Shown here: piece after piece, positions 1 to 64,000 of the stretch | Numbering within the stretch: position 1 is the stretch's first letter | Layout: each line of letters opens with the position of its first letter | NCBI GenBank assembly: GCA_017481235.1 | Contig: JAFUPL010000006.1 | Span: 2,591-66,590 of the forward strand | DNA length: 64,000 nt | Source of the DNA: Clostridia bacterium | GTDB lineage: Bacteria; Bacillota; Clostridia; Christensenellales; UBA1242 | Direction of reading: 5' to 3' | The notes under the pieces: model-generated | What the model was told of the DNA's origin: nothing | The model's database searches: none | Seen by the model: only the letters and a program-made list of their open reading frames with translations | Position numbers and translations under genes: made by a program

Positions 1-995
1 TAACCTTCATAAATGCTTCTGCCTGTAATGGTTTCAAGGTTGCTATTTGGTTTTACAGTTTTTACAACTCTTTTAACTGCGCCATTTGTTCCAGCACAAT
101 CAAGTTCTAATTTTGCTGTATATCCATTTTTATTATCAACTTCTAAAAGTTTGATATATGGTTTGTTAAAATCGTCAACAAGATTATTATTTACAACGCA
201 GATTTGCTTAACAATGTGCATATTATAAGCATCAACAGGCGTTAATCTATAAACTGTATTTATTTTTTGTCTGTGGGTAGCAGAATATCTTAACTCAAAC
301 AAAGGATTTAAACTTGTTATTGCTTCTCTTGCTTTTACTGTATTATCAACACTTTGTGGCTCATCAATGATTATAATAGGACGACATTCTCTTAAAAACT
401 CTTTTGCTGATTTTGCCATAGTATCACTTACTTGGTTAAATAAGTTTTCGTTCTTTTTGAAAGCGTCAATATTTACAATCATAACTTCTAAATTGTTTGA
501 TAATGCAAAATCTCTAACTTCGTGTCTTTTAGCAGAATTATAGATAAACGGTTTTACTGTTGTCCCTTCGTATTCTTGCTTAAAATAATCACGAGTGGTT
601 TGCATAGATTTATAAACACCTTCACGAATAGCAACGCTTGGAACAACTATCACAAATTTGTTAAATCCATATTGTTTATGTAGTTCTAAAATGGTTTTAG
701 TATAAACAAATGTTTTTCCCGTTCCTGTTTCCATTTCAATATTAAATCTTAACTCTTGCAAATCGGTTAAAGGCAATAGGTTTCTATCTTGAACAACTTT
801 TAAATTTTCTTGTATTTGCTCCATAGATAAATCTAAATTATTTGCATATCCCAATAATTCATCGTGAGAAATATCCACAAGGTCCATTTTTTGCACTGAA
901 AAAGTTGACGGTGCACTTGCACAGCCTCTAAACAAATCCACAACGCTCATTACTGCATTGTCTTGAAATTCTTGCTTTTTAAATTTTAATTTCAT
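1..995 (-). CDS. res: Type III restriction endonuclease Res subunit, N-terminal ~331 aa (gene continues past left edge)
   Basis: Absent from ORF track because there is no stop in the window. Manual translation from ATG at 993-995 gives MKLKFKKQEFQDNAV... Helicase motif I is EMETGTGKT and motif II is IIIDEPQ. AAGGA SD lies upstream. Confidence 0.85.
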   Translation of the reverse strand, partial: MKLKFKKQEFQDNAVMSVVDLFRGCASAPSTFSVQKMDLVDISHDELLGYANNLDLSMEQIQENLKVVQDRNLLPLTDLQELRFNIEMETGTGKTFVYTKTILELHKQYGFNKFVIVVPSVAIREGVYKSMQTTRDYFKQEYEGTTVKPFIYNSAKRHEVRDFALSNNLEVMIVNIDAFKKNENLFNQVSDTMAKSAKEFLRECRPIIIIDEPQSVDNTVKAREAITSLNPLFELRYSATHRQKINTVYRLTPVDAYNMHIVKQICVVNNNLVDDFNKPYIKLLEVDNKNGYTAKLELDCAGTNGAVKRVVKTVKPNSNLETITGRSIYEG

Positions 996-1006
996 TTTCT
1001 TTTTCC

Positions 1007-1348
1007 TTAATAACTTAAAAATTCAATTTGAATTCTTTTATTACATCTATTCCATTCTTCTATTAATTCATTTTTATGAGATAAAGTCCACTTGTTTACT
1101 TCTTCCAAAGTTTTACGGTTTAACTTATTATTTCTATCTACAATTTCCCAATTATCTATGTAAATCTCACCAATTTTATGATTGTTTAAGGTTATATGAG
1201 CATGTGGTCTGCTATGTTTTGCATTATCTTCATTATAAACATAAATGCTTAAAACACTATTAAATCTTTGAACCCTGTCTCTTTGCTCAATAACCCTAAA
1301 TCCATATAGATTTGAAAGTTTATGTAATAAATTAAAACTAACAAACAT
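1007..1348 (-). CDS. DUF4160 family small protein
   Basis: 113 aa. The core YVYNEDNAKHSRPHAHI is typical of DUF4160. Its start overlaps the mod stop (TAATG). Confidence 0.7.
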   Translation of the reverse strand: MFVSFNLLHKLSNLYGFRVIEQRDRVQRFNSVLSIYVYNEDNAKHSRPHAHITLNNHKIGEIYIDNWEIVDRNNKLNRKTLEEVNKWTLSHKNELIEEWNRCNKRIQIEFLSY

Positions 1349-3276
1349 TAGAATAACCTCATTTCTTTGTTTTTAGCTTTTAATATTTCTTGTGCATTAA
1401 TTAAAAGGTTATCATCAGAGAAACATCTGTCTGCAAATAGGTAAGTGCCAACACTTTCATTTGCAAATTCTTCTATATCTTCAAGTTTTAAATTCATTTG
1501 TGAACAAATTAAAAGTTTGTATTCTTCGCCATTTACTATATAAGCTTTTTCATTTGCTGTTTTAGTAATAGGTAATGTTAAGTCAATGCCATATTTAAGC
1601 ATTATTTCATAAACTAAATCTAATTCAGTTCTATCATTTTCAAGATAATCTAAACTAATTTGTATTCTTTTTGCAACCTCATCTGCATCTTTTGTTGGAG
1701 TGTTGTTCCATTTTTTAAGGTTAGAAGAATCAAGTTTGAAAACTTTAAAACCGATATCTAAATTATCTAAATATTGCTCATTAGGAGCTTCAACTTTAAT
1801 TGCAAATTTATCATCAAAATCGCCATTATCCAATACTTTTCTTTGCATTAATTTATTCTTATCAATATTAATTTTAATATTTCTGTTATTTTTAATTTGT
1901 TCGCCTGCTCTACGAATTCTCTCCTTGCCTATTTCACATAAAGTTGTAAATCCCAATTTTCTAGCTTCTGATGTTTCTTCTGTCATTTCTGGCAACTGAA
2001 CACAAATAAACTTTCTATGGGTTCCTTTTTTTGCATTAAGGTCAATAACTGAATGTGCAGTTGTTGCTGAGCCTGAAAAGAAGTCCAAAATAATAGAATC
2101 ATCTTGAGAACCAATTTCTGCAAGTCTTCCTATCAAAGCACTTGGCTTTGGATATGAGAACACATCACGGCTACCAAAAAATTCTCTCATTTCAATAGAA
2201 CCTGCTTTAGTTGTTCCGTGTTCCTGACCAATTATATTTGATGGTTTTTGTCCTTGCAACTCATCTTTCAAGAAAGATTTAATATATGGAACCTTTCTTT
2301 TCCCAACAAAAACTTTGCCAATTTTAATCCATTCATCAATACTTTTTTGTGGTGCATACGAAGGCCATTCTATTACAGAGCCATCTTTCAATGGAATATT
2401 TACAGTATAATCTTTTTGTTTGCTTAAATTAACAAGTTGAAACAACTCTCCCTTATTTATTTCTTCAATTATTCCTGATACTAAATTTTCTTCTGGTAAT
2501 TCTTTTATATGTCTTGAAGTGTCTTTTTCATCTAAATTGATAATGTTAGATGCAGAAAAGTTTTTACAATAACAAAGAATATTATCATAATGGCTTCTTA
2601 AGATAGAAGAATCGTTGCCACCTTCTTTTCCTTTTTCCCATACAAATTTAGTAATAAAATTATTTTCACCAAAAATCTCATCACAAATCTTCTTTAAATT
2701 ATACACTTCATGGTCATCTATAGAAATAAATATAACACCATTTTCTGTAAGCAAATTTCTTGCCAACTTCAATCTTGGATACATCATATTTAGCCAATTA
2801 GTGTGATAACGACCATCAGTGTCAGCGTTTGACTTTTGTGCCTGTCCTGTAACTTCCTTATAATTAGCAATATTGTCTTCAAAGTTGTCTTTGTAAACAA
2901 AGTCGTGTCCTGTGTTATAAGGTGGATCTATGTAAATCATTTTAATCCTACCATTATAAGAAGATTGCAAAAGTTTAAGGACTTCTAAATTATCTCCTTC
3001 AATGTAGATATTTTTAGTTGTATCCCAATTTTTACTTTCTTCTATGCAAGGACGAAGTGTGCCTGTTGAACGCTTTTGAGCAAGTTTTGTTGCTTCGGTT
3101 TTTCCATTCCAAACAAAAGAATATTGTTCTTTATTGTTGTTAATATCTTCGCCAAGAATTAATTGCAATTCCTCAAAGTCAATTTTATCTTCTTTAACAA
3201 TGGTAGGAAACAACTCTTTAAGTTTTTCAATGTTTTCTTTAACTAAATCTTTAGTCATTCCATCTAATTTTTCCAT
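1348..3276 (-). CDS. mod: Type III R-M DNA methyltransferase Mod (N6-adenine/N4-cytosine, beta class)
   Basis: 642 aa. Catalytic IYIDPPYNTG lies N-terminal to the AdoMet motif LDFFSGSATT. AAGGAG SD is 7 nt upstream. Confidence 0.9.
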   Translation of the reverse strand: MEKLDGMTKDLVKENIEKLKELFPTIVKEDKIDFEELQLILGEDINNNKEQYSFVWNGKTEATKLAQKRSTGTLRPCIEESKNWDTTKNIYIEGDNLEVLKLLQSSYNGRIKMIYIDPPYNTGHDFVYKDNFEDNIANYKEVTGQAQKSNADTDGRYHTNWLNMMYPRLKLARNLLTENGVIFISIDDHEVYNLKKICDEIFGENNFITKFVWEKGKEGGNDSSILRSHYDNILCYCKNFSASNIINLDEKDTSRHIKELPEENLVSGIIEEINKGELFQLVNLSKQKDYTVNIPLKDGSVIEWPSYAPQKSIDEWIKIGKVFVGKRKVPYIKSFLKDELQGQKPSNIIGQEHGTTKAGSIEMREFFGSRDVFSYPKPSALIGRLAEIGSQDDSIILDFFSGSATTAHSVIDLNAKKGTHRKFICVQLPEMTEETSEARKLGFTTLCEIGKERIRRAGEQIKNNRNIKINIDKNKLMQRKVLDNGDFDDKFAIKVEAPNEQYLDNLDIGFKVFKLDSSNLKKWNNTPTKDADEVAKRIQISLDYLENDRTELDLVYEIMLKYGIDLTLPITKTANEKAYIVNGEEYKLLICSQMNLKLEDIEEFANESVGTYLFADRCFSDDNLLINAQEILKAKNKEMRLF

Positions 3277-3287
3277 TTAATAACTCC

Positions 3288-3974
3288 TTATTTTAAATCG
3301 TCTGACATTTTTGTTCTTGTTAGATTTATAATTTCTTTATCTTTCGGTTTCTTTTTTTCTTCCACATTTATACCTAAAATCAAGTATATAATACATTCTC
3401 TTACTATTTTCATTAAATCAAATGTGTATTTAAAAAGTTCATACTGTGAAATAAAAATTTCATTTTCGTTAATTTTTATATTGTCAGTATTAATAGTTGT
3501 AACGACAAGCCTATGTTCTAAATAATTTCTTAATTTTGCATAATTTTTAGATTTGTATTTTGTTGTTTGATATTTGTCTTCAAATATATCTTTTGAGCTC
3601 CAATATAATCCATTTATCATTAAATTGTTTTTTGCAACTTCTTTTATGACTTTGTTTTCCATAACTTTTCTAAAAGAAACATCTGTCAAATCCAAATTGA
3701 GATTAAAGTATTGATTTACAAAATATGCTATTCTATCTAAAATTGAATAAAAATCTTTAAAACAACATCTTGTAAGATTTTCATAATAATTGCAACTCAT
3801 TAAATTATTTGTTAATTCATATAATTCCACATCTTTATCGGCAATATGATTTTTTCGTTCTATATAATTCAATGACTCAAAAAGTCTATATCTTGCCGAA
3901 ACATATTCTTGTTTTATCTGATTCATTATAGCACAATCAAATTCATCTCGTGTATTATCAATATTATATAACAT
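3288..3974 (-). CDS. HEPN-domain portion (LA2681/Abi-like) of an interrupted gene
   Basis: 228-aa ORF with an Rx4H motif (KLRNYLEHR). No SD precedes its ATG. The 92 codons upstream are open in the same frame. Confidence 0.6.
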   Translation of the reverse strand: MLYNIDNTRDEFDCAIMNQIKQEYVSARYRLFESLNYIERKNHIADKDVELYELTNNLMSCNYYENLTRCCFKDFYSILDRIAYFVNQYFNLNLDLTDVSFRKVMENKVIKEVAKNNLMINGLYWSSKDIFEDKYQTTKYKSKNYAKLRNYLEHRLVVTTINTDNIKINENEIFISQYELFKYTFDLMKIVRECIIYLILGINVEEKKKPKDKEIINLTRTKMSDDLK

Positions 3975-4250
3975 AGATGGTAAGTGTAGGAAATCGTAAG
4001 CAACAAATGAGTCTTTATATATATCATTTAAGACATTAAGATATAAGCCATTTTCTGCAAGCCATTTTCTATAAATTTTTTCGGTTTTAGATTTTCCCCA
4101 ATTATATTTTTTAAACTTGTTTTTTGAGTTTAGATATTCAATTCTAACGATTTGCTCTATTCTTTTTAATTCATTTTCAAAAACCTCATCTGCTCCATGT
4201 AACTTTAAATAATCTTTACTTTTTAACGCATCTTTTATCTGCTTATATCC

Positions 4251-4724
4251 TTACTTGAATAGTAATCCTTTATGGACTTCATCGTATTGAACAGGTGCAA
4301 AATGAGATAATGTAACACCCAAATTGCCTTGCGACATAGGGAAATATTTAATCTTGTTATACATTTCTATCGCTTTAATAGTTCTTCCACAACTTCTACA
4401 AGCATTTGCATAGTTAGTCAATAATTGCTCATATAGTGCTTTGGGTGGTTCATTTCCCATATTGTCAAAAGCATAGTCAAAATAATAAAGTGCTTTTTCT
4501 AAATATTTTTCAAAATCAAATTTAGGATTGTCTTTATTAAGTGTTATTACATCTTCAAATGAAGTTCCAATAGAATAAGCAAGTTGTGCTTTTTTAATTA
4601 ATTCAATGTCTTCATTTAAAAAATTTTTAATTGAGTTAATATGAGAAAGAATTGCAGTTGCATCTTTTTTTTCAAATAATTCATCTGACTTTTTTAAAAT
4701 TGCATCTAAATCAAACTTTTTCAT
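4251..4724 (-). CDS. N-terminal helical-repeat (TPR-like) portion of the interrupted HEPN gene
   Basis: 157-aa ORF. A GAGG SD sits inside the SNF2 3' end, with a 2-nt gap to the SNF2 stop. It ends at TAA 4251-4253. Confidence 0.55.
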   Translation of the reverse strand: MKKFDLDAILKKSDELFEKKDATAILSHINSIKNFLNEDIELIKKAQLAYSIGTSFEDVITLNKDNPKFDFEKYLEKALYYFDYAFDNMGNEPPKALYEQLLTNYANACRSCGRTIKAIEMYNKIKYFPMSQGNLGVTLSHFAPVQYDEVHKGLLFK

Positions 4725-4726
4725 CT

Positions 4727-7336
4727 TTACCTCACTTCAAAGTATATCATAAAACTGTCGGATTTTGTATTGGTTAAAGCAGATTTGTTATAAATTTCAT
4801 CAATTTTTTGTTTTGTTTCACGATTTATCTTTGACTTTTTAATAAATTCGTTGTCTTTTAGCTCAAAAAGTTGTTCTGAAAGCTCATTTATTTTCTGATT
4901 TTTTGCAAGTCCTTCACCAAAGGAATCTGTTGCTGATATGCTTTTCACTCGTTCTATTTCTCTTTGTAAATCTTTTATTTCTTTTTCAAGTTTTGATTTT
5001 TCTTTTTCTGCTAACATTTGTATGTGTGAAATAGGAAGTTTTGCATCTTTGTCTAATTCCAATATTAAAGGTTCTGTTATAATAGGTATTAAGCTTTCAA
5101 AATGATTGGTTAATGTTTCTTTAACTTTTTCTTCTATAAAATAATCTTCTTCAAAATCCATACACTTTAATGATAAAATTTCATCGCAAGTTGAATGGTT
5201 TAAATATTCATTATTATCAGTTAATCCAACACAATAAAGTTGACTAAAATGGTCAAATCCACTGGATAAGTTCAGTTTGAATGCCGAAATATATCCTTTT
5301 AATCCTTTTAGTTTTTCATTATCACTTTTTAAAATAAGTTTGTGTGGTTTTAATTTGTAGGAATATTCAAAATCTGAAATCATTTTTTGACAAGGTTCAG
5401 AGCCAATAGTAAATGGTTTGTAATTTTCATCATTTATAAGCGAGTATTTAAAAGGATAAGCATAAGGATTTTTATCGTGCCAAGCAGTTTTAAATTCAAA
5501 AGTGTTTTCATCTATAAACTTGTCTTTATAAAAATATCTTGCCAATTCTTTGATAGTGCCATCAAGTTCTGCAACTTTTCTTTTAATAATTTCAGCCATA
5601 TTTTTAGTTTTTTCAACCAGTTTTTTATCAAAAGTGTTAAAAAGAATATCATTTGACTGTGCTTTAATACTTTCTAATTCTTCTTTAAATTCTTCAGAAA
5701 GTTCAGTAAAATCTATTTGCACTTCTTTTTTCTTTCTAACATTTTCTAATGTATCTTTAATGTTGGTTTCAATGTCGCCATCAATAGCACCTGAAATAAT
5801 AGTATCACTTGCTCCAATAATGTTGTTAGAAATATTAAGTCGTTTATAAAACAATTCATACATTCTAACATCTGAAAAGTTTTCAGGACAAATAAAGTTA
5901 ATCACAAAAACATCGGTTGCTTGCCCAATTCTATGACAACGAGATATACGCTGTTCCATATCAAGTAACACTTGTGGGAAATCATAGTTAATAACAAAAG
6001 AAGATATTTGCCAGTTTAAGCTTTCATTGCCTTTATCTGTTGAAATTAAAATACTTGTTTTTTCACTTCTAACAAACTTGTTTATAGGTTCATTGTCGGT
6101 TGTTCCATTAAAAGAATTTACCGAATAATCTGTATGTTGCATTAAAAGTTTATGGATATGTTCTTGTGATTGAGTGTTACCAGTAAATATAACACATTTT
6201 TTAGCAATACCTTTTTTATGAAAAGACGAAAAAGTTTGTTGTAATGCTTTTATTAACATTTCATCTTTTTGATTAATTGTTATTGAAGATGCTAAATCTA
6301 ACATCTCTTTAATTTCTTTTGCTTCTTTTAAGTTTTCTTCGGTTGCTTGTCTATTTAATCTTACATATATTCCACTTAAAGTTTTAGAAAGTGCATAAGC
6401 AGAAGACGACAAAGTTCCATAAAACATTAAAGATAGTTCATAGGGGTTCATTTCAGGGAATGCTTGTTTTGTAGATTTAGCAACATATTTTTCAATTAAA
6501 GAGTATAACTGCTTTTCTTTTTCGGTCATTTTATAAATTTGAGTTAAAATTTGTCTTTCAGGTAGTTTTGTTTCAACTTTAACTTGACTTCTTAGTGTTC
6601 TAAAAGTATATGGAGCAATAATATCTCTTAACTCTGGGTAGTTTTCAGGTTTTCTAAAATATCTCTTATGAAATTCCTCGTAATCTGTAAAAATATTGTC
6701 ATCTATAAAGTTGATAAGCCCAAAAATATCATCTTCATTCTTTTGAATTGGTGTAGCAGTAAGCAAGATTTTCTTTGCATTCGGTATTATAGACAATACA
6801 GTGTCGGCAGTTTTATTTTCTTTAATTTTGTAAGTTCTAAATCTATGTGCTTCATCTAAAATACATAGTTGCCAATCTTTTTCTTTAAGTTTATCGGCAT
6901 TACTTATAACAGAATCATAAGTCGTTAAAACAATCCCGCTATCAAAACGAGAAAAATCAGTTGTGTAATTATCTGATATAGGCCTTTCAACATTATCTAA
7001 AACACAGCATCTAAAATCAAAAGTTCTAACAATACTTTGTAGCCAATTATCAATAGTTGGCGAAGGAACAATAACCAAACAATTACTTTTCCTTTTTCTA
7101 TATTGAGCTAAAATTAAAAGTGCTTCCATTGTTTTTCCAAGCCCAGCTTCGTCTGCTAAAATAAAACCTTTAACAAATGGGTTTGAAATAGCAAAGGTTG
7201 ACGCATAAATTTGATGTGAAAAAATATCTATACCACTTCTTAAATATTGTGATATTAAGTTTTCCATTTTTCCTATGCGTAAATCCTCGTTAATCTTATT
7301 TACGAGATAGTAAGCTTGAATCCTGTTATTTATCAT
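4727..7336 (-). CDS. SNF2/RAD54-family helicase with ~350-aa uncharacterised C-terminal extension
   Basis: Motif I ADEAGLGKT, motif II LDEAHRF, motif VI QRISRCHRIGQ. Start is placed at M79 of the track ORF (ATG 7334-7336), downstream of the promoter. M102 (7267) is an alternative start. Confidence 0.85.
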   Translation of the reverse strand: MINNRIQAYYLVNKINEDLRIGKMENLISQYLRSGIDIFSHQIYASTFAISNPFVKGFILADEAGLGKTMEALLILAQYRKRKSNCLVIVPSPTIDNWLQSIVRTFDFRCCVLDNVERPISDNYTTDFSRFDSGIVLTTYDSVISNADKLKEKDWQLCILDEAHRFRTYKIKENKTADTVLSIIPNAKKILLTATPIQKNEDDIFGLINFIDDNIFTDYEEFHKRYFRKPENYPELRDIIAPYTFRTLRSQVKVETKLPERQILTQIYKMTEKEKQLYSLIEKYVAKSTKQAFPEMNPYELSLMFYGTLSSSAYALSKTLSGIYVRLNRQATEENLKEAKEIKEMLDLASSITINQKDEMLIKALQQTFSSFHKKGIAKKCVIFTGNTQSQEHIHKLLMQHTDYSVNSFNGTTDNEPINKFVRSEKTSILISTDKGNESLNWQISSFVINYDFPQVLLDMEQRISRCHRIGQATDVFVINFICPENFSDVRMYELFYKRLNISNNIIGASDTIISGAIDGDIETNIKDTLENVRKKKEVQIDFTELSEEFKEELESIKAQSNDILFNTFDKKLVEKTKNMAEIIKRKVAELDGTIKELARYFYKDKFIDENTFEFKTAWHDKNPYAYPFKYSLINDENYKPFTIGSEPCQKMISDFEYSYKLKPHKLILKSDNEKLKGLKGYISAFKLNLSSGFDHFSQLYCVGLTDNNEYLNHSTCDEILSLKCMDFEEDYFIEEKVKETLTNHFESLIPIITEPLILELDKDAKLPISHIQMLAEKEKSKLEKEIKDLQREIERVKSISATDSFGEGLAKNQKINELSEQLFELKDNEFIKKSKINRETKQKIDEIYNKSALTNTKSDSFMIYFEVR

Positions 7337-7366
7337 TTGAAAACCTTTTGTAAAAAATATATCAGT

Positions 7367-7375
7367 ATTATAACA
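7367..7375 (-). promoter_or_regulatory. Extended -10 promoter candidate (TGTTATAAT) for the SNF2-HEPN-mod-res cassette
   Basis: The reverse complement of 7367-7375 reads TGTTATAAT, about 30 nt upstream of ATG 7336. Confidence 0.4.
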
Positions 7376-7438
7376 TATAATTCTAATATTTGTTGTGTTT
7401 TGCGTAAATTTTAATAATAATTTTATCAATTTGAGATC

Positions 7439-7498
7439 GTGGCGTGTGCTTGTCTTGAACAAGTGCCTCGCTTCGCTCGGCAGACAAGCACACGCCAC
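7439..7498. repeat. Perfect 17-bp GC-rich inverted repeat with 26-nt loop
   Basis: GTGGCGTGTGCTTGTCT (7439-7455) pairs with AGACAAGCACACGCCAC (7482-7498). It stands out against AT-rich surroundings. Confidence 0.9.
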
Positions 7499-7529
7499 TA
7501 AACAATTAAAAGTGAAATTAAAGCAAAGG

Positions 7530-7596
7530 AATCGGCAACAAAATTGGGTTTGCACGCAGGCTTTCTGCAAAACCCAATTTTTTTATGTTGCCGATT
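7530..7596 (-). terminator. Long nested hairpin immediately after the Rep stop
   Basis: AATCGGCAACA/TGTTGCCGATT and AAATTGGGTTTGCA/TGCAAAACCCAATTT arms with flanking T-runs. It starts 3 nt past the Rep stop. Confidence 0.6.
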
Positions 7597-7598
7597 GA

Positions 7599-8630
7599 CT
7601 AATTGCACTTTCTCATTTGAGCAATTACTTTTGGACTAACTTTACCCATAAGGCAACCTTCGTCCCAGCAAGTAAAATCATCAAATAGCAATAGTTTTTT
7701 ATCTTCTTGACCTATGGTGCAGACAATATCTTCGTCCATAATGTCTGATATGAAGTATTGATATAGCCCTTTGCTATAAACAATCTTTTCTTCTGTTTTT
7801 TCCAAATACTTAACAATGTAAGATATTTCTTTATATAAATCTTCTTTGCTTACTATTTTTTCAAAATCTGACCGACCAAATCTTTCATTGAAATAGCTGT
7901 TTTGTATTGTTTTTGTTCTTCTATGAGAATTAATGTTGTAGTCGCTATGTTCAAACAATTCACCAACCATTGCTTTATCTGGTATTTCAAATAATCCGTG
8001 AAAGTGAAGGCGTTTTGTTTCAGGTGCACGCTCCCAAACACCCATATATTTCCAATCGTTTCTATAACACAAATTACGAAAACAAGTTTTAAGTTTCTTT
8101 TTAAAAGATTCTTCTGTATGTTTCTTGTCATCATAAGTAAAAGTGCAAAAATAATTGAAGTTAACTAAATTTGCTTTTCTAACCATTCGGACTCTGCGAC
8201 AAATTAAGTTTCGCAGTTTTCTATCAAAATTTGTATTTACAAAACTTACACATAATTCCTTGTTTTCAAAATATGGGAGCATATCTTGAATAATAAGCTT
8301 TTTGCGTTCTTTTTTCTTGTAATCAATATATTTGATATATAACTCATTAAACAATTCTTTTTTAGTCATTTGACGAGCTGTTTTAGGTTTCGTTTCTTGC
8401 TTTTTAGTTTCTTCTTCAATTATTTCAGTATTTTCAATTTCTTCAATATTTTCTTCGTTATCAAGTGAAATAGAGGGCTCTACATTTTCAGCAGAGTCCT
8501 TTACTTCATCTTGAATAACAGTTATAGTTTCTTCCAATTTATATGGACGCTTTTTTGATGGTCTTGTAGTATGGGGAATAGCAATGTAATGACTTCCATC
8601 AAAATAAACTTTTGTTTCTCCAAACGGCAT
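7599..8630 (-). CDS. Rolling-circle replication initiator (HUH endonuclease, two-Tyr type)
   Basis: 343 aa. HUH motif is RLHFHGLF and the YxxKY motif is SYIVKYLEK, as in phiX gpA-type Reps. Confidence 0.75.
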   Translation of the reverse strand: MPFGETKVYFDGSHYIAIPHTTRPSKKRPYKLEETITVIQDEVKDSAENVEPSISLDNEENIEEIENTEIIEEETKKQETKPKTARQMTKKELFNELYIKYIDYKKKERKKLIIQDMLPYFENKELCVSFVNTNFDRKLRNLICRRVRMVRKANLVNFNYFCTFTYDDKKHTEESFKKKLKTCFRNLCYRNDWKYMGVWERAPETKRLHFHGLFEIPDKAMVGELFEHSDYNINSHRRTKTIQNSYFNERFGRSDFEKIVSKEDLYKEISYIVKYLEKTEEKIVYSKGLYQYFISDIMDEDIVCTIGQEDKKLLLFDDFTCWDEGCLMGKVSPKVIAQMRKCN

Positions 8631-8666
8631 ATTTGCTCCTTCATATATGCACGCTGACTTTTGGAT

Positions 8667-9005
8667 TTAACTGTTATTATTGTTAGAGTCAGCGCTTGTT
8701 TTTTCGCTAACTTTCTTTTTAAATAACTTGCTAAATATACCTTTCTTTCTTGGGTTGCCTAATTTTAATAATCTTTTTTGCTCTTTATTTTTAGCTTTAA
8801 CTTTCTTTCTAAATTGTCTTTGATATTTTCTATCTTCTTTGTCTATTCTTTTAAATGCTTTCTTCATATTTTTGAATATATACTTGCTAATCTTCTTATT
8901 AAACTTTTCTGGAACAAAATCGTTAGTGTCTAATGTGTGAGAAAAGGTATCATAATATTTGTCTAATGTCTGATTAATAAGAACATTTTTATTAAAATTT
9001 ATCAT
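8667..9005 (-). CDS. Small lysine-rich basic protein (phage module)
   Basis: Start moved to ATG 9003-9005, which has an AAAGGAG SD. It overlaps the Zot-like gene end by 14 nt. Confidence 0.5.
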   Translation of the reverse strand: MINFNKNVLINQTLDKYYDTFSHTLDTNDFVPEKFNKKISKYIFKNMKKAFKRIDKEDRKYQRQFRKKVKAKNKEQKRLLKLGNPRKKGIFSKLFKKKVSEKTSADSNNNNS

Positions 9006-18269: not shown

Positions 18270-18374
18270 GGGTTCGGTCTGTCGACCCGGACCGCAACAG
18301 AGTTGCTCCCGCTTTGTGCTAAAAACTTGCCACTGGCAACTTTTTTTAACGCAGTCGCCCCTAACTCTCCGCCA
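18270..18374 (+). repeat. Module X copy 1 (105 bp, about 55% GC), candidate structured RNA or att arm
   Basis: Near-identical to 19925-20029. It ends in the TCCGCCA core. Confidence 0.85.
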
Positions 18375-18383
18375 TAGAAAATC

Positions 18384-18408
18384 ACTTTGCTTAATGCAAA
18401 GTTTTTTT
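18384..18408 (+). terminator. Strong intrinsic terminator following X copy 1
   Basis: ACTTTGC-TTAAT-GCAAAGT followed by a run of seven T. Confidence 0.75.
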
Positions 18409-18546
18409 AATGATAAATGACTAATTAATAATGAAGAATTGAGGTTTTGTTTATGATTTTCTAATTCTTCATTTTTCATTCTTCACTCTTCATCAACCAT
18501 CATTCACCTCAACGGTTTTTGAAACTGACAAATAGGCTCACCAAAA

Positions 18547-18623
18547 TGTCTAACAAAAAAATCACACTTTTTTCGTGTCTAATGAAATTTGTTAGAAAAA
18601 TATTAGACAAAACATTAGACAAA
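18547..18623. promoter_or_regulatory. Operator-like array of TTAGACAA / TGTCTAA motifs
   Basis: TGTCTAA at 18547 and 18576. ATTAGACAAA at 18602 and 18614. All lie just upstream of the promoter. Confidence 0.5.
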
Positions 18624-18637
18624 TTTTAGAATTAGTA

Positions 18638-18666
18638 TTGAAAAAGTTTTTGAGATATGCTATAAT
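18638..18666 (+). promoter_or_regulatory. Near-consensus sigma-70-type promoter
   Basis: TTGAAA, then a 17-nt spacer ending in TGC, then TATAAT (extended -10). It lies 24 nt before the AAGGAG SD of the 288-aa gene. Confidence 0.7.
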
Positions 18667-18690
18667 CCTTGTACTTTTAAGGAGTTGAAT

Positions 18691-19557
18691 ATGAGTTATT
18701 ATAATAGTGAAGAAGAATTTTTATCTGCATACACAGCACGTAAATTGATATTAGGGGGAAGACCTGTTGTTTGCAAAGAAGAATTGGAAGCAGCACGTGA
18801 TGAATTTTTACAAAGTGTATACTGCTCTAGTAATTTAATAGAAAAGTTAAATAAATTAAATTTTAATGATTTAGAAAAAATAAGCGAATTATTCCAACAA
18901 AAAGCTAGTATTAATAGAAGTTGGCTGAAACCCTGCTTTGTTTATAAGGATGAACAACTTTACCCCACTTATAACTTTTTTGATTTTACACAAACAACTT
19001 ATGGAGAATTTGTGGTTTTCTTAAGCGATAAACGTTATAATATTATTCCTAGAGAAAAATGTTCAAGATTTATGATTCGTAAGCAATATGAAGAAAATGC
19101 TTCGAAAGTTGCTACTTATTTAACAAAATACTTTGCCAATGAATACATAAAGAAAGAAATTAAAAATAGAAGATGGCCAAAGCATTTGAGCGATGTATCT
19201 TATTTATTAGATAAGGATTTAGGAAGAACTCTTGAACTTGAAGGAACACAGAACTATTTTAGAAAGTTTAGAAATAGTGCATTTATGGATTTAGGGAACA
19301 TACTTACTGATAGTAATGGAAATTTAAGAATTTCGAATGAAAGAAGTGGAACGTTGGCTTATAACAATTTAAAAAGAATGCTTACTGCATTCCCAGAACT
19401 TGATACGTTGAGCAGTGGGTATTATGAAAAGGGTAATAGCAAATTTAATATTACAATTAAAGATGGTATCATTAAATGCAATGAGACAACACTTGTGGAT
19501 GAAGATCCATATGAAGAGTTTAGCGATTCTTATTCAAATGAAGAAAAAAGCCTTTAA
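18691..19557 (+). CDS. Orphan 288-aa protein
   Basis: ATG 7 nt after the AAGGAG SD (the track start is an upstream TTG). I recognise no family motif. Confidence 0.6.
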   Translation: MSYYNSEEEFLSAYTARKLILGGRPVVCKEELEAARDEFLQSVYCSSNLIEKLNKLNFNDLEKISELFQQKASINRSWLKPCFVYKDEQLYPTYNFFDFTQTTYGEFVVFLSDKRYNIIPREKCSRFMIRKQYEENASKVATYLTKYFANEYIKKEIKNRRWPKHLSDVSYLLDKDLGRTLELEGTQNYFRKFRNSAFMDLGNILTDSNGNLRISNERSGTLAYNNLKRMLTAFPELDTLSSGYYEKGNSKFNITIKDGIIKCNETTLVDEDPYEEFSDSYSNEEKSL

Positions 19558-19569
19558 TATTATTTACAA

Positions 19570-19602
19570 ACACTCAAACAAGTTAAAGTTTGGGTGTTTT
19601 TT
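19570..19602 (+). terminator. Intrinsic terminator
   Basis: ACACTCAAAC pairs with GTTTGGGTGT (one G-U pair), followed by a T-run. Confidence 0.65.
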
Positions 19603-19924
19603 GATATAATTTTAGGGAGCAGGATAAGAAGCGGACTCAAAATTCAAATTTTAACTCTAAAACCCCCTATAAAATAGGCAGTTTTGTATTTAAAATAAAG
19701 GGATTACAAGGGATTTGATAATATAAATTATAAGAAGTGATTTTATAAATCACAATTGATTGTCATCAATTCTTGATAACGCAAAGTTCTTATAATTTTG
19801 AATTACGTCAGATTATGTTAAATGTGCATAAATGCCCGCTTATATAATCTTCCTAAATTATAAAATAATCAAAGGTAAAAATTAATCGGTAAAACTTGAA
19901 AACCGTTGAAGTGCGAGCTTCCTG

Positions 19925-20029
19925 GGGTTCGGTCTGTCGACCCGGACCGCAACAAGTTGCTCCCGCTTTGTGCTAAAAACTTGCCAAAGGGCAACTTTTC
20001 TTAACGCAGTCGCCCCTAACTTTCCGCCA
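19925..20029 (+). repeat. Module X copy 2
   Basis: Same 105 bp as 18270-18374 with a handful of differences. It is contiguous with Y copy 2. Confidence 0.85.
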
Positions 20030-20034
20030 AGCGT

Positions 20035-20079
20035 AACCTAATCCGAACACTTTCTGTTTTGATTGGGTTTATTTTTTTT
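20035..20079 (+). terminator. Module Y copy 2: intrinsic terminator
   Basis: AACCTAATC pairs with GATTGGGTT. The A-to-G change keeps pairing as G-U only in a plus-strand RNA. A T-run follows. Confidence 0.7.
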
Positions 20080-20131
20080 AGTTTGTATAAATTTGCTATA
20101 AATGAAAACAATAACATTGGGAGGTAATGTT

Positions 20132-20356
20132 ATGATTATTGCAAATATCATAAGTTTAATTGTTTTATTTATCGGTGGGTTAAATTGGGGATTGGTTGGA
20201 ATTTTTAATTTTAACCTTGTAGATTGGATTTTTGGTGGACATAACGCAGGTTCAATCATTATCTATATTCTAGTTTTACTTGCAACTCTTTGGCTTATTT
20301 TTACTGTTTTAACAAAACATGCAATATATGTTAGAAACAAAGATAAAACTTTATAA
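20132..20356 (+). CDS. DUF378 family small membrane protein
   Basis: GGLNWGLVGIF motif. GGGAGG SD upstream of the ATG at 20132. Confidence 0.75.
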   Translation: MIIANIISLIVLFIGGLNWGLVGIFNFNLVDWIFGGHNAGSIIIYILVLLATLWLIFTVLTKHAIYVRNKDKTL

Positions 20357-20366
20357 AACTAATTAC

Positions 20367-20404
20367 AATCACTTTTGTCTTTTTTGACAAAGGTGATTTT
20401 TTTA
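20367..20404 (+). terminator. Intrinsic terminator
   Basis: 13-bp stem AATCACTTTTGTC/GACAAAGGTGATT followed by a T-run. Confidence 0.7.
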
Positions 20405-20677
20405 TTAAAAGTTAATAGTGGGAATATAATTAATATCATAGTATGTGGTCTTGATAAAAATCTAAAGTATGAAATTTTTTAATATATTGGAAATAAAAAA
20501 GATTTATTATATAAAGTAGGTGAAGAATTGCGCTTTCCACTATTTGTATATAGTAAACAATCTAGAAGTTGCATACAATTAGATACACTACACAAAACAT
20601 ATAGTAAAAATTTTTTAAAATTTAGCACTTTTACGATATTATATGTTATAATAGTATCGGTAAAAGGAGATTTTATT

Positions 20678-21454
20678 ATGGCGGAAATTAATCAAAGAAT
20701 TAAAAATTTAAGAACATGCGCAAGGAAAAGTCAGCAAGAGATGGCAAAGATTTTTGCGGTGTCATCACAACTTGTAAGCAAGTGGGAATGTTCTGATATC
20801 GTTCCTGCGACGGAAGATATTATAAAGTTATCTAAATTTTTTAATGTATCATTAGAATATATTTTAACTGGTAAAGCAAATGATGGTGATATGAAGATTT
20901 TAAATAGACAATTAAAAGATAACGAAATTAAAGATGAATTAAAAAGAGAATATAAAAGTGCATTAAAAAAGGCAACCGATAAAGAAATTGACCTATTGAT
21001 ACAATATACAAATTTACCTAAAAGTGTGTCGGTAAACGATAATATAAAAGAGTTAATTGTGTTTAATATTAAAGATTTGATAGAATTAAACAATGTTTAT
21101 ATTTACAACATATTAAAGCAAAGTTATAACGTAAAAGGAAAAATAACTTTCGAATTACTTAATCAACCCAAGGTTACTCAATATGAATTCTTTAAACTTG
21201 CAGTCGAAGAAGATTGTAAAAATATACAAGATGCTTTTAATTATTATACTTCCGCAGAAGATGTTTGGAACTCTAAAGTTATTTTATTATTGATAAATCA
21301 TGGCGCAAAAGTTATGCGCATGGGAGAAATAAGGGAGTATTCAACATATTCAATTGATGGTTGTGAAAATACTAAATATGAAGTAAAGCAAGTTTATGAC
21401 TTGATTTCAACAAAATTATTAAAAGCAGAGTTAGAAAGAGAAATAAGTATTTAA
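20678..21454 (+). CDS. XRE-family HTH regulator with uncharacterised C-terminal domain
   Basis: Start at M51 of the track ORF, after an AAAGGAG SD. HTH region is SQQEMAKIFAVSSQLVSKWE. Confidence 0.75.
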   Translation: MAEINQRIKNLRTCARKSQQEMAKIFAVSSQLVSKWECSDIVPATEDIIKLSKFFNVSLEYILTGKANDGDMKILNRQLKDNEIKDELKREYKSALKKATDKEIDLLIQYTNLPKSVSVNDNIKELIVFNIKDLIELNNVYIYNILKQSYNVKGKITFELLNQPKVTQYEFFKLAVEEDCKNIQDAFNYYTSAEDVWNSKVILLLINHGAKVMRMGEIREYSTYSIDGCENTKYEVKQVYDLISTKLLKAELEREISI

Positions 21455-21599
21455 CGATAATAATTAAAATTAGATTACTACCATATTAAGCGATATTATA
21501 GCATTATTAATAATAATTTTGATGCTAAAAATATAATAATATGAGTATTTTATTTGCTAATTTTATTGCTTTATGATATTATTAGGTAAGGAGATTTTT

Positions 21600-22727
21600 A
21601 TGTTTGCTAATAAGAAGATTATGATGATTGCCACAACCGATAATATGATATGGCAATTTCTATTGCCACATATCAAATATTTGCAAGAGAAAGGCAATAT
21701 TGTTGAATGTGTGTGTGCAAAAACTGGGTTTTGGTTTGATGAATTAAGGGATAAATATGGTCTTAAGGTGCATGAGATTGATTTTGGGAGAAACCCATTA
21801 AAGTTTAAGAACTTTGGTGCATATAAAAAGTTGAAATTGCTACAAAAGGAAAACAAATTTGACTTAATATACTGTCAACAACCGGTTGGTGGAATGATGG
21901 GAAGACTGTTGGGTAAAAAGTTTAAACTTCCTGTAATATACACCGCGCACGGTTTTCATTTCTTTAATGGTGCACCGCTTGTTAATAGATTGGTGTATAA
22001 ACCAGTAGAAAAATGGCTTTCGAAGTATACTGATATTTTGATTACTATCAATGAAGAGGATTATCAAAATGCATTAAAGATGAAGGCTAAAAATGTGTTT
22101 AAGATAAACGGTATTGGAATGGAATTTAAAAAGTATGATATAATTGAGGAAACAAGGCAAGAAATTAGGAAAAGTTTAGGTATTAAGGATGAAGAGTTTG
22201 TTATTGTTACGGTTGCAGAGTTTATTAAGCGCAAAAACTATAAAACAATGATAAATGTAATCAAGGGTCTAAAGGATAAAGGCGTTAAGGTTAAATTTTT
22301 GGTTTGCGGTCGTGGACAGGATGAGGAAAAAATTAAGCAACAAATTATAGACCTTGATATTAAAGAGCAAGTTAATATTTTGGGATATCGTAAGGATATT
22401 AACCGCATTTTAACTGGGGCAGATGTGTTTATGTTGACATCCTTCCAAGAAGGTTTGACATTATCAGTTATTGAAGCTATGAGTTACGGTTTGCCTTGCG
22501 CTGTTAGTAATGTTAGAGGGAATAGAGATTTAATCGTTGATGGTCAAGGTGGAATTGTGGTTGATGCTACAAATGTTGATGGGTTTGTAGATAGGATTAA
22601 GGAATTATCAAACAATGTACAACTTCGTGCAAAAATGGGCGAGTTTAATAAAGAGGAAAGTAAGAAATACACAATTGAAACAGTATTAAATCAATTGGCA
22701 GAAATCTATGGAGTAATTAAATGGTAA
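21600..22727 (+). CDS. Glycosyltransferase family 4 (GT-B)
   Basis: C-terminal EGLTLSVIEAMSYGLP motif. Start at ATG 21600 after a GGAG SD. Confidence 0.8.
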   Translation: MFANKKIMMIATTDNMIWQFLLPHIKYLQEKGNIVECVCAKTGFWFDELRDKYGLKVHEIDFGRNPLKFKNFGAYKKLKLLQKENKFDLIYCQQPVGGMMGRLLGKKFKLPVIYTAHGFHFFNGAPLVNRLVYKPVEKWLSKYTDILITINEEDYQNALKMKAKNVFKINGIGMEFKKYDIIEETRQEIRKSLGIKDEEFVIVTVAEFIKRKNYKTMINVIKGLKDKGVKVKFLVCGRGQDEEKIKQQIIDLDIKEQVNILGYRKDINRILTGADVFMLTSFQEGLTLSVIEAMSYGLPCAVSNVRGNRDLIVDGQGGIVVDATNVDGFVDRIKELSNNVQLRAKMGEFNKEESKKYTIETVLNQLAEIYGVIKW

Positions 22728-23188
22728 AAGAAAACAAATATCTATGGCTAAGATGTTTTATTGCATTTGCCTTGCAGTTCTTAGCGTTTGTGTATAAACC
22801 GTTTGTTATTATCGAATTAGTATATTTAATTTTATTAATAATTTTGGACAAACCTGAAAACAAAATATGTTATTTATTTTTTATGTTGCCATTTTATAAT
22901 GTGTTTAGATATAGCGCTGGCGCATTTAGATTTAATAATATTTTTGATAGTTTAAAAACCTTATATTTAAGCACCATACTAGTTTTGGTATTTTGCTTGG
23001 TGATGGGTGTACATTTTGTTTTGGATATTAAAAACAAGAAAAAAAGCATTAACTTAAAGTCTATTATAGTTCTTGCAATACTATATATATTGTTTTTAGT
23101 TCCATTTAATAGTATTGATAGCCAAGCGTTTAGTTCGATACTAGTTATTTCTTCATTATTTTTGGCAACTTACTTAATCTATCAATAA
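22721..23188 (+). CDS. N-terminal transmembrane part of a Wzy/O-antigen-ligase-like protein
   Basis: 155 aa, multi-TM. It is in the same frame as the next ORF and separated from it by one TAA. Confidence 0.55.
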   Translation: MVKENKYLWLRCFIAFALQFLAFVYKPFVIIELVYLILLIILDKPENKICYLFFMLPFYNVFRYSAGAFRFNNIFDSLKTLYLSTILVLVFCLVMGVHFVLDIKNKKKSINLKSIIVLAILYILFLVPFNSIDSQAFSSILVISSLFLATYLIYQ

Positions 23189-23242
23189 AAAGAGTGTTTT
23201 AATTTAAGAAAAATACTAGATATATGGCTTATAGGTGTTGTA

Positions 23243-25063
23243 TTGTCGGTGGTTACATATCTATTTAAGGATATATTACCTTATTTAGGTGACTACATTG
23301 TGCAGTTTGAACAAAGGTTTTCAGGTTTGCAACGCGACCCTAATTATTTTGGATTTGAATTAATGGTATTGCTAGTGGGATATACGGTGTTATTTTTTAA
23401 ACATCAACTCAAATATAAGACGTTGATTCCGTTTGGTATAATATCAATAATTGCAATTTTTACACTATCTAAAAGTTTCTTGATTTCGTATGTGTTGTAT
23501 TTGGTCGTGCTTTTGGTGTGTTTATTAAGATATATACTAAAACAAATTAAAGACAAAAAGAAAAAAGTAACATTTATTTGCTTGATTGTCACTGGTGTTG
23601 TAATATGTAGCATTGTTGCGATTATTGTATTACCTAAACTATTTGAAGGTAGAGCAAATGTTGTTGACACCAAATCAGGCGGAGTATACAACTTTATAAA
23701 TAGTTTAACTACTGGCAGATTAGGTATATGGATTGATTATATCAAACTGTATTTTAAATCATTTTGGAGAGTGGTATTTGGTTATGGTTCTCTAAATGGT
23801 TACCCAATGGACGCAGTACATAATACACCATTACAAATTTTATTTTTTGGTGGAATTATTGCATTAGGGATATTAATTTATCTATTGATTAAATTTATTA
23901 AAAATCATAAATGTCCAGCGATAATGTATATCTTAATAGGAATATTGCTAATACATTCTTGTTCGGTGGACTTATTATTTTCATATAGAACATACTTAAT
24001 TTTATCAATTATGATTTTGTGTTTTAATTTGTACCCAAAAGAAGAATTTATCAATATAAATACTTTACAAAAATTTAATACAACAAAATTAAGTGTTGTG
24101 ATACCTATATATAATGCAGAAAAATATATTGAAAGATGCGTAGAGAGTTTAACTAAACATAAAGATTTGAATTTGGAAATTATTTTAGTTAATGATGGTA
24201 GTACGGATAATAGTGGACATATCTGCAAACAACTTGCGTTGTTAGATGATAGAGTTAATGTAATAGAAAAATCAAATGGTGGTGTTTCAAGTGCTAGAAA
24301 CGAAGGCTTAAAATATGCTACGGGTGAATACGTAACATTTATTGATGCTGATGATTTTGTAAGTGATGAGTTTAAGGCTTGCTATTCAGTATTGGGTGAA
24401 AGTGAAATATATTGTGTTCCTTATTGTGAAATCAAGGGCGACAATAAAAGATTAATAATCCCCACAACAGATTGGAACGGTAAAGTTGCAACTAATCTAA
24501 ATAATGGTGCAGTTACTACAGGATTATATAATTCTGTCTGTATGAAAATCTTTAAAACAAGTATAATAAAAGAAAATAATATTGAGTTTGATACAAGTTT
24601 GAAAATTGCTGAAGATTTTAAATTTGTTATAGATTGTTTTAAGGTTTCTAACACTATTGATTTTGTTGGCTGTTGCTATTACAATTATTTTAGAAATGAT
24701 ACTTCAGCAATGCATAAGGTAGACTTTGAAAAAATATGTAACACATTAGATGCTTGCAAATATGCAATTAACACAGTTAAAAATATAAAAAGTGTAAACA
24801 TTAAGAAGTTGTGTTTGAAGTTAGTAAGTGAAAATTTATTGTCTGTATTTGCTAGAGTTAATGATTATTCTAGCGATAAAAACAAGTATTTAATGGAAGA
24901 ATTATGCAAATTAAAACAATACTTTAGTTATGGTTCTTCGCTTATAAAGAAGATTTTAGTAATATTAATAAAGATTTTTGGTATTAAAATTTTCATAAAA
25001 ACATTAAAAAAAGTTAAATCAATTAAAAGGAGCAAAAATGAAAATATTTCTAAAATGGATTAA
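23243..25063 (+). CDS. Wzy/O-antigen-ligase-like membrane domain fused to a GT2 glycosyltransferase
   Basis: The track start is TTG. RFSGLQRDPNYFGFE and TLSKSF are Wzy_C-like. The C-terminal half has LSVVIPIYNAEKYIERC...NDGSTD...DADD (GT2). Confidence 0.7.
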   Translation: MSVVTYLFKDILPYLGDYIVQFEQRFSGLQRDPNYFGFELMVLLVGYTVLFFKHQLKYKTLIPFGIISIIAIFTLSKSFLISYVLYLVVLLVCLLRYILKQIKDKKKKVTFICLIVTGVVICSIVAIIVLPKLFEGRANVVDTKSGGVYNFINSLTTGRLGIWIDYIKLYFKSFWRVVFGYGSLNGYPMDAVHNTPLQILFFGGIIALGILIYLLIKFIKNHKCPAIMYILIGILLIHSCSVDLLFSYRTYLILSIMILCFNLYPKEEFININTLQKFNTTKLSVVIPIYNAEKYIERCVESLTKHKDLNLEIILVNDGSTDNSGHICKQLALLDDRVNVIEKSNGGVSSARNEGLKYATGEYVTFIDADDFVSDEFKACYSVLGESEIYCVPYCEIKGDNKRLIIPTTDWNGKVATNLNNGAVTTGLYNSVCMKIFKTSIIKENNIEFDTSLKIAEDFKFVIDCFKVSNTIDFVGCCYYNYFRNDTSAMHKVDFEKICNTLDACKYAINTVKNIKSVNIKKLCLKLVSENLLSVFARVNDYSSDKNKYLMEELCKLKQYFSYGSSLIKKILVILIKIFGIKIFIKTLKKVKSIKRSKNENISKMD

Positions 25064-25943
25064 GGAATTTGGTTTTTTATTTACAATTAAATATTACACT
25101 TGCACAATTTTAGAAAAACTCTCAAGAGGAAAGTTAAGTCTAAAAAACAATATAATTAAAAAATATATCAAAAAACATTATAAAGATATGATTGTTGACA
25201 ATGTTGTTTCGCAAGAGTATAATATTTATGAAGGTAAAATATGGGTATTTTGGTGGACCGGAATAGAAACCGCTCCAGATATAGTTAAGCGTTGCATTGA
25301 AAAAATAAAAAAATCATCAAACGATAAAGTTGTTATTTTGGACAAGAATAATATAAAAAATTATATAGAAATTCCTCCACATATTTATGATAAAATTGAA
25401 AAAGGATATATAACAATCACACATTTTAGCGATATATTGAGGATGTGTTTATTATCACAATATGGTGGTCTGTGGTTGGATTCAACTATATATTATACAG
25501 GTGGTAATATTAAAGAATATTTGGAAAGAGAATTTTATACAATAAAACATTTAAACGGAAACTCAAGATATGTGTCTAAGAATAGATGGACGGGATATTT
25601 TTTATCTTGTAAGAAAAACAATTTATTAGTTGTCAATGTACGCAATATTTTGTTTGAATATTGGAAAAAACACGACACACTTATTGAATATTTTTTAATA
25701 GATTTTTTAATAGATTTAGTATATTCAAACAACTATACTGTTAAATGCATGATTGATAATCTTGAACCCAACAACGAAAATAACGAAAAATTGGTAGCGT
25801 TATTAAATGAACCATATAAAGAAGAGATATTAAAAAAACTAATAAACAACACAAATGTGTTTAAATTGACGTGGAAACAAGAATTTAAACTTGAGAATGA
25901 AGGAAAGAAAACTTTTTATAATTATATAATTAATGGTGGTTAG
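25038..25943 (+). CDS. Capsular polysaccharide synthesis protein (Caps_synth/OCH1-like glycosyltransferase)
   Basis: WVFWWTG...HFSDILRMCLLSQYGGLWLDST motif. Confidence 0.7.
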   Translation: MKIFLKWIKEFGFLFTIKYYTCTILEKLSRGKLSLKNNIIKKYIKKHYKDMIVDNVVSQEYNIYEGKIWVFWWTGIETAPDIVKRCIEKIKKSSNDKVVILDKNNIKNYIEIPPHIYDKIEKGYITITHFSDILRMCLLSQYGGLWLDSTIYYTGGNIKEYLEREFYTIKHLNGNSRYVSKNRWTGYFLSCKKNNLLVVNVRNILFEYWKKHDTLIEYFLIDFLIDLVYSNNYTVKCMIDNLEPNNENNEKLVALLNEPYKEEILKKLINNTNVFKLTWKQEFKLENEGKKTFYNYIINGG

Positions 25944-25945
25944 AT

Positions 25946-27097
25946 ATGAAAAAATTAGACGTCATCCTTGTTAATAGAAACATGGTTGCCGGAGGAATTG
26001 AAACGGCAATTTTAGGGTTTATGCAAAACTTAAAAGAATATGTAAATTTTGATTTGCTATTATTTAATAAATGTGGTACTTTATTAAGCAGAGTCCCCAA
26101 AGAGACTAGAGTTTTAGAGACTGGAAGAATTTTGAGATTGCTAGGTAATACTTACGCGGGGAATATACAGCAAAAATCAACTACGGTAAGTTATGATATT
26201 AAGAAAAAAATTCTAAAATTTGCAAAAAAATTAGGTGCCGAGAAAGCGCTAGGTAAGTTTGCTTTTGTTGGGCAAAAACAAAATAAAAAATATGATATTG
26301 GCATTTGTTGTCATGGGATAGATTACTTAAAGTGCAAGTATGTTTTAAAATGTGTTGATGCGAGATACAAGATCGCGTTTATTCATTGCGATGTTCGAGA
26401 ATATAAAGTAAGCAAAAAGACGTTGAAAATGCTTTTAAAATTTGACAAAATTCTTTGTGTGTCAAAAAGTTGTGCTAATATATTCCTTGAAAAGTATCCT
26501 CAATTTACTAATGTTGACTACTTGTATAATTTTCAAGATATTGATAGGATAAAAAAACTTGCAGATGCATTTGAAGTGGAGTATAAGCATGGTTTAAACT
26601 TAGTAACGGCTGCCCGTTTAACCGAACAAAAAGGTCATATTAGAGCGTTGAGAGTTTTAAAAAGACTTCACGATGAAGGGTATTCATTTATTTGGAATAT
26701 TGTGGGTAATGGCGAGAAAGAGGAAGAGATTTTTGAATTTATCAAACAAAATCAAATGGAAGATTATGCTATAATGCATGGATTGCAATCTAATCCATAT
26801 CCTTTTATAAAAAAAGCAGATTTATTCTTTTTGGCCACACTCCACGAGGCCGCACCAATGGTTTATTGCGAGGCCATGAGTTTAAGGGTCCCAGTATTTA
26901 CAACAAATACTTGCTCTGCTGATGAACTGGTTGGCGATTTGGGTTTTGTTTGCGATAATAGCGAAGAGGAAATTTATTTAAAATTAAAAGAAATTTTTGA
27001 TAATCCTGCATTATTAACATTGTCAAAAGAAAAAATAAAAGATTACCACTATGGAAACGAAGAGATTGTGAAAAAGTTTTTAGATATGTTTAAATAA
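25946..27097 (+). CDS. Glycosyltransferase family 4 (GT-B)
   Basis: 383 aa. LHEAAPMVYCEAMSLRVP is an E-x7-E-like region. Confidence 0.75.
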   Translation: MKKLDVILVNRNMVAGGIETAILGFMQNLKEYVNFDLLLFNKCGTLLSRVPKETRVLETGRILRLLGNTYAGNIQQKSTTVSYDIKKKILKFAKKLGAEKALGKFAFVGQKQNKKYDIGICCHGIDYLKCKYVLKCVDARYKIAFIHCDVREYKVSKKTLKMLLKFDKILCVSKSCANIFLEKYPQFTNVDYLYNFQDIDRIKKLADAFEVEYKHGLNLVTAARLTEQKGHIRALRVLKRLHDEGYSFIWNIVGNGEKEEEIFEFIKQNQMEDYAIMHGLQSNPYPFIKKADLFFLATLHEAAPMVYCEAMSLRVPVFTTNTCSADELVGDLGFVCDNSEEEIYLKLKEIFDNPALLTLSKEKIKDYHYGNEEIVKKFLDMFK

Positions 27098-27120
27098 AAT
27101 TTAGTGTTTGGGAGAAATGT

Positions 27121-28152
27121 ATGGAAGGAAATTTAATTTCAGTTATTGTACCAGTATACAAGGTTGAAAAATATTTGAATAGATGTGTTGAAAGTATTAT
27201 AAATCAAACCTATAAAAACTTGGAAATAATATTAGTTAACGATGGAAGTCCAGACAACTGCCCTAAAATATGTGAGGATTGGGCAAGCAAAGATTTGCGT
27301 ATTAAAGTTGTGTGCAAAGAAAACGGAGGGATTAGTTCGGCTCGGAATTTTGGCCTTAGATACGCAACTGGAGAATATATAGCATTTATTGATAGTGACG
27401 ATTATGTTGATGTAACAATGTTTGAAAAATTGATGAAGTCTGCAATTGAAAACAAAAGCGATGTTGTTATCTGTGGATTTAAAAACGTATATGAAGACGG
27501 GGGATGTGAGGATGTTATTGAAAAGAATTTGCCACAAGTAACTAACGAAAATATATTATATTACTACATTATATCCAACACTAAAAAAGTTAATAAGCAA
27601 ATAACTACAGATACAATATCTCCGAGTGTTTGGCGAATGTTATATTCAAAAGAGGTTATTAAGGATATTTATTTTGAAGAAGATGTAAGATATGGTGAAG
27701 ATTTGTTATTTAATGTCGAAGTATTTAGCAAATCTATAAAAATATCTACAGTTATGGAATGTTTGTATTTTTATTTTCAACGAAAAGGTAGCGCAGTTCG
27801 TTTGATAAACGAAAACATGCTTAAAACTAAGTTTAACTACGCTATAAAAAAATTAAAATTGGCAGATCTTATTAAAGACGAAAGTGCTGCTAACGCATTT
27901 AAGTTTTCGATTTATAAAATGATTTACTGGGATCTGGTTAAATACAAAAATATTTCCGCTTATAAAAAATACTATCCTAGACTACTGGAATTAAACCTTA
28001 ACCTTAAGCAGTATTATAAAGATTTTCAAGATATGTCTTTAAATAAACAAGAACGACTAATAAATTATTTAATGCATAAAAATAAGATTCACATTATGAG
28101 ATTTTGTTTTGATGTTAAACAAAACATAAAACAATTGTTTAAAAGAGGATAG
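27121..28152 (+). CDS. Glycosyltransferase family 2
   Basis: ISVIVPVYKVEKYLNRCVESI...VNDGSPD...DSDD. Confidence 0.85.
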   Translation: MEGNLISVIVPVYKVEKYLNRCVESIINQTYKNLEIILVNDGSPDNCPKICEDWASKDLRIKVVCKENGGISSARNFGLRYATGEYIAFIDSDDYVDVTMFEKLMKSAIENKSDVVICGFKNVYEDGGCEDVIEKNLPQVTNENILYYYIISNTKKVNKQITTDTISPSVWRMLYSKEVIKDIYFEEDVRYGEDLLFNVEVFSKSIKISTVMECLYFYFQRKGSAVRLINENMLKTKFNYAIKKLKLADLIKDESAANAFKFSIYKMIYWDLVKYKNISAYKKYYPRLLELNLNLKQYYKDFQDMSLNKQERLINYLMHKNKIHIMRFCFDVKQNIKQLFKRG

Positions 28153-28156
28153 TCCA

Positions 28157-29725
28157 ATGACAAGAACTGCAAATGTAAAAACAAATTTGATATTTAATAC
28201 AATTAAGTTTACAACTCAGTTGATACTACAATTTGCTATACGTACAGCATTAATTTATTTAATGGGTGCGGAATATTTGGGTTTAAATGGATTATTTTCA
28301 AATGTTTTGGCTTTTCTTAATCTTGCTGAAGTGGGGATTGGAACCGCAATTGTGTTTAACATGTATAAACCAATCACTGAAAATGATACTGAAAAAATTA
28401 AAGCATTACAAAATCTATATAAGAAATTTTATTTGGTAATTTCATCTATTGTTTTAGTGCTTGGTGTTGCCATTTTACCATTTATAAAACATTTTATTAA
28501 TGGTGATGTATCGCTTGATATTAACATATATGTTATATATTTTATGTATTTGGTAAATACGTTAGTTGGTTATTTGGCAGCGCATAAACGTTCATTATTG
28601 TTTGCATATCAAAGGAATGATATTGAAAACAAAATTAAAACCTTTTGTTTGTTTTTTATGACAGCAATTCAAATAGTTGTTTTGTTTGCATTTAAAAACT
28701 ACTACGCATACTTTGCTATAACAATAGTTTTTACAGCAATAGAAAGTTTATTGATAAGTAAGATTGCTAAAAAATTATATCCACAACTAAATGGTAAGGC
28801 TCCAGAACTCGATATAGAGACAAAGAAGGAAATAAAGAAGAATATAGGAGCTTTAAGTCTTCATAAAATTGGTTCAACAGTTGTGTTTTCGACAGATAAT
28901 ATATTAATTTCAACAATTCTCGGACTGACTGTGTTGGGAGCATATTCTAATTACGTATTAATTATCTCAACCATAACTTCATTATTTGTTATAGTAAGCA
29001 ATGCTATTGGAGGAAGTGTTGGGAATTTGGTTGCAAGTCTAGATAAAAAATATGTGTATGTAAAATATAATCAAATTAAATTTATATTATCGTTTTTAAC
29101 CGCAATTTCAACCGTGTGTATGATTGTGTTATTTCAACCATTTATTAGAGTTTGGACAGGAGGAGGAATTTACGTATTAGAGTTATCCACAGTTATTTTA
29201 TTGGTTGTTAGTTTTTATTTTAGTAGAATGCGTATGGCAACATCAATATTCAAGGATGCGGCCGGATTGTTTTGGCAAAATAGGTTTGCACCTATTTTTG
29301 AAGCTATTATAAATTTGGTAGTATCAATAGTGCTTGGATGGTTTATGGGCATAAACGGAATTATAATAGGAACAATATTAAGTACTGTTTTAGTTCCGCT
29401 TTGGGTAGAACCTAAAATGCTGTATAAACATTATTTTAAAAAGAGCATGAGGAAATACTTTATAGACATTTTATTTAACATGTTAGCAATTGCGGTCGCA
29501 ACGATTATATGTTATTTTATATGTTCATTTATTCCAGAATGCGGTATTTTGTGGTTAATTGTTCGATTTGTTGTATGTATTATTTTGTGCATAATTTTAT
29601 TATTGTTGATTTATTGCAAAACGAAGGACTTTAAAAGTTGTGTAAAGTGGTTAAAAGAAATTATGCATAATTTTAAATCTAATAAACCTATTAAAACTCC
29701 ACAAAATATAGATAATTCGAAGTAG
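28157..29725 (+). CDS. wzx: Wzx-type polysaccharide flippase (MOP superfamily)
   Basis: 522 aa, highly hydrophobic multi-TM protein, and located in the polysaccharide locus. Confidence 0.7.
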   Translation: MTRTANVKTNLIFNTIKFTTQLILQFAIRTALIYLMGAEYLGLNGLFSNVLAFLNLAEVGIGTAIVFNMYKPITENDTEKIKALQNLYKKFYLVISSIVLVLGVAILPFIKHFINGDVSLDINIYVIYFMYLVNTLVGYLAAHKRSLLFAYQRNDIENKIKTFCLFFMTAIQIVVLFAFKNYYAYFAITIVFTAIESLLISKIAKKLYPQLNGKAPELDIETKKEIKKNIGALSLHKIGSTVVFSTDNILISTILGLTVLGAYSNYVLIISTITSLFVIVSNAIGGSVGNLVASLDKKYVYVKYNQIKFILSFLTAISTVCMIVLFQPFIRVWTGGGIYVLELSTVILLVVSFYFSRMRMATSIFKDAAGLFWQNRFAPIFEAIINLVVSIVLGWFMGINGIIIGTILSTVLVPLWVEPKMLYKHYFKKSMRKYFIDILFNMLAIAVATIICYFICSFIPECGILWLIVRFVVCIILCIILLLLIYCKTKDFKSCVKWLKEIMHNFKSNKPIKTPQNIDNSK

Positions 29726-29760
29726 CGATATAATTTGGTGAAATTATAATATAAAAAATA

Positions 29761-29791
29761 CACCCAAGATTTATTTCTTGGGTGATTTTTT
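29761..29791. terminator. Bidirectional terminator between wzx and licD
   Basis: CACCCAAGA/TCTTGGGTG stem with A/T runs on both sides. The right arm lies inside the last licD codons. Confidence 0.65.
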
Positions 29792-30589
29792 AAATGCGAT
29801 GATGTGATGTGCTTGTCTTTCGTTTTCGGGTGGAGGTGTCATGTAATCACCATATACATTAGTCAAATAGTAATTATACTCCTTAAGTATTGGGAATTTT
29901 TCATCCTCAAAATCTACTAAAATTGTTTCATTAAACATTTCTTTTGGAATCATTTCCTTTTTGCCATATTCGCAATATATTCCGGCATAGTCACAGTTTT
30001 TAAGTGGATATTTTTTTAGCAAGTTTTCAGATTTCTTATAAAAATGCTTCCAACCAAAAACTTTACAATAAGTCCACATAAAAAATTTAGGAATAGTTCT
30101 CATCCAACCCTTAGAACTTTTAACAAATTTTTTAGTTGCTGCAAAATGATGAAACATACGTAATTTACAATATTTGTTCGTTAATTTATTGATTTTATCT
30201 TTAGGTATACCATCTACTGGAAAAACATCAACAAATATTCCCATATCTTTATGTCTTGGGAAATTAATTTCTTCAACATAAGTATTTAAATCTACAACTT
30301 TTGCAAAATTGTAAAAATAGTTTGGAAAATCTTTACCAAAATGAAGACATTTATAGTTTGGGTCTTTAATGTTATCCATTAGGTTTAAAAATTTATTATA
30401 ATTTTCTCTTGTCATCATAATATCAATATCATCGTCCCAAGGGATAAATCCTTTATGGCGGATTGCACCCAATGCCGTTCCATCACATAAAGAATATTTA
30501 ATATCGTTTTCTTTACAAATCTTATCAATATATTTAAGTATATTAAGACTTATTCTTTGAATTTCTTTAATATCTTTTATTTCTTCCAT
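29771..30589 (-). CDS. licD: LicD-family phosphotransferase
   Basis: LCDGTALGAIRHKGFIPWDDDIDIMM motif. Confidence 0.85.
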   Translation of the reverse strand: MEEIKDIKEIQRISLNILKYIDKICKENDIKYSLCDGTALGAIRHKGFIPWDDDIDIMMTRENYNKFLNLMDNIKDPNYKCLHFGKDFPNYFYNFAKVVDLNTYVEEINFPRHKDMGIFVDVFPVDGIPKDKINKLTNKYCKLRMFHHFAATKKFVKSSKGWMRTIPKFFMWTYCKVFGWKHFYKKSENLLKKYPLKNCDYAGIYCEYGKKEMIPKEMFNETILVDFEDEKFPILKEYNYYLTNVYGDYMTPPPENERQAHHIIAFKKSPKK

Positions 30590-30800
30590 GGTTAATTACC
30601 TCAATTTAGCATTTGCTAAAAGTAATTATATCAACAAAAGATTATAAAGTCAAATAAATCTATCTATTAAAAGTTATTATATAAAAAGTTGTTATTACTA
30701 TTTTTAGTTATTGCAATATCACGAGTTTTAATAAAAATTTTAAAAAAAGACTTTATTTTTGCATATATTTTATGTATAATGGTTAGTAAAGGAGGAAAAA

Positions 30801-31442
30801 ATGAAACGCGCTGTAGAGTATAGAGGTATTGCAAGGGATAATTTAAGAAACAATTGGGGCAATGCTATTATTGTTTGTTTGATTACATTTTCCGTATCAA
30901 CATTGTTGGGATTTGTTCCTGTTATCGGTACAATTGGTTCAATATTGTTGGCGGGACCATTGATGGTTGCTGAAATCATTTATTTTGTAAAACTTCACAA
31001 AAATGAAGATGCTACTATAAATTCAATGTTTGTGGATTTTGGAAAAAATCTAATTAACAACTTTTTAACCTACATATTGCAAACACTATTTATTATTTTG
31101 TGGTCATTACTATTTATAGTTCCTGGAATAATAAAGTCATATTCATATGCTATGACAATGTATTTAAAGGCAAAGCGTCCTGAATTGGAAGCGAATGAAG
31201 CGATTACTATGTCAAGACAAATTATGGACGGGAAAAAGTGGAAATTGTCATGTTTGCAATTTAGTTTTATAGGTTGGATAATTTTATCAATAATTACATT
31301 GGGAATTGGTTTGATATTCTTGTTGCCATATATGCAAGCAAGTATAACTGCTTTTTATGAAGATGCGTATAATGAATACCAACAAAAGATTAATTCTGAC
31401 GACAATGCTGAAAACGAGATAATTGTAGAGGAAAATAATTAA
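30801..31442 (+). CDS. DUF975 family membrane protein
   Basis: N-terminal ...RGIARDNLRNNWGNAII plus four or more TM segments. Confidence 0.65.
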   Translation: MKRAVEYRGIARDNLRNNWGNAIIVCLITFSVSTLLGFVPVIGTIGSILLAGPLMVAEIIYFVKLHKNEDATINSMFVDFGKNLINNFLTYILQTLFIILWSLLFIVPGIIKSYSYAMTMYLKAKRPELEANEAITMSRQIMDGKKWKLSCLQFSFIGWIILSIITLGIGLIFLLPYMQASITAFYEDAYNEYQQKINSDDNAENEIIVEENN

Positions 31443-31558
31443 GAATAAAAAATAGACTTGCTAATTGAAGTCCTCAAAATGGGATTCACTTCAAATTGCG
31501 GGTCTTTTTTAATATTTTCAACATTGACAACAATTAATTTATGTGATATTATGCAACT

Positions 31559-32131
31559 ATGGAAAAGTATAGATATAAAATAGATAAAGAAAGTGAAGAG
31601 TACTTTACATTTAGAGGTCGTTGGTTTGACTATATTTATGGAGAAAACAGTCCAGAATATGCATTACGATTAGGTGAAACGACTGATTATTTTTATTTTA
31701 CCATAACTGCATTACATAATGAACTTGGTGAGAATTTTGACATTGATATAACTAAAGAAAATATTATGTATGACGCTTTTAGTAATTTAATGAAGGAATT
31801 TTATTTGATTGATGTAAAAGAGGAGGGAACTACTGAGCGAAAAACCTTAGAATTTAAAAAGCGTAAGGGACTTGTTAAACTTACTTTTAAAAACATTCCA
31901 TTAGACAAAAGATGTTTTTGCACTATTGAATTTGCCAATGTTAGACGTTGGGGCGACACAAGATTTAATAATATCGTCTCGCAAACTGATAAGGATTTTT
32001 CTAACAATCTTCAAAAGGTAGGAGATTTTAGATACGAATTTAAAGGTCGGTTACATGAGATGTTTAATCAATTGCAACACATATTTGAAAATAATAAAAA
32101 TTTAGATTGTGAGCAATTAAGTGTTAAATAA
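31559..32131 (+). CDS. Hypothetical protein (apparently leaderless)
   Basis: 190-aa ORF. The ATG lies 6 nt after the -10 of a TTGACA-17-TGATATTAT promoter. No SD. Confidence 0.55.
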   Translation: MEKYRYKIDKESEEYFTFRGRWFDYIYGENSPEYALRLGETTDYFYFTITALHNELGENFDIDITKENIMYDAFSNLMKEFYLIDVKEEGTTERKTLEFKKRKGLVKLTFKNIPLDKRCFCTIEFANVRRWGDTRFNNIVSQTDKDFSNNLQKVGDFRYEFKGRLHEMFNQLQHIFENNKNLDCEQLSVK

Positions 32132-32188
32132 TATGAAAAAAGAACAACTTATGTTGCTCTTTTTTTGAAAATAGAAATACAGTTTAAA

Positions 32189-32470
32189 TTACTTTAACAA
32201 GCTCTTTAAAGTTGCACTCATCTTGAAAGTTGGAACTTTGCAAGCCTTGATTGTCATCTTCTTCTTAGTGAATGGATTAATCTTAGTGCCACCTGCTTTC
32301 TTCTTTACATCAAATGTACCAAAGCCAATAAATTGAACTTTGTCGCCTCTTTTCAAAGCGCCTTTAAGCACATCTAAACCTGCAGTAAAGATTGCCTTAG
32401 TTTGAGCAATTGAAACACCAGTTTCTTCAGCAACTGCTCTGTAAAAATCGCCTGCGTTCATAGTTTTCAT
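32189..32470 (-). CDS. hup: HU-family DNA-binding protein
   Basis: GDKVQFIGFGTF...KVPTFK motifs. The second ATG was chosen because it is 9 nt from the AAGGAG SD. Confidence 0.85.
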   Translation of the reverse strand: MKTMNAGDFYRAVAEETGVSIAQTKAIFTAGLDVLKGALKRGDKVQFIGFGTFDVKKKAGGTKINPFTKKKMTIKACKVPTFKMSATLKSLLK

Positions 32471-32831
32471 AAACATTTTCTCCTTTTCTTGTAATAGCCA
32501 TTGCTATAACTATTAAAAGTGTATCAAATTTTTTTTTCAAAAGCAACTAATTTTACTATAAAATTACAAATTTTTGCTTATTTATAGCACTTTTTAAGTC
32601 AAATAGGTCGCTTTTATACTATTCAATATACCCAATTTAACAAAAATTAACACTAAATTTATAAAAGTTGTTTAATATTGGTAATAATTTTAAAAGGTGA
32701 AAGAGGGGTAAATTTATAACTTTTGTATAAAAAATTCTACTTTTTTTGTAAAACCTCTATCATTTTTTTGTAATATGTGCTATCATTATAAGTACTATTA
32801 AAGTTAATTATATATAAGAGAGGAAAAATTT

Positions 32832-34652
32832 ATGAAAAACATTAGAAATATTGCAATTATTGCCCACGTTGACCACGGTAAAACATCACTAGTTAATGCA
32901 ATGCTAATTCAAGGCGGTGTATTTAGAGAAAATCAAGAAGTTCAAGACCGCGTAATGGATAGCAACGCGCTAGAGCGTGAGCGTGGCATTACAATTTTGT
33001 CAAAAAACTGTTCGGCAATGTACAAGGATACTAAGATTAACATTGTTGATACTCCTGGACACGCGGATTTTGGTGGAGAAGTGGAACGTGTGCTAAAAAT
33101 GGTGGACGGTGTACTACTAGTGGTTGACGCCTATGAAGGACCAATGCCACAAACACGTTTTGTGCTTGAAAAAGCATTAGAGTTAAATCTTAAAGTTATA
33201 GTAGTTATTAATAAAATTGATCGTCCAGACGCTCGTCTTAAGGAAGTTCCAGACGAAGTGTTGGAGTTGTTATTTGACCTTAATGCAAATGATGAGCAAC
33301 TTGATAGTCCAGTACTATATTGTTCGGCACGTAATGGTGTTTGTACCAAAGATCCTAATGTTCCAGCTGAAAATATGAACCCATTGTTTGATGCAATCAT
33401 TGAGCATATTGACCCACCTAAGGGTGAAGACGATAAACCATTCCAAATGTTGGTTTCATCAGTTGAACATAGTGACTACTTGGGTAAACTTGCCGTTGGT
33501 AAAATTGAAAATGGCATAGTTAAGGCAAATCAAACTGTTTATGTTAAGAACTATTTTGATGAAAGCAAGTCTTACATTGGTAAAGTTGTAAACATTTTTA
33601 ACTTTGAAGGATTAAAACGTAATACAATTACTGAAGGTGGTGCTGGAGATGTTGTGCTCATTGCAGGTATTCCTGATATCACTATTGGCGATACCATTAG
33701 TCAAACAGCAGATATGGAAGCAATACCATTTGTAAAGATTAGTGAGCCAAGTGTTGAAATGACATTTATGGTTAACGATAGTCCATTTGCTGGTAAGGAA
33801 GGTAAGTTCGTAACCAGTCGTCATATTCGTGATAGATTGTATAAGGAAGCAATGAAAGACTTGTCACTAAAAGTTCGTGATGGCGATACCGCTGAAAGTT
33901 TTAAAGTAAGTGGCCGTGGAGAAATGCACTTAAGTATTTTAATTGAAAATATGCGCCGTGATGGATATGAGTTCCAAGTAAGTCGTCCACGTGTGCTATA
34001 TCGTACTATTGATGGCGTTAAGTGTGAACCGATTGACAAGGTAATTCTTGATGTACCAGAAGACGCTGTTGGTAATATTATGACCGCTATGGGTAATCGT
34101 AAAGGCGAACTGGTTAGCATGCACCCAATTGGAAGTCGTATGAGATTAGAGTTTTTAATTCCTTCTCGTGGATTATTTGGTTATAAGTCACAAATGCTTA
34201 CAGATACTCGTGGTGAAGGCATTATGAGTTCGGTATTCTTTGAGTATCAACCATATAAGGGCGATATTTCTAGTCGTACATTTGGCTCGCTTATTGCTTA
34301 CGAAACTGGTGATGCTATCACTTATGGATTGTATAATGCTCAAGGTCGTGGAAGATTATTAGTTCGCGCTGGCGACCCTGTATATATGGGAATGGTAGTA
34401 GGTGCTAATCCTAAGGGCGACGATATTGTAGTTAACGTATGTAAGAAAAAGCAACTTACTAATATGCGTACATCAGCAAGTGACGAAGCGTTAAGACTTA
34501 CACCTATCCAAGATATGAGTTTGGAAATGGCAATCGAATTTATTGCTGATGATGAATATGTTGAAGTTACGCCTAAGAGTATTCGTATCCGTAAAGCAAT
34601 ACTTGACCATCAACTACGTGCAAAAAGTCATAAACCAGTGGTGGCAGACTAA
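32832..34652 (+). CDS. typA: Translational GTPase TypA/BipA
   Basis: [20 protein letters not shown] and NKID motifs. 606 aa. Confidence 0.95.
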
Positions 34653-34906
34653 TGGATAGACAACAACAAAACAATATATTAAAAGGCGCTGTTAAGCGTG
34701 TGGGTATTACAATATTATGTTGCTTGCCAGCGCTAATAATAATAGGATATATGCTAAGAAATTTAAACAGTGTAGCGGCGGTGTTTATATTTACACTATT
34801 TATGTTAGTAGCAATTTGCATTGAAGAATATATTCATATTAAAATTGCTACCAAAAAGCAATTAAAAAATAAAGTGTTACACAAAAACGAAGATGTGTTT
34901 AAATAA
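34652..34906 (+). CDS. Small membrane protein
   Basis: 84 aa with two hydrophobic segments. Its start overlaps the typA stop (TAATG). Confidence 0.45.
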   Translation: MDRQQQNNILKGAVKRVGITILCCLPALIIIGYMLRNLNSVAAVFIFTLFMLVAICIEEYIHIKIATKKQLKNKVLHKNEDVFK

Positions 34907-34970
34907 TTATTAATGAATAATGAAAAATGAAGAATTGCGGAAGCTTTCGTGTTATAATTTGAGGAGTAAT

Positions 34971-35687
34971 ATGAAAAATATAATCATTACAGGAGCAGGA
35001 AGTGGCGTTGGAAAGGCGGTTGCAACAATGCTTAAAGATGACAATTTAATCTTAGTGGGAAAAGCAAAGGAAAGTATAGAAAAAGTTGCACAAGAACTGA
35101 ATTGTAAATTTTTTGTTTGTGACGTTACTGAACCTAAACAAATTAGGGAATTAAAACAATTTGTGTTAAAAACTTTTGACAAAATTGATTGTTTAATAAA
35201 TTGTGCGGGTATATGGGCTAAAGGAGAATTATCACAACTAGGTATTGACCATTTTGCTCAAATGAACAAGTTGGAAAGAGTAAAAAAGTTGATTGATACA
35301 AACATTTTTGGTATTATAGGTATGACTAGCGAGTTTGCTCCAATAATGATAGAACAAAATTATGGGCAAATAATCAATATTAACTCTCAAAGTGCTGTGG
35401 AAGTGGAAGAGTTTTGTCCTGTTTACAATGCATCCAAACATGGTAGTTATGCTTATCGCAAAGCAGTTCAAAGAGATTTAGCGAAACATAATGTTAAAAT
35501 CACAGATGTTTGTCCAGGACTGATAAAAACTAACTTTTATATTAACGCCAACGATAAACTGCCAGATGAAATTATGAGTTTAGGACTAGAACCCGAAGAT
35601 GTAGCTAGAACTGTAAAATATATTATGGATTTACCACACGAAATTACAATTCCATCAATAGAAATTAGACATATAAAAAATTATTAG
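34971..35687 (+). CDS. Short-chain dehydrogenase/reductase
   Basis: Start at MKNIIITGAGSGVGKA after a GAGGAG SD. YNASK catalytic motif. Confidence 0.85.
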   Translation: MKNIIITGAGSGVGKAVATMLKDDNLILVGKAKESIEKVAQELNCKFFVCDVTEPKQIRELKQFVLKTFDKIDCLINCAGIWAKGELSQLGIDHFAQMNKLERVKKLIDTNIFGIIGMTSEFAPIMIEQNYGQIININSQSAVEVEEFCPVYNASKHGSYAYRKAVQRDLAKHNVKITDVCPGLIKTNFYINANDKLPDEIMSLGLEPEDVARTVKYIMDLPHEITIPSIEIRHIKNY

Positions 35688-35697
35688 GAGGAAAGTT

Positions 35698-37143
35698 ATG
35701 GAAAAAGCACCAAGAATTTTACCACATAATTTGGAGGTTGAACAAAGTTTGTTAGGAAGTTTGTTTTTAAGTCAAGACGCTCAAAGTGAGTGTTTTGCTA
35801 AAATGCAAGCAAATGACTTTTACTCAACGGGACATCAAAAGATTTTTAAAGCAATGTACGAAAACTATCGTAGCAACAAGGGTGTTGACTATGTAACCGT
35901 TGCTAAAACTTTGGATACAAAAGGCGAACTTGAAGACGTTGGCGGGATTGAATATATTGCCGACTTAACAAATGCAGTACCTAGTGCATCAAATTTTAAA
36001 AATTATATGGAAATAGTTAAAAATGATGCGACTATGCGTAGACTGATTGAACTTTGTCAAGGCGGGATTGATTATTGTTTTAAAAATACTGATTCAAAAA
36101 CCGCTTTACAGTATATGGAAAAACAAATCTTTGATTTGTCTAAGGAAAAAGATATTAGTGAACTTGTGCAAATTAGTCAAGGTGTTAATGAAGTTATTGA
36201 CCGTATGGAAAAATTGTCGATTGACAAAAATGCATTCCGTGGTATTAAAACTGGATTTCCTACACTTGATAATTACACTAAGGGTTTCCACAAAGGAGAA
36301 TTGATAATATTGGCGGCCCGTCCAGGTATTGGTAAAACAGCGCTTGCGCTTAATATGTGTACAAATGCGGCACTTTATGGTGGAGCAAATGTTGCAATTT
36401 TCTCACTAGAAATGCATATTAGTGAAGTTGCACAAAGAATAATGTGTAGTGTGGGCAATATTGATACTGAAAGTGCGAAAGGCGGAACAACTAACTCTAA
36501 AGTTTGGGAAACTGTTATGCAAACTAAGGAACAACTTGAAAATGTTGGTTTGTATGTTGACCACTCTTCACTTAATACTCCTACTCAAATACTATCTAAA
36601 TGTCGTAGACTAAAGGCAGAACACGGCCTAGATATGGTAATGATTGACTATCTACAACTTATGAAAAGCGATGTGACTAAAGATAGTGGTAATCGTCAAC
36701 AAGAAGTGGCAGACCTTACACGTAGTTTAAAGGTTGCGGCTCGTGAACTAGAATGTCCTATTATCGTATTATCACAATTGTCACGTGATATCGAAAAACG
36801 TACCGACCACAAACATCAACTTAGTGACTTGCGTGAATCGGGTGCAATCGAGCAAGACGCAGACATTGTTTTATTTATCGATCGTGCTAACGAAGTTAAT
36901 CAAGAACTTGAAGAGGTGGAAGTGGCTGACGACAACAATGATGATGGCGAAAAGTGTAAGCTTATTATTGCTAAACATCGTAATGGTTCACTTGGTACTA
37001 TTCCACTTAAGTGGTATGGTCAATATACAAGATTTGAGGAACCAAAGGCAAATCGCTTAAGCGAAGCACCTGTTCACAATGTGTCAAACTCTACCGAAGA
37101 ATTGATACCTGTGGCAAATGACGATATCGATAGTGCATTTTAA
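35698..37143 (+). CDS. dnaB: Replicative DNA helicase DnaB
   Basis: AARPGIGKTA Walker A, MIDYLQLM, and SQLSRDIEKR. Confidence 0.95.
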   Translation: MEKAPRILPHNLEVEQSLLGSLFLSQDAQSECFAKMQANDFYSTGHQKIFKAMYENYRSNKGVDYVTVAKTLDTKGELEDVGGIEYIADLTNAVPSASNFKNYMEIVKNDATMRRLIELCQGGIDYCFKNTDSKTALQYMEKQIFDLSKEKDISELVQISQGVNEVIDRMEKLSIDKNAFRGIKTGFPTLDNYTKGFHKGELIILAARPGIGKTALALNMCTNAALYGGANVAIFSLEMHISEVAQRIMCSVGNIDTESAKGGTTNSKVWETVMQTKEQLENVGLYVDHSSLNTPTQILSKCRRLKAEHGLDMVMIDYLQLMKSDVTKDSGNRQQEVADLTRSLKVAARELECPIIVLSQLSRDIEKRTDHKHQLSDLRESGAIEQDADIVLFIDRANEVNQELEEVEVADDNNDDGEKCKLIIAKHRNGSLGTIPLKWYGQYTRFEEPKANRLSEAPVHNVSNSTEELIPVANDDIDSAF

Positions 37144-37158
37144 TAAAGAGGAAATATA

Positions 37159-37647
37159 ATGAATTTTAAATTAAAACAAATAGATAACCAAAATTTAAAT
37201 ATCCTTAAAAACTTATTTCAATTATATATTCACGATATCTCAAAGGAACTTCCTTGGGATTGTGATGATAATGGAATATTCGAGGCATATTCGTTAAGTG
37301 AATGGATAGAAAATAAAGATAATTTTGGATATCTAGTATATATTGAAGATAAATTGGCTGGATTTGTTATGGTTGATAAAGAATTTAAAGTTCTTGAAAA
37401 TCAAGCAAATAGTTATAATTTATCGGAAATATTTATCTTAAACAATTATAAAGGTAAAGGACTGGCGTCTAGCGTAGTCAAACAAGTGTTTAATATATTT
37501 AAAGGGAATTGGGAATGCAGACCTGTACCTAAAAGTATATCGGCACTGACATTTTGGGAAAGAGTGTTTAAAAATAACTTTCCATACAATGTAACTAAAC
37601 ACGAATGGAAAGAAAATCGATTTGCGTTTACTTTTAAAAATATATAA
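37159..37647 (+). CDS. GNAT-family acetyltransferase (probable)
   Basis: 162 aa with NNYKGKGLASSV (motif A-like). Confidence 0.55.
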   Translation: MNFKLKQIDNQNLNILKNLFQLYIHDISKELPWDCDDNGIFEAYSLSEWIENKDNFGYLVYIEDKLAGFVMVDKEFKVLENQANSYNLSEIFILNNYKGKGLASSVVKQVFNIFKGNWECRPVPKSISALTFWERVFKNNFPYNVTKHEWKENRFAFTFKNI

Positions 37648-37665
37648 AATTAAAGGAGAAATATT

Positions 37666-38085
37666 ATGATTATTGATGAAATTAAAAAGGATAATGTGCA
37701 AGCAATTAAAGATAAAAATATGGTTGCACGTGCAATTTTAGGGGTTGCTATTAGTAAACACTTGGCATTAAGCATTGAAAAGCGTAAAACAGGTGCTGAA
37801 ATGACTGACGCTGATATGATTGCAATATTACAAAAAACAATTAAAGAGTTAAATGAAGAAGCCGAAAACTATGCAAAGGTTGGCAATACTGCACAAATGG
37901 AAGAGATTAAAACTCAAAAGACTATGCTTGAAAAATATTTACCTCAAATGATGAGCGAAGACGAAATTAAGTCAGTTATTAATTCTTTAGAAGACAAATC
38001 TATCCCAAGCGTTATGAAACACTTTAAAGCAAACTATGCTGGCAAAGTCGATATGCAACTTGTTAACAAAATGGCACGCGGATAA
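37666..38085 (+). CDS. GatB/YqeY domain protein
   Basis: 139 aa. Typical YqeY layout (...EIKTQKTMLEKYLPQMMSEDEI...). Confidence 0.75.
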   Translation: MIIDEIKKDNVQAIKDKNMVARAILGVAISKHLALSIEKRKTGAEMTDADMIAILQKTIKELNEEAENYAKVGNTAQMEEIKTQKTMLEKYLPQMMSEDEIKSVINSLEDKSIPSVMKHFKANYAGKVDMQLVNKMARG

Positions 38086-38104
38086 TTTAGTAAACGAGAA
38101 CTGT

Positions 38105-38503
38105 ATGGAAAAGATATTAACATTTATTATAAAGGATAAAAAGTTGTTACTACTATTAGGTAGTGACCAAGACCCGCAATATCACAAATCATTTTGGTAT
38201 GTTGTTACCGGTGGGTGTGAAAAGGAAGATAGTTCGCTAGAAGATACAGTTAAACGTGAAGTGTTGGAAGAAACGGGTTTAACTTTAACCAAGATTGTGG
38301 ATTTGGACTGGACTTTTGAATATGAGTCGCTAGGCAAACATTGTGTTGAACACGCATTTATATCTTTTGTGGACAATTATGAGATTAAACTAAATGAAGA
38401 AAGTATTGATTATAAGTGGTGCGACCTTGATGAGTTTATAAAGCTTATAGAGTGGTATGGCGACAAGCAAGAATTAAAAGAAAGGTTGATAAAATTTATA
38501 TAA
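38105..38503 (+). CDS. NUDIX hydrolase
   Basis: Nudix box GGCEKEDSSLEDTVKREVLEETG. Start moved to ATG 38105. Confidence 0.8.
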   Translation: MEKILTFIIKDKKLLLLLGSDQDPQYHKSFWYVVTGGCEKEDSSLEDTVKREVLEETGLTLTKIVDLDWTFEYESLGKHCVEHAFISFVDNYEIKLNEESIDYKWCDLDEFIKLIEWYGDKQELKERLIKFI

Positions 38504-38508
38504 ACAGT

Positions 38509-39024
38509 ATGAAAATAATTAATGATTTACAGTTTTTTAAAAGGGATACAATTACACTTGCTAAAAGTTTGATTGGTAAGTGGATTGTTACCAATATTAA
38601 TGGCGTGAAAGTTAAGGTTCAAATTTGTGAAACCGAGGCGTATTTAGGTGTTAACGATAGTGCGTGCCATACCTATAAGGGTAAGCGTACCGAACGTGTT
38701 GAACCTATGTGGCAAGTTGGCGGAACGATATATATTTATTTGTGCTACGGGTTACATTATTTGCTTAATATTGTAAGTTGTGATGAGGACGTGCCTGAAG
38801 CAGTGTTAATACGTGGTGTGGTTGGAGCAAATGGTCCTGCAAAAGCAACTAAACTATTAAATATTGATAAGTCGTTAAATGGGAAAAGCATAGTAGACAA
38901 TCCTAAAATTTGTATTATGGACGACGGAAATAAGTATAAACACACAACTGCCACACGTGTTGGTATTGATTACGCTTTGCCAAAAGATAAAAATGCAAGA
39001 TTAAGATTTATCTTAAAACAATAA
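38509..39024 (+). CDS. DNA-3-methyladenine glycosylase (Mpg/AAG family)
   Basis: ICETEAYLG...DSACH...GTIYIYLCYGLHYLLNIV. Confidence 0.85.
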   Translation: MKIINDLQFFKRDTITLAKSLIGKWIVTNINGVKVKVQICETEAYLGVNDSACHTYKGKRTERVEPMWQVGGTIYIYLCYGLHYLLNIVSCDEDVPEAVLIRGVVGANGPAKATKLLNIDKSLNGKSIVDNPKICIMDDGNKYKHTTATRVGIDYALPKDKNARLRFILKQ

Positions 39025-39045
39025 CACATATTAAAGGAGAAAGTT

Positions 39046-39294
39046 ATGTCAAAAGAAATTAAAATTGGTAGAATTTATAGACATTTTAAAGGCGACTACT
39101 ATTTAGTTGAAGATATTGTGCTAGATTCGGAAACCAAAGGCAAAATGGTACTTTATCGCGCATTGTATGGTGATGGCACAAGATATGTTCGACCTTATGA
39201 TATGTTCGCAAGTCGTGTGGATAGGGTTAAATATCCTAATGTTAAGCAAGAAGATAGATTTGAGTTGCAAGAAATTGAAAGTTTAAACAAGTAA
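39046..39294 (+). CDS. DUF1653 domain protein
   Basis: YRHFKGDYYLV...YRALYGD pattern. Confidence 0.65.
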   Translation: MSKEIKIGRIYRHFKGDYYLVEDIVLDSETKGKMVLYRALYGDGTRYVRPYDMFASRVDRVKYPNVKQEDRFELQEIESLNK

Positions 39295-39303
39295 GGATAA
39301 ATT

Positions 39304-39747
39304 ATGAGAATAGTAATTCAAAGAGTGCATAAGTCAAGATTGGAAGTAGATAACCAAGTTGTAAGCGAAATTGGTTTTGGTTATAACGTATTTGTAGGCG
39401 TAACTAGGGACGACACAATGGATAACGTAAAACGTACTGCTAGACGTATTGCAACCGTACGACTTTTTAAAGATGAAGATGATAAGTTGACATATAATAT
39501 ATCACAAGTTGGTGGTGAAATTTTGTTGGTATCTAATTTTACATTATGTGATAAAAAGGGGAGTGGCGGAGCCCGTCCGGACTTTACATTAAGTGCACCA
39601 AAAGATAAGGCAATAGAGTTATACCAAGCACTTCAAACCGAACTGATTAACGAATATGGTTTAAGCGTTAAAATGGGACGCTTTGCCGCACATATGGAAA
39701 TATACACAGTATTAGATGGACCTATTAATTTAGTACAAGAGTATTAA
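39304..39747 (+). CDS. dtd: D-aminoacyl-tRNA deacylase
   Basis: MRIVIQRV...SNFTL...GARP motifs. 147 aa. Confidence 0.9.
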   Translation: MRIVIQRVHKSRLEVDNQVVSEIGFGYNVFVGVTRDDTMDNVKRTARRIATVRLFKDEDDKLTYNISQVGGEILLVSNFTLCDKKGSGGARPDFTLSAPKDKAIELYQALQTELINEYGLSVKMGRFAAHMEIYTVLDGPINLVQEY

Positions 39748-39793
39748 TTTACCAAAAACTATATTTAAGATATAATTATGTAGGGAGAAAGTT

Positions 39794-40942
39794 ATGTATA
39801 AGATGTATTCAAAATTAGTTGAAAAAACCACTCAAGAAATGATTGATAAAAGTAGCAATGTAGACGATTTTATATATAACTATTATAATCATATTTTAGA
39901 ATATAAAACTAGTCAAACTGTTGGATTTGAAGGCGATGCAAATATTCCTTATGTATTTGTAAAATGTTTGAAAGATATTAATATAGAACTTGCTAATATT
40001 CTTGAAAAAAAGTTAAATATTTGGTTTGAAGGTAAAGCATTTTTAGCGGGTGATACTGAAGCGTTTAGTCAGTTGAATTTTGGTTATGGAAAAGAACATT
40101 TGCGTAATACTTTAGAGATGATTAATAATTATCAAAATTCTTTGGGAGATGGTAAAGAGAGTGTGGTAAGTGATAAATTACTAGCAATAGTTCTTATAAT
40201 TGAGGATTTATTAAGGACTGATAAACATTCAAAAGAAAAAATGGAATTATTATCACAACAATTACAAAAAGTTGATTTGGATTTACAATATTTTTGTGAT
40301 AATGTAGAACAAATATTAAAACAAAATTTTGTACAAGAATTAAATCAATCAATTCAAGAAACTAAAAAAGAAATAGAAAGCCAACCCACTAGAATAAAGC
40401 GGTTTAATGGACAAGATTTTAATTTGTTAATACATACAGCATTTAATCCTAAAAGGTTTTTAGAACGCAGAACTGAAGATGGATTTTCAACAAGTTTAAT
40501 AGATAATGAAAATATATGTTGTTATGGTGGTGCTGGTGGTACTAGATTTGCTTTTTATGATGGAATTGAGGAAGATAAATTATTGTTGGCAAGTGCTAGA
40601 GATGCTTCTACTGATTATGATTACGATAATGAAACAATAGATTCATTTTCAATCCCTGACTATATAGCGCTAGATAAATTCAAAAATAAAACTAAAAATG
40701 AAGAGAACTTTCCAATATCGGAAATAAGTTTGGGTAAAGGAAATAATTTAAAACCCAATGCTATTGTGTGTTATGATGTAATTTGCGAAGATGAATATAA
40801 GATGGCGAAACAACATGGATTAGATATAATATTAATTGAAACAAAATATTACGATAATATGAAAAGACAAGAAGATACGCGAGATTTTAGTACAATTAAG
40901 ACAATAAAAGTACCAGAAATTGAAGAACGAGTGATATTATAA
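39794..40942 (+). CDS. Hypothetical protein
   Basis: 382-aa ORF with a GGGAG SD. No motif recognised. Confidence 0.55.
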   Translation: MYKMYSKLVEKTTQEMIDKSSNVDDFIYNYYNHILEYKTSQTVGFEGDANIPYVFVKCLKDINIELANILEKKLNIWFEGKAFLAGDTEAFSQLNFGYGKEHLRNTLEMINNYQNSLGDGKESVVSDKLLAIVLIIEDLLRTDKHSKEKMELLSQQLQKVDLDLQYFCDNVEQILKQNFVQELNQSIQETKKEIESQPTRIKRFNGQDFNLLIHTAFNPKRFLERRTEDGFSTSLIDNENICCYGGAGGTRFAFYDGIEEDKLLLASARDASTDYDYDNETIDSFSIPDYIALDKFKNKTKNEENFPISEISLGKGNNLKPNAIVCYDVICEDEYKMAKQHGLDIILIETKYYDNMKRQEDTRDFSTIKTIKVPEIEERVIL

Positions 40943-40992
40943 ATATTGAAAAATAAATCTATTTATGATATAATAATTTTAAGGAGATGGTT

Positions 40993-41700
40993 ATGCAACT
41001 GATTTTAAATGGTGGCGGAAGTGATGAGCAAGTAAAAGAAAGTTATGAATTATTTGCACGCCTTGTAAAAGGTGGTAAAATATTATATATTCCACTTGCA
41101 TGGGAGCATGATAATATGTCTAGTTGTATTGACTGGTTTAAAGGACAAATGTTGCCATTTGGTGTAACAAATATTGAACAAATCCTTAATCCAAACGATA
41201 TAACCAAAGAAAAACTCAAAAGTGTAAGCGGTATATTTATAGGTGGCGGAAACACTTATCAATTATTAAAACTTTTGAAAGAAAGTTGTGCCTTTGATAA
41301 CTTAAAAGAATATATTGAAAATGGCGGATTGATTATGGGAGGAAGTGCTGGTGCTTTGATATTTGGTAAAAGTATTGATACTTGCCTAAAAACGAGTCTT
41401 AATATAAGTTGTACAGATGAAAATTTGGTAGGACTTAAAGATACTAAAGGATTTGATATTATTAATGGTTATAGTTTGTTGGTTCACTACAAACGAAAGG
41501 TAGAACAACTTGACAAAACCGCGTTAAACACCCAGAGATTAATAAATAAAGGGCATAAATTAATATGCTTGCCAGAAGAAACAAGTTTGTATATCAAAGA
41601 TAATGAATTTACAATTATTGGACAAAACCCTGCGGAAATAATAACTAAAAACAAAACACAAATTATTGAACCAAATAATATTTGTGATTTAACAAAATAA
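40993..41700 (+). CDS. Peptidase S51 (dipeptidase E-like)
   Basis: IFIGGGNTYQLL...GGSAGA motifs. The second ATG, 6 nt after AAGGAG, was chosen. Confidence 0.75.
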   Translation: MQLILNGGGSDEQVKESYELFARLVKGGKILYIPLAWEHDNMSSCIDWFKGQMLPFGVTNIEQILNPNDITKEKLKSVSGIFIGGGNTYQLLKLLKESCAFDNLKEYIENGGLIMGGSAGALIFGKSIDTCLKTSLNISCTDENLVGLKDTKGFDIINGYSLLVHYKRKVEQLDKTALNTQRLINKGHKLICLPEETSLYIKDNEFTIIGQNPAEIITKNKTQIIEPNNICDLTK

Positions 41701-41711
41701 GGAGAAAAATT

Positions 41712-43718
41712 ATGGAAAATAAAGAAAAATTTTATATTACAACTGCTATTGCCTATACTTCGGGCAAACCTCATATTGGAAATACATATGAGATTATTTT
41801 GTCGGATGCTATTGCAAGGGCAAAGCGAATGCAAGGGTATGATGTTTTCTTTATGACTGGAACAGATGAACACGGCGAAAAAATTGAAATGAAGGCTAAG
41901 GAAAAGGGCGTTACGCCTAAGGCATTTGTTGACAATATTGCGGGAGATATAAGGGCGCTTTGGGACTTTATGAATATTTCATATGATAAATTTATTCGTA
42001 CAACTGATACTGACCATGAAAAATGCGTTCAAAAGATATTTAAAAAGTTCTATGACCAAGGCGATATTTATAAAGGTCATTATGAAGGGTTGTACTGTAC
42101 TCCTTGTGAGAGTTTTTGGACTGAAAGTCAGTTAGTTGATGGCAAGTGCCCAGATTGTGGTCGTGAAGTAAAACCTAGCAAGGAAGAAGCATATTTCTTT
42201 AAAATGAGCAATTATGCAAACAGGCTTTTAAAGCATATTATTACTAATCCAGAATTTATGACTCCAACAACTAGAAAAAATGAGATGTTAAACAACTTTA
42301 TTCTTGCTGATGAATTTGTGGGCAAGAGTGATGAAGAATTGCTTGAGGCTATTGAAAATGGAACAATTAAGACCAAACTTCAAGACTTATGTGTAAGTCG
42401 TAGTACATTTACATGGGGTATTCCGGTTGAGTTTGACAACAAGCACGTTGTATACGTTTGGTTAGACGCATTAAATAACTATATCACAGGAATTGGTTAT
42501 GATACTGAAAATCCAAGCGAGCAATACAAAAAGTTATGGCCAGCAGATGTGCACGTTGTTGGTAAGGATATTGTGCGTTTCCATACTATTTATTGGCCTA
42601 TTTTCCTAATGGCTTTGGGAGAAGAGTTGCCTAAACAAGTGCTTGGTCACCCTTGGTTACTTCAAGGTGGCGAAAAGATGAGCAAATCTAAAGGTAATGT
42701 GCTTTACTTTGACGATTTGGCATCAATTTTTGGCGTGGATAGTGTGCGCTATTATGTGTTACGTGAAATGCCGTTTGTGTCAGATGGAACAATCACATGG
42801 GAATTATTGACTGAAAAGAACAATGCCGATTTAAGCAATGTGATGGGCAATCTTGTTAGACGTACCCTTGCTATGAGCAACCAATATTTTGATGGTAAGG
42901 TTAAAAATTATAATGTTGCTGACACAATGGATGAAGACCTTAAAGAGATTGTTGTAAGTGCTAAAAATAAAGTGTTTGACAAGATTAATGAATATAAGAT
43001 TGCTGATGCGCTTGAAGAGTTGTGGCTCGTTTTCAGACGTGCAAATAAGTATATTGACGAAACTGAACCATGGAATTTAAACAAGGATGAAAGTAAGCGT
43101 GAACGTCTTTCAACCGTGCTATTTAATTTGTTGGAAACAATTAATATTGGTGCAAATTTACTTGCTCCATTTATGCCAGAAACTGCAAGCAAAATCTTTA
43201 GCGAATTAGGTGTAACCGCTCGTGGGTTTGCTGATATTGACAACTTTGGAAAAACTGGAGAATTTAATGTTACAAGTAATCCTCAAATATTATTTAACCG
43301 CATTAAATTTGATGATATTAAGCCTACAATTGATGAAATTGTAGCACGCCAAAAGGCTGAAAATGCTCCTGTTATTGAGTTTAAGGAAGCCGAACCTATT
43401 ACTATTGACGATTTTGCCAAAGTTCAAATGAAAATAGGCGTTGTGCTAGAATGTGAAGCGGTGCCAAAATCTAAACTACTTCACTCAACTGTAAGGGTGG
43501 GTACTAAAACACTTTCAATACTAAGTGGTATTGCAAAATCATACACACCAGAGCAAATGATTGGCAAAAAGGTTGTAGTTGTAACTAATCTTCCACCACG
43601 TGAAATGAAAGGTTATTTAAGCGAAGGTATGATTGTGTGTGCCGAAGATGAAATTGGCAACATTTCACTACTTAGTCCTGAAAAAGACATTATCGCTGAC
43701 GGAAGCGAATGCTGTTAA
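41712..43718 (+). CDS. metG: Methionyl-tRNA synthetase with C-terminal tRNA-binding domain
   Basis: HIGN (HIGH), KMSKS, and zinc-knuckle CTPC...CPDCG. Confidence 0.95.
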   Translation: MENKEKFYITTAIAYTSGKPHIGNTYEIILSDAIARAKRMQGYDVFFMTGTDEHGEKIEMKAKEKGVTPKAFVDNIAGDIRALWDFMNISYDKFIRTTDTDHEKCVQKIFKKFYDQGDIYKGHYEGLYCTPCESFWTESQLVDGKCPDCGREVKPSKEEAYFFKMSNYANRLLKHIITNPEFMTPTTRKNEMLNNFILADEFVGKSDEELLEAIENGTIKTKLQDLCVSRSTFTWGIPVEFDNKHVVYVWLDALNNYITGIGYDTENPSEQYKKLWPADVHVVGKDIVRFHTIYWPIFLMALGEELPKQVLGHPWLLQGGEKMSKSKGNVLYFDDLASIFGVDSVRYYVLREMPFVSDGTITWELLTEKNNADLSNVMGNLVRRTLAMSNQYFDGKVKNYNVADTMDEDLKEIVVSAKNKVFDKINEYKIADALEELWLVFRRANKYIDETEPWNLNKDESKRERLSTVLFNLLETINIGANLLAPFMPETASKIFSELGVTARGFADIDNFGKTGEFNVTSNPQILFNRIKFDDIKPTIDEIVARQKAENAPVIEFKEAEPITIDDFAKVQMKIGVVLECEAVPKSKLLHSTVRVGTKTLSILSGIAKSYTPEQMIGKKVVVVTNLPPREMKGYLSEGMIVCAEDEIGNISLLSPEKDIIADGSECC

Positions 43719-43730
43719 CTAAAAAATGAT

Positions 43731-43761
43731 TTATCCACAAGTTGTAAAAGATTTGTGGATA
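43731..43761 (+). terminator. Hairpin H1 built on a DnaA-box 9-mer
   Basis: TTATCCACAA-12 nt-TTGTGGATA, immediately after metG. Confidence 0.7.
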
Positions 43762-43781
43762 TTTGCAATAAGGAGAAAAAT

Positions 43782-44297
43782 ATGTTAACTTATAAAAAAT
43801 TAGATAGAAAAGATGTAAGTGAAGAGTTATTTAAGCAAATTATGGTGGTGGAAAATTCTACTGGCTCGGGTTATGATGAAGATATTATGCGTGAGATTTG
43901 GATTACTGGAGATAAGAACGATAATTTTGTGTGTATGGACGAAGATAAGGTTATTGCACATATTTCATATAATCCTAAAAGTAAAAGACGTAATGGCAGT
44001 ATATTTATGGTAAATCTTACAGTATTGCCTGAATATTGCAAGCGTGGAATTGCTCAAAATTTAATTTATACTGCAACTAATTATTATATTGATAATGGTT
44101 ATACACTGTTAACATCAGTTAGTGTAGATAAAGTTAATATCCCAGCAGTAAACTTGTATCAAAAAGTTGGTTTTGAAATCAAAGACCCTATTTGCGAAGC
44201 AGATGAAGATGATGAGCAATATATTATGGATAGCACTTTACAAAATATTAAACTTACATTAGATGAAATATTTAAAGAAAATATTAAAATTAAATAA
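43782..44297 (+). CDS. GNAT-family acetyltransferase
   Basis: Start at MLTYKKL after an AAGGAG SD. CKRGIAQNL (motif A) and LYQKVGFE. Confidence 0.8.
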   Translation: MLTYKKLDRKDVSEELFKQIMVVENSTGSGYDEDIMREIWITGDKNDNFVCMDEDKVIAHISYNPKSKRRNGSIFMVNLTVLPEYCKRGIAQNLIYTATNYYIDNGYTLLTSVSVDKVNIPAVNLYQKVGFEIKDPICEADEDDEQYIMDSTLQNIKLTLDEIFKENIKIK

Positions 44298-44301
44298 TAA
44301 T

Positions 44302-44340
44302 TTATCCACAAGTTGTAATCAATTTGTGGATTTTTTATTT
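44302..44340 (+). terminator. Hairpin H2 built on a DnaA-box 9-mer
   Basis: TTATCCACAA-12 nt-TTGTGGAT followed by a T-run. Nearly identical to H1. Confidence 0.75.
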
Positions 44341-44393
44341 TGATATTTACAAAACTTACATCGTATGATATAATAAATATATAGGAGAGATTT

Positions 44394-44642
44394 ATGAAAA
44401 CGGAACAATGGTTTGAAAATTTTTTTGTAACATACAATAATGGAAAAGTTGTTAAGGTAGATGCCTGTCCTGGCGCATGTATTGGTCATTGTGCTAGGGA
44501 TGTTATTAAATTTTTAAAGAGGAATAATATAGATAGTGAATTTATTTTAAGATTTAATGATAAAAAGTTGAAAATAAGTCGCTTTTCAAAAGTGGAAGAT
44601 ATTTTAAAAGAATATTCAGGAACGAAGGAACTAGGTTTATAA
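44394..44642 (+). CDS. Hypothetical protein
   Basis: 82-aa ORF with a GGAGAG SD. Confidence 0.5.
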   Translation: MKTEQWFENFFVTYNNGKVVKVDACPGACIGHCARDVIKFLKRNNIDSEFILRFNDKKLKISRFSKVEDILKEYSGTKELGL

Positions 44643-44654
44643 AAGGATAAATTT

Positions 44655-45065
44655 ATGAAATATAGAAATTCGTTTGAAGGTAAAGCACAATTAAGACGAC
44701 AAGAATTTAATCGTAGTCAAATTAAAAGTCGATTTAATGGCAAAAAATCGTTAAGTAAGCGTATTATTGCTGAACGTGTTGGCGGTATAACTAAGAATAA
44801 TATTGATAATGAAGTTGAACGTCTTGGCTGTATGGTTAAGAGTGATGAAATATTGGCACAAATTATGTACCATATTAGGTTTGCTAAAGATACAAGACCA
44901 TCGACCTTTAATGATGATGTTATTATGGGTATTTTAGATAGAATTAAGGACTTGCAAGTTAAATTTGTATCGGGTTTAATAACTGCAAAAGAACATGTTG
45001 AAATCCTTGAAGAGATTGACGCACAGATAGTAGAATTTATTGACTATCGAACACAAGTCCTATAA
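44655..45065 (+). CDS. Hypothetical protein
   Basis: 136-aa ORF with an AAGGA SD. Confidence 0.5.
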   Translation: MKYRNSFEGKAQLRRQEFNRSQIKSRFNGKKSLSKRIIAERVGGITKNNIDNEVERLGCMVKSDEILAQIMYHIRFAKDTRPSTFNDDVIMGILDRIKDLQVKFVSGLITAKEHVEILEEIDAQIVEFIDYRTQVL

Positions 45066-45084
45066 TTTAAAAAGTTAATTATAG

Positions 45085-45122
45085 TTATCCACAAAGTAGA
45101 GATATTTTGTGGATTTTTTTTG
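45085..45122 (+). terminator. Hairpin H3 built on a DnaA-box 9-mer
   Basis: TTATCCACAAA-9 nt-TTTGTGGAT followed by a T-run. Confidence 0.75.
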
Positions 45123-45291
45123 TTGATAATTTGAAAACTTTTTGGCGCAAAATACTTTATTTATATTAATAAATATGCTATAATATATTATATACTATAG
45201 GTAAATTGTTTTAAGTTTTAATTAATTAGGGAATAATATACTAAAAGATTAAACTTATATGGGTTTATCTTGATATTTTTAGGAGTAAATT

Positions 45292-47247
45292 ATGGCAGAA
45301 GAATTAAGTAAAGTTACTAGTTATGATGAGAGTAATATTCAAGTATTGGAAGGGCTTGAACCAGTTCGTAAACGTCCTGGTATGTACATTGGTTCTACTG
45401 ATGAACGTGGACTTCATCACTTGGTAACCGAAATTGTGGACAATAGTATTGACGAGGCATTGGCGGGATATTGTACTGAGATTAGTGTTACAATCCTTAA
45501 AGACGGTTCGGTACAAGTAATTGACAATGGTCGTGGTATCCCTACAGGTATTCACCCTAAGGAAGGCGTTAGTGCAGCGGAACTAGTGCTAACCAAGTTG
45601 CACGCTGGTGGTAAGTTTGGTGGTGGCGGATACAAGATATCTGGCGGATTGCACGGCGTTGGTTTGTCAGTTGTTAACGCATTGTCTAGCACACTACTAC
45701 TTGATATCTTCCAAAAGGGCGAACATTATCATCAAGAATATCATCGCGGTAGACCTACAGGACGACTTGAAGTGGTTGGCAAGATTGAAAAAACTGGTAC
45801 AAGCGTAACATTTATGCCAGATGACCAAATATTTGATACAACCATATTCAATTACGACACACTTAAAGTTCGTCTTCGTGAACTTGCGTTCCTAAACAAA
45901 GGTTTAAAAATACGTATTGAAGATGAACGTGAAGGTCAAGAACAGGTTGATAATTATGTATTTGAGGGCGGTATCAATGAATTTGTTCAAGAACTAACTT
46001 CTACTAAGGAACGTGTGTTTGATGCACCTATTTATGTAGACAAGATTTATTCATACAAGCGTAAAAATGAAAACGGTGAAATGGTGCCAGCACAATGCGA
46101 AATTGAGGCAAGTTTCCAATACATTGATAGTTATAGTGAAAATATTCATACTTATGCTAACAATATTCGTACCGAAGAAGGCGGTAAGCACTTTGAAGGA
46201 TTTAAGGCTGCGGTTGCAAAGGTTGTTAACGATTATGCTATTGCCAACAAGCTAGTTAAGGATACTCAAAAGTTAAGTGGTGAAGATACTCGTGAAGGTC
46301 TTGTTGCGGTTGTAAGTGTTAAAGTTGAAGAACCTCAATTTGAAGGACAAACCAAAACCAAACTAGGTAATGATGAAATTAGAACATATACTACAAAGGC
46401 AGTAAGTGAAGCACTTGAAATATATTTGGAAGAACACCCACGTCAAGCAAAAGAATTAATTAATAAATGCTTGTTAAGTCAAAAGGCTAGGGAGGCAGCA
46501 CGTAATGCTAGGGAAGCAACTCGTCGTAAATCAGTGCTTGAAAATACAGCACTACCTGGCAAACTTGCAGATTGTAGCGAAAAAGACCCAAGCGTGTGTG
46601 AAATATTCATAGTCGAAGGTGACTCTGCGGGCGGAAGTGCTAAGCAAGGTCGTGACCGTCGTTTCCAAGCAATTTTGCCACTAAGGGGTAAAATCCTAAA
46701 TGTAGAAAAGGTACGTGAAGCAAAGGCGCTTGAAAATGCCGAAATCCAAGCAATGATTACAGCATTTGGTTGTGGCATTGGACAAACTTGTGATTTGAGT
46801 AAATTAAGATACGACAAAATCGTATGTATGACCGATGCGGACGTTGACGGAGCACATATTAGAATATTGCTATTAACATTCTTCTTTAGATTTATGCGTC
46901 CACTAGTTGAGCAAGGTCATATTTATATAGCGCAACCACCACTATACAAAGTGCAACGTGGCAAAAAGGCAACATATTGTTATAGTGATGATGAATTAAA
47001 TAGAGATTTGGAACTTAATGGTCATAAGGGCGCTGAAGTGCAAAGATATAAAGGTCTTGGTGAAATGGACCCAGACCAACTTTGGGAAACTACTATGGAC
47101 CCACAAACACGTACACTTCTTCAAGTTAAAATTGATGACGCCATTGAAGCAAATGAAATATTTGATATGCTAATGGGTGAACGTCCAGAACTAAGACGTG
47201 ATTTCATCAATGAAAATGCTGATAAAGTGAAAAATCTTGATATATAG
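45292..47247 (+). CDS. gyrB: DNA gyrase subunit B
   Basis: 651 aa with GLHHLV, EGDSAGG and PLRGKILNVE motifs. Confidence 0.97.
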   Translation: MAEELSKVTSYDESNIQVLEGLEPVRKRPGMYIGSTDERGLHHLVTEIVDNSIDEALAGYCTEISVTILKDGSVQVIDNGRGIPTGIHPKEGVSAAELVLTKLHAGGKFGGGGYKISGGLHGVGLSVVNALSSTLLLDIFQKGEHYHQEYHRGRPTGRLEVVGKIEKTGTSVTFMPDDQIFDTTIFNYDTLKVRLRELAFLNKGLKIRIEDEREGQEQVDNYVFEGGINEFVQELTSTKERVFDAPIYVDKIYSYKRKNENGEMVPAQCEIEASFQYIDSYSENIHTYANNIRTEEGGKHFEGFKAAVAKVVNDYAIANKLVKDTQKLSGEDTREGLVAVVSVKVEEPQFEGQTKTKLGNDEIRTYTTKAVSEALEIYLEEHPRQAKELINKCLLSQKAREAARNAREATRRKSVLENTALPGKLADCSEKDPSVCEIFIVEGDSAGGSAKQGRDRRFQAILPLRGKILNVEKVREAKALENAEIQAMITAFGCGIGQTCDLSKLRYDKIVCMTDADVDGAHIRILLLTFFFRFMRPLVEQGHIYIAQPPLYKVQRGKKATYCYSDDELNRDLELNGHKGAEVQRYKGLGEMDPDQLWETTMDPQTRTLLQVKIDDAIEANEIFDMLMGERPELRRDFINENADKVKNLDI

Positions 47248-47259
47248 GAAAGATAAGTT

Positions 47260-49749
47260 ATGAAAAAGAGTGAAATATTTGAAAAAATTGATAATACTAG
47301 ATATTTAGAGCGTAACCTTGAACACGAAATGAAAGAATCGTTTATGGACTACGCAATGGCGGTTAACGTGTCACGTGCTATCCCTGATGTGCGTGATGGA
47401 TTAAAGCCGGTACACCGCCGTATTTTGTATGCTATGAGCGAAGAAGGTTTGTGGAGCGATAAACCTTTTAGAAAGTGTGCTAAAATTGTCGGTGACGTGT
47501 TAGGACGTTATCACCCACATGGTGATAGTTCGGTTTATGATGCGCTAGTTCGTTTGGCGCAAAACTTTTCAATTAATGAATTGTTGGTTGATGGTCATGG
47601 TAACTTTGGTTCGGTGGACGGAGATAAGGCAGCGGCATATCGTTATACTGAAGCGCGTTTAAGTAAAATTTCAAATGAGTTATTGCGTGATATTGACAAA
47701 AATACGGTTGATTTTTATCCAAACTTTGATAATACTCGTATGCAACCAGTAGTTATTCCTAGCCGTTTTCCTAACTTGCTTGTAAATGGTAGTGATGGTA
47801 TTGCGGTAGGTATGGCAACTAATATTCCACCTCACAATTTGGGCGAAGTAATTGATGGTGTGGTTGCTTTGATTGATAATCCTGAAATTACTATTGACGA
47901 ACTTATGCAAATTATTCCTGCACCAGATTTTCCAACTGGTGGTTTGGTTTTAGGTTTAGGTGCAATTAAGGAAGCATATCGCACAGGTCGTGGTGGTTAT
48001 ATTATACGTTCAAAGGCAGAAATTGAAACTTACGGTGACGGCAAGCGTTATCGCATTGTTGTAACCGAAATTCCTTATCAAGTAAACAAGGCAAAACTTA
48101 TTATGCAAATTGCTGACCTTGTTAAGGATAAACGTATTGAGGGCATTAGCGATATTCGTGATGAAAGTGACAAGGACGGACTTCGCATTGTTGTTGAAAT
48201 TAAAAAAGACGCAAATGCACAAATCGTGTTAAATCAATTGTATAAGATGTCACAACTACAAGTATCAAATGGTATTATTTTGTTGTGCTTATCAAAAAAT
48301 AAGCCACAATTACTAAACTTAAAACAAATTTTGGAAGAATATTTAAATTTCCAAAAGGAAGTTATTACTCGTCGTACTACTTATGACCTTGAAAAGGCAA
48401 AGGAACGCGAGCATATTATTGAAGGTTTGGTAATTGCGGTTAGAAATATTGACGAAGTAATTGCTATTATCAAAAAATCAAAAGATAAGCAAGACGCAAT
48501 GCAAAAATTGCAAGATAAATTTGATTTAAGTGAAAAGCAATCAAATGCAATCCTTGAAATGAAGTTGTCAAGACTTACTGGTTTGGAAGTTGAAAAACTT
48601 AATGCCGAACTTGAAGAGTTGTGCGCAACCATCAAAGAGTTGAGTGATATATTGGCGTCACCAGCGCGTATAGCGGGTATTATTCGTGAAGAAATATTAG
48701 AAATTAAAAATAAGTATGCGCGACCTCGTAAGAGTGAAGTTAGTCTTGATTATGACGATATTGATATTGGTGACTTGATTGCTAAGCATGAAGTGGTAAT
48801 ATCATTAACTGATGAAGGATATATTAAGCGTATGCCAGCAAGCGAATATAAGAGTCAAAATCGTGGCGGAAAGGGTGTTGTTGGACACAAGGCTAAGGAT
48901 ACAGACGTTATTGTTAATATGATTAGTTGTAACAGCCATGATGATTTGATGTTCTTTACTAATCTTGGTAAAGTGTATCGTATGAAAGCGTACACAATCC
49001 CAGAAGCAACTAAGACATCTAAAGGACGTGCAATTGTTAACCTAATGATGTTGCAAGGCGACGAAAAGATTACTGCAATTGTTGCTGATGCTAAAGATAA
49101 AGCAACCTTATTTATGGCGACTGAACAAGGGTATATCAAAAAGACTAAAATGGAAGAATTTGATTTGGTTCGTAAAAATGGTAAGATTGCTATAAAATTA
49201 ATGGAAGATGACCAGTTAGTAAGTGTTAAGGCGATAAATGATGGTGATGAATTGTTAATTGCTTCCAATAACGGCAAGTGTGTGCGTTTTAGTGAAAAAG
49301 ATGTACGTAGTTTAGGTCGTAGTTCGCGTGGCGTCAAGGGTATGAAGATAGAAAAGGACGAAAAGATTATTGATATGATAGTTCTTGACCCGAATAAGGA
49401 CATTTTGACTGTTACCGAACTAGGATATGCAAAGCGTACAAAGGTTGACGACTACAGACTTCAATCTCGTAGAGGTAAAGGAACTAAGGCTGGAAGATTT
49501 AACGACAAGACGGGCGATATTGTTGCCATTAAACCAATTGAGGCAGGTCAAGATATTCTTGCCATTACTTCAAACGGAATTGTAATTCGTACTCACGCTG
49601 AGCAAATTAATGAGGTTGGACGTACGGCACTTGGTGTAAGACTTATGAACACTTCGGGTTGTAAGATTGTTGGTGTGTCAATTGTGGCACGTCAAGAAGA
49701 CGAAGAAGATGAAGTTATTGAAGATGAAAATCAACAAATAAATGAATAA
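47260..49749 (+). CDS. gyrA: DNA gyrase subunit A
   Basis: 829 aa with the [10 protein letters not shown] active-site Tyr region and [11 protein letters not shown]. Confidence 0.97.
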
Positions 49750-49760
49750 AGGTTGAGATT

Positions 49761-50495
49761 ATGGAACAAGAGAAAAAACATTCGCACGCTGGGCATAGGC
49801 AAAGATTTAAAAATAAAGTGCTTGAAACAGGAATTGAACATCTGCCATATCATGAGGTTTTAGAATTTCTTTTAATGTATGCCATTCCTCAAAAAGATGT
49901 TAATCCGCTCGCGCACGAGTTGATAAGTAATTTTGGTTCTTTTTCTGCCGTATTAGATGCCGATTATGACCAATTAAAAAAGATTAAAGGAGTTGGTCAT
50001 GAAACTGCATTGTTTATATCCACATTACCAGATATATTTATAAAATATACAGCTTCTAAAAATGTTGATAGTGTTGTGCTAGATACTCCTACTAAATGTG
50101 TAAATTATTTTAGGACTATTGATAGGGTTAGAAATAGTGAAATGTTTTATATATTTTGTTTAAATAGTCAAAAGAGATTAGTTAAAACCATTAAATTTAA
50201 TACTGGATTGGCTTCCATTGTAAATGTACCTATAACTGAATTTGCCCAAAAGATATCATTTGGTGCAAACAAGTCAATAGTGGTAGTTCACACTCACCCT
50301 AATGGAAATCCCGAACCAACGCAAGCAGATATTACAGCAACCAAACAACTAATTCGTTCAAGTGATGCGGTTGGAGTTAAATTTAATGACCATGTTATTA
50401 TAAGCAATAATAAATTTTACTCATTTCAATCAAGCGGAATTCTTAAAGGTTTGTTAGCAGAAGTTAAAGTGAGTGAAGACCAACCTATAGAATAA
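49761..50495 (+). CDS. radC: RadC-like JAB domain protein
   Basis: HTHPNGNPEPTQADI JAMM motif and an N-terminal HhH region. Confidence 0.85.
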   Translation: MEQEKKHSHAGHRQRFKNKVLETGIEHLPYHEVLEFLLMYAIPQKDVNPLAHELISNFGSFSAVLDADYDQLKKIKGVGHETALFISTLPDIFIKYTASKNVDSVVLDTPTKCVNYFRTIDRVRNSEMFYIFCLNSQKRLVKTIKFNTGLASIVNVPITEFAQKISFGANKSIVVVHTHPNGNPEPTQADITATKQLIRSSDAVGVKFNDHVIISNNKFYSFQSSGILKGLLAEVKVSEDQPIE

Positions 50496-50501
50496 AAAAA
50501 T

Positions 50502-50529
50502 ATCCATAGAAATTTCTATGGATTTTTTT
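50502..50529. terminator. Bidirectional terminator
   Basis: ATCCATAGA/TCTATGGAT stem flanked by A-runs and T-runs. Confidence 0.65.
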
Positions 50530-50546
50530 ATTAACAAATAATGATA

Positions 50547-51290
50547 TTAATCAGAAGATGATGCATCTACTTTACAAATTTCAAGAACGGCTTTAGCAAT
50601 TGCTTGTGCTTTTGCTTCCATATCATGCGCGTCATCAGCATGCAAGATAGGAAGACGATATTCATCTGCCAAATTTTCAGATTGTATTGCATAAGCAGTT
50701 ACTGAAATTGTAACATTACAATTTTGTAAATCATCATTCCATTCTCTAGGTATTTGTATTGAATTTTCTGCTAATACTGGGATAGGATATCCTTCCACTG
50801 TTTCCTTAGGTTGAAAAGCATTAATACCAACTAAGCAAGTGTATGACGCATTAAGATTTGAACATTGATATTTAATTTCTTTCCAACGAGAATCTAACGC
50901 ATTGTCCTTAAATGCAATTGCTGGCATATTTTGCAGTTTAGACGAAACGTCTTCATTGGTTGATTCGTTGACTGCACTAAGTTTATACACTACAACCATG
51001 TATGTCCATTGATTACATTGGTTTAATAGATTAAGTTTTACATTTTCAAGGTTATTGCCTGGAACTAAATATTTTTCCCCTATAGGAGCAGATATTGAAA
51101 ATTGTGTAGTTTGTCCCGCTTTTTCACCTTGCAAGTGAATTGAAAGTGTAGCGGTAGTAATAGAACCTTTAACCAAATTAGACTTACCATTATAATATGA
51201 ATATGTAACGCCAAAACCAATTGATACAAGCAATAATATTGCTAAAACAACAATTATAATGTTTTGAACATTAGTTTTTTTTCTAACCAT
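50547..51290 (-). CDS. Secreted protein with TasA/camelysin-like (SipW-type) signal region
   Basis: N-terminal TM followed by VTYSYYNGKSNLVKGSITTATLSI, which resembles the TasA/CalY-family N-terminus. Confidence 0.45.
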   Translation of the reverse strand: MVRKKTNVQNIIIVVLAILLLVSIGFGVTYSYYNGKSNLVKGSITTATLSIHLQGEKAGQTTQFSISAPIGEKYLVPGNNLENVKLNLLNQCNQWTYMVVVYKLSAVNESTNEDVSSKLQNMPAIAFKDNALDSRWKEIKYQCSNLNASYTCLVGINAFQPKETVEGYPIPVLAENSIQIPREWNDDLQNCNVTISVTAYAIQSENLADEYRLPILHADDAHDMEAKAQAIAKAVLEICKVDASSSD

Positions 51291-51599
51291 GAATATTCCC
51301 CCTAAAAATATTTTATAGTTAACTTATGTATTAAAATATTTAATACAACAAAATGCTTATGTAATTATTTTAACAATCAAATCACAATATGTCAAACAAA
51401 AAAACAAATAAAATACAATATTTTGATAAAATACTACATTTTCAATATAAATATTGATACTCCAATAACATATTTATTAACTTAACAATACCTTCAGTTT
51501 ACTCAAATGATGAAAATTTATAAATTTTTGCTTTAAATTTTAAATTCTCTATTGAATAGTGATACGATTTATGCTACAATTTTATTAAAGGTAAGAATT

Positions 51600-51938
51600 A
51601 TGGCCAAAAAAGAAAGAAATATTATATTAAAAAATGGAAAGCAAGTCAAATTGCAAAGCAACCAAATAGATTATGAAAACCGTCATATTATTAAAGCGAT
51701 AAACGATAATGGCGATAATGTGGGATATCTAATTTTTAAAATACAAGAAGATAAGGTTTGTTATTTGATTAAAATTGAAATTGTTGACTCCAATTATTCG
51801 CATCAAGGATTGGGAACTGCAATGTTAAGATTTATGGAAAGATTGGCAAGTGAGCAATATTGCAGATATGTTGATGGAAGGTTTTTTCCTTGTGGAAGTT
51901 TGGGTAAATTTGCAAAGGATTTTTATATCAAAAATTGA
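51600..51938 (+). CDS. GNAT-like protein ending at a TGA that replaces the conserved Gly (frame stays open to 52019)
   Basis: HQGLGTAML (motif A). It ends ...AKDFYIKN-TGA-YKINEE.... A TTGAAT-17-TACAAT promoter lies upstream. Confidence 0.6.
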   Translation: MAKKERNIILKNGKQVKLQSNQIDYENRHIIKAINDNGDNVGYLIFKIQEDKVCYLIKIEIVDSNYSHQGLGTAMLRFMERLASEQYCRYVDGRFFPCGSLGKFAKDFYIKN

Positions 51939-52022
51939 TATAAAATTAATGAAGAATATTATGATAAATGCATATCAAAGCAAATAAATATTGTTGCAGA
52001 TATTGACATAAGTATTTAAAAT

Positions 52023-52057
52023 AAAAACTAGGATAAATTATTTAATCCTAGTTTTTT
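52023..52057. terminator. Bidirectional terminator
   Basis: ACTAGGAT/ATCCTAGT stem flanked by an A-run and a T-run. Confidence 0.7.
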
Positions 52058-52132
52058 TGGTGCGTTTATCAGGATTTGAACCCGAACTAATGGTTCCGAA
52101 GACCATTGTGCTATCCATTACACCATAAACGC
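52058..52132 (-). tRNA. tRNA-Arg (anticodon UCG), CCA encoded
   Basis: Manual cloverleaf. Acceptor GCGTTTA/TAAACGC, anticodon arm ATGGT-CTTCGGA-ACCAT, T arm TCGGG-TTCAAAT-CCTGA, ending ACCA. Confidence 0.9.
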
Positions 52133-52288
52133 ATATAATATAATTTAAAATATTAAGTTAATTATGTGAAAGAACCATTAGTTCTTTATAGGGTTCCCAC
52201 AAAACGAATGTTTTGAAGGGAAAAGGAACAACCGACTAAAAATCTAACGATTGCGGTAGCAATCTAGCAAAAGGGAGAGTTGTGACGC

Positions 52289-52358
52289 GGTTCCGAAGAC
52301 CATTGTGCTATCCATTACACCATAAACGCATATAAATATAATTTAAAATATTAAGATA
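52289..52358 (-). repeat. Duplicate of tRNA-Arg positions 1-41 plus about 29 nt of its upstream region
   Basis: 52289-52329 is identical to 52092-52132, and the upstream ATATAA(A)TATAATTTAAAATATTAAG is also shared. The copies diverge inside the anticodon stem. Confidence 0.85.
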
Positions 52359-52474
52359 TTGTTTTGATTGATATACCGCACATTTTAATTATATCACAAT
52401 TAATATGTATGTGCAACAGTTTTGCAAATAGTTATGGATATATAAGTTAAAAATTACAACAAGAGTTTTTGGAA

Positions 52475-53068
52475 TTAATAAACCAAAACTATTATATAAT
52501 TGCGCAATACAAAAAATACAATGCTTTGAGAAACAAGCAAAATTGCAATAAATATTAAAATAGGAATACAACTTGAAAATGCATATTTAAAGTAAAAATT
52601 ATTATTTTGGCAATCGATACAAATTAGAAAAAGTTCAAGTAATAAAAACATCATTAGCAACAAACAAATTAGCATGCAAAAAGCAATCACAAGGGTGTTG
52701 ATTATTCCGTATTCCAGCATAAAAGCAATTAGTGTAAGGGTTTGAGCGTATACATAGTAAGCGTAGAAGAATATTCCTATGCTAATAGTATATTTTTTAC
52801 AACACGACGCTATTATAATTATTGCAAATACGGATATTGTTAAAATATTAGTGAATAGCATTCCACCAAAACCACTACTGCCACGTAAAAACTTAACAAT
52901 TGATACATTGGAAAAACTAATAAGCAACGAACTATTGCTAAACTTAACGCCTGCCAGCACCGCGCAAAAAATGCAAACACCAATTAATACTATCATAAAA
53001 CTTACAAATGAGCGGTGTTTTTTTATTGGTTCAAATAGCGAATATGAAAATTTATAAGGAATTTTCAT
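52475..53068 (-). CDS. Multi-pass membrane protein
   Basis: 197 aa with about 5 hydrophobic segments. Confidence 0.5.
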   Translation of the reverse strand: MKIPYKFSYSLFEPIKKHRSFVSFMIVLIGVCIFCAVLAGVKFSNSSLLISFSNVSIVKFLRGSSGFGGMLFTNILTISVFAIIIIASCCKKYTISIGIFFYAYYVYAQTLTLIAFMLEYGIINTLVIAFCMLICLLLMMFLLLELFLICIDCQNNNFYFKYAFSSCIPILIFIAILLVSQSIVFFVLRNYIIVLVY

Positions 53069-53186
53069 AAAATATATATATTAAGCAAAATTCAAATAAA
53101 TTGCTAAATGTGTCAAATTTTGTATTAAAAATAAAAACTGTGGTAATTTAGGCTATATAATAAATGGAGTATAGTAATAAATTATA

Positions 53187-54068
53187 TTAATCTTTAAATT
53201 TATTAAAATCAGGAATAAATATTTCGTTTGCGCTAGTTAAATCTTGATAAAACCCATTTTTAAAATTTAAATTTTTAAGACGATTAATAACCCTTTTGTA
53301 TTCTATGGGTTTTAGTGTGCGATTGTATTTAGCATATAGTGGGTCGCTTGATGCAAGATGGTAGGGAGTGTATTGTCCCATTACGCTAACATAGGTATTA
53401 GTTCCCAAGGTGTTGCTAATCCACTCTAACACATTAAAACTATTTGTAATTTCATTTGGAAGTACTAAATGACGAATGATAACTCCTTTTTGCATAATAC
53501 TATTTTGTATGATATCATCTGGTTGATTTTTGCGCATTTCAAGTATTGCTTGTTTGCATTTGCTAGGATAGTTTTTTGCTTTTGATAAATTTAACGCTAA
53601 GTCATTATCCATATATTTCATATCTACTAAGTATATGTCTACTATATTTTTAAGTTTTTTAATAGTTTCCACACTTTCGTAACCATTGCTATTCCACACT
53701 ATTGGTATAGAGGGTTTGTAAATGTTAAGTGCTTCAACTATTTGGTTAGTGTAATGAGTAGGGGTTACAAGGTTGATATTGTTAACTCCTTTACTTTCCA
53801 ATTGTTTTATTATGTCAATAAACTCGTTGATGGATACAATTTTTCCTTCACCAAGAGAACTTATTTGATAATTTTGACAATATATGCATTTTAAATTGCA
53901 ATTTGAAAAAAATATAGCACCACTACCATTGTTGCCCGAAATAATAGGTTCTTCCCAATAGTGAACCATGTATTTAGCAACTTTTAAATTGTTGTTTGAA
54001 TTGCAAAATCCAACAGAGTTATTTCTATCCACATTGCATTGCCTTGGGCATAAATTACATCTTATCAT
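53187..54068 (-). CDS. Radical SAM protein (PflX-like)
   Basis: Start at MIRCNLCPRQC. CNLKCIYCQN is the CX3CX2C cluster. The track's N-terminal 12 aa begin at the promoter -35 TTG and run through the promoter. Confidence 0.8.
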   Translation of the reverse strand: MIRCNLCPRQCNVDRNNSVGFCNSNNNLKVAKYMVHYWEEPIISGNNGSGAIFFSNCNLKCIYCQNYQISSLGEGKIVSINEFIDIIKQLESKGVNNINLVTPTHYTNQIVEALNIYKPSIPIVWNSNGYESVETIKKLKNIVDIYLVDMKYMDNDLALNLSKAKNYPSKCKQAILEMRKNQPDDIIQNSIMQKGVIIRHLVLPNEITNSFNVLEWISNTLGTNTYVSVMGQYTPYHLASSDPLYAKYNRTLKPIEYKRVINRLKNLNFKNGFYQDLTSANEIFIPDFNKFKD

Positions 54069-54074
54069 AATTAA

Positions 54075-54104
54075 ATTGTAACATGATTTGTGTTTAATTG
54101 TCAA
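54075..54104 (-). promoter_or_regulatory. TTGACA-18-TGTTACAAT promoter, 6 nt from the ATG (leaderless arrangement)
   Basis: The reverse complement of 54066-54104 reads TTGACAATTAAACACAAATCATGTTACAATTTAATTATG. Confidence 0.6.
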
Positions 54105-54219
54105 TAATGCAACAACTTAAACAAAACTTTGATACAAAAATGCTACAAAATTTAACAAAAATGGTAAAAATTTGGAAAATTATTTGCAAAATCATATAAA
54201 TTTTGGTTATTATAGATTT

Positions 54220-55152
54220 ATGGATAGGAAATGTCGAATTTTGTCAATTTTTGTCATTGCAATAAGTGTGATGGTCATTTTTGTGGCGTACTGCATAATT
54301 GTAAATAAACCAAAGGAAGAAATTGTGTATGCAAATGACATAAGTTTTTGTAGCATTATTGGCGGATTTGAAATGTGTGTTGGCAATGAACTGGTTTTGA
54401 ACGATAACATGGTTAAAATTAGTCCAAGCAATTGTTCATTTAAACCGGAATTTACTATTCAAAAACGTGATGAAGATGAGAAAGAGATTAAGACGGATAG
54501 ATATTCATTTTCATATACTGGGCAATATACACTTAAGGCAAAGGTGAAAGCAAATGAAAACTACTATATAAATGACACATTAATAATAACGGTGGTTGAA
54601 AATCCTATTTCAACTACTAGTGTGTATATAGATAAACTACCACTACAAACTGTGTATGTGGAGCAAGAAATACTGTTAAGTCAATTGGCAAATATAAAGT
54701 ATCCAACATCAAGTGTGCTAGAAGTTAAATGTAGTGAACATGTAATTTACGAACAAGGAAAATTAAAAACAATCAAAGAGGGCGCCGGTGTAATTGAAGT
54801 GTACATAACGTACGAAAATATTACCATAATGGAAACCATTGTGTTCAATGTAAAAGCAAAGATTGAAGATACGGGAACGCAATTAATATTGACTGCAAAT
54901 GGTAATGTTGTGCAAAATAATAGTTTGCGAATAGAGTATTCAAGATTTAATTTTTCAATTAATTACGAACTTACTAATTTAGAGCACAATCAACAAATAA
55001 TGTGTTGGACAAATAGCGATATTGTTGAAGTTGTAAGTTACAATACTCCTACAATTGTATTAAAAACGTTAAGTGTTGGCGAGGCGGTTATTTATGTTAG
55101 TCCAATAGATTATCCGCATATAATATTTGAAATTGTTGTTAGTATTATTTGA
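54220..55152 (+). CDS. Membrane-anchored protein with beta-rich extracellular region
   Basis: Start at MDRKCRILSIFVIAISVMVIF. About 310 aa. No family call. Confidence 0.5.
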   Translation: MDRKCRILSIFVIAISVMVIFVAYCIIVNKPKEEIVYANDISFCSIIGGFEMCVGNELVLNDNMVKISPSNCSFKPEFTIQKRDEDEKEIKTDRYSFSYTGQYTLKAKVKANENYYINDTLIITVVENPISTTSVYIDKLPLQTVYVEQEILLSQLANIKYPTSSVLEVKCSEHVIYEQGKLKTIKEGAGVIEVYITYENITIMETIVFNVKAKIEDTGTQLILTANGNVVQNNSLRIEYSRFNFSINYELTNLEHNQQIMCWTNSDIVEVVSYNTPTIVLKTLSVGEAVIYVSPIDYPHIIFEIVVSII

Positions 55153-55197
55153 CATAATTATTAAATAAAAGTATAATAAATGTGTAAGGAGAACATT

Positions 55198-55368
55198 ATG
55201 AAAGTAAATAAGGATAAATGTTTAGGTTGCGGAGCATGTGCGTCAATGTGCCCAGTTAATGCTATTACAATGAAAGGCGGCAAGGCGGAAATTAACAAAA
55301 AAAAGTGCATTAAATGTGGAACTTGCATGCAAATTTGCCCAGTAAGTGCCATTACAGACGAAGCATAG
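55198..55368 (+). CDS. 4Fe-4S ferredoxin
   Basis: Two CxxCxxCxxxCP motifs. AAGGAG SD. Confidence 0.85.
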   Translation: MKVNKDKCLGCGACASMCPVNAITMKGGKAEINKKKCIKCGTCMQICPVSAITDEA

Positions 55369-55608
55369 CGATACATAACAAAAATACACCTCAAATTAAT
55401 TATTTGATGGTGTATTTTTTATAATAAAAATAATAAGCATAGTGCTTACAAGATTTTAGGCAATAAAAAGTACATTAATGCAACGTATAATAATAAAAAT
55501 GTTCCGCTTGTCATATTTGAATTATATAACATAAACTAAGGGTTGTCAATATGATGTTGAAAATTTGTGGATAACTAAAAAAGATGACTTTGAAGTCATC
55601 TTTTAGTA

Positions 55609-56082
55609 TTAAGCACTGATTTTAACTATTTTTAGTTCAACCAAACCGCCTGGTGTTTTGATTGAAGCGACTTCGCCAACCTTTTTGCCCATAAGTCCAG
55701 CACCAACAGGACTAATGTTGCTAATAATACCATTGATTGGGTCAGATTCAGTATCACCAACAATCTTGTAGGTAAATTTACGGTTAAGTTTAACATTTAG
55801 CACTTCTACAGTGCAACCAACGTTAACTTTTGAGGTGTTAATCTTGTTAGGGTCAATGATTACAGCATTTTTAACTTTGTTTTCAAGTTCAAAAATTTCT
55901 GCTTCAACAGTTGCTTGTTCTTCACGCGCAATATCATATTCGCTATTTTCGCTCAAGTCACCATAACTGCGTGCTTCAGCAAGTTTGTCAGCAACTTCTT
56001 TTCTGCGAGTGCCTTTTAAATATACTAATCTTTCCTTTACTTCTTCTAGTCCTTCAGCACTAATAAAAACTTTTTCGTCCAT
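55609..56082 (-). CDS. greA: Transcription elongation factor GreA
   Basis: 157 aa with ...YGDLSENSEYD... and ISNISPVGAGLMGKKVGE. Confidence 0.93.
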   Translation of the reverse strand: MDEKVFISAEGLEEVKERLVYLKGTRRKEVADKLAEARSYGDLSENSEYDIAREEQATVEAEIFELENKVKNAVIIDPNKINTSKVNVGCTVEVLNVKLNRKFTYKIVGDTESDPINGIISNISPVGAGLMGKKVGEVASIKTPGGLVELKIVKISA

Positions 56083-56365
56083 AAAAAACTCCTTTTAACA
56101 ATTAAAAAACTCAGTTTTAACAAACTGAATTAGGTATTGTGTTTAAATTCAACTACCTTAAACATATATATTTATGCAAAAGTTAGTTTTAACTTTTACG
56201 AGATTGATTATACAACCAAACAAAATAAAAGTCAACAAATTTTCATAAAATTATTTATTTTGTTAACAATAAACAATTTTAGATAAAACATATTAGATAA
56301 AACATATAAGTATTATATTATAAATATTAATATAAATTCCTAAATGTTGTAAAAAGTTTGAATTT

Positions 56366-56623
56366 TTATTCTTCTGGGAGATATTCGACTATAAATTTGT
56401 CAAAGGTGACGTGTTCAATAAAGTCGGTGGGTTTAAATAGAGTCATGGAAAATTTGTTAAAGTCGAGTATATGCTTATTTAGCAATACTGGAGTTGGAAT
56501 ATCTAATCCTTCACAAAGTTGCTTAATCATATCAAAAAAGGTGCACTCACTAGGTTGTACACTAACTACATGATGTTTGGTGATTTTTTCATCAATAAAT
56601 ACTTTTCCCCAAATGTTTATCAT
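56366..56623 (-). CDS. Hypothetical protein
   Basis: 85-aa ORF, the only sizeable frame in this interval. Confidence 0.4.
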   Translation of the reverse strand: MINIWGKVFIDEKITKHHVVSVQPSECTFFDMIKQLCEGLDIPTPVLLNKHILDFNKFSMTLFKPTDFIEHVTFDKFIVEYLPEE

Positions 56624-56714
56624 AATAATTATATTATATTTAAAATTTAAAAAAAATCAAATATATTTGACTTATTTTAATAAATAATATATTCTTTAAT
56701 ATAAAGGAGACTAT

Positions 56715-57887
56715 ATGCGAGATACTAAAGTTGCACTTAAAGTTTGTAATGAATACGACGGTGATATGATTGCTGGTAAGTTAAAGGAAGGATTTGACTT
56801 GCTTGGCGGACTATCAAACTACATAAAACCAGGACATACAGTTTTAATTAAACCAGACCTATATAATTGTAGCGAACCAAATCAGGCAAAAACTACAAAT
56901 CCTAACGTTGTAAGCGCTTTGGCAGAACTAGTATATAAAATTGGTGCTACATGCATAATTGCCGATTCACCTAAAGGTGATTTTAAGCAATCAAATCTTG
57001 ATAATGCCTATGTTAAAACTCAAATGTTGCAAGTAAGTAATAATGGACACGCAATGCTTAACATCAATGATGATATTGCAATTGCTACCAATCCTAATGG
57101 AGAACATTGTAGGAATGTATACGTTATAGATGCCGTTAATGATGCAGACGTAATAATTAATGTTGGTAAATTTAGATGTGACAAAAACTTGGGACTTATT
57201 GGTTGTAGTCAAAATATATTTGGACTTATTCCAGGCAAGTTTAAGGAATTGATTAAGTCAAGGTGTCATACATTAAAGTCGTATTATAACTATATACATG
57301 ACATATATGAAGTTTTTGAAGACAAAATAGTATTAAATATTTTAGATGGAATTGTTGCAAGTGAAGTAAACAATGACCCACGTATTTTAAATACTATTTT
57401 AATTGGTGAAAATCCTTATGCAGTAGATAGTGTTGCGCTTAAAGTTATCAATCAAAATCCACAAGATAGTTTGTTGCTAAACGAAAGTGTTAGAAGGGGC
57501 AAATTTAGTTTTGATTTAGAGTTGGTGGGTGACAATATTGAACCTTTAATATGTTCGGATTTTCACTATACATCTTTTGGAGAAAATGTTAAAAGTGCTT
57601 CAATGCGAAAGTTTAGGCAAGAATACAATAGTTATCAAAAACGACCAGTTATTCCATCAAATTTATGCAAAGGTTGTAAGATTTGCATAGCAAATTGTCC
57701 TATGAAAGCAATTAGCATGCAAAGTGGTCAATTTGGTGAATACGCAAAAGTTGATTATGATAGATGCATAACATGTTTGAAATGTGTTGACAATTGCCCA
57801 TATAAGGTGATTAAAACTAAAACACCTATTAAGTATAGACCGATTGATAGAATGATAAAAAAATCATTGCGAGAACGAAAAGATTAA
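56715..57887 (+). CDS. DUF362 domain protein with C-terminal 4Fe-4S dicluster domain
   Basis: CKGCKICIANCP and CITCLKCVDNCP near the C-terminus. Confidence 0.7.
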   Translation: MRDTKVALKVCNEYDGDMIAGKLKEGFDLLGGLSNYIKPGHTVLIKPDLYNCSEPNQAKTTNPNVVSALAELVYKIGATCIIADSPKGDFKQSNLDNAYVKTQMLQVSNNGHAMLNINDDIAIATNPNGEHCRNVYVIDAVNDADVIINVGKFRCDKNLGLIGCSQNIFGLIPGKFKELIKSRCHTLKSYYNYIHDIYEVFEDKIVLNILDGIVASEVNNDPRILNTILIGENPYAVDSVALKVINQNPQDSLLLNESVRRGKFSFDLELVGDNIEPLICSDFHYTSFGENVKSASMRKFRQEYNSYQKRPVIPSNLCKGCKICIANCPMKAISMQSGQFGEYAKVDYDRCITCLKCVDNCPYKVIKTKTPIKYRPIDRMIKKSLRERKD

Positions 57888-57954
57888 TATGTATGTATAA
57901 AACTCAAACTCTTACGCAAAATATATATGATTACTTTATATGTAGGGAGAATGT

Positions 57955-58191
57955 ATGTTAAAGATAATTGCTTTTATACTTACTATTGCTGGGGGATTAA
58001 ATTGGCTTGCTATAGGCATGTTACAATACGATTTTGTGGCGGGAATATTTGGGACTCAAGCAAACTTGTTTAGTCGTATTATTTATACATTAATAGGAGT
58101 TTCGGCGGTGTATTTAACTTGTGTTATGATTGCAAATAAAGGTAGATTAACCGCTACCGCTAAAAATCACAAAAAGGCAGAACAAGAATAA
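57955..58191 (+). CDS. DUF378 family small membrane protein (second paralog)
   Basis: GGLNWLAIGM motif. Confidence 0.75.
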   Translation: MLKIIAFILTIAGGLNWLAIGMLQYDFVAGIFGTQANLFSRIIYTLIGVSAVYLTCVMIANKGRLTATAKNHKKAEQE

Positions 58192-58283
58192 TTTAATAAA
58201 AATACGAAAAATGTCGAAACAAGTTTTATATTTGTTTGACATTTTTTATATATGTTGCTATATTTTTATTAGGAGGGTATTTT

Positions 58284-58715
58284 ATGATTTGGCTTTGGAT
58301 ATGGGGAATAGTAACGGCAATTGCATTGGTTGTTGAATTTTTAACTTCTGATTTAATTACTGTATGGTTTGCTGCGGGCGGTCTTATAACTTTGTTAGTG
58401 GTCGCACTTGCACCAAGCATTCCAATAGTGTGGCAATTTGTTATATTTGTAGGTGTTTCGGTTGTGTTATTGTTGTGTACACGTAAGATTTGCTTAAAAC
58501 TTTTACGTGGCGATAATGTCAAAACAAACACTGACGCACTTATTGGAAAGAGATTTGTGGTTTCTGAAATACAAGAGAATTACACTTATTACAAAATCAA
58601 CGGCGTGTTATGGCAAGTGTTTGCGGTTGATGGCGAAAGTTTGGAAATTGGCGCTGAGTTTGAAATTTGTGAAATCAAGGGAAACAAATTGATTGCTAAA
58701 AAGGTGAAAAAATAA
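58284..58715 (+). CDS. NfeD-family membrane protein
   Basis: Start after an AGGAGGG SD. TM N-terminus plus a C-terminal OB-like domain. Lies upstream of the SPFH gene. Confidence 0.7.
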   Translation: MIWLWIWGIVTAIALVVEFLTSDLITVWFAAGGLITLLVVALAPSIPIVWQFVIFVGVSVVLLLCTRKICLKLLRGDNVKTNTDALIGKRFVVSEIQENYTYYKINGVLWQVFAVDGESLEIGAEFEICEIKGNKLIAKKVKK

Positions 58716-58797
58716 TTTCAAGATATTAAATATTTAAAATATCTAAGTTATGTTTATTGAAAGCACAAAATATTATTGTTTTAAAAAGGAGAAAGTT

Positions 58798-59727
58798 ATG
58801 ACAGGTGTTATTATATTTTTATGTTTAATTGTGTTGGTGGCGGTGATGTTTATTTTGTCTATTAGACAAGTTCGCCAATCTAGCGCCCGCAATGTGGAAA
58901 GGTTGGGTAAATATCATAGAACTATAGGTTCGGGTATTCACTTTGTTATTCCATTTATTGAAAAATGTGGTCCAGCAATCTCACTGAAAGAGAATGTTGC
59001 AGATTTCAAACCACAATCAGTTATCACTAAGGATAATGTTACAATGCAAATTGATACGGTGGTATATTATCAAATTACTGACCCTAAACTATATGCTTAT
59101 GGCATTGAGCGTCCACAATCTGCGCTTGAAAATTTAACCGCAACTACTTTACGTAACATTGTAGGTGAGTTGGAGTTGGACGAAACTCTTACATCTCGTG
59201 ATACGGTTAATACTAAAATGCGAGTTATTCTAGACGAAGCGACAGACGCTTGGGGGATTAAAGTTAACCGTGTAGAACTTAAAAACATTTTGCCTCCACG
59301 CGATATTCAAGATGCAATGGAAAAGCAAATGCGTGCCGAACGTGAGCGTCGTGAAGCAATTTTAAAAGCCGAAGGTGAAAAGAAATCAAACATTTTAGTT
59401 GCCGAAGGTGAAAAGGAAGCAGCAATTTTGCGCGCTGAAGCAAAGCGTATATCACTTGAAACCGAAGCGGAAGGTATGGCAAATGCAATCAAACTAATTA
59501 TTGATGCAAAACCAGATGCAGCATATTTGACTTTGCAAGGTTATGACGCATTAAAAACTCTTGCCAATGGTCAAGCAACTAAAATTATTGTTCCAAGCGA
59601 AATTCAAAACGTTGCAGGACTGCTTACAAGTTTAAAGGAAGTTGTATCAACTCCTACGCCAGAAGCAAAAACTGTTAAAAAAGTTGCAAGTAAGGAAGTT
59701 AGCAAAGAAAAGAAAAATAGTTTATAA
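58798..59727 (+). CDS. SPFH/band-7 (stomatin-like) protein
   Basis: TKDNVTMQIDTVVYYQI, and the AEGEK repeat region typical of the family. Confidence 0.88.
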   Translation: MTGVIIFLCLIVLVAVMFILSIRQVRQSSARNVERLGKYHRTIGSGIHFVIPFIEKCGPAISLKENVADFKPQSVITKDNVTMQIDTVVYYQITDPKLYAYGIERPQSALENLTATTLRNIVGELELDETLTSRDTVNTKMRVILDEATDAWGIKVNRVELKNILPPRDIQDAMEKQMRAERERREAILKAEGEKKSNILVAEGEKEAAILRAEAKRISLETEAEGMANAIKLIIDAKPDAAYLTLQGYDALKTLANGQATKIIVPSEIQNVAGLLTSLKEVVSTPTPEAKTVKKVASKEVSKEKKNSL

Positions 59728-59772
59728 TTTATAAAAATCTATTCAATAAATATATAAAAAACTCTATATGAT

Positions 59773-60201
59773 TTATAGAGTTTTTTGTTGATTTTGACTA
59801 TTGTATAAATTATTAATTATAATATCGACAACTATATAAGTTTTATATGCATTAATTGCTTTAGATGGTTCTAAGTTAATTATATCCACATCATTGTCAA
59901 GAATTATTTTAATATTGTGGGCATAAGCAAATATGTCATTGTAGTCAATTTCGGTATTTTTTATAATATATAATACTTTATCGGTTAATTGATTAAGTAA
60001 TTGTTCGTTTTGTGTATCAATACTTTCATTAGAGGGATTATTAAATATCGACACACTTGATTTTTGAAGCATGAGTGCTTGATTGTCAAGGTTATGTAAA
60101 TATAAATTTAAGTCATCTAATTGAATACATCGTGTTATTAAATTTTCACATTTTTTATCTTTATGATTTTGTTTGTTGATTAAATTTTTTATTATTGTCA
60201 T
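59773..60201 (-). CDS. Hypothetical protein
   Basis: 142-aa ORF. Confidence 0.45.
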   Translation of the reverse strand: MTIIKNLINKQNHKDKKCENLITRCIQLDDLNLYLHNLDNQALMLQKSSVSIFNNPSNESIDTQNEQLLNQLTDKVLYIIKNTEIDYNDIFAYAHNIKIILDNDVDIINLEPSKAINAYKTYIVVDIIINNLYNSQNQQKTL

Positions 60202-60388
60202 TTTTTCTCCTATATATCTATAATTATTTGCGCGCGGACTATATTCTAATATAAAAAATATAAAAAATAACGCTAATTACAATTTGTCTAATTATTCGAC
60301 AACAATTATCAAATTAGGCGTGTTGATATTATAAAAAAAGAACTCATCAAATGATTTTGACGAGTCTTTTTTTAATTATGTGGTTGTA

Positions 60389-60553
60389 CTAGTCCGCTTG
60401 AACATAATAACTACCAGAATGTTGTGTTGCAGGGAATCTTTTACCCTTTTCTAAGTACAAACTTCCGCCATTTTCGCCTTGTTGACTATAAGCAGAATAA
60501 GTACCTGATTTTGGTACAACTTCGCCTGGAGTCCATTTTTTATAATTGCTCAT
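60389..60553 (-). CDS. YjzC-like small protein (54 aa, below track cutoff)
   Basis: GGAGGTG SD 7 nt upstream. Sequence is MSNYKKWTPGEVVPKSGTYSAY...LEKGKRFPAT, which matches the YjzC pattern. Confidence 0.6.
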   Translation of the reverse strand: MSNYKKWTPGEVVPKSGTYSAYSQQGENGGSLYLEKGKRFPATQHSGSYYVQAD

Positions 60554-60684
60554 GTATAGCACCTCCATATATAGATTGTGTATATTTTCAAATTTTAATC
60601 AAGATTTTTAAAATTATTATAAAAATTATCAATAATTTGTTAAAATATTTGTAATATCCAAGTTGAAGTGGTATAATAAAACTA

Positions 60685-62421
60685 ATGAAAAACTTAGCAA
60701 AATATTTAAAATATTATAAACTTCAAGTAATTCTTGGACCTATTTGCAAACTTATTGAAACATTACTTGAATTATCTTGCCCTATACTTGTGGCAAAGAT
60801 TATCGATCATGGAATTTCGTCGGGGGATACGTCGTACATTGTTAAATATGGACTTATTGTAATAGCGTTTCATATAATGTGCTTTTGTTTTGCGGTTATT
60901 TGTCAAAAATGCGCAGCGGTTTCTAGTGTTGGTATTGCAACTAAGATTAGAGAAGATATGTATACCAATATAAATAATTTATCGCATGCCGAAATTGACA
61001 AATTTGGCACATCATCATTACTTACAAGACTTACTAATGATGTATCGCAAATAGAAGTCATGGTGTCTATTCTTATTCGTGTTATGATAAGATGTCCATG
61101 CTTATTGATTGGTTCAATACTTTTATCATTATCAATTAATCTTAAGTTATCGCTAGTATTTTTAGTAGTAATACCAGTGCTTGCCATTATATTAACAATA
61201 TTTACTAAAAAGACAATGCCATTTTTCAAACTGGTTAGGCAAAAACTTGATATAGTATCACGCATCACGCGTGAAAATTTATCGGGTGTAAGAGTTGTTC
61301 GAGCATTTAATCATCAAGATGAGGAAAAAGAAAGATTTTTTGAGGCAAATGAAAAACTTGTAAAAACTAATATAGGCGTTAGTCAAATATCGGCGCTATT
61401 AAATCCATTAATTTTTCTAATTGTTGACTTTGCAATTATTGCAATATTATGGTTTGGTGGAATTGAAATAAATGTTGGCGGACTTACTCAAGGTGAATTG
61501 ATTGCTTTTTGTAATTATATGATAACGCTTTCCAATGCATTGATTGCAACTTCACGTATTTACGTAAACCTTGTTAGAACTACCGCTAGTGCGCACCGAA
61601 TTAACGAGGTTTTGCAAGCAAGGTCTAGCGTAGACTTTGCTGACAAAAAAGTTAGTGTTATTATAGACGAAAATCAACCAATACTTGAGTTTAAAAATGT
61701 AGGATTTTCATACGACCGTTACGAGAAAGACCCTGAACGTATGTTTGTTAAAAATCTAACATTTAACCTTATGCCCAATCAAACTCTTGGAATTATTGGA
61801 AGTACGGGTTCGGGTAAAACCACAGTAGCAAATCTTATTGCAAGATTTTATGATTGCAATACTGGTGAAATACTATTATATGGAAAAAATATAAAGGATT
61901 ATCCAGTTAAACAATTGCGTGATATTGTAAGTATAACGCAACAACGTTCAACATTGTTTTCAGGCACTTTGCGTGAAAATATGCAAATACGAAAAAACAA
62001 TGCAACCGACGACGAGATAATCTCAGCACTAAAAACGTCTCAAGCATGGGATTTTGTTCAAAATTTCCCTAATGGTTTGGATTATAAAATTATGGCGGGA
62101 GGCAAAAATGTATCGGGCGGACAAATGCAACGTCTTACAATTGCCCGAAGTTTAATTGGAGAACCAAAGTTATTAATACTTGATGATAGTGCTAGCGCTT
62201 TAGATTTCTTAACCGATTTAAATTTGCGAAAAGCACTTAAAAAGGATTTAAATTGTTCTACGATATTAATTTCGCAACGAACAACCACCATAAAAAATGC
62301 GGATTTGATTATTGTGCTAGACCATGGTGATGTTGTGGGTATGGGGAAACATAAAGACTTGTTAAAAACGTGTTCGATTTACCGCGAAACTTATCACTCA
62401 CAAACACAAAGAGAGGAATAA
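60685..62421 (+). CDS. ABC exporter, fused permease/ATPase
   Basis: GSTGSGKTT Walker A, signature VSGGQMQR, and LILDDSAS. Confidence 0.92.
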   Translation: MKNLAKYLKYYKLQVILGPICKLIETLLELSCPILVAKIIDHGISSGDTSYIVKYGLIVIAFHIMCFCFAVICQKCAAVSSVGIATKIREDMYTNINNLSHAEIDKFGTSSLLTRLTNDVSQIEVMVSILIRVMIRCPCLLIGSILLSLSINLKLSLVFLVVIPVLAIILTIFTKKTMPFFKLVRQKLDIVSRITRENLSGVRVVRAFNHQDEEKERFFEANEKLVKTNIGVSQISALLNPLIFLIVDFAIIAILWFGGIEINVGGLTQGELIAFCNYMITLSNALIATSRIYVNLVRTTASAHRINEVLQARSSVDFADKKVSVIIDENQPILEFKNVGFSYDRYEKDPERMFVKNLTFNLMPNQTLGIIGSTGSGKTTVANLIARFYDCNTGEILLYGKNIKDYPVKQLRDIVSITQQRSTLFSGTLRENMQIRKNNATDDEIISALKTSQAWDFVQNFPNGLDYKIMAGGKNVSGGQMQRLTIARSLIGEPKLLILDDSASALDFLTDLNLRKALKKDLNCSTILISQRTTTIKNADLIIVLDHGDVVGMGKHKDLLKTCSIYRETYHSQTQREE

Positions 62422-64000
62422 TGAAAAATAATAAATTAAAAGGAATTTGGTCAACAATTAAAAAAGTGATTGCTTATGCAAAACCGCATAAGATGTATTT
62501 CTTTTTATCCATAATATTTGCATTTTTGGCAATTGGTCTTAATATGTTTGTTCCAGTAATGCTTGGTTGGGCTATTGATTGTGTTGTGGGTGTTGGTGCG
62601 GTAAATTTTGGCAAACTTGGACGCGTGCTTATCCTTATTGGAGTGGTGGCGGTATTAAGTGCTACGTTCGAATGGTTTGAAGTGTATTTTGAAAACATTT
62701 TAACCAATCGTACCGCTCAAAGTATGAGAAATAAGTGTTTTGAAAAAATTAATCGAGTTCCGCTAAAATATATTGACAATCAACCCCATGGCGATATTAT
62801 GAGCACCATTATCAACGATATTGAAAATGTAACAGATGGTTTTTTATCGGGATTTAAGTCGATATTATCGGGTGTAGTTACAATTGTAAGCGTTATTATA
62901 TTTATGCTTTCAATCAATATACCTATGGCACTTATTGTAATAGTGCTAGCACCACTAAGTTTACTTATTTCGGTGTATATTACAAAAAAATCGAAAAAGT
63001 TATATAAAGAACGTGTGAACAAACTTGGTCAAATTAGTGCATATAGCGAAGAGATGTTGGGAAACATCAAAGTGGTAAAAGCATTTAACAACGAAAAACA
63101 AAATATTGACAACTTTCAACAAATCAACAAGCAGTTGTATGCGTCTTCCGAAAAAGCGTCATTTTACGCTTCGCTTGCATGGCCATGCACTAAACTGGTA
63201 AATGGTACGCTTTATGCAATAGTTGCCGTAAGTGGTGCATTTGTGTGCATAAGAGGTCATATTAGCATTGGTCAAATATCAACATTTTTAAGTTATGTTG
63301 AAAACTATACTTCGCCATTTAATGAAATTGCTAGCATTGTGGCGGATATCCAAATAGCAATTGCAAGCGCAAATCGTGTATTTGATTTGCTTGAAGAAGA
63401 TGATGAAGTTAGTGATGAAGGTTGTCCAAATATAGTTAATTGCAACGGTGAAGTTAAATTGAAAGATGTATGTTTTTCATATACGTCGCAATCAAAACTA
63501 ATTGAAAATTTAAACGTTACTGCAACTAAAGGCAAAACCATTGCTATTGTAGGACCTACTGGTTGTGGAAAGTCAACAATAATTAATTTATTGATGAGAT
63601 TTTACGATATTAACAGTGGCAAGATTATGGTTAGCAATCGTGATATTCAAAAGGTTACGCGAAAGAGTTTGCGCAATTGTTATGGAATGGTGTTGCAAGA
63701 AAGTTGGTTATATAATGCATCAATTAGAGATAATATTGCATATGGTAAACCAGATGCAACAATGGAGGAAATAATTGAAGCAAGCAAACTTGCTAACGCA
63801 CATACATTTATTGAAAAGTTACCGCAAGGATACGATACAATAATTACTGAAAGTGCTGACAATGTGTCGGCGGGGCAAAAGCAACTAATTTGTATTGCAC
63901 GAATAATGCTTACTAAACCTCCAATGCTAATTTTGGACGAAGCAACAAGTAATATTGACACTCGAACCGAGATGAATATTCAACAAGCATTTGATTATAT
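62421..64000 (+). CDS. ABC exporter, fused permease/ATPase, partner subunit (runs off right edge)
   Basis: Not in the track. ATG overlaps the upstream TAA. GPTGCGKST Walker A, VSAGQKQL signature, and LILDEATS. Confidence 0.9.
   Translation, partial: MKNNKLKGIWSTIKKVIAYAKPHKMYFFLSIIFAFLAIGLNMFVPVMLGWAIDCVVGVGAVNFGKLGRVLILIGVVAVLSATFEWFEVYFENILTNRTAQSMRNKCFEKINRVPLKYIDNQPHGDIMSTIINDIENVTDGFLSGFKSILSGVVTIVSVIIFMLSINIPMALIVIVLAPLSLLISVYITKKSKKLYKERVNKLGQISAYSEEMLGNIKVVKAFNNEKQNIDNFQQINKQLYASSEKASFYASLAWPCTKLVNGTLYAIVAVSGAFVCIRGHISIGQISTFLSYVENYTSPFNEIASIVADIQIAIASANRVFDLLEEDDEVSDEGCPNIVNCNGEVKLKDVCFSYTSQSKLIENLNVTATKGKTIAIVGPTGCGKSTIINLLMRFYDINSGKIMVSNRDIQKVTRKSLRNCYGMVLQESWLYNASIRDNIAYGKPDATMEEIIEASKLANAHTFIEKLPQGYDTIITESADNVSAGQKQLICIARIMLTKPPMLILDEATSNIDTRTEMNIQQAFDY

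Follow-up and report, generated by a model that had tools for sequence, protein, structure and literature searches.

The window analysed here, a 64,000-nt stretch of a Clostridia bacterium contig (JAFUPL010000006.1), carries at its left end five open reading frames, all on the minus strand, which encode an SNF2-family ATPase, a TPR-HEPN protein, a type III Mod methyltransferase, a DUF4160 protein and a type III Res subunit, in that order (Table 1). From SNF2 to Res, the first two gaps measure 2 nt and 11 nt, the third junction is a TAATG overlap and the last gap is again 11 nt. Homology to three related loci (L001, L005 and L015) starts at 7364–7415, near an extended −10 promoter candidate; in a pattern scan, promoter-like matches were not enriched as compared with shuffled sequences. 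No convincing internal terminator was found by pattern scan of positions 1–8700, in which there were three weak matches, two of them within cassette coding sequence, as compared with 2.3 expected by chance. The strand, the junctions, the promoter candidate, an in-frame TAA and the lack of an internal terminator, all described in the first-pass annotation, were confirmed. The five genes are read as a putative operon, which rests on their spacing and on the lack of terminators. A rolling-circle-type Rep gene lies directly upstream of the cassette and a large serine recombinase gene 9 kb beyond; the cassette evidently sits on an integrated mobile element.

Table 1. Features of the cassette, from promoter candidate to Res (slot A, SNF2/Mod junction; slot B, Mod/Res junction; SD, Shine–Dalgarno sequence).
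Feature	Position	Strand	Sequence	Evidence or remark
Extended −10 promoter candidate	7367..7375	−	TGTTATAAT	Consensus match; ~30 nt upstream of SNF2 ATG
SNF2-family ATPase, DrmD-like, 869 aa, ATG start	4727..7336	−		Pfam SNF2-rel_dom 1.9e-42, plus Helicase_C; PADLOC DrmD PDLC02619, 1.6e-89
Invariant SNF2 3′ end	4727..4746	−	TATACTTTGAAGTGAGGTAA	Contains SD (GAGG) and stop codon; left border of slot A
TPR-HEPN, LA2681 family, 478 codons	3288..4724	−		Pfam HEPN_LA2681 (PF18733) 2.5e-35, aa 265–455
In-frame TAA, HEPN codon 158	4251..4253	−		GAA in intact copies P0121 and P0122
Type III Mod methyltransferase, 642 aa	1348..3276	−		PADLOC MTase_III PDLC03634 1.1e-185, full length; Pfam N6_N4_Mtase
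Conserved Mod 3′ end	1348..1368	−	AAAGAAATGAGGTTATTCTAA	Built-in SD; left border of slot B; 8-locus alignment
DUF4160 protein, 113 aa, DhiT-toxin relative	1007..1348	−		Pfam DUF4160 4.2e-09
Type III Res, N-terminal 331 aa, SF2 ATPase	1..995	−		PADLOC REase_III PDLC03647 2.3e-103; Pfam ResIII

Profile HMM searches (Pfam, PADLOC and NCBIfam) returned type III Mod and Res, a DrmD-like SNF2 protein, HEPN_LA2681 and DUF4160, in agreement with the initial identification of an SNF2 protein, a TPR-HEPN protein with an Rx4H motif and a DUF4160 gene between mod and res. The SNF2 motifs GLGKT, DEAH and QRxSRxHRxGQ are all intact. In an AlphaFold model (pLDDT 85) the motor domain occupies approximately residues 1–510, and the C-terminal region comprises a beta domain (612–730), a long antiparallel coiled coil (736–851) and a terminal strand. 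RapA was the top structural match of this model, and no nuclease or effector domain was detected in the protein by Pfam, in the model or by structural matching.

The Mod protein is of the beta class, with DPPY (aa 117) ahead of FSGS (aa 400). A similarity gap at 2632–2087, seen against L101, L099, L005 and L014, marks the target recognition domain (∼2090–2650). The mod and res genes are co-oriented, mod first, with the 113-aa reading frame between them, the ATG of the gene after mod overlapping the mod stop codon (TAATG). Res carries the motifs TGTGKT and DEPQ within the window and its nuclease half lies beyond the left window edge; 329 of the 331 residues in the window are identical in the 970-aa Res of L101, which has both ResIII and RE_endonuc domains.

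A scan of GTDB genomes yielded 574 SNF2 relatives. Of 47 loci whose SNF2 protein scored at least 290 bits, every one with enough flanking sequence, except L031, which has SNF2 without Mod or Res, carries co-oriented type III mod and res genes next to the SNF2 gene. The linkage of SNF2 to mod and res is supported in other genomes: the synteny is kept from 99% down to ∼25–30% SNF2 identity and in two gene orders, the metagenome loci spanning 88% to 30% identity. The core was found in Clostridia, Treponema, Desulfovibrionaceae, Gastranaerophilales, Rikenellaceae, Alphaproteobacteria, enterobacterial plasmids and E. coli, the plasmid-borne examples including those of Salmonella, Aeromonas and Monoglobus. 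In Alphaproteobacteria the order is Mod-Res-SNF2, and in seven of eight loci the Res and SNF2 genes adjoin at a spacing of −4 to +3 nt. An SNF2 relative is present in 255 of 5426 E. coli genomes (152 of a P4-satellite type and 29 of an island type), and it lies beside mod/res in ∼180 of the 5426. PGAP gives the name mads1 to the HTH gene that lies upstream of the E. coli relative.

The co-divergence of SNF2 with Mod and Res is as tight as that between the latter two (Spearman coefficients of 0.61 for SNF2-Res, 0.67 for SNF2-Mod and 0.52 for Res-Mod; n = 32). The 3′ end of the SNF2 gene is identical across seven loci in which SNF2 identity ranges from 49% to 99%, and similarity stops at the SNF2 stop codon regardless of which gene comes next. 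Judged by sequence comparison, SNF2, Mod and Res are one conserved unit.

The gene content at the two junctions of this unit varies. Slot A and slot B have exact breakpoints at 4727/3288 and 1346/1008, respectively, and in relatives they are either empty or filled by unrelated genes (AbiTii, AbiD, Fic, SieB, DUF4145, RhuM, HEC-01, Mrr, GIY-YIG, Bro-N or KilA-N). Both slots are empty in L020 and L021, and slot A is empty in L007 and L009. In L013 the SNF2 protein is 99% identical to that of the window (97.9% DNA identity) and the slot A gene is a different one; L101 has the same HEPN gene as the window and another slot B gene. Insertions are nearly always on the same strand, with frame-independent translational coupling; since each core gene carries, at its own 3′ end, the Shine–Dalgarno sequence for the slot that follows, any inserted reading frame would be co-expressed. 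Many slot proteins have no recognisable family; across the relatives, slot fillers are mostly of Abi, toxin, nuclease or phage-derived DNA-binding types. HEPN and DUF4160 therefore appear to be exchangeable passengers rather than core parts. As slot content differs even between near-identical flanks, the five genes do not seem to be the one integrated system that had been tentatively suggested at first.

The state of the HEPN gene points the same way. Its product has the Rx4H motif RNYLEH at aa 399, and its model (pLDDT 91) has a TPR-like N-terminal 200 aa; the top fold matches were all TPR proteins, albeit with weak E-values of ∼0.01. The intact twin P0121 has E158, and because the intact copies read GAA at this codon the TAA is a single G-to-T change. 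The gene is apparently inactivated here by this nonsense mutation; in principle, an error in the assembly could also account for the TAA. Intact copies occupy slot A beside type III R-M in L099/L100, L101 and L102/L103, so that the SNF2/HEPN pairing noted at the outset does recur, but it was seen in none of the 93 loci assembled by the end of the genome scan, the five HEPN-bearing contigs having come only from a later search with the HEPN protein itself. The HEPN gene recurs in slot A only within a narrow clade, and distant LA2681 HEPN genes stand alone. In slot B, DUF4160 homologues directly follow mod in L009 (55% identity) and L117 (49%). The window protein scored 44 bits against the NCBIfam toxin_DhiT model (cut-off 100), and no DUF2442 antitoxin reading frame adjoins its gene.

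We consider that the locus is probably a type III R-M operon with an extra SNF2 gene, in which HEPN and DUF4160 are swappable cargo at the gene junctions. By analogy with the type III family, a Mod2Res1 complex would recognise a short asymmetric site, and Mod would methylate one strand of the host DNA; on an unmodified invader, inversely oriented sites would lead to ATP-dependent sliding of Res and to cleavage. The co-divergence of SNF2 with Mod and Res suggests that it most likely acts alongside them, in the role of an accessory dsDNA translocase. Its task might be to counter anti-restriction, or else to clear or detect invader DNA that is modified or bound by protein. An intact HEPN protein would probably serve as a second-line abortive-infection RNase, like the PrrC embedded in EcoprrI. 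A wider reading, which we put forward tentatively and hold to be possible rather than probable, is that the operon is a plug-and-play chassis with two translationally coupled slots, bordered by the invariant 3′ ends of the core genes, whose diverse Abi or toxin effectors (HEPN, AbiTii, AbiD, Fic, SieB, DUF4160 and others) are swapped by recombination and are either restrained by the type III complex or fire upon its failure. If true, this would amount to a PrrC-like guard arrangement generalised to type III R-M, of which no description was found in the searchable literature.

Alternative explanations differ mainly in how much of the cassette they take to act together. That all five genes are one obligate composite machine coupling restriction to abortive infection is suggested by the tight, translationally coupled junctions, by the recurrence of the order SNF2-HEPN-Mod-x-Res in L101 and L102/L103 (HEPN identity 69–100%) and by DUF4160 following mod in three loci. 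Yet the majority of relatives carry unrelated genes in the slots, and some loci have neither slot filled; L013 differs in slot A despite its near-identical SNF2 protein, L101 shares the HEPN gene but not the slot B gene, LA2681 HEPN genes stand alone elsewhere, and of the five genes here HEPN carries a nonsense mutation and the remaining four are intact. The comparative data appear to have largely refuted this reading already, and we regard it as very unlikely. Still more improbable, to the point of being nearly negligible, is that the locus is a class 1 DISARM system in reduced or variant form, with DrmD, a DrmMI-like methylase, and Res in place of DrmABC. The best PADLOC and NCBIfam matches of SNF2 are indeed DrmD models, and Ofir et al. 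(2018) are reported to have found DrmD together with an adenine methylase in class 1 DISARM. However, SNF2 reached only 297 bits with DISARM_DrmD_b (NF038318), far under the cut-off of 950, Mod and Res fit type III profiles end to end, and neither drmA, drmB (DUF1998) nor drmC (PLD) was found in window positions 1–25000 or in the annotated homologous loci.

SNF2 could instead be an independent single-gene defence or a housekeeping remodeler that merely clusters with R-M in defence islands. Single-gene SNF2 defences such as HmaA exist, L031 carries SNF2 without Mod or Res, and in two characterised systems compared below the SNF2 protein is dispensable (for cleavage and methylation by Eco86II, and for restriction and cell death by EcoR22I). 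Mere clustering accounts poorly for strict adjacency and co-orientation across phyla, in two gene orders and with overlapping stop and start codons, for co-divergence with Mod and Res, and for a conserved 3′ end that doubles as the ribosome-binding site of the next gene, and the protein has no effector domain of its own; we therefore think this improbable. The slots, for their part, might be no more than hot spots into which selfish genes insert, whether homing-type nucleases, toxins or phage DNA-binding modules, with no role in defence. GIY-YIG, Bro-N, KilA-N, Mrr_cat and IS elements are present in them, besides many proteins of no recognisable family. Against this, slot A often holds AbiTii, AbiD, HEPN_LA2681, DUF4145, Fic, SieB, RhuM or HEC-01, and nearly all insertions keep the translational coupling and the shared strand; we hold this to be unlikely, if less so than independence of SNF2. 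As GIY-YIG, Bro-N, KilA-N and the IS elements look selfish, a back-up effector role may fit only some of the slot genes.

Comparison with known systems is consistent with the preferred reading of a type III R-M operon with an extra SNF2 gene and swappable cargo. As in class 1 DISARM, a DrmD-like SNF2 protein adjoins a beta-class amino-methyltransferase, which explains the DISARM flavour of the locus; in place of DrmA, DrmB and DrmC there is a bona fide type III Res. The resemblance noted in the first-pass annotation thus stands for the DrmD-like SNF2 protein, as does, for positions 1–25000, its remark that DrmABC are missing from the window, but membership of DISARM was rejected, there being no DrmABC genes. 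MADS (mad1–mad8, eight genes) was likewise rejected, the window having neither an HTH gene nor other mad genes. The slot B protein is a DUF4160 member like the toxin of DhiTA (DUF4160 toxin/DUF2442 antitoxin; PMC8198452); it differs in scoring below the DhiT cut-off, in having no DUF2442 partner and in being embedded between mod and res.

HEPN and Abi genes embedded in R-M operons have been described (Anantharaman et al., 2013; PMC3710099); for LA2681 that survey reported no more than a TPR fusion and operons with TPR genes, and no link to R-M. In EcoprrI-PrrC, too, the gene of an HEPN RNase is embedded in an R-M operon, an arrangement suggestive of a guard or back-up effector kept silent as long as the R-M complex is intact. 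EcoprrI, however, is a type Ic R-M system, PrrC is an anticodon nuclease of another HEPN family with an ABC-ATPase N-domain, and the window HEPN gene is inactivated; any guard role here is putative.

The closest parallels show that an SNF2 or helicase-like ATPase with type III R-M has already been reported, and the locus is not the undescribed architecture for which it was at first tentatively taken (PMC8259958; bioRxiv 10.1101/2023.04.06.535777). In the ‘third group’ of Murray et al. (2021), which includes Eco86II and BspHIV, an extra helicase-like ATPase gene lies 5′ of type III R-M and is co-localised with mod-res in hundreds of genomes; the Eco86II ATPase is dispensable for cleavage and methylation, and no SNF2 peptides co-purified (PMC8259958). 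The likeness, drawn by description and not by sequence, is that of an SF2 ATPase gene without a nuclease motif directly 5′ of mod-res; Eco86II and BspHIV make m4C, a possible point of difference, and no embedded cargo genes are described for them. EcoR22I of E. coli ECOR22 shares with the window the order drmD-like SNF2-mod-res and a mobile-element location, in a P4 satellite hot spot. Its SNF2 helicase is dispensable for restriction and for Ocr-triggered cell death, both of which belong to Mod and Res themselves, and transposon hits were confined to mod and res (Silas et al., 2023; bioRxiv 10.1101/2023.04.06.535777). Together with the lack of SNF2 co-purification for Eco86II, this fits an independent or conditional role of SNF2. 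PDLC02619 is the best PADLOC profile for the SNF2 proteins of the window (299 bits) and of the E. coli loci L097 (697) and L098 (660), at 24–25% identity between the window and the latter two. The L098 type occurs in 152 E. coli genomes, and in its Res the residues D1024 and D1043 fall within a PD...DxK motif, numbered as in the EcoR22I active-site mutant. It differs from the window in its much longer Mod (1040 aa) and Res (1126 aa), which belong to other type III profile families, and EcoR22I has no slot genes. Set beside these systems, the locus does not stand out as a defence system of a new kind; it illustrates neatly how a defence cassette can be modular.

The minus-strand reading and the ORF map agree with every structural statement of the first-pass annotation. 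Successive genes of the cassette are separated by 2 nt, 11 nt, TAATG and 11 nt, as read directly on the minus strand. A terminator scan of 1-8700 returned three weak matches (2.3 expected by chance), two of which fall within cassette coding sequence; nothing in it opposes a single transcription unit, which the five genes may form. A search of the whole cassette, mod included, revealed no simple-sequence repeats, so a phase-variable mod was rejected.

Features of the cassette and its surroundings, in window positions
Feature	Position	Strand	Remarks
Res	995..<1	minus	331 aa inside window, remainder past window edge
DUF4160	1348..1007	minus	113 aa
Mod	3276..1348	minus	642 aa
TPR-HEPN	4724..3288	minus	478 codons, in-frame TAA at 4253..4251
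SNF2	7336..4727	minus	869 aa; ORF map and direct reading
Extended -10 promoter candidate, TGTTATAAT	7375..7367	minus	direct reading
Perfect 17-nt inverted repeat, 26-nt loop	7439-7498		between Rep gene and cassette
Terminator-like hairpin, then T-run	7537-7584		at end of Rep gene, upstream of TGTTATAAT
REP_ORF2-G2P replication protein, 343 aa, rolling-circle/inovirus gpII-like	7599-8630	minus	directly upstream of cassette
BspA-like LRR (LRR_5) protein, coiled-coil N-terminus	10701-12062	minus	amid unknown genes, Rep to recombinase
Large serine recombinase (Resolvase + Recombinase + Zn_ribbon_recom)	16673-18205	plus	about 9 kb upstream of cassette
Glycosyltransferase and O-antigen-ligase-like genes	21573-30000	plus	surface polysaccharide cluster
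tRNA gene	52061-52132	minus	sole Rfam match in the 64-kb window

Mod and Res matched the type III profiles of PADLOC (1e-185 and 2e-103 respectively). From what is known of the family, a Mod2Res1 complex would methylate a single strand of an asymmetric site, and ATP-triggered sliding between inverted sites would lead to cleavage of unmodified DNA. The SNF2 protein carries SNF2-rel_dom and Helicase_C domains (Pfam, PADLOC, NCBIfam) with intact catalytic motifs (GLGKT, DEAH, QRxSRxHRxGQ), and lacks a nuclease domain. Its C-terminal 350 residues, which had been left unassigned, are common to relatives down to 25% identity and gave a partial match to the PADLOC BrxHI profile. An AlphaFold model (pLDDT 85, pTM 0.79) places a disordered linker at residues 556-578. 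In the C-terminal region it shows residues 612-730 as a beta-rich domain and 736-851 as an antiparallel coiled coil of ~60 residues, with a strand at the very end. Foldseek of the whole model and a PDB profile search identified SNF2 motors only, with bacterial RapA at the top; the whole-model fold search left the C-terminal beta domain and coiled coil without an assignment of their own. We tentatively suggest that SNF2 could be an accessory dsDNA translocase working with the R-M complex.

A resemblance to DISARM had been proposed, and the top defence-library match of SNF2 in PADLOC was DrmD (PDLC02619, 1.6e-89). DISARM was ruled out: there are no DrmABC genes in window positions 1-25000 or in the annotated homologous loci, and the NCBIfam model DISARM_DrmD_b scored 297 bits, well short of its 950-bit cut-off. 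MADS was likewise ruled out, its only trace being a PGAP name on the HTH gene of E. coli relatives.

SNF2 homologues with 88% to 30% identity had the arrangement SNF2-(x)-Mod-(y)-Res in all their metagenome contexts. A GTDB scan of one genome per species yielded 574 SNF2 relatives, among them relatives labelled Treponema and Clostridia gut MAGs, and 80 loci were retrieved. Homologous loci were searched by tblastn with the window Mod and a full-length Res; where SNF2 scored at least 290 bits and flank was sufficient, Mod and Res were found on the same strand at every tested locus except L031. That locus (9938-12766) has an AAA_14/DUF4143 ATPase gene upstream, and its SNF2 is the sole relative scoring above 300 bits to lack Mod/Res in spite of ample flank. 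The order is SNF2-Mod-Res in Clostridia, Treponema, Desulfovibrionaceae, Gastranaerophilales and Rikenellaceae; it is Mod-Res-SNF2 in Alphaproteobacteria MAGs, where, of eight loci, seven have Res and SNF2 abutting (-4 to +3 nt) and one has them 73 nt apart. Across 32 non-redundant loci, bit scores co-vary (Spearman 0.61 for SNF2-Res, 0.67 for SNF2-Mod and 0.52 for Res-Mod), so that SNF2 follows Mod and Res as closely as these two follow one another.

Relatives were present on 83 plasmids, including those of Salmonella (IncFIB; HTH-SNF2-IS256-AbiD-hyp-Mod-Res), Aeromonas (WYL-SNF2-HEC-01A/B-Mod-IS-Res) and Monoglobus (HTH-SNF2-RhuM-Mod-tnp-Mod-Res). Among 5426 complete E. coli genomes, 255 had an SNF2 relative; 29 of these have an island arrangement, HTH-SNF2-IS1-AbiD-Mod-Res, and 152 a P4-satellite arrangement, SNF2-Mod(1040 aa)-Res(1126 aa). 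Only 10 relatives came from IMG/VR viral contigs; phages are therefore not the main carriers of the cassette. In four relatives, from enterobacteria, Aeromonas and Monoglobus (L094, L095, L096 and L097, the last at 11814-12014), a small HTH gene (PGAP name mads1/MAD1) or a WYL regulator gene overlaps or precedes SNF2; the window cassette has no such regulator.

The genes between these core members were compared at the DNA level. Homologous locus L013 matches the window at 97.9% identity between 12960 and 4727; the match stops with the SNF2 stop codon, past which L013 bears an unrelated ORF without a Pfam match. Homology to L001 is confined to the blocks 7386-4723, 3288-1346 and 1008-1, and that to L101 to 7487-2632, 2087-1347 and 1009-1. 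The breakpoints therefore delimit three swapping regions: the SNF2-Mod junction (slot A, 4722-3289), the target-recognition region of Mod (about 2650-2090) and the Mod-Res junction (slot B, 1345-1009). Seven loci with proteins of 49-99% identity share an invariant SNF2 3' end, TATACTTTGAAGTGAGGTAA, which holds a Shine-Dalgarno sequence (SD) for any next gene. The Mod 3' end, AAAGAAATGAGGTTnTTCTAA, behaves in the same way, and Mod and Res retain their own AAGGAG or AAGGA at their starts. On this comparison, both junctions appear to be precise points of exchange that preserve the RBS and are rich in Abi-type genes.

Slot A contained HEPN_LA2681, AbiTii (three loci), AbiD, Fic (two kinds), DUF4145, SieB, Bro-N, RhuM, HEC-01A/B, a coiled-coil protein or one of several unknowns, and was empty in about nine loci. 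Slot B contained DUF4160 (window, L009 and L117, the last being the one additional locus from a metagenome scan for this domain), Zn-ribbon, Bro-N, KilA-N, Mrr_cat, GIY-YIG, a weak PIN or one of many unknowns, and was empty in four loci; it is still filled (Mrr_cat, KilA-N, GIY-YIG) in the Alphaproteobacteria loci L035-L043, which read Mod-[slot B]-Res-SNF2 with an overlap of Res and SNF2. Many slot proteins formed singleton clusters, no remote homology was detected among them past close pairs, and PADLOC gave no match for the slot B proteins tested. The DUF4160 protein, which is related to the DhiT toxin (PMC8198452) but scores below its NCBIfam cut-off and has no DUF2442 partner, is tentatively regarded as a toxin-like passenger. 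In two Gastranaerophilales loci (L023 12513-13271, L032 5719-6436), slot A consists of two small opposite-strand ORFs (about 97 and 93-126 aa) that are conserved from one locus to the other and may be a toxin-antitoxin pair.

The HEPN protein belongs to the LA2681 family (PF18733, 2.5e-35; motif RNYLEH). Its in-frame TAA is a GAA altered by a single G-to-T change, and cuts the protein short within the TPR region. An ORF from M251 (3974..3288) offers a possible internal start for the HEPN domain alone; a separately translated domain was considered unexpressed because there is no SD upstream. The gene was present in none of the 93 loci collected by the end of the genome scan. A search with the protein itself revealed an intact 478-aa twin with E158 (P0121) and a 69% identical relative (P0122), both occupying slot A of SNF2-Mod-Res cassettes (L099/L100, L101, L102/L103) that differ in their slot B gene. 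Modelled at pLDDT 91, the intact twin has a helical-repeat N-terminal region, and its top fold matches were TPR proteins throughout, with weak E-values of about 0.01. More distant LA2681 proteins, at most 37% identical, are encoded by genes that stand alone in islands, in agreement with the 2013 HEPN survey, which gives TPR association alone for this family (Anantharaman et al., 2013; PMC3710099). L099 (6190-12237) and L100, two independent assemblies with the intact twin, have SNF2 in three pieces and Mod in two or three, whereas the window has an intact core and a broken HEPN gene. This opposite decay hints at antagonism or alternating decay.

On the sequences compared, the HEPN and DUF4160 genes are exchangeable cargo. 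A part of the slot genes may be no more than selfish insertions. The HEPN protein of slot A could once have served as a second-line RNase analogous to the PrrC of EcoprrI, a reading we hold with low certainty.

The cassette is a mobile defence cassette. Its serine recombinase neighbour probably marks an integrated element that bears it, and the inverted repeat beside the Rep gene is a candidate origin or nick site. The BspA-type LRR block recurs in L013 at 97.9% identity. Neighbours of relatives include integrases, MobL/TraG genes, P4 satellites and plasmid replicons, and other defence systems beside them include PDC-M33, SduA_C and Mrr/Macro. In an E. coli island (L097), a gene for an 'inovirus-type Gp2 protein' lies a few kb upstream of SNF2. 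PDC-M33 A/B/C, a PADLOC candidate system, here with DUF6339, is directly upstream and co-oriented in L007 (4453-7982) and L009 (1350-4901), whose SNF2 genes are just 40-49% identical to that of the window; its association with SNF2-Mod-Res may be a recurrent pairing. A YpsA (SLOG-family) gene adjoins the cassette in three otherwise different loci (L005 7208-7762, L102 700-1257, L009 13394-13969). One glycosyltransferase of the polysaccharide cluster also matches Pfam 'GT4-conflict'.

We conclude that the window cassette belongs to a known, SNF2-associated kind of type III R-M system and bears two passengers in well-defined slots, one passenger being dead. The observation made in the first-pass annotation stands, and its interpretation stands in part: 'undescribed architecture' is wrong for the combination of SNF2 with type III genes, which Murray et al. 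and Silas et al. had already reported. The variable slots are the sole part for which the literature searched gave no description, and they form a lead from comparative genomics. If the junctions prove to be exchange points of this kind, the slots would be a cheap source of new single-gene defence or toxin candidates, since many slot proteins have no known family. For the window itself the result is more modest, a mobile type III R-M cassette with a dead passenger gene.

Murray et al. [quoted passage not shown] The tie of Eco86II to the window family is through that description, not sequence, and the matches listed for the E. coli collection did not include its strain, NCTC86. Silas et al. (2023; bioRxiv 10.1101/2023.04.06.535777) found EcoR22I Mod and Res sufficient for lambda-vir restriction and Ocr-triggered cell death. 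The E. coli Res of L098 has D1024 and D1043 within its PD...DxK motif, the numbering of the published EcoR22I nuclease-dead mutant, and L098 is therefore of the EcoR22I type. SNF2 accompanies hundreds of type III R-M systems, with its role left open by both studies; L101 and L102 are compact, intact examples in which that role could be tested. If the slot interpretation is true, the 'R-M plus back-up effector' logic of type I systems (PrrC, Ronin) would reach type III.
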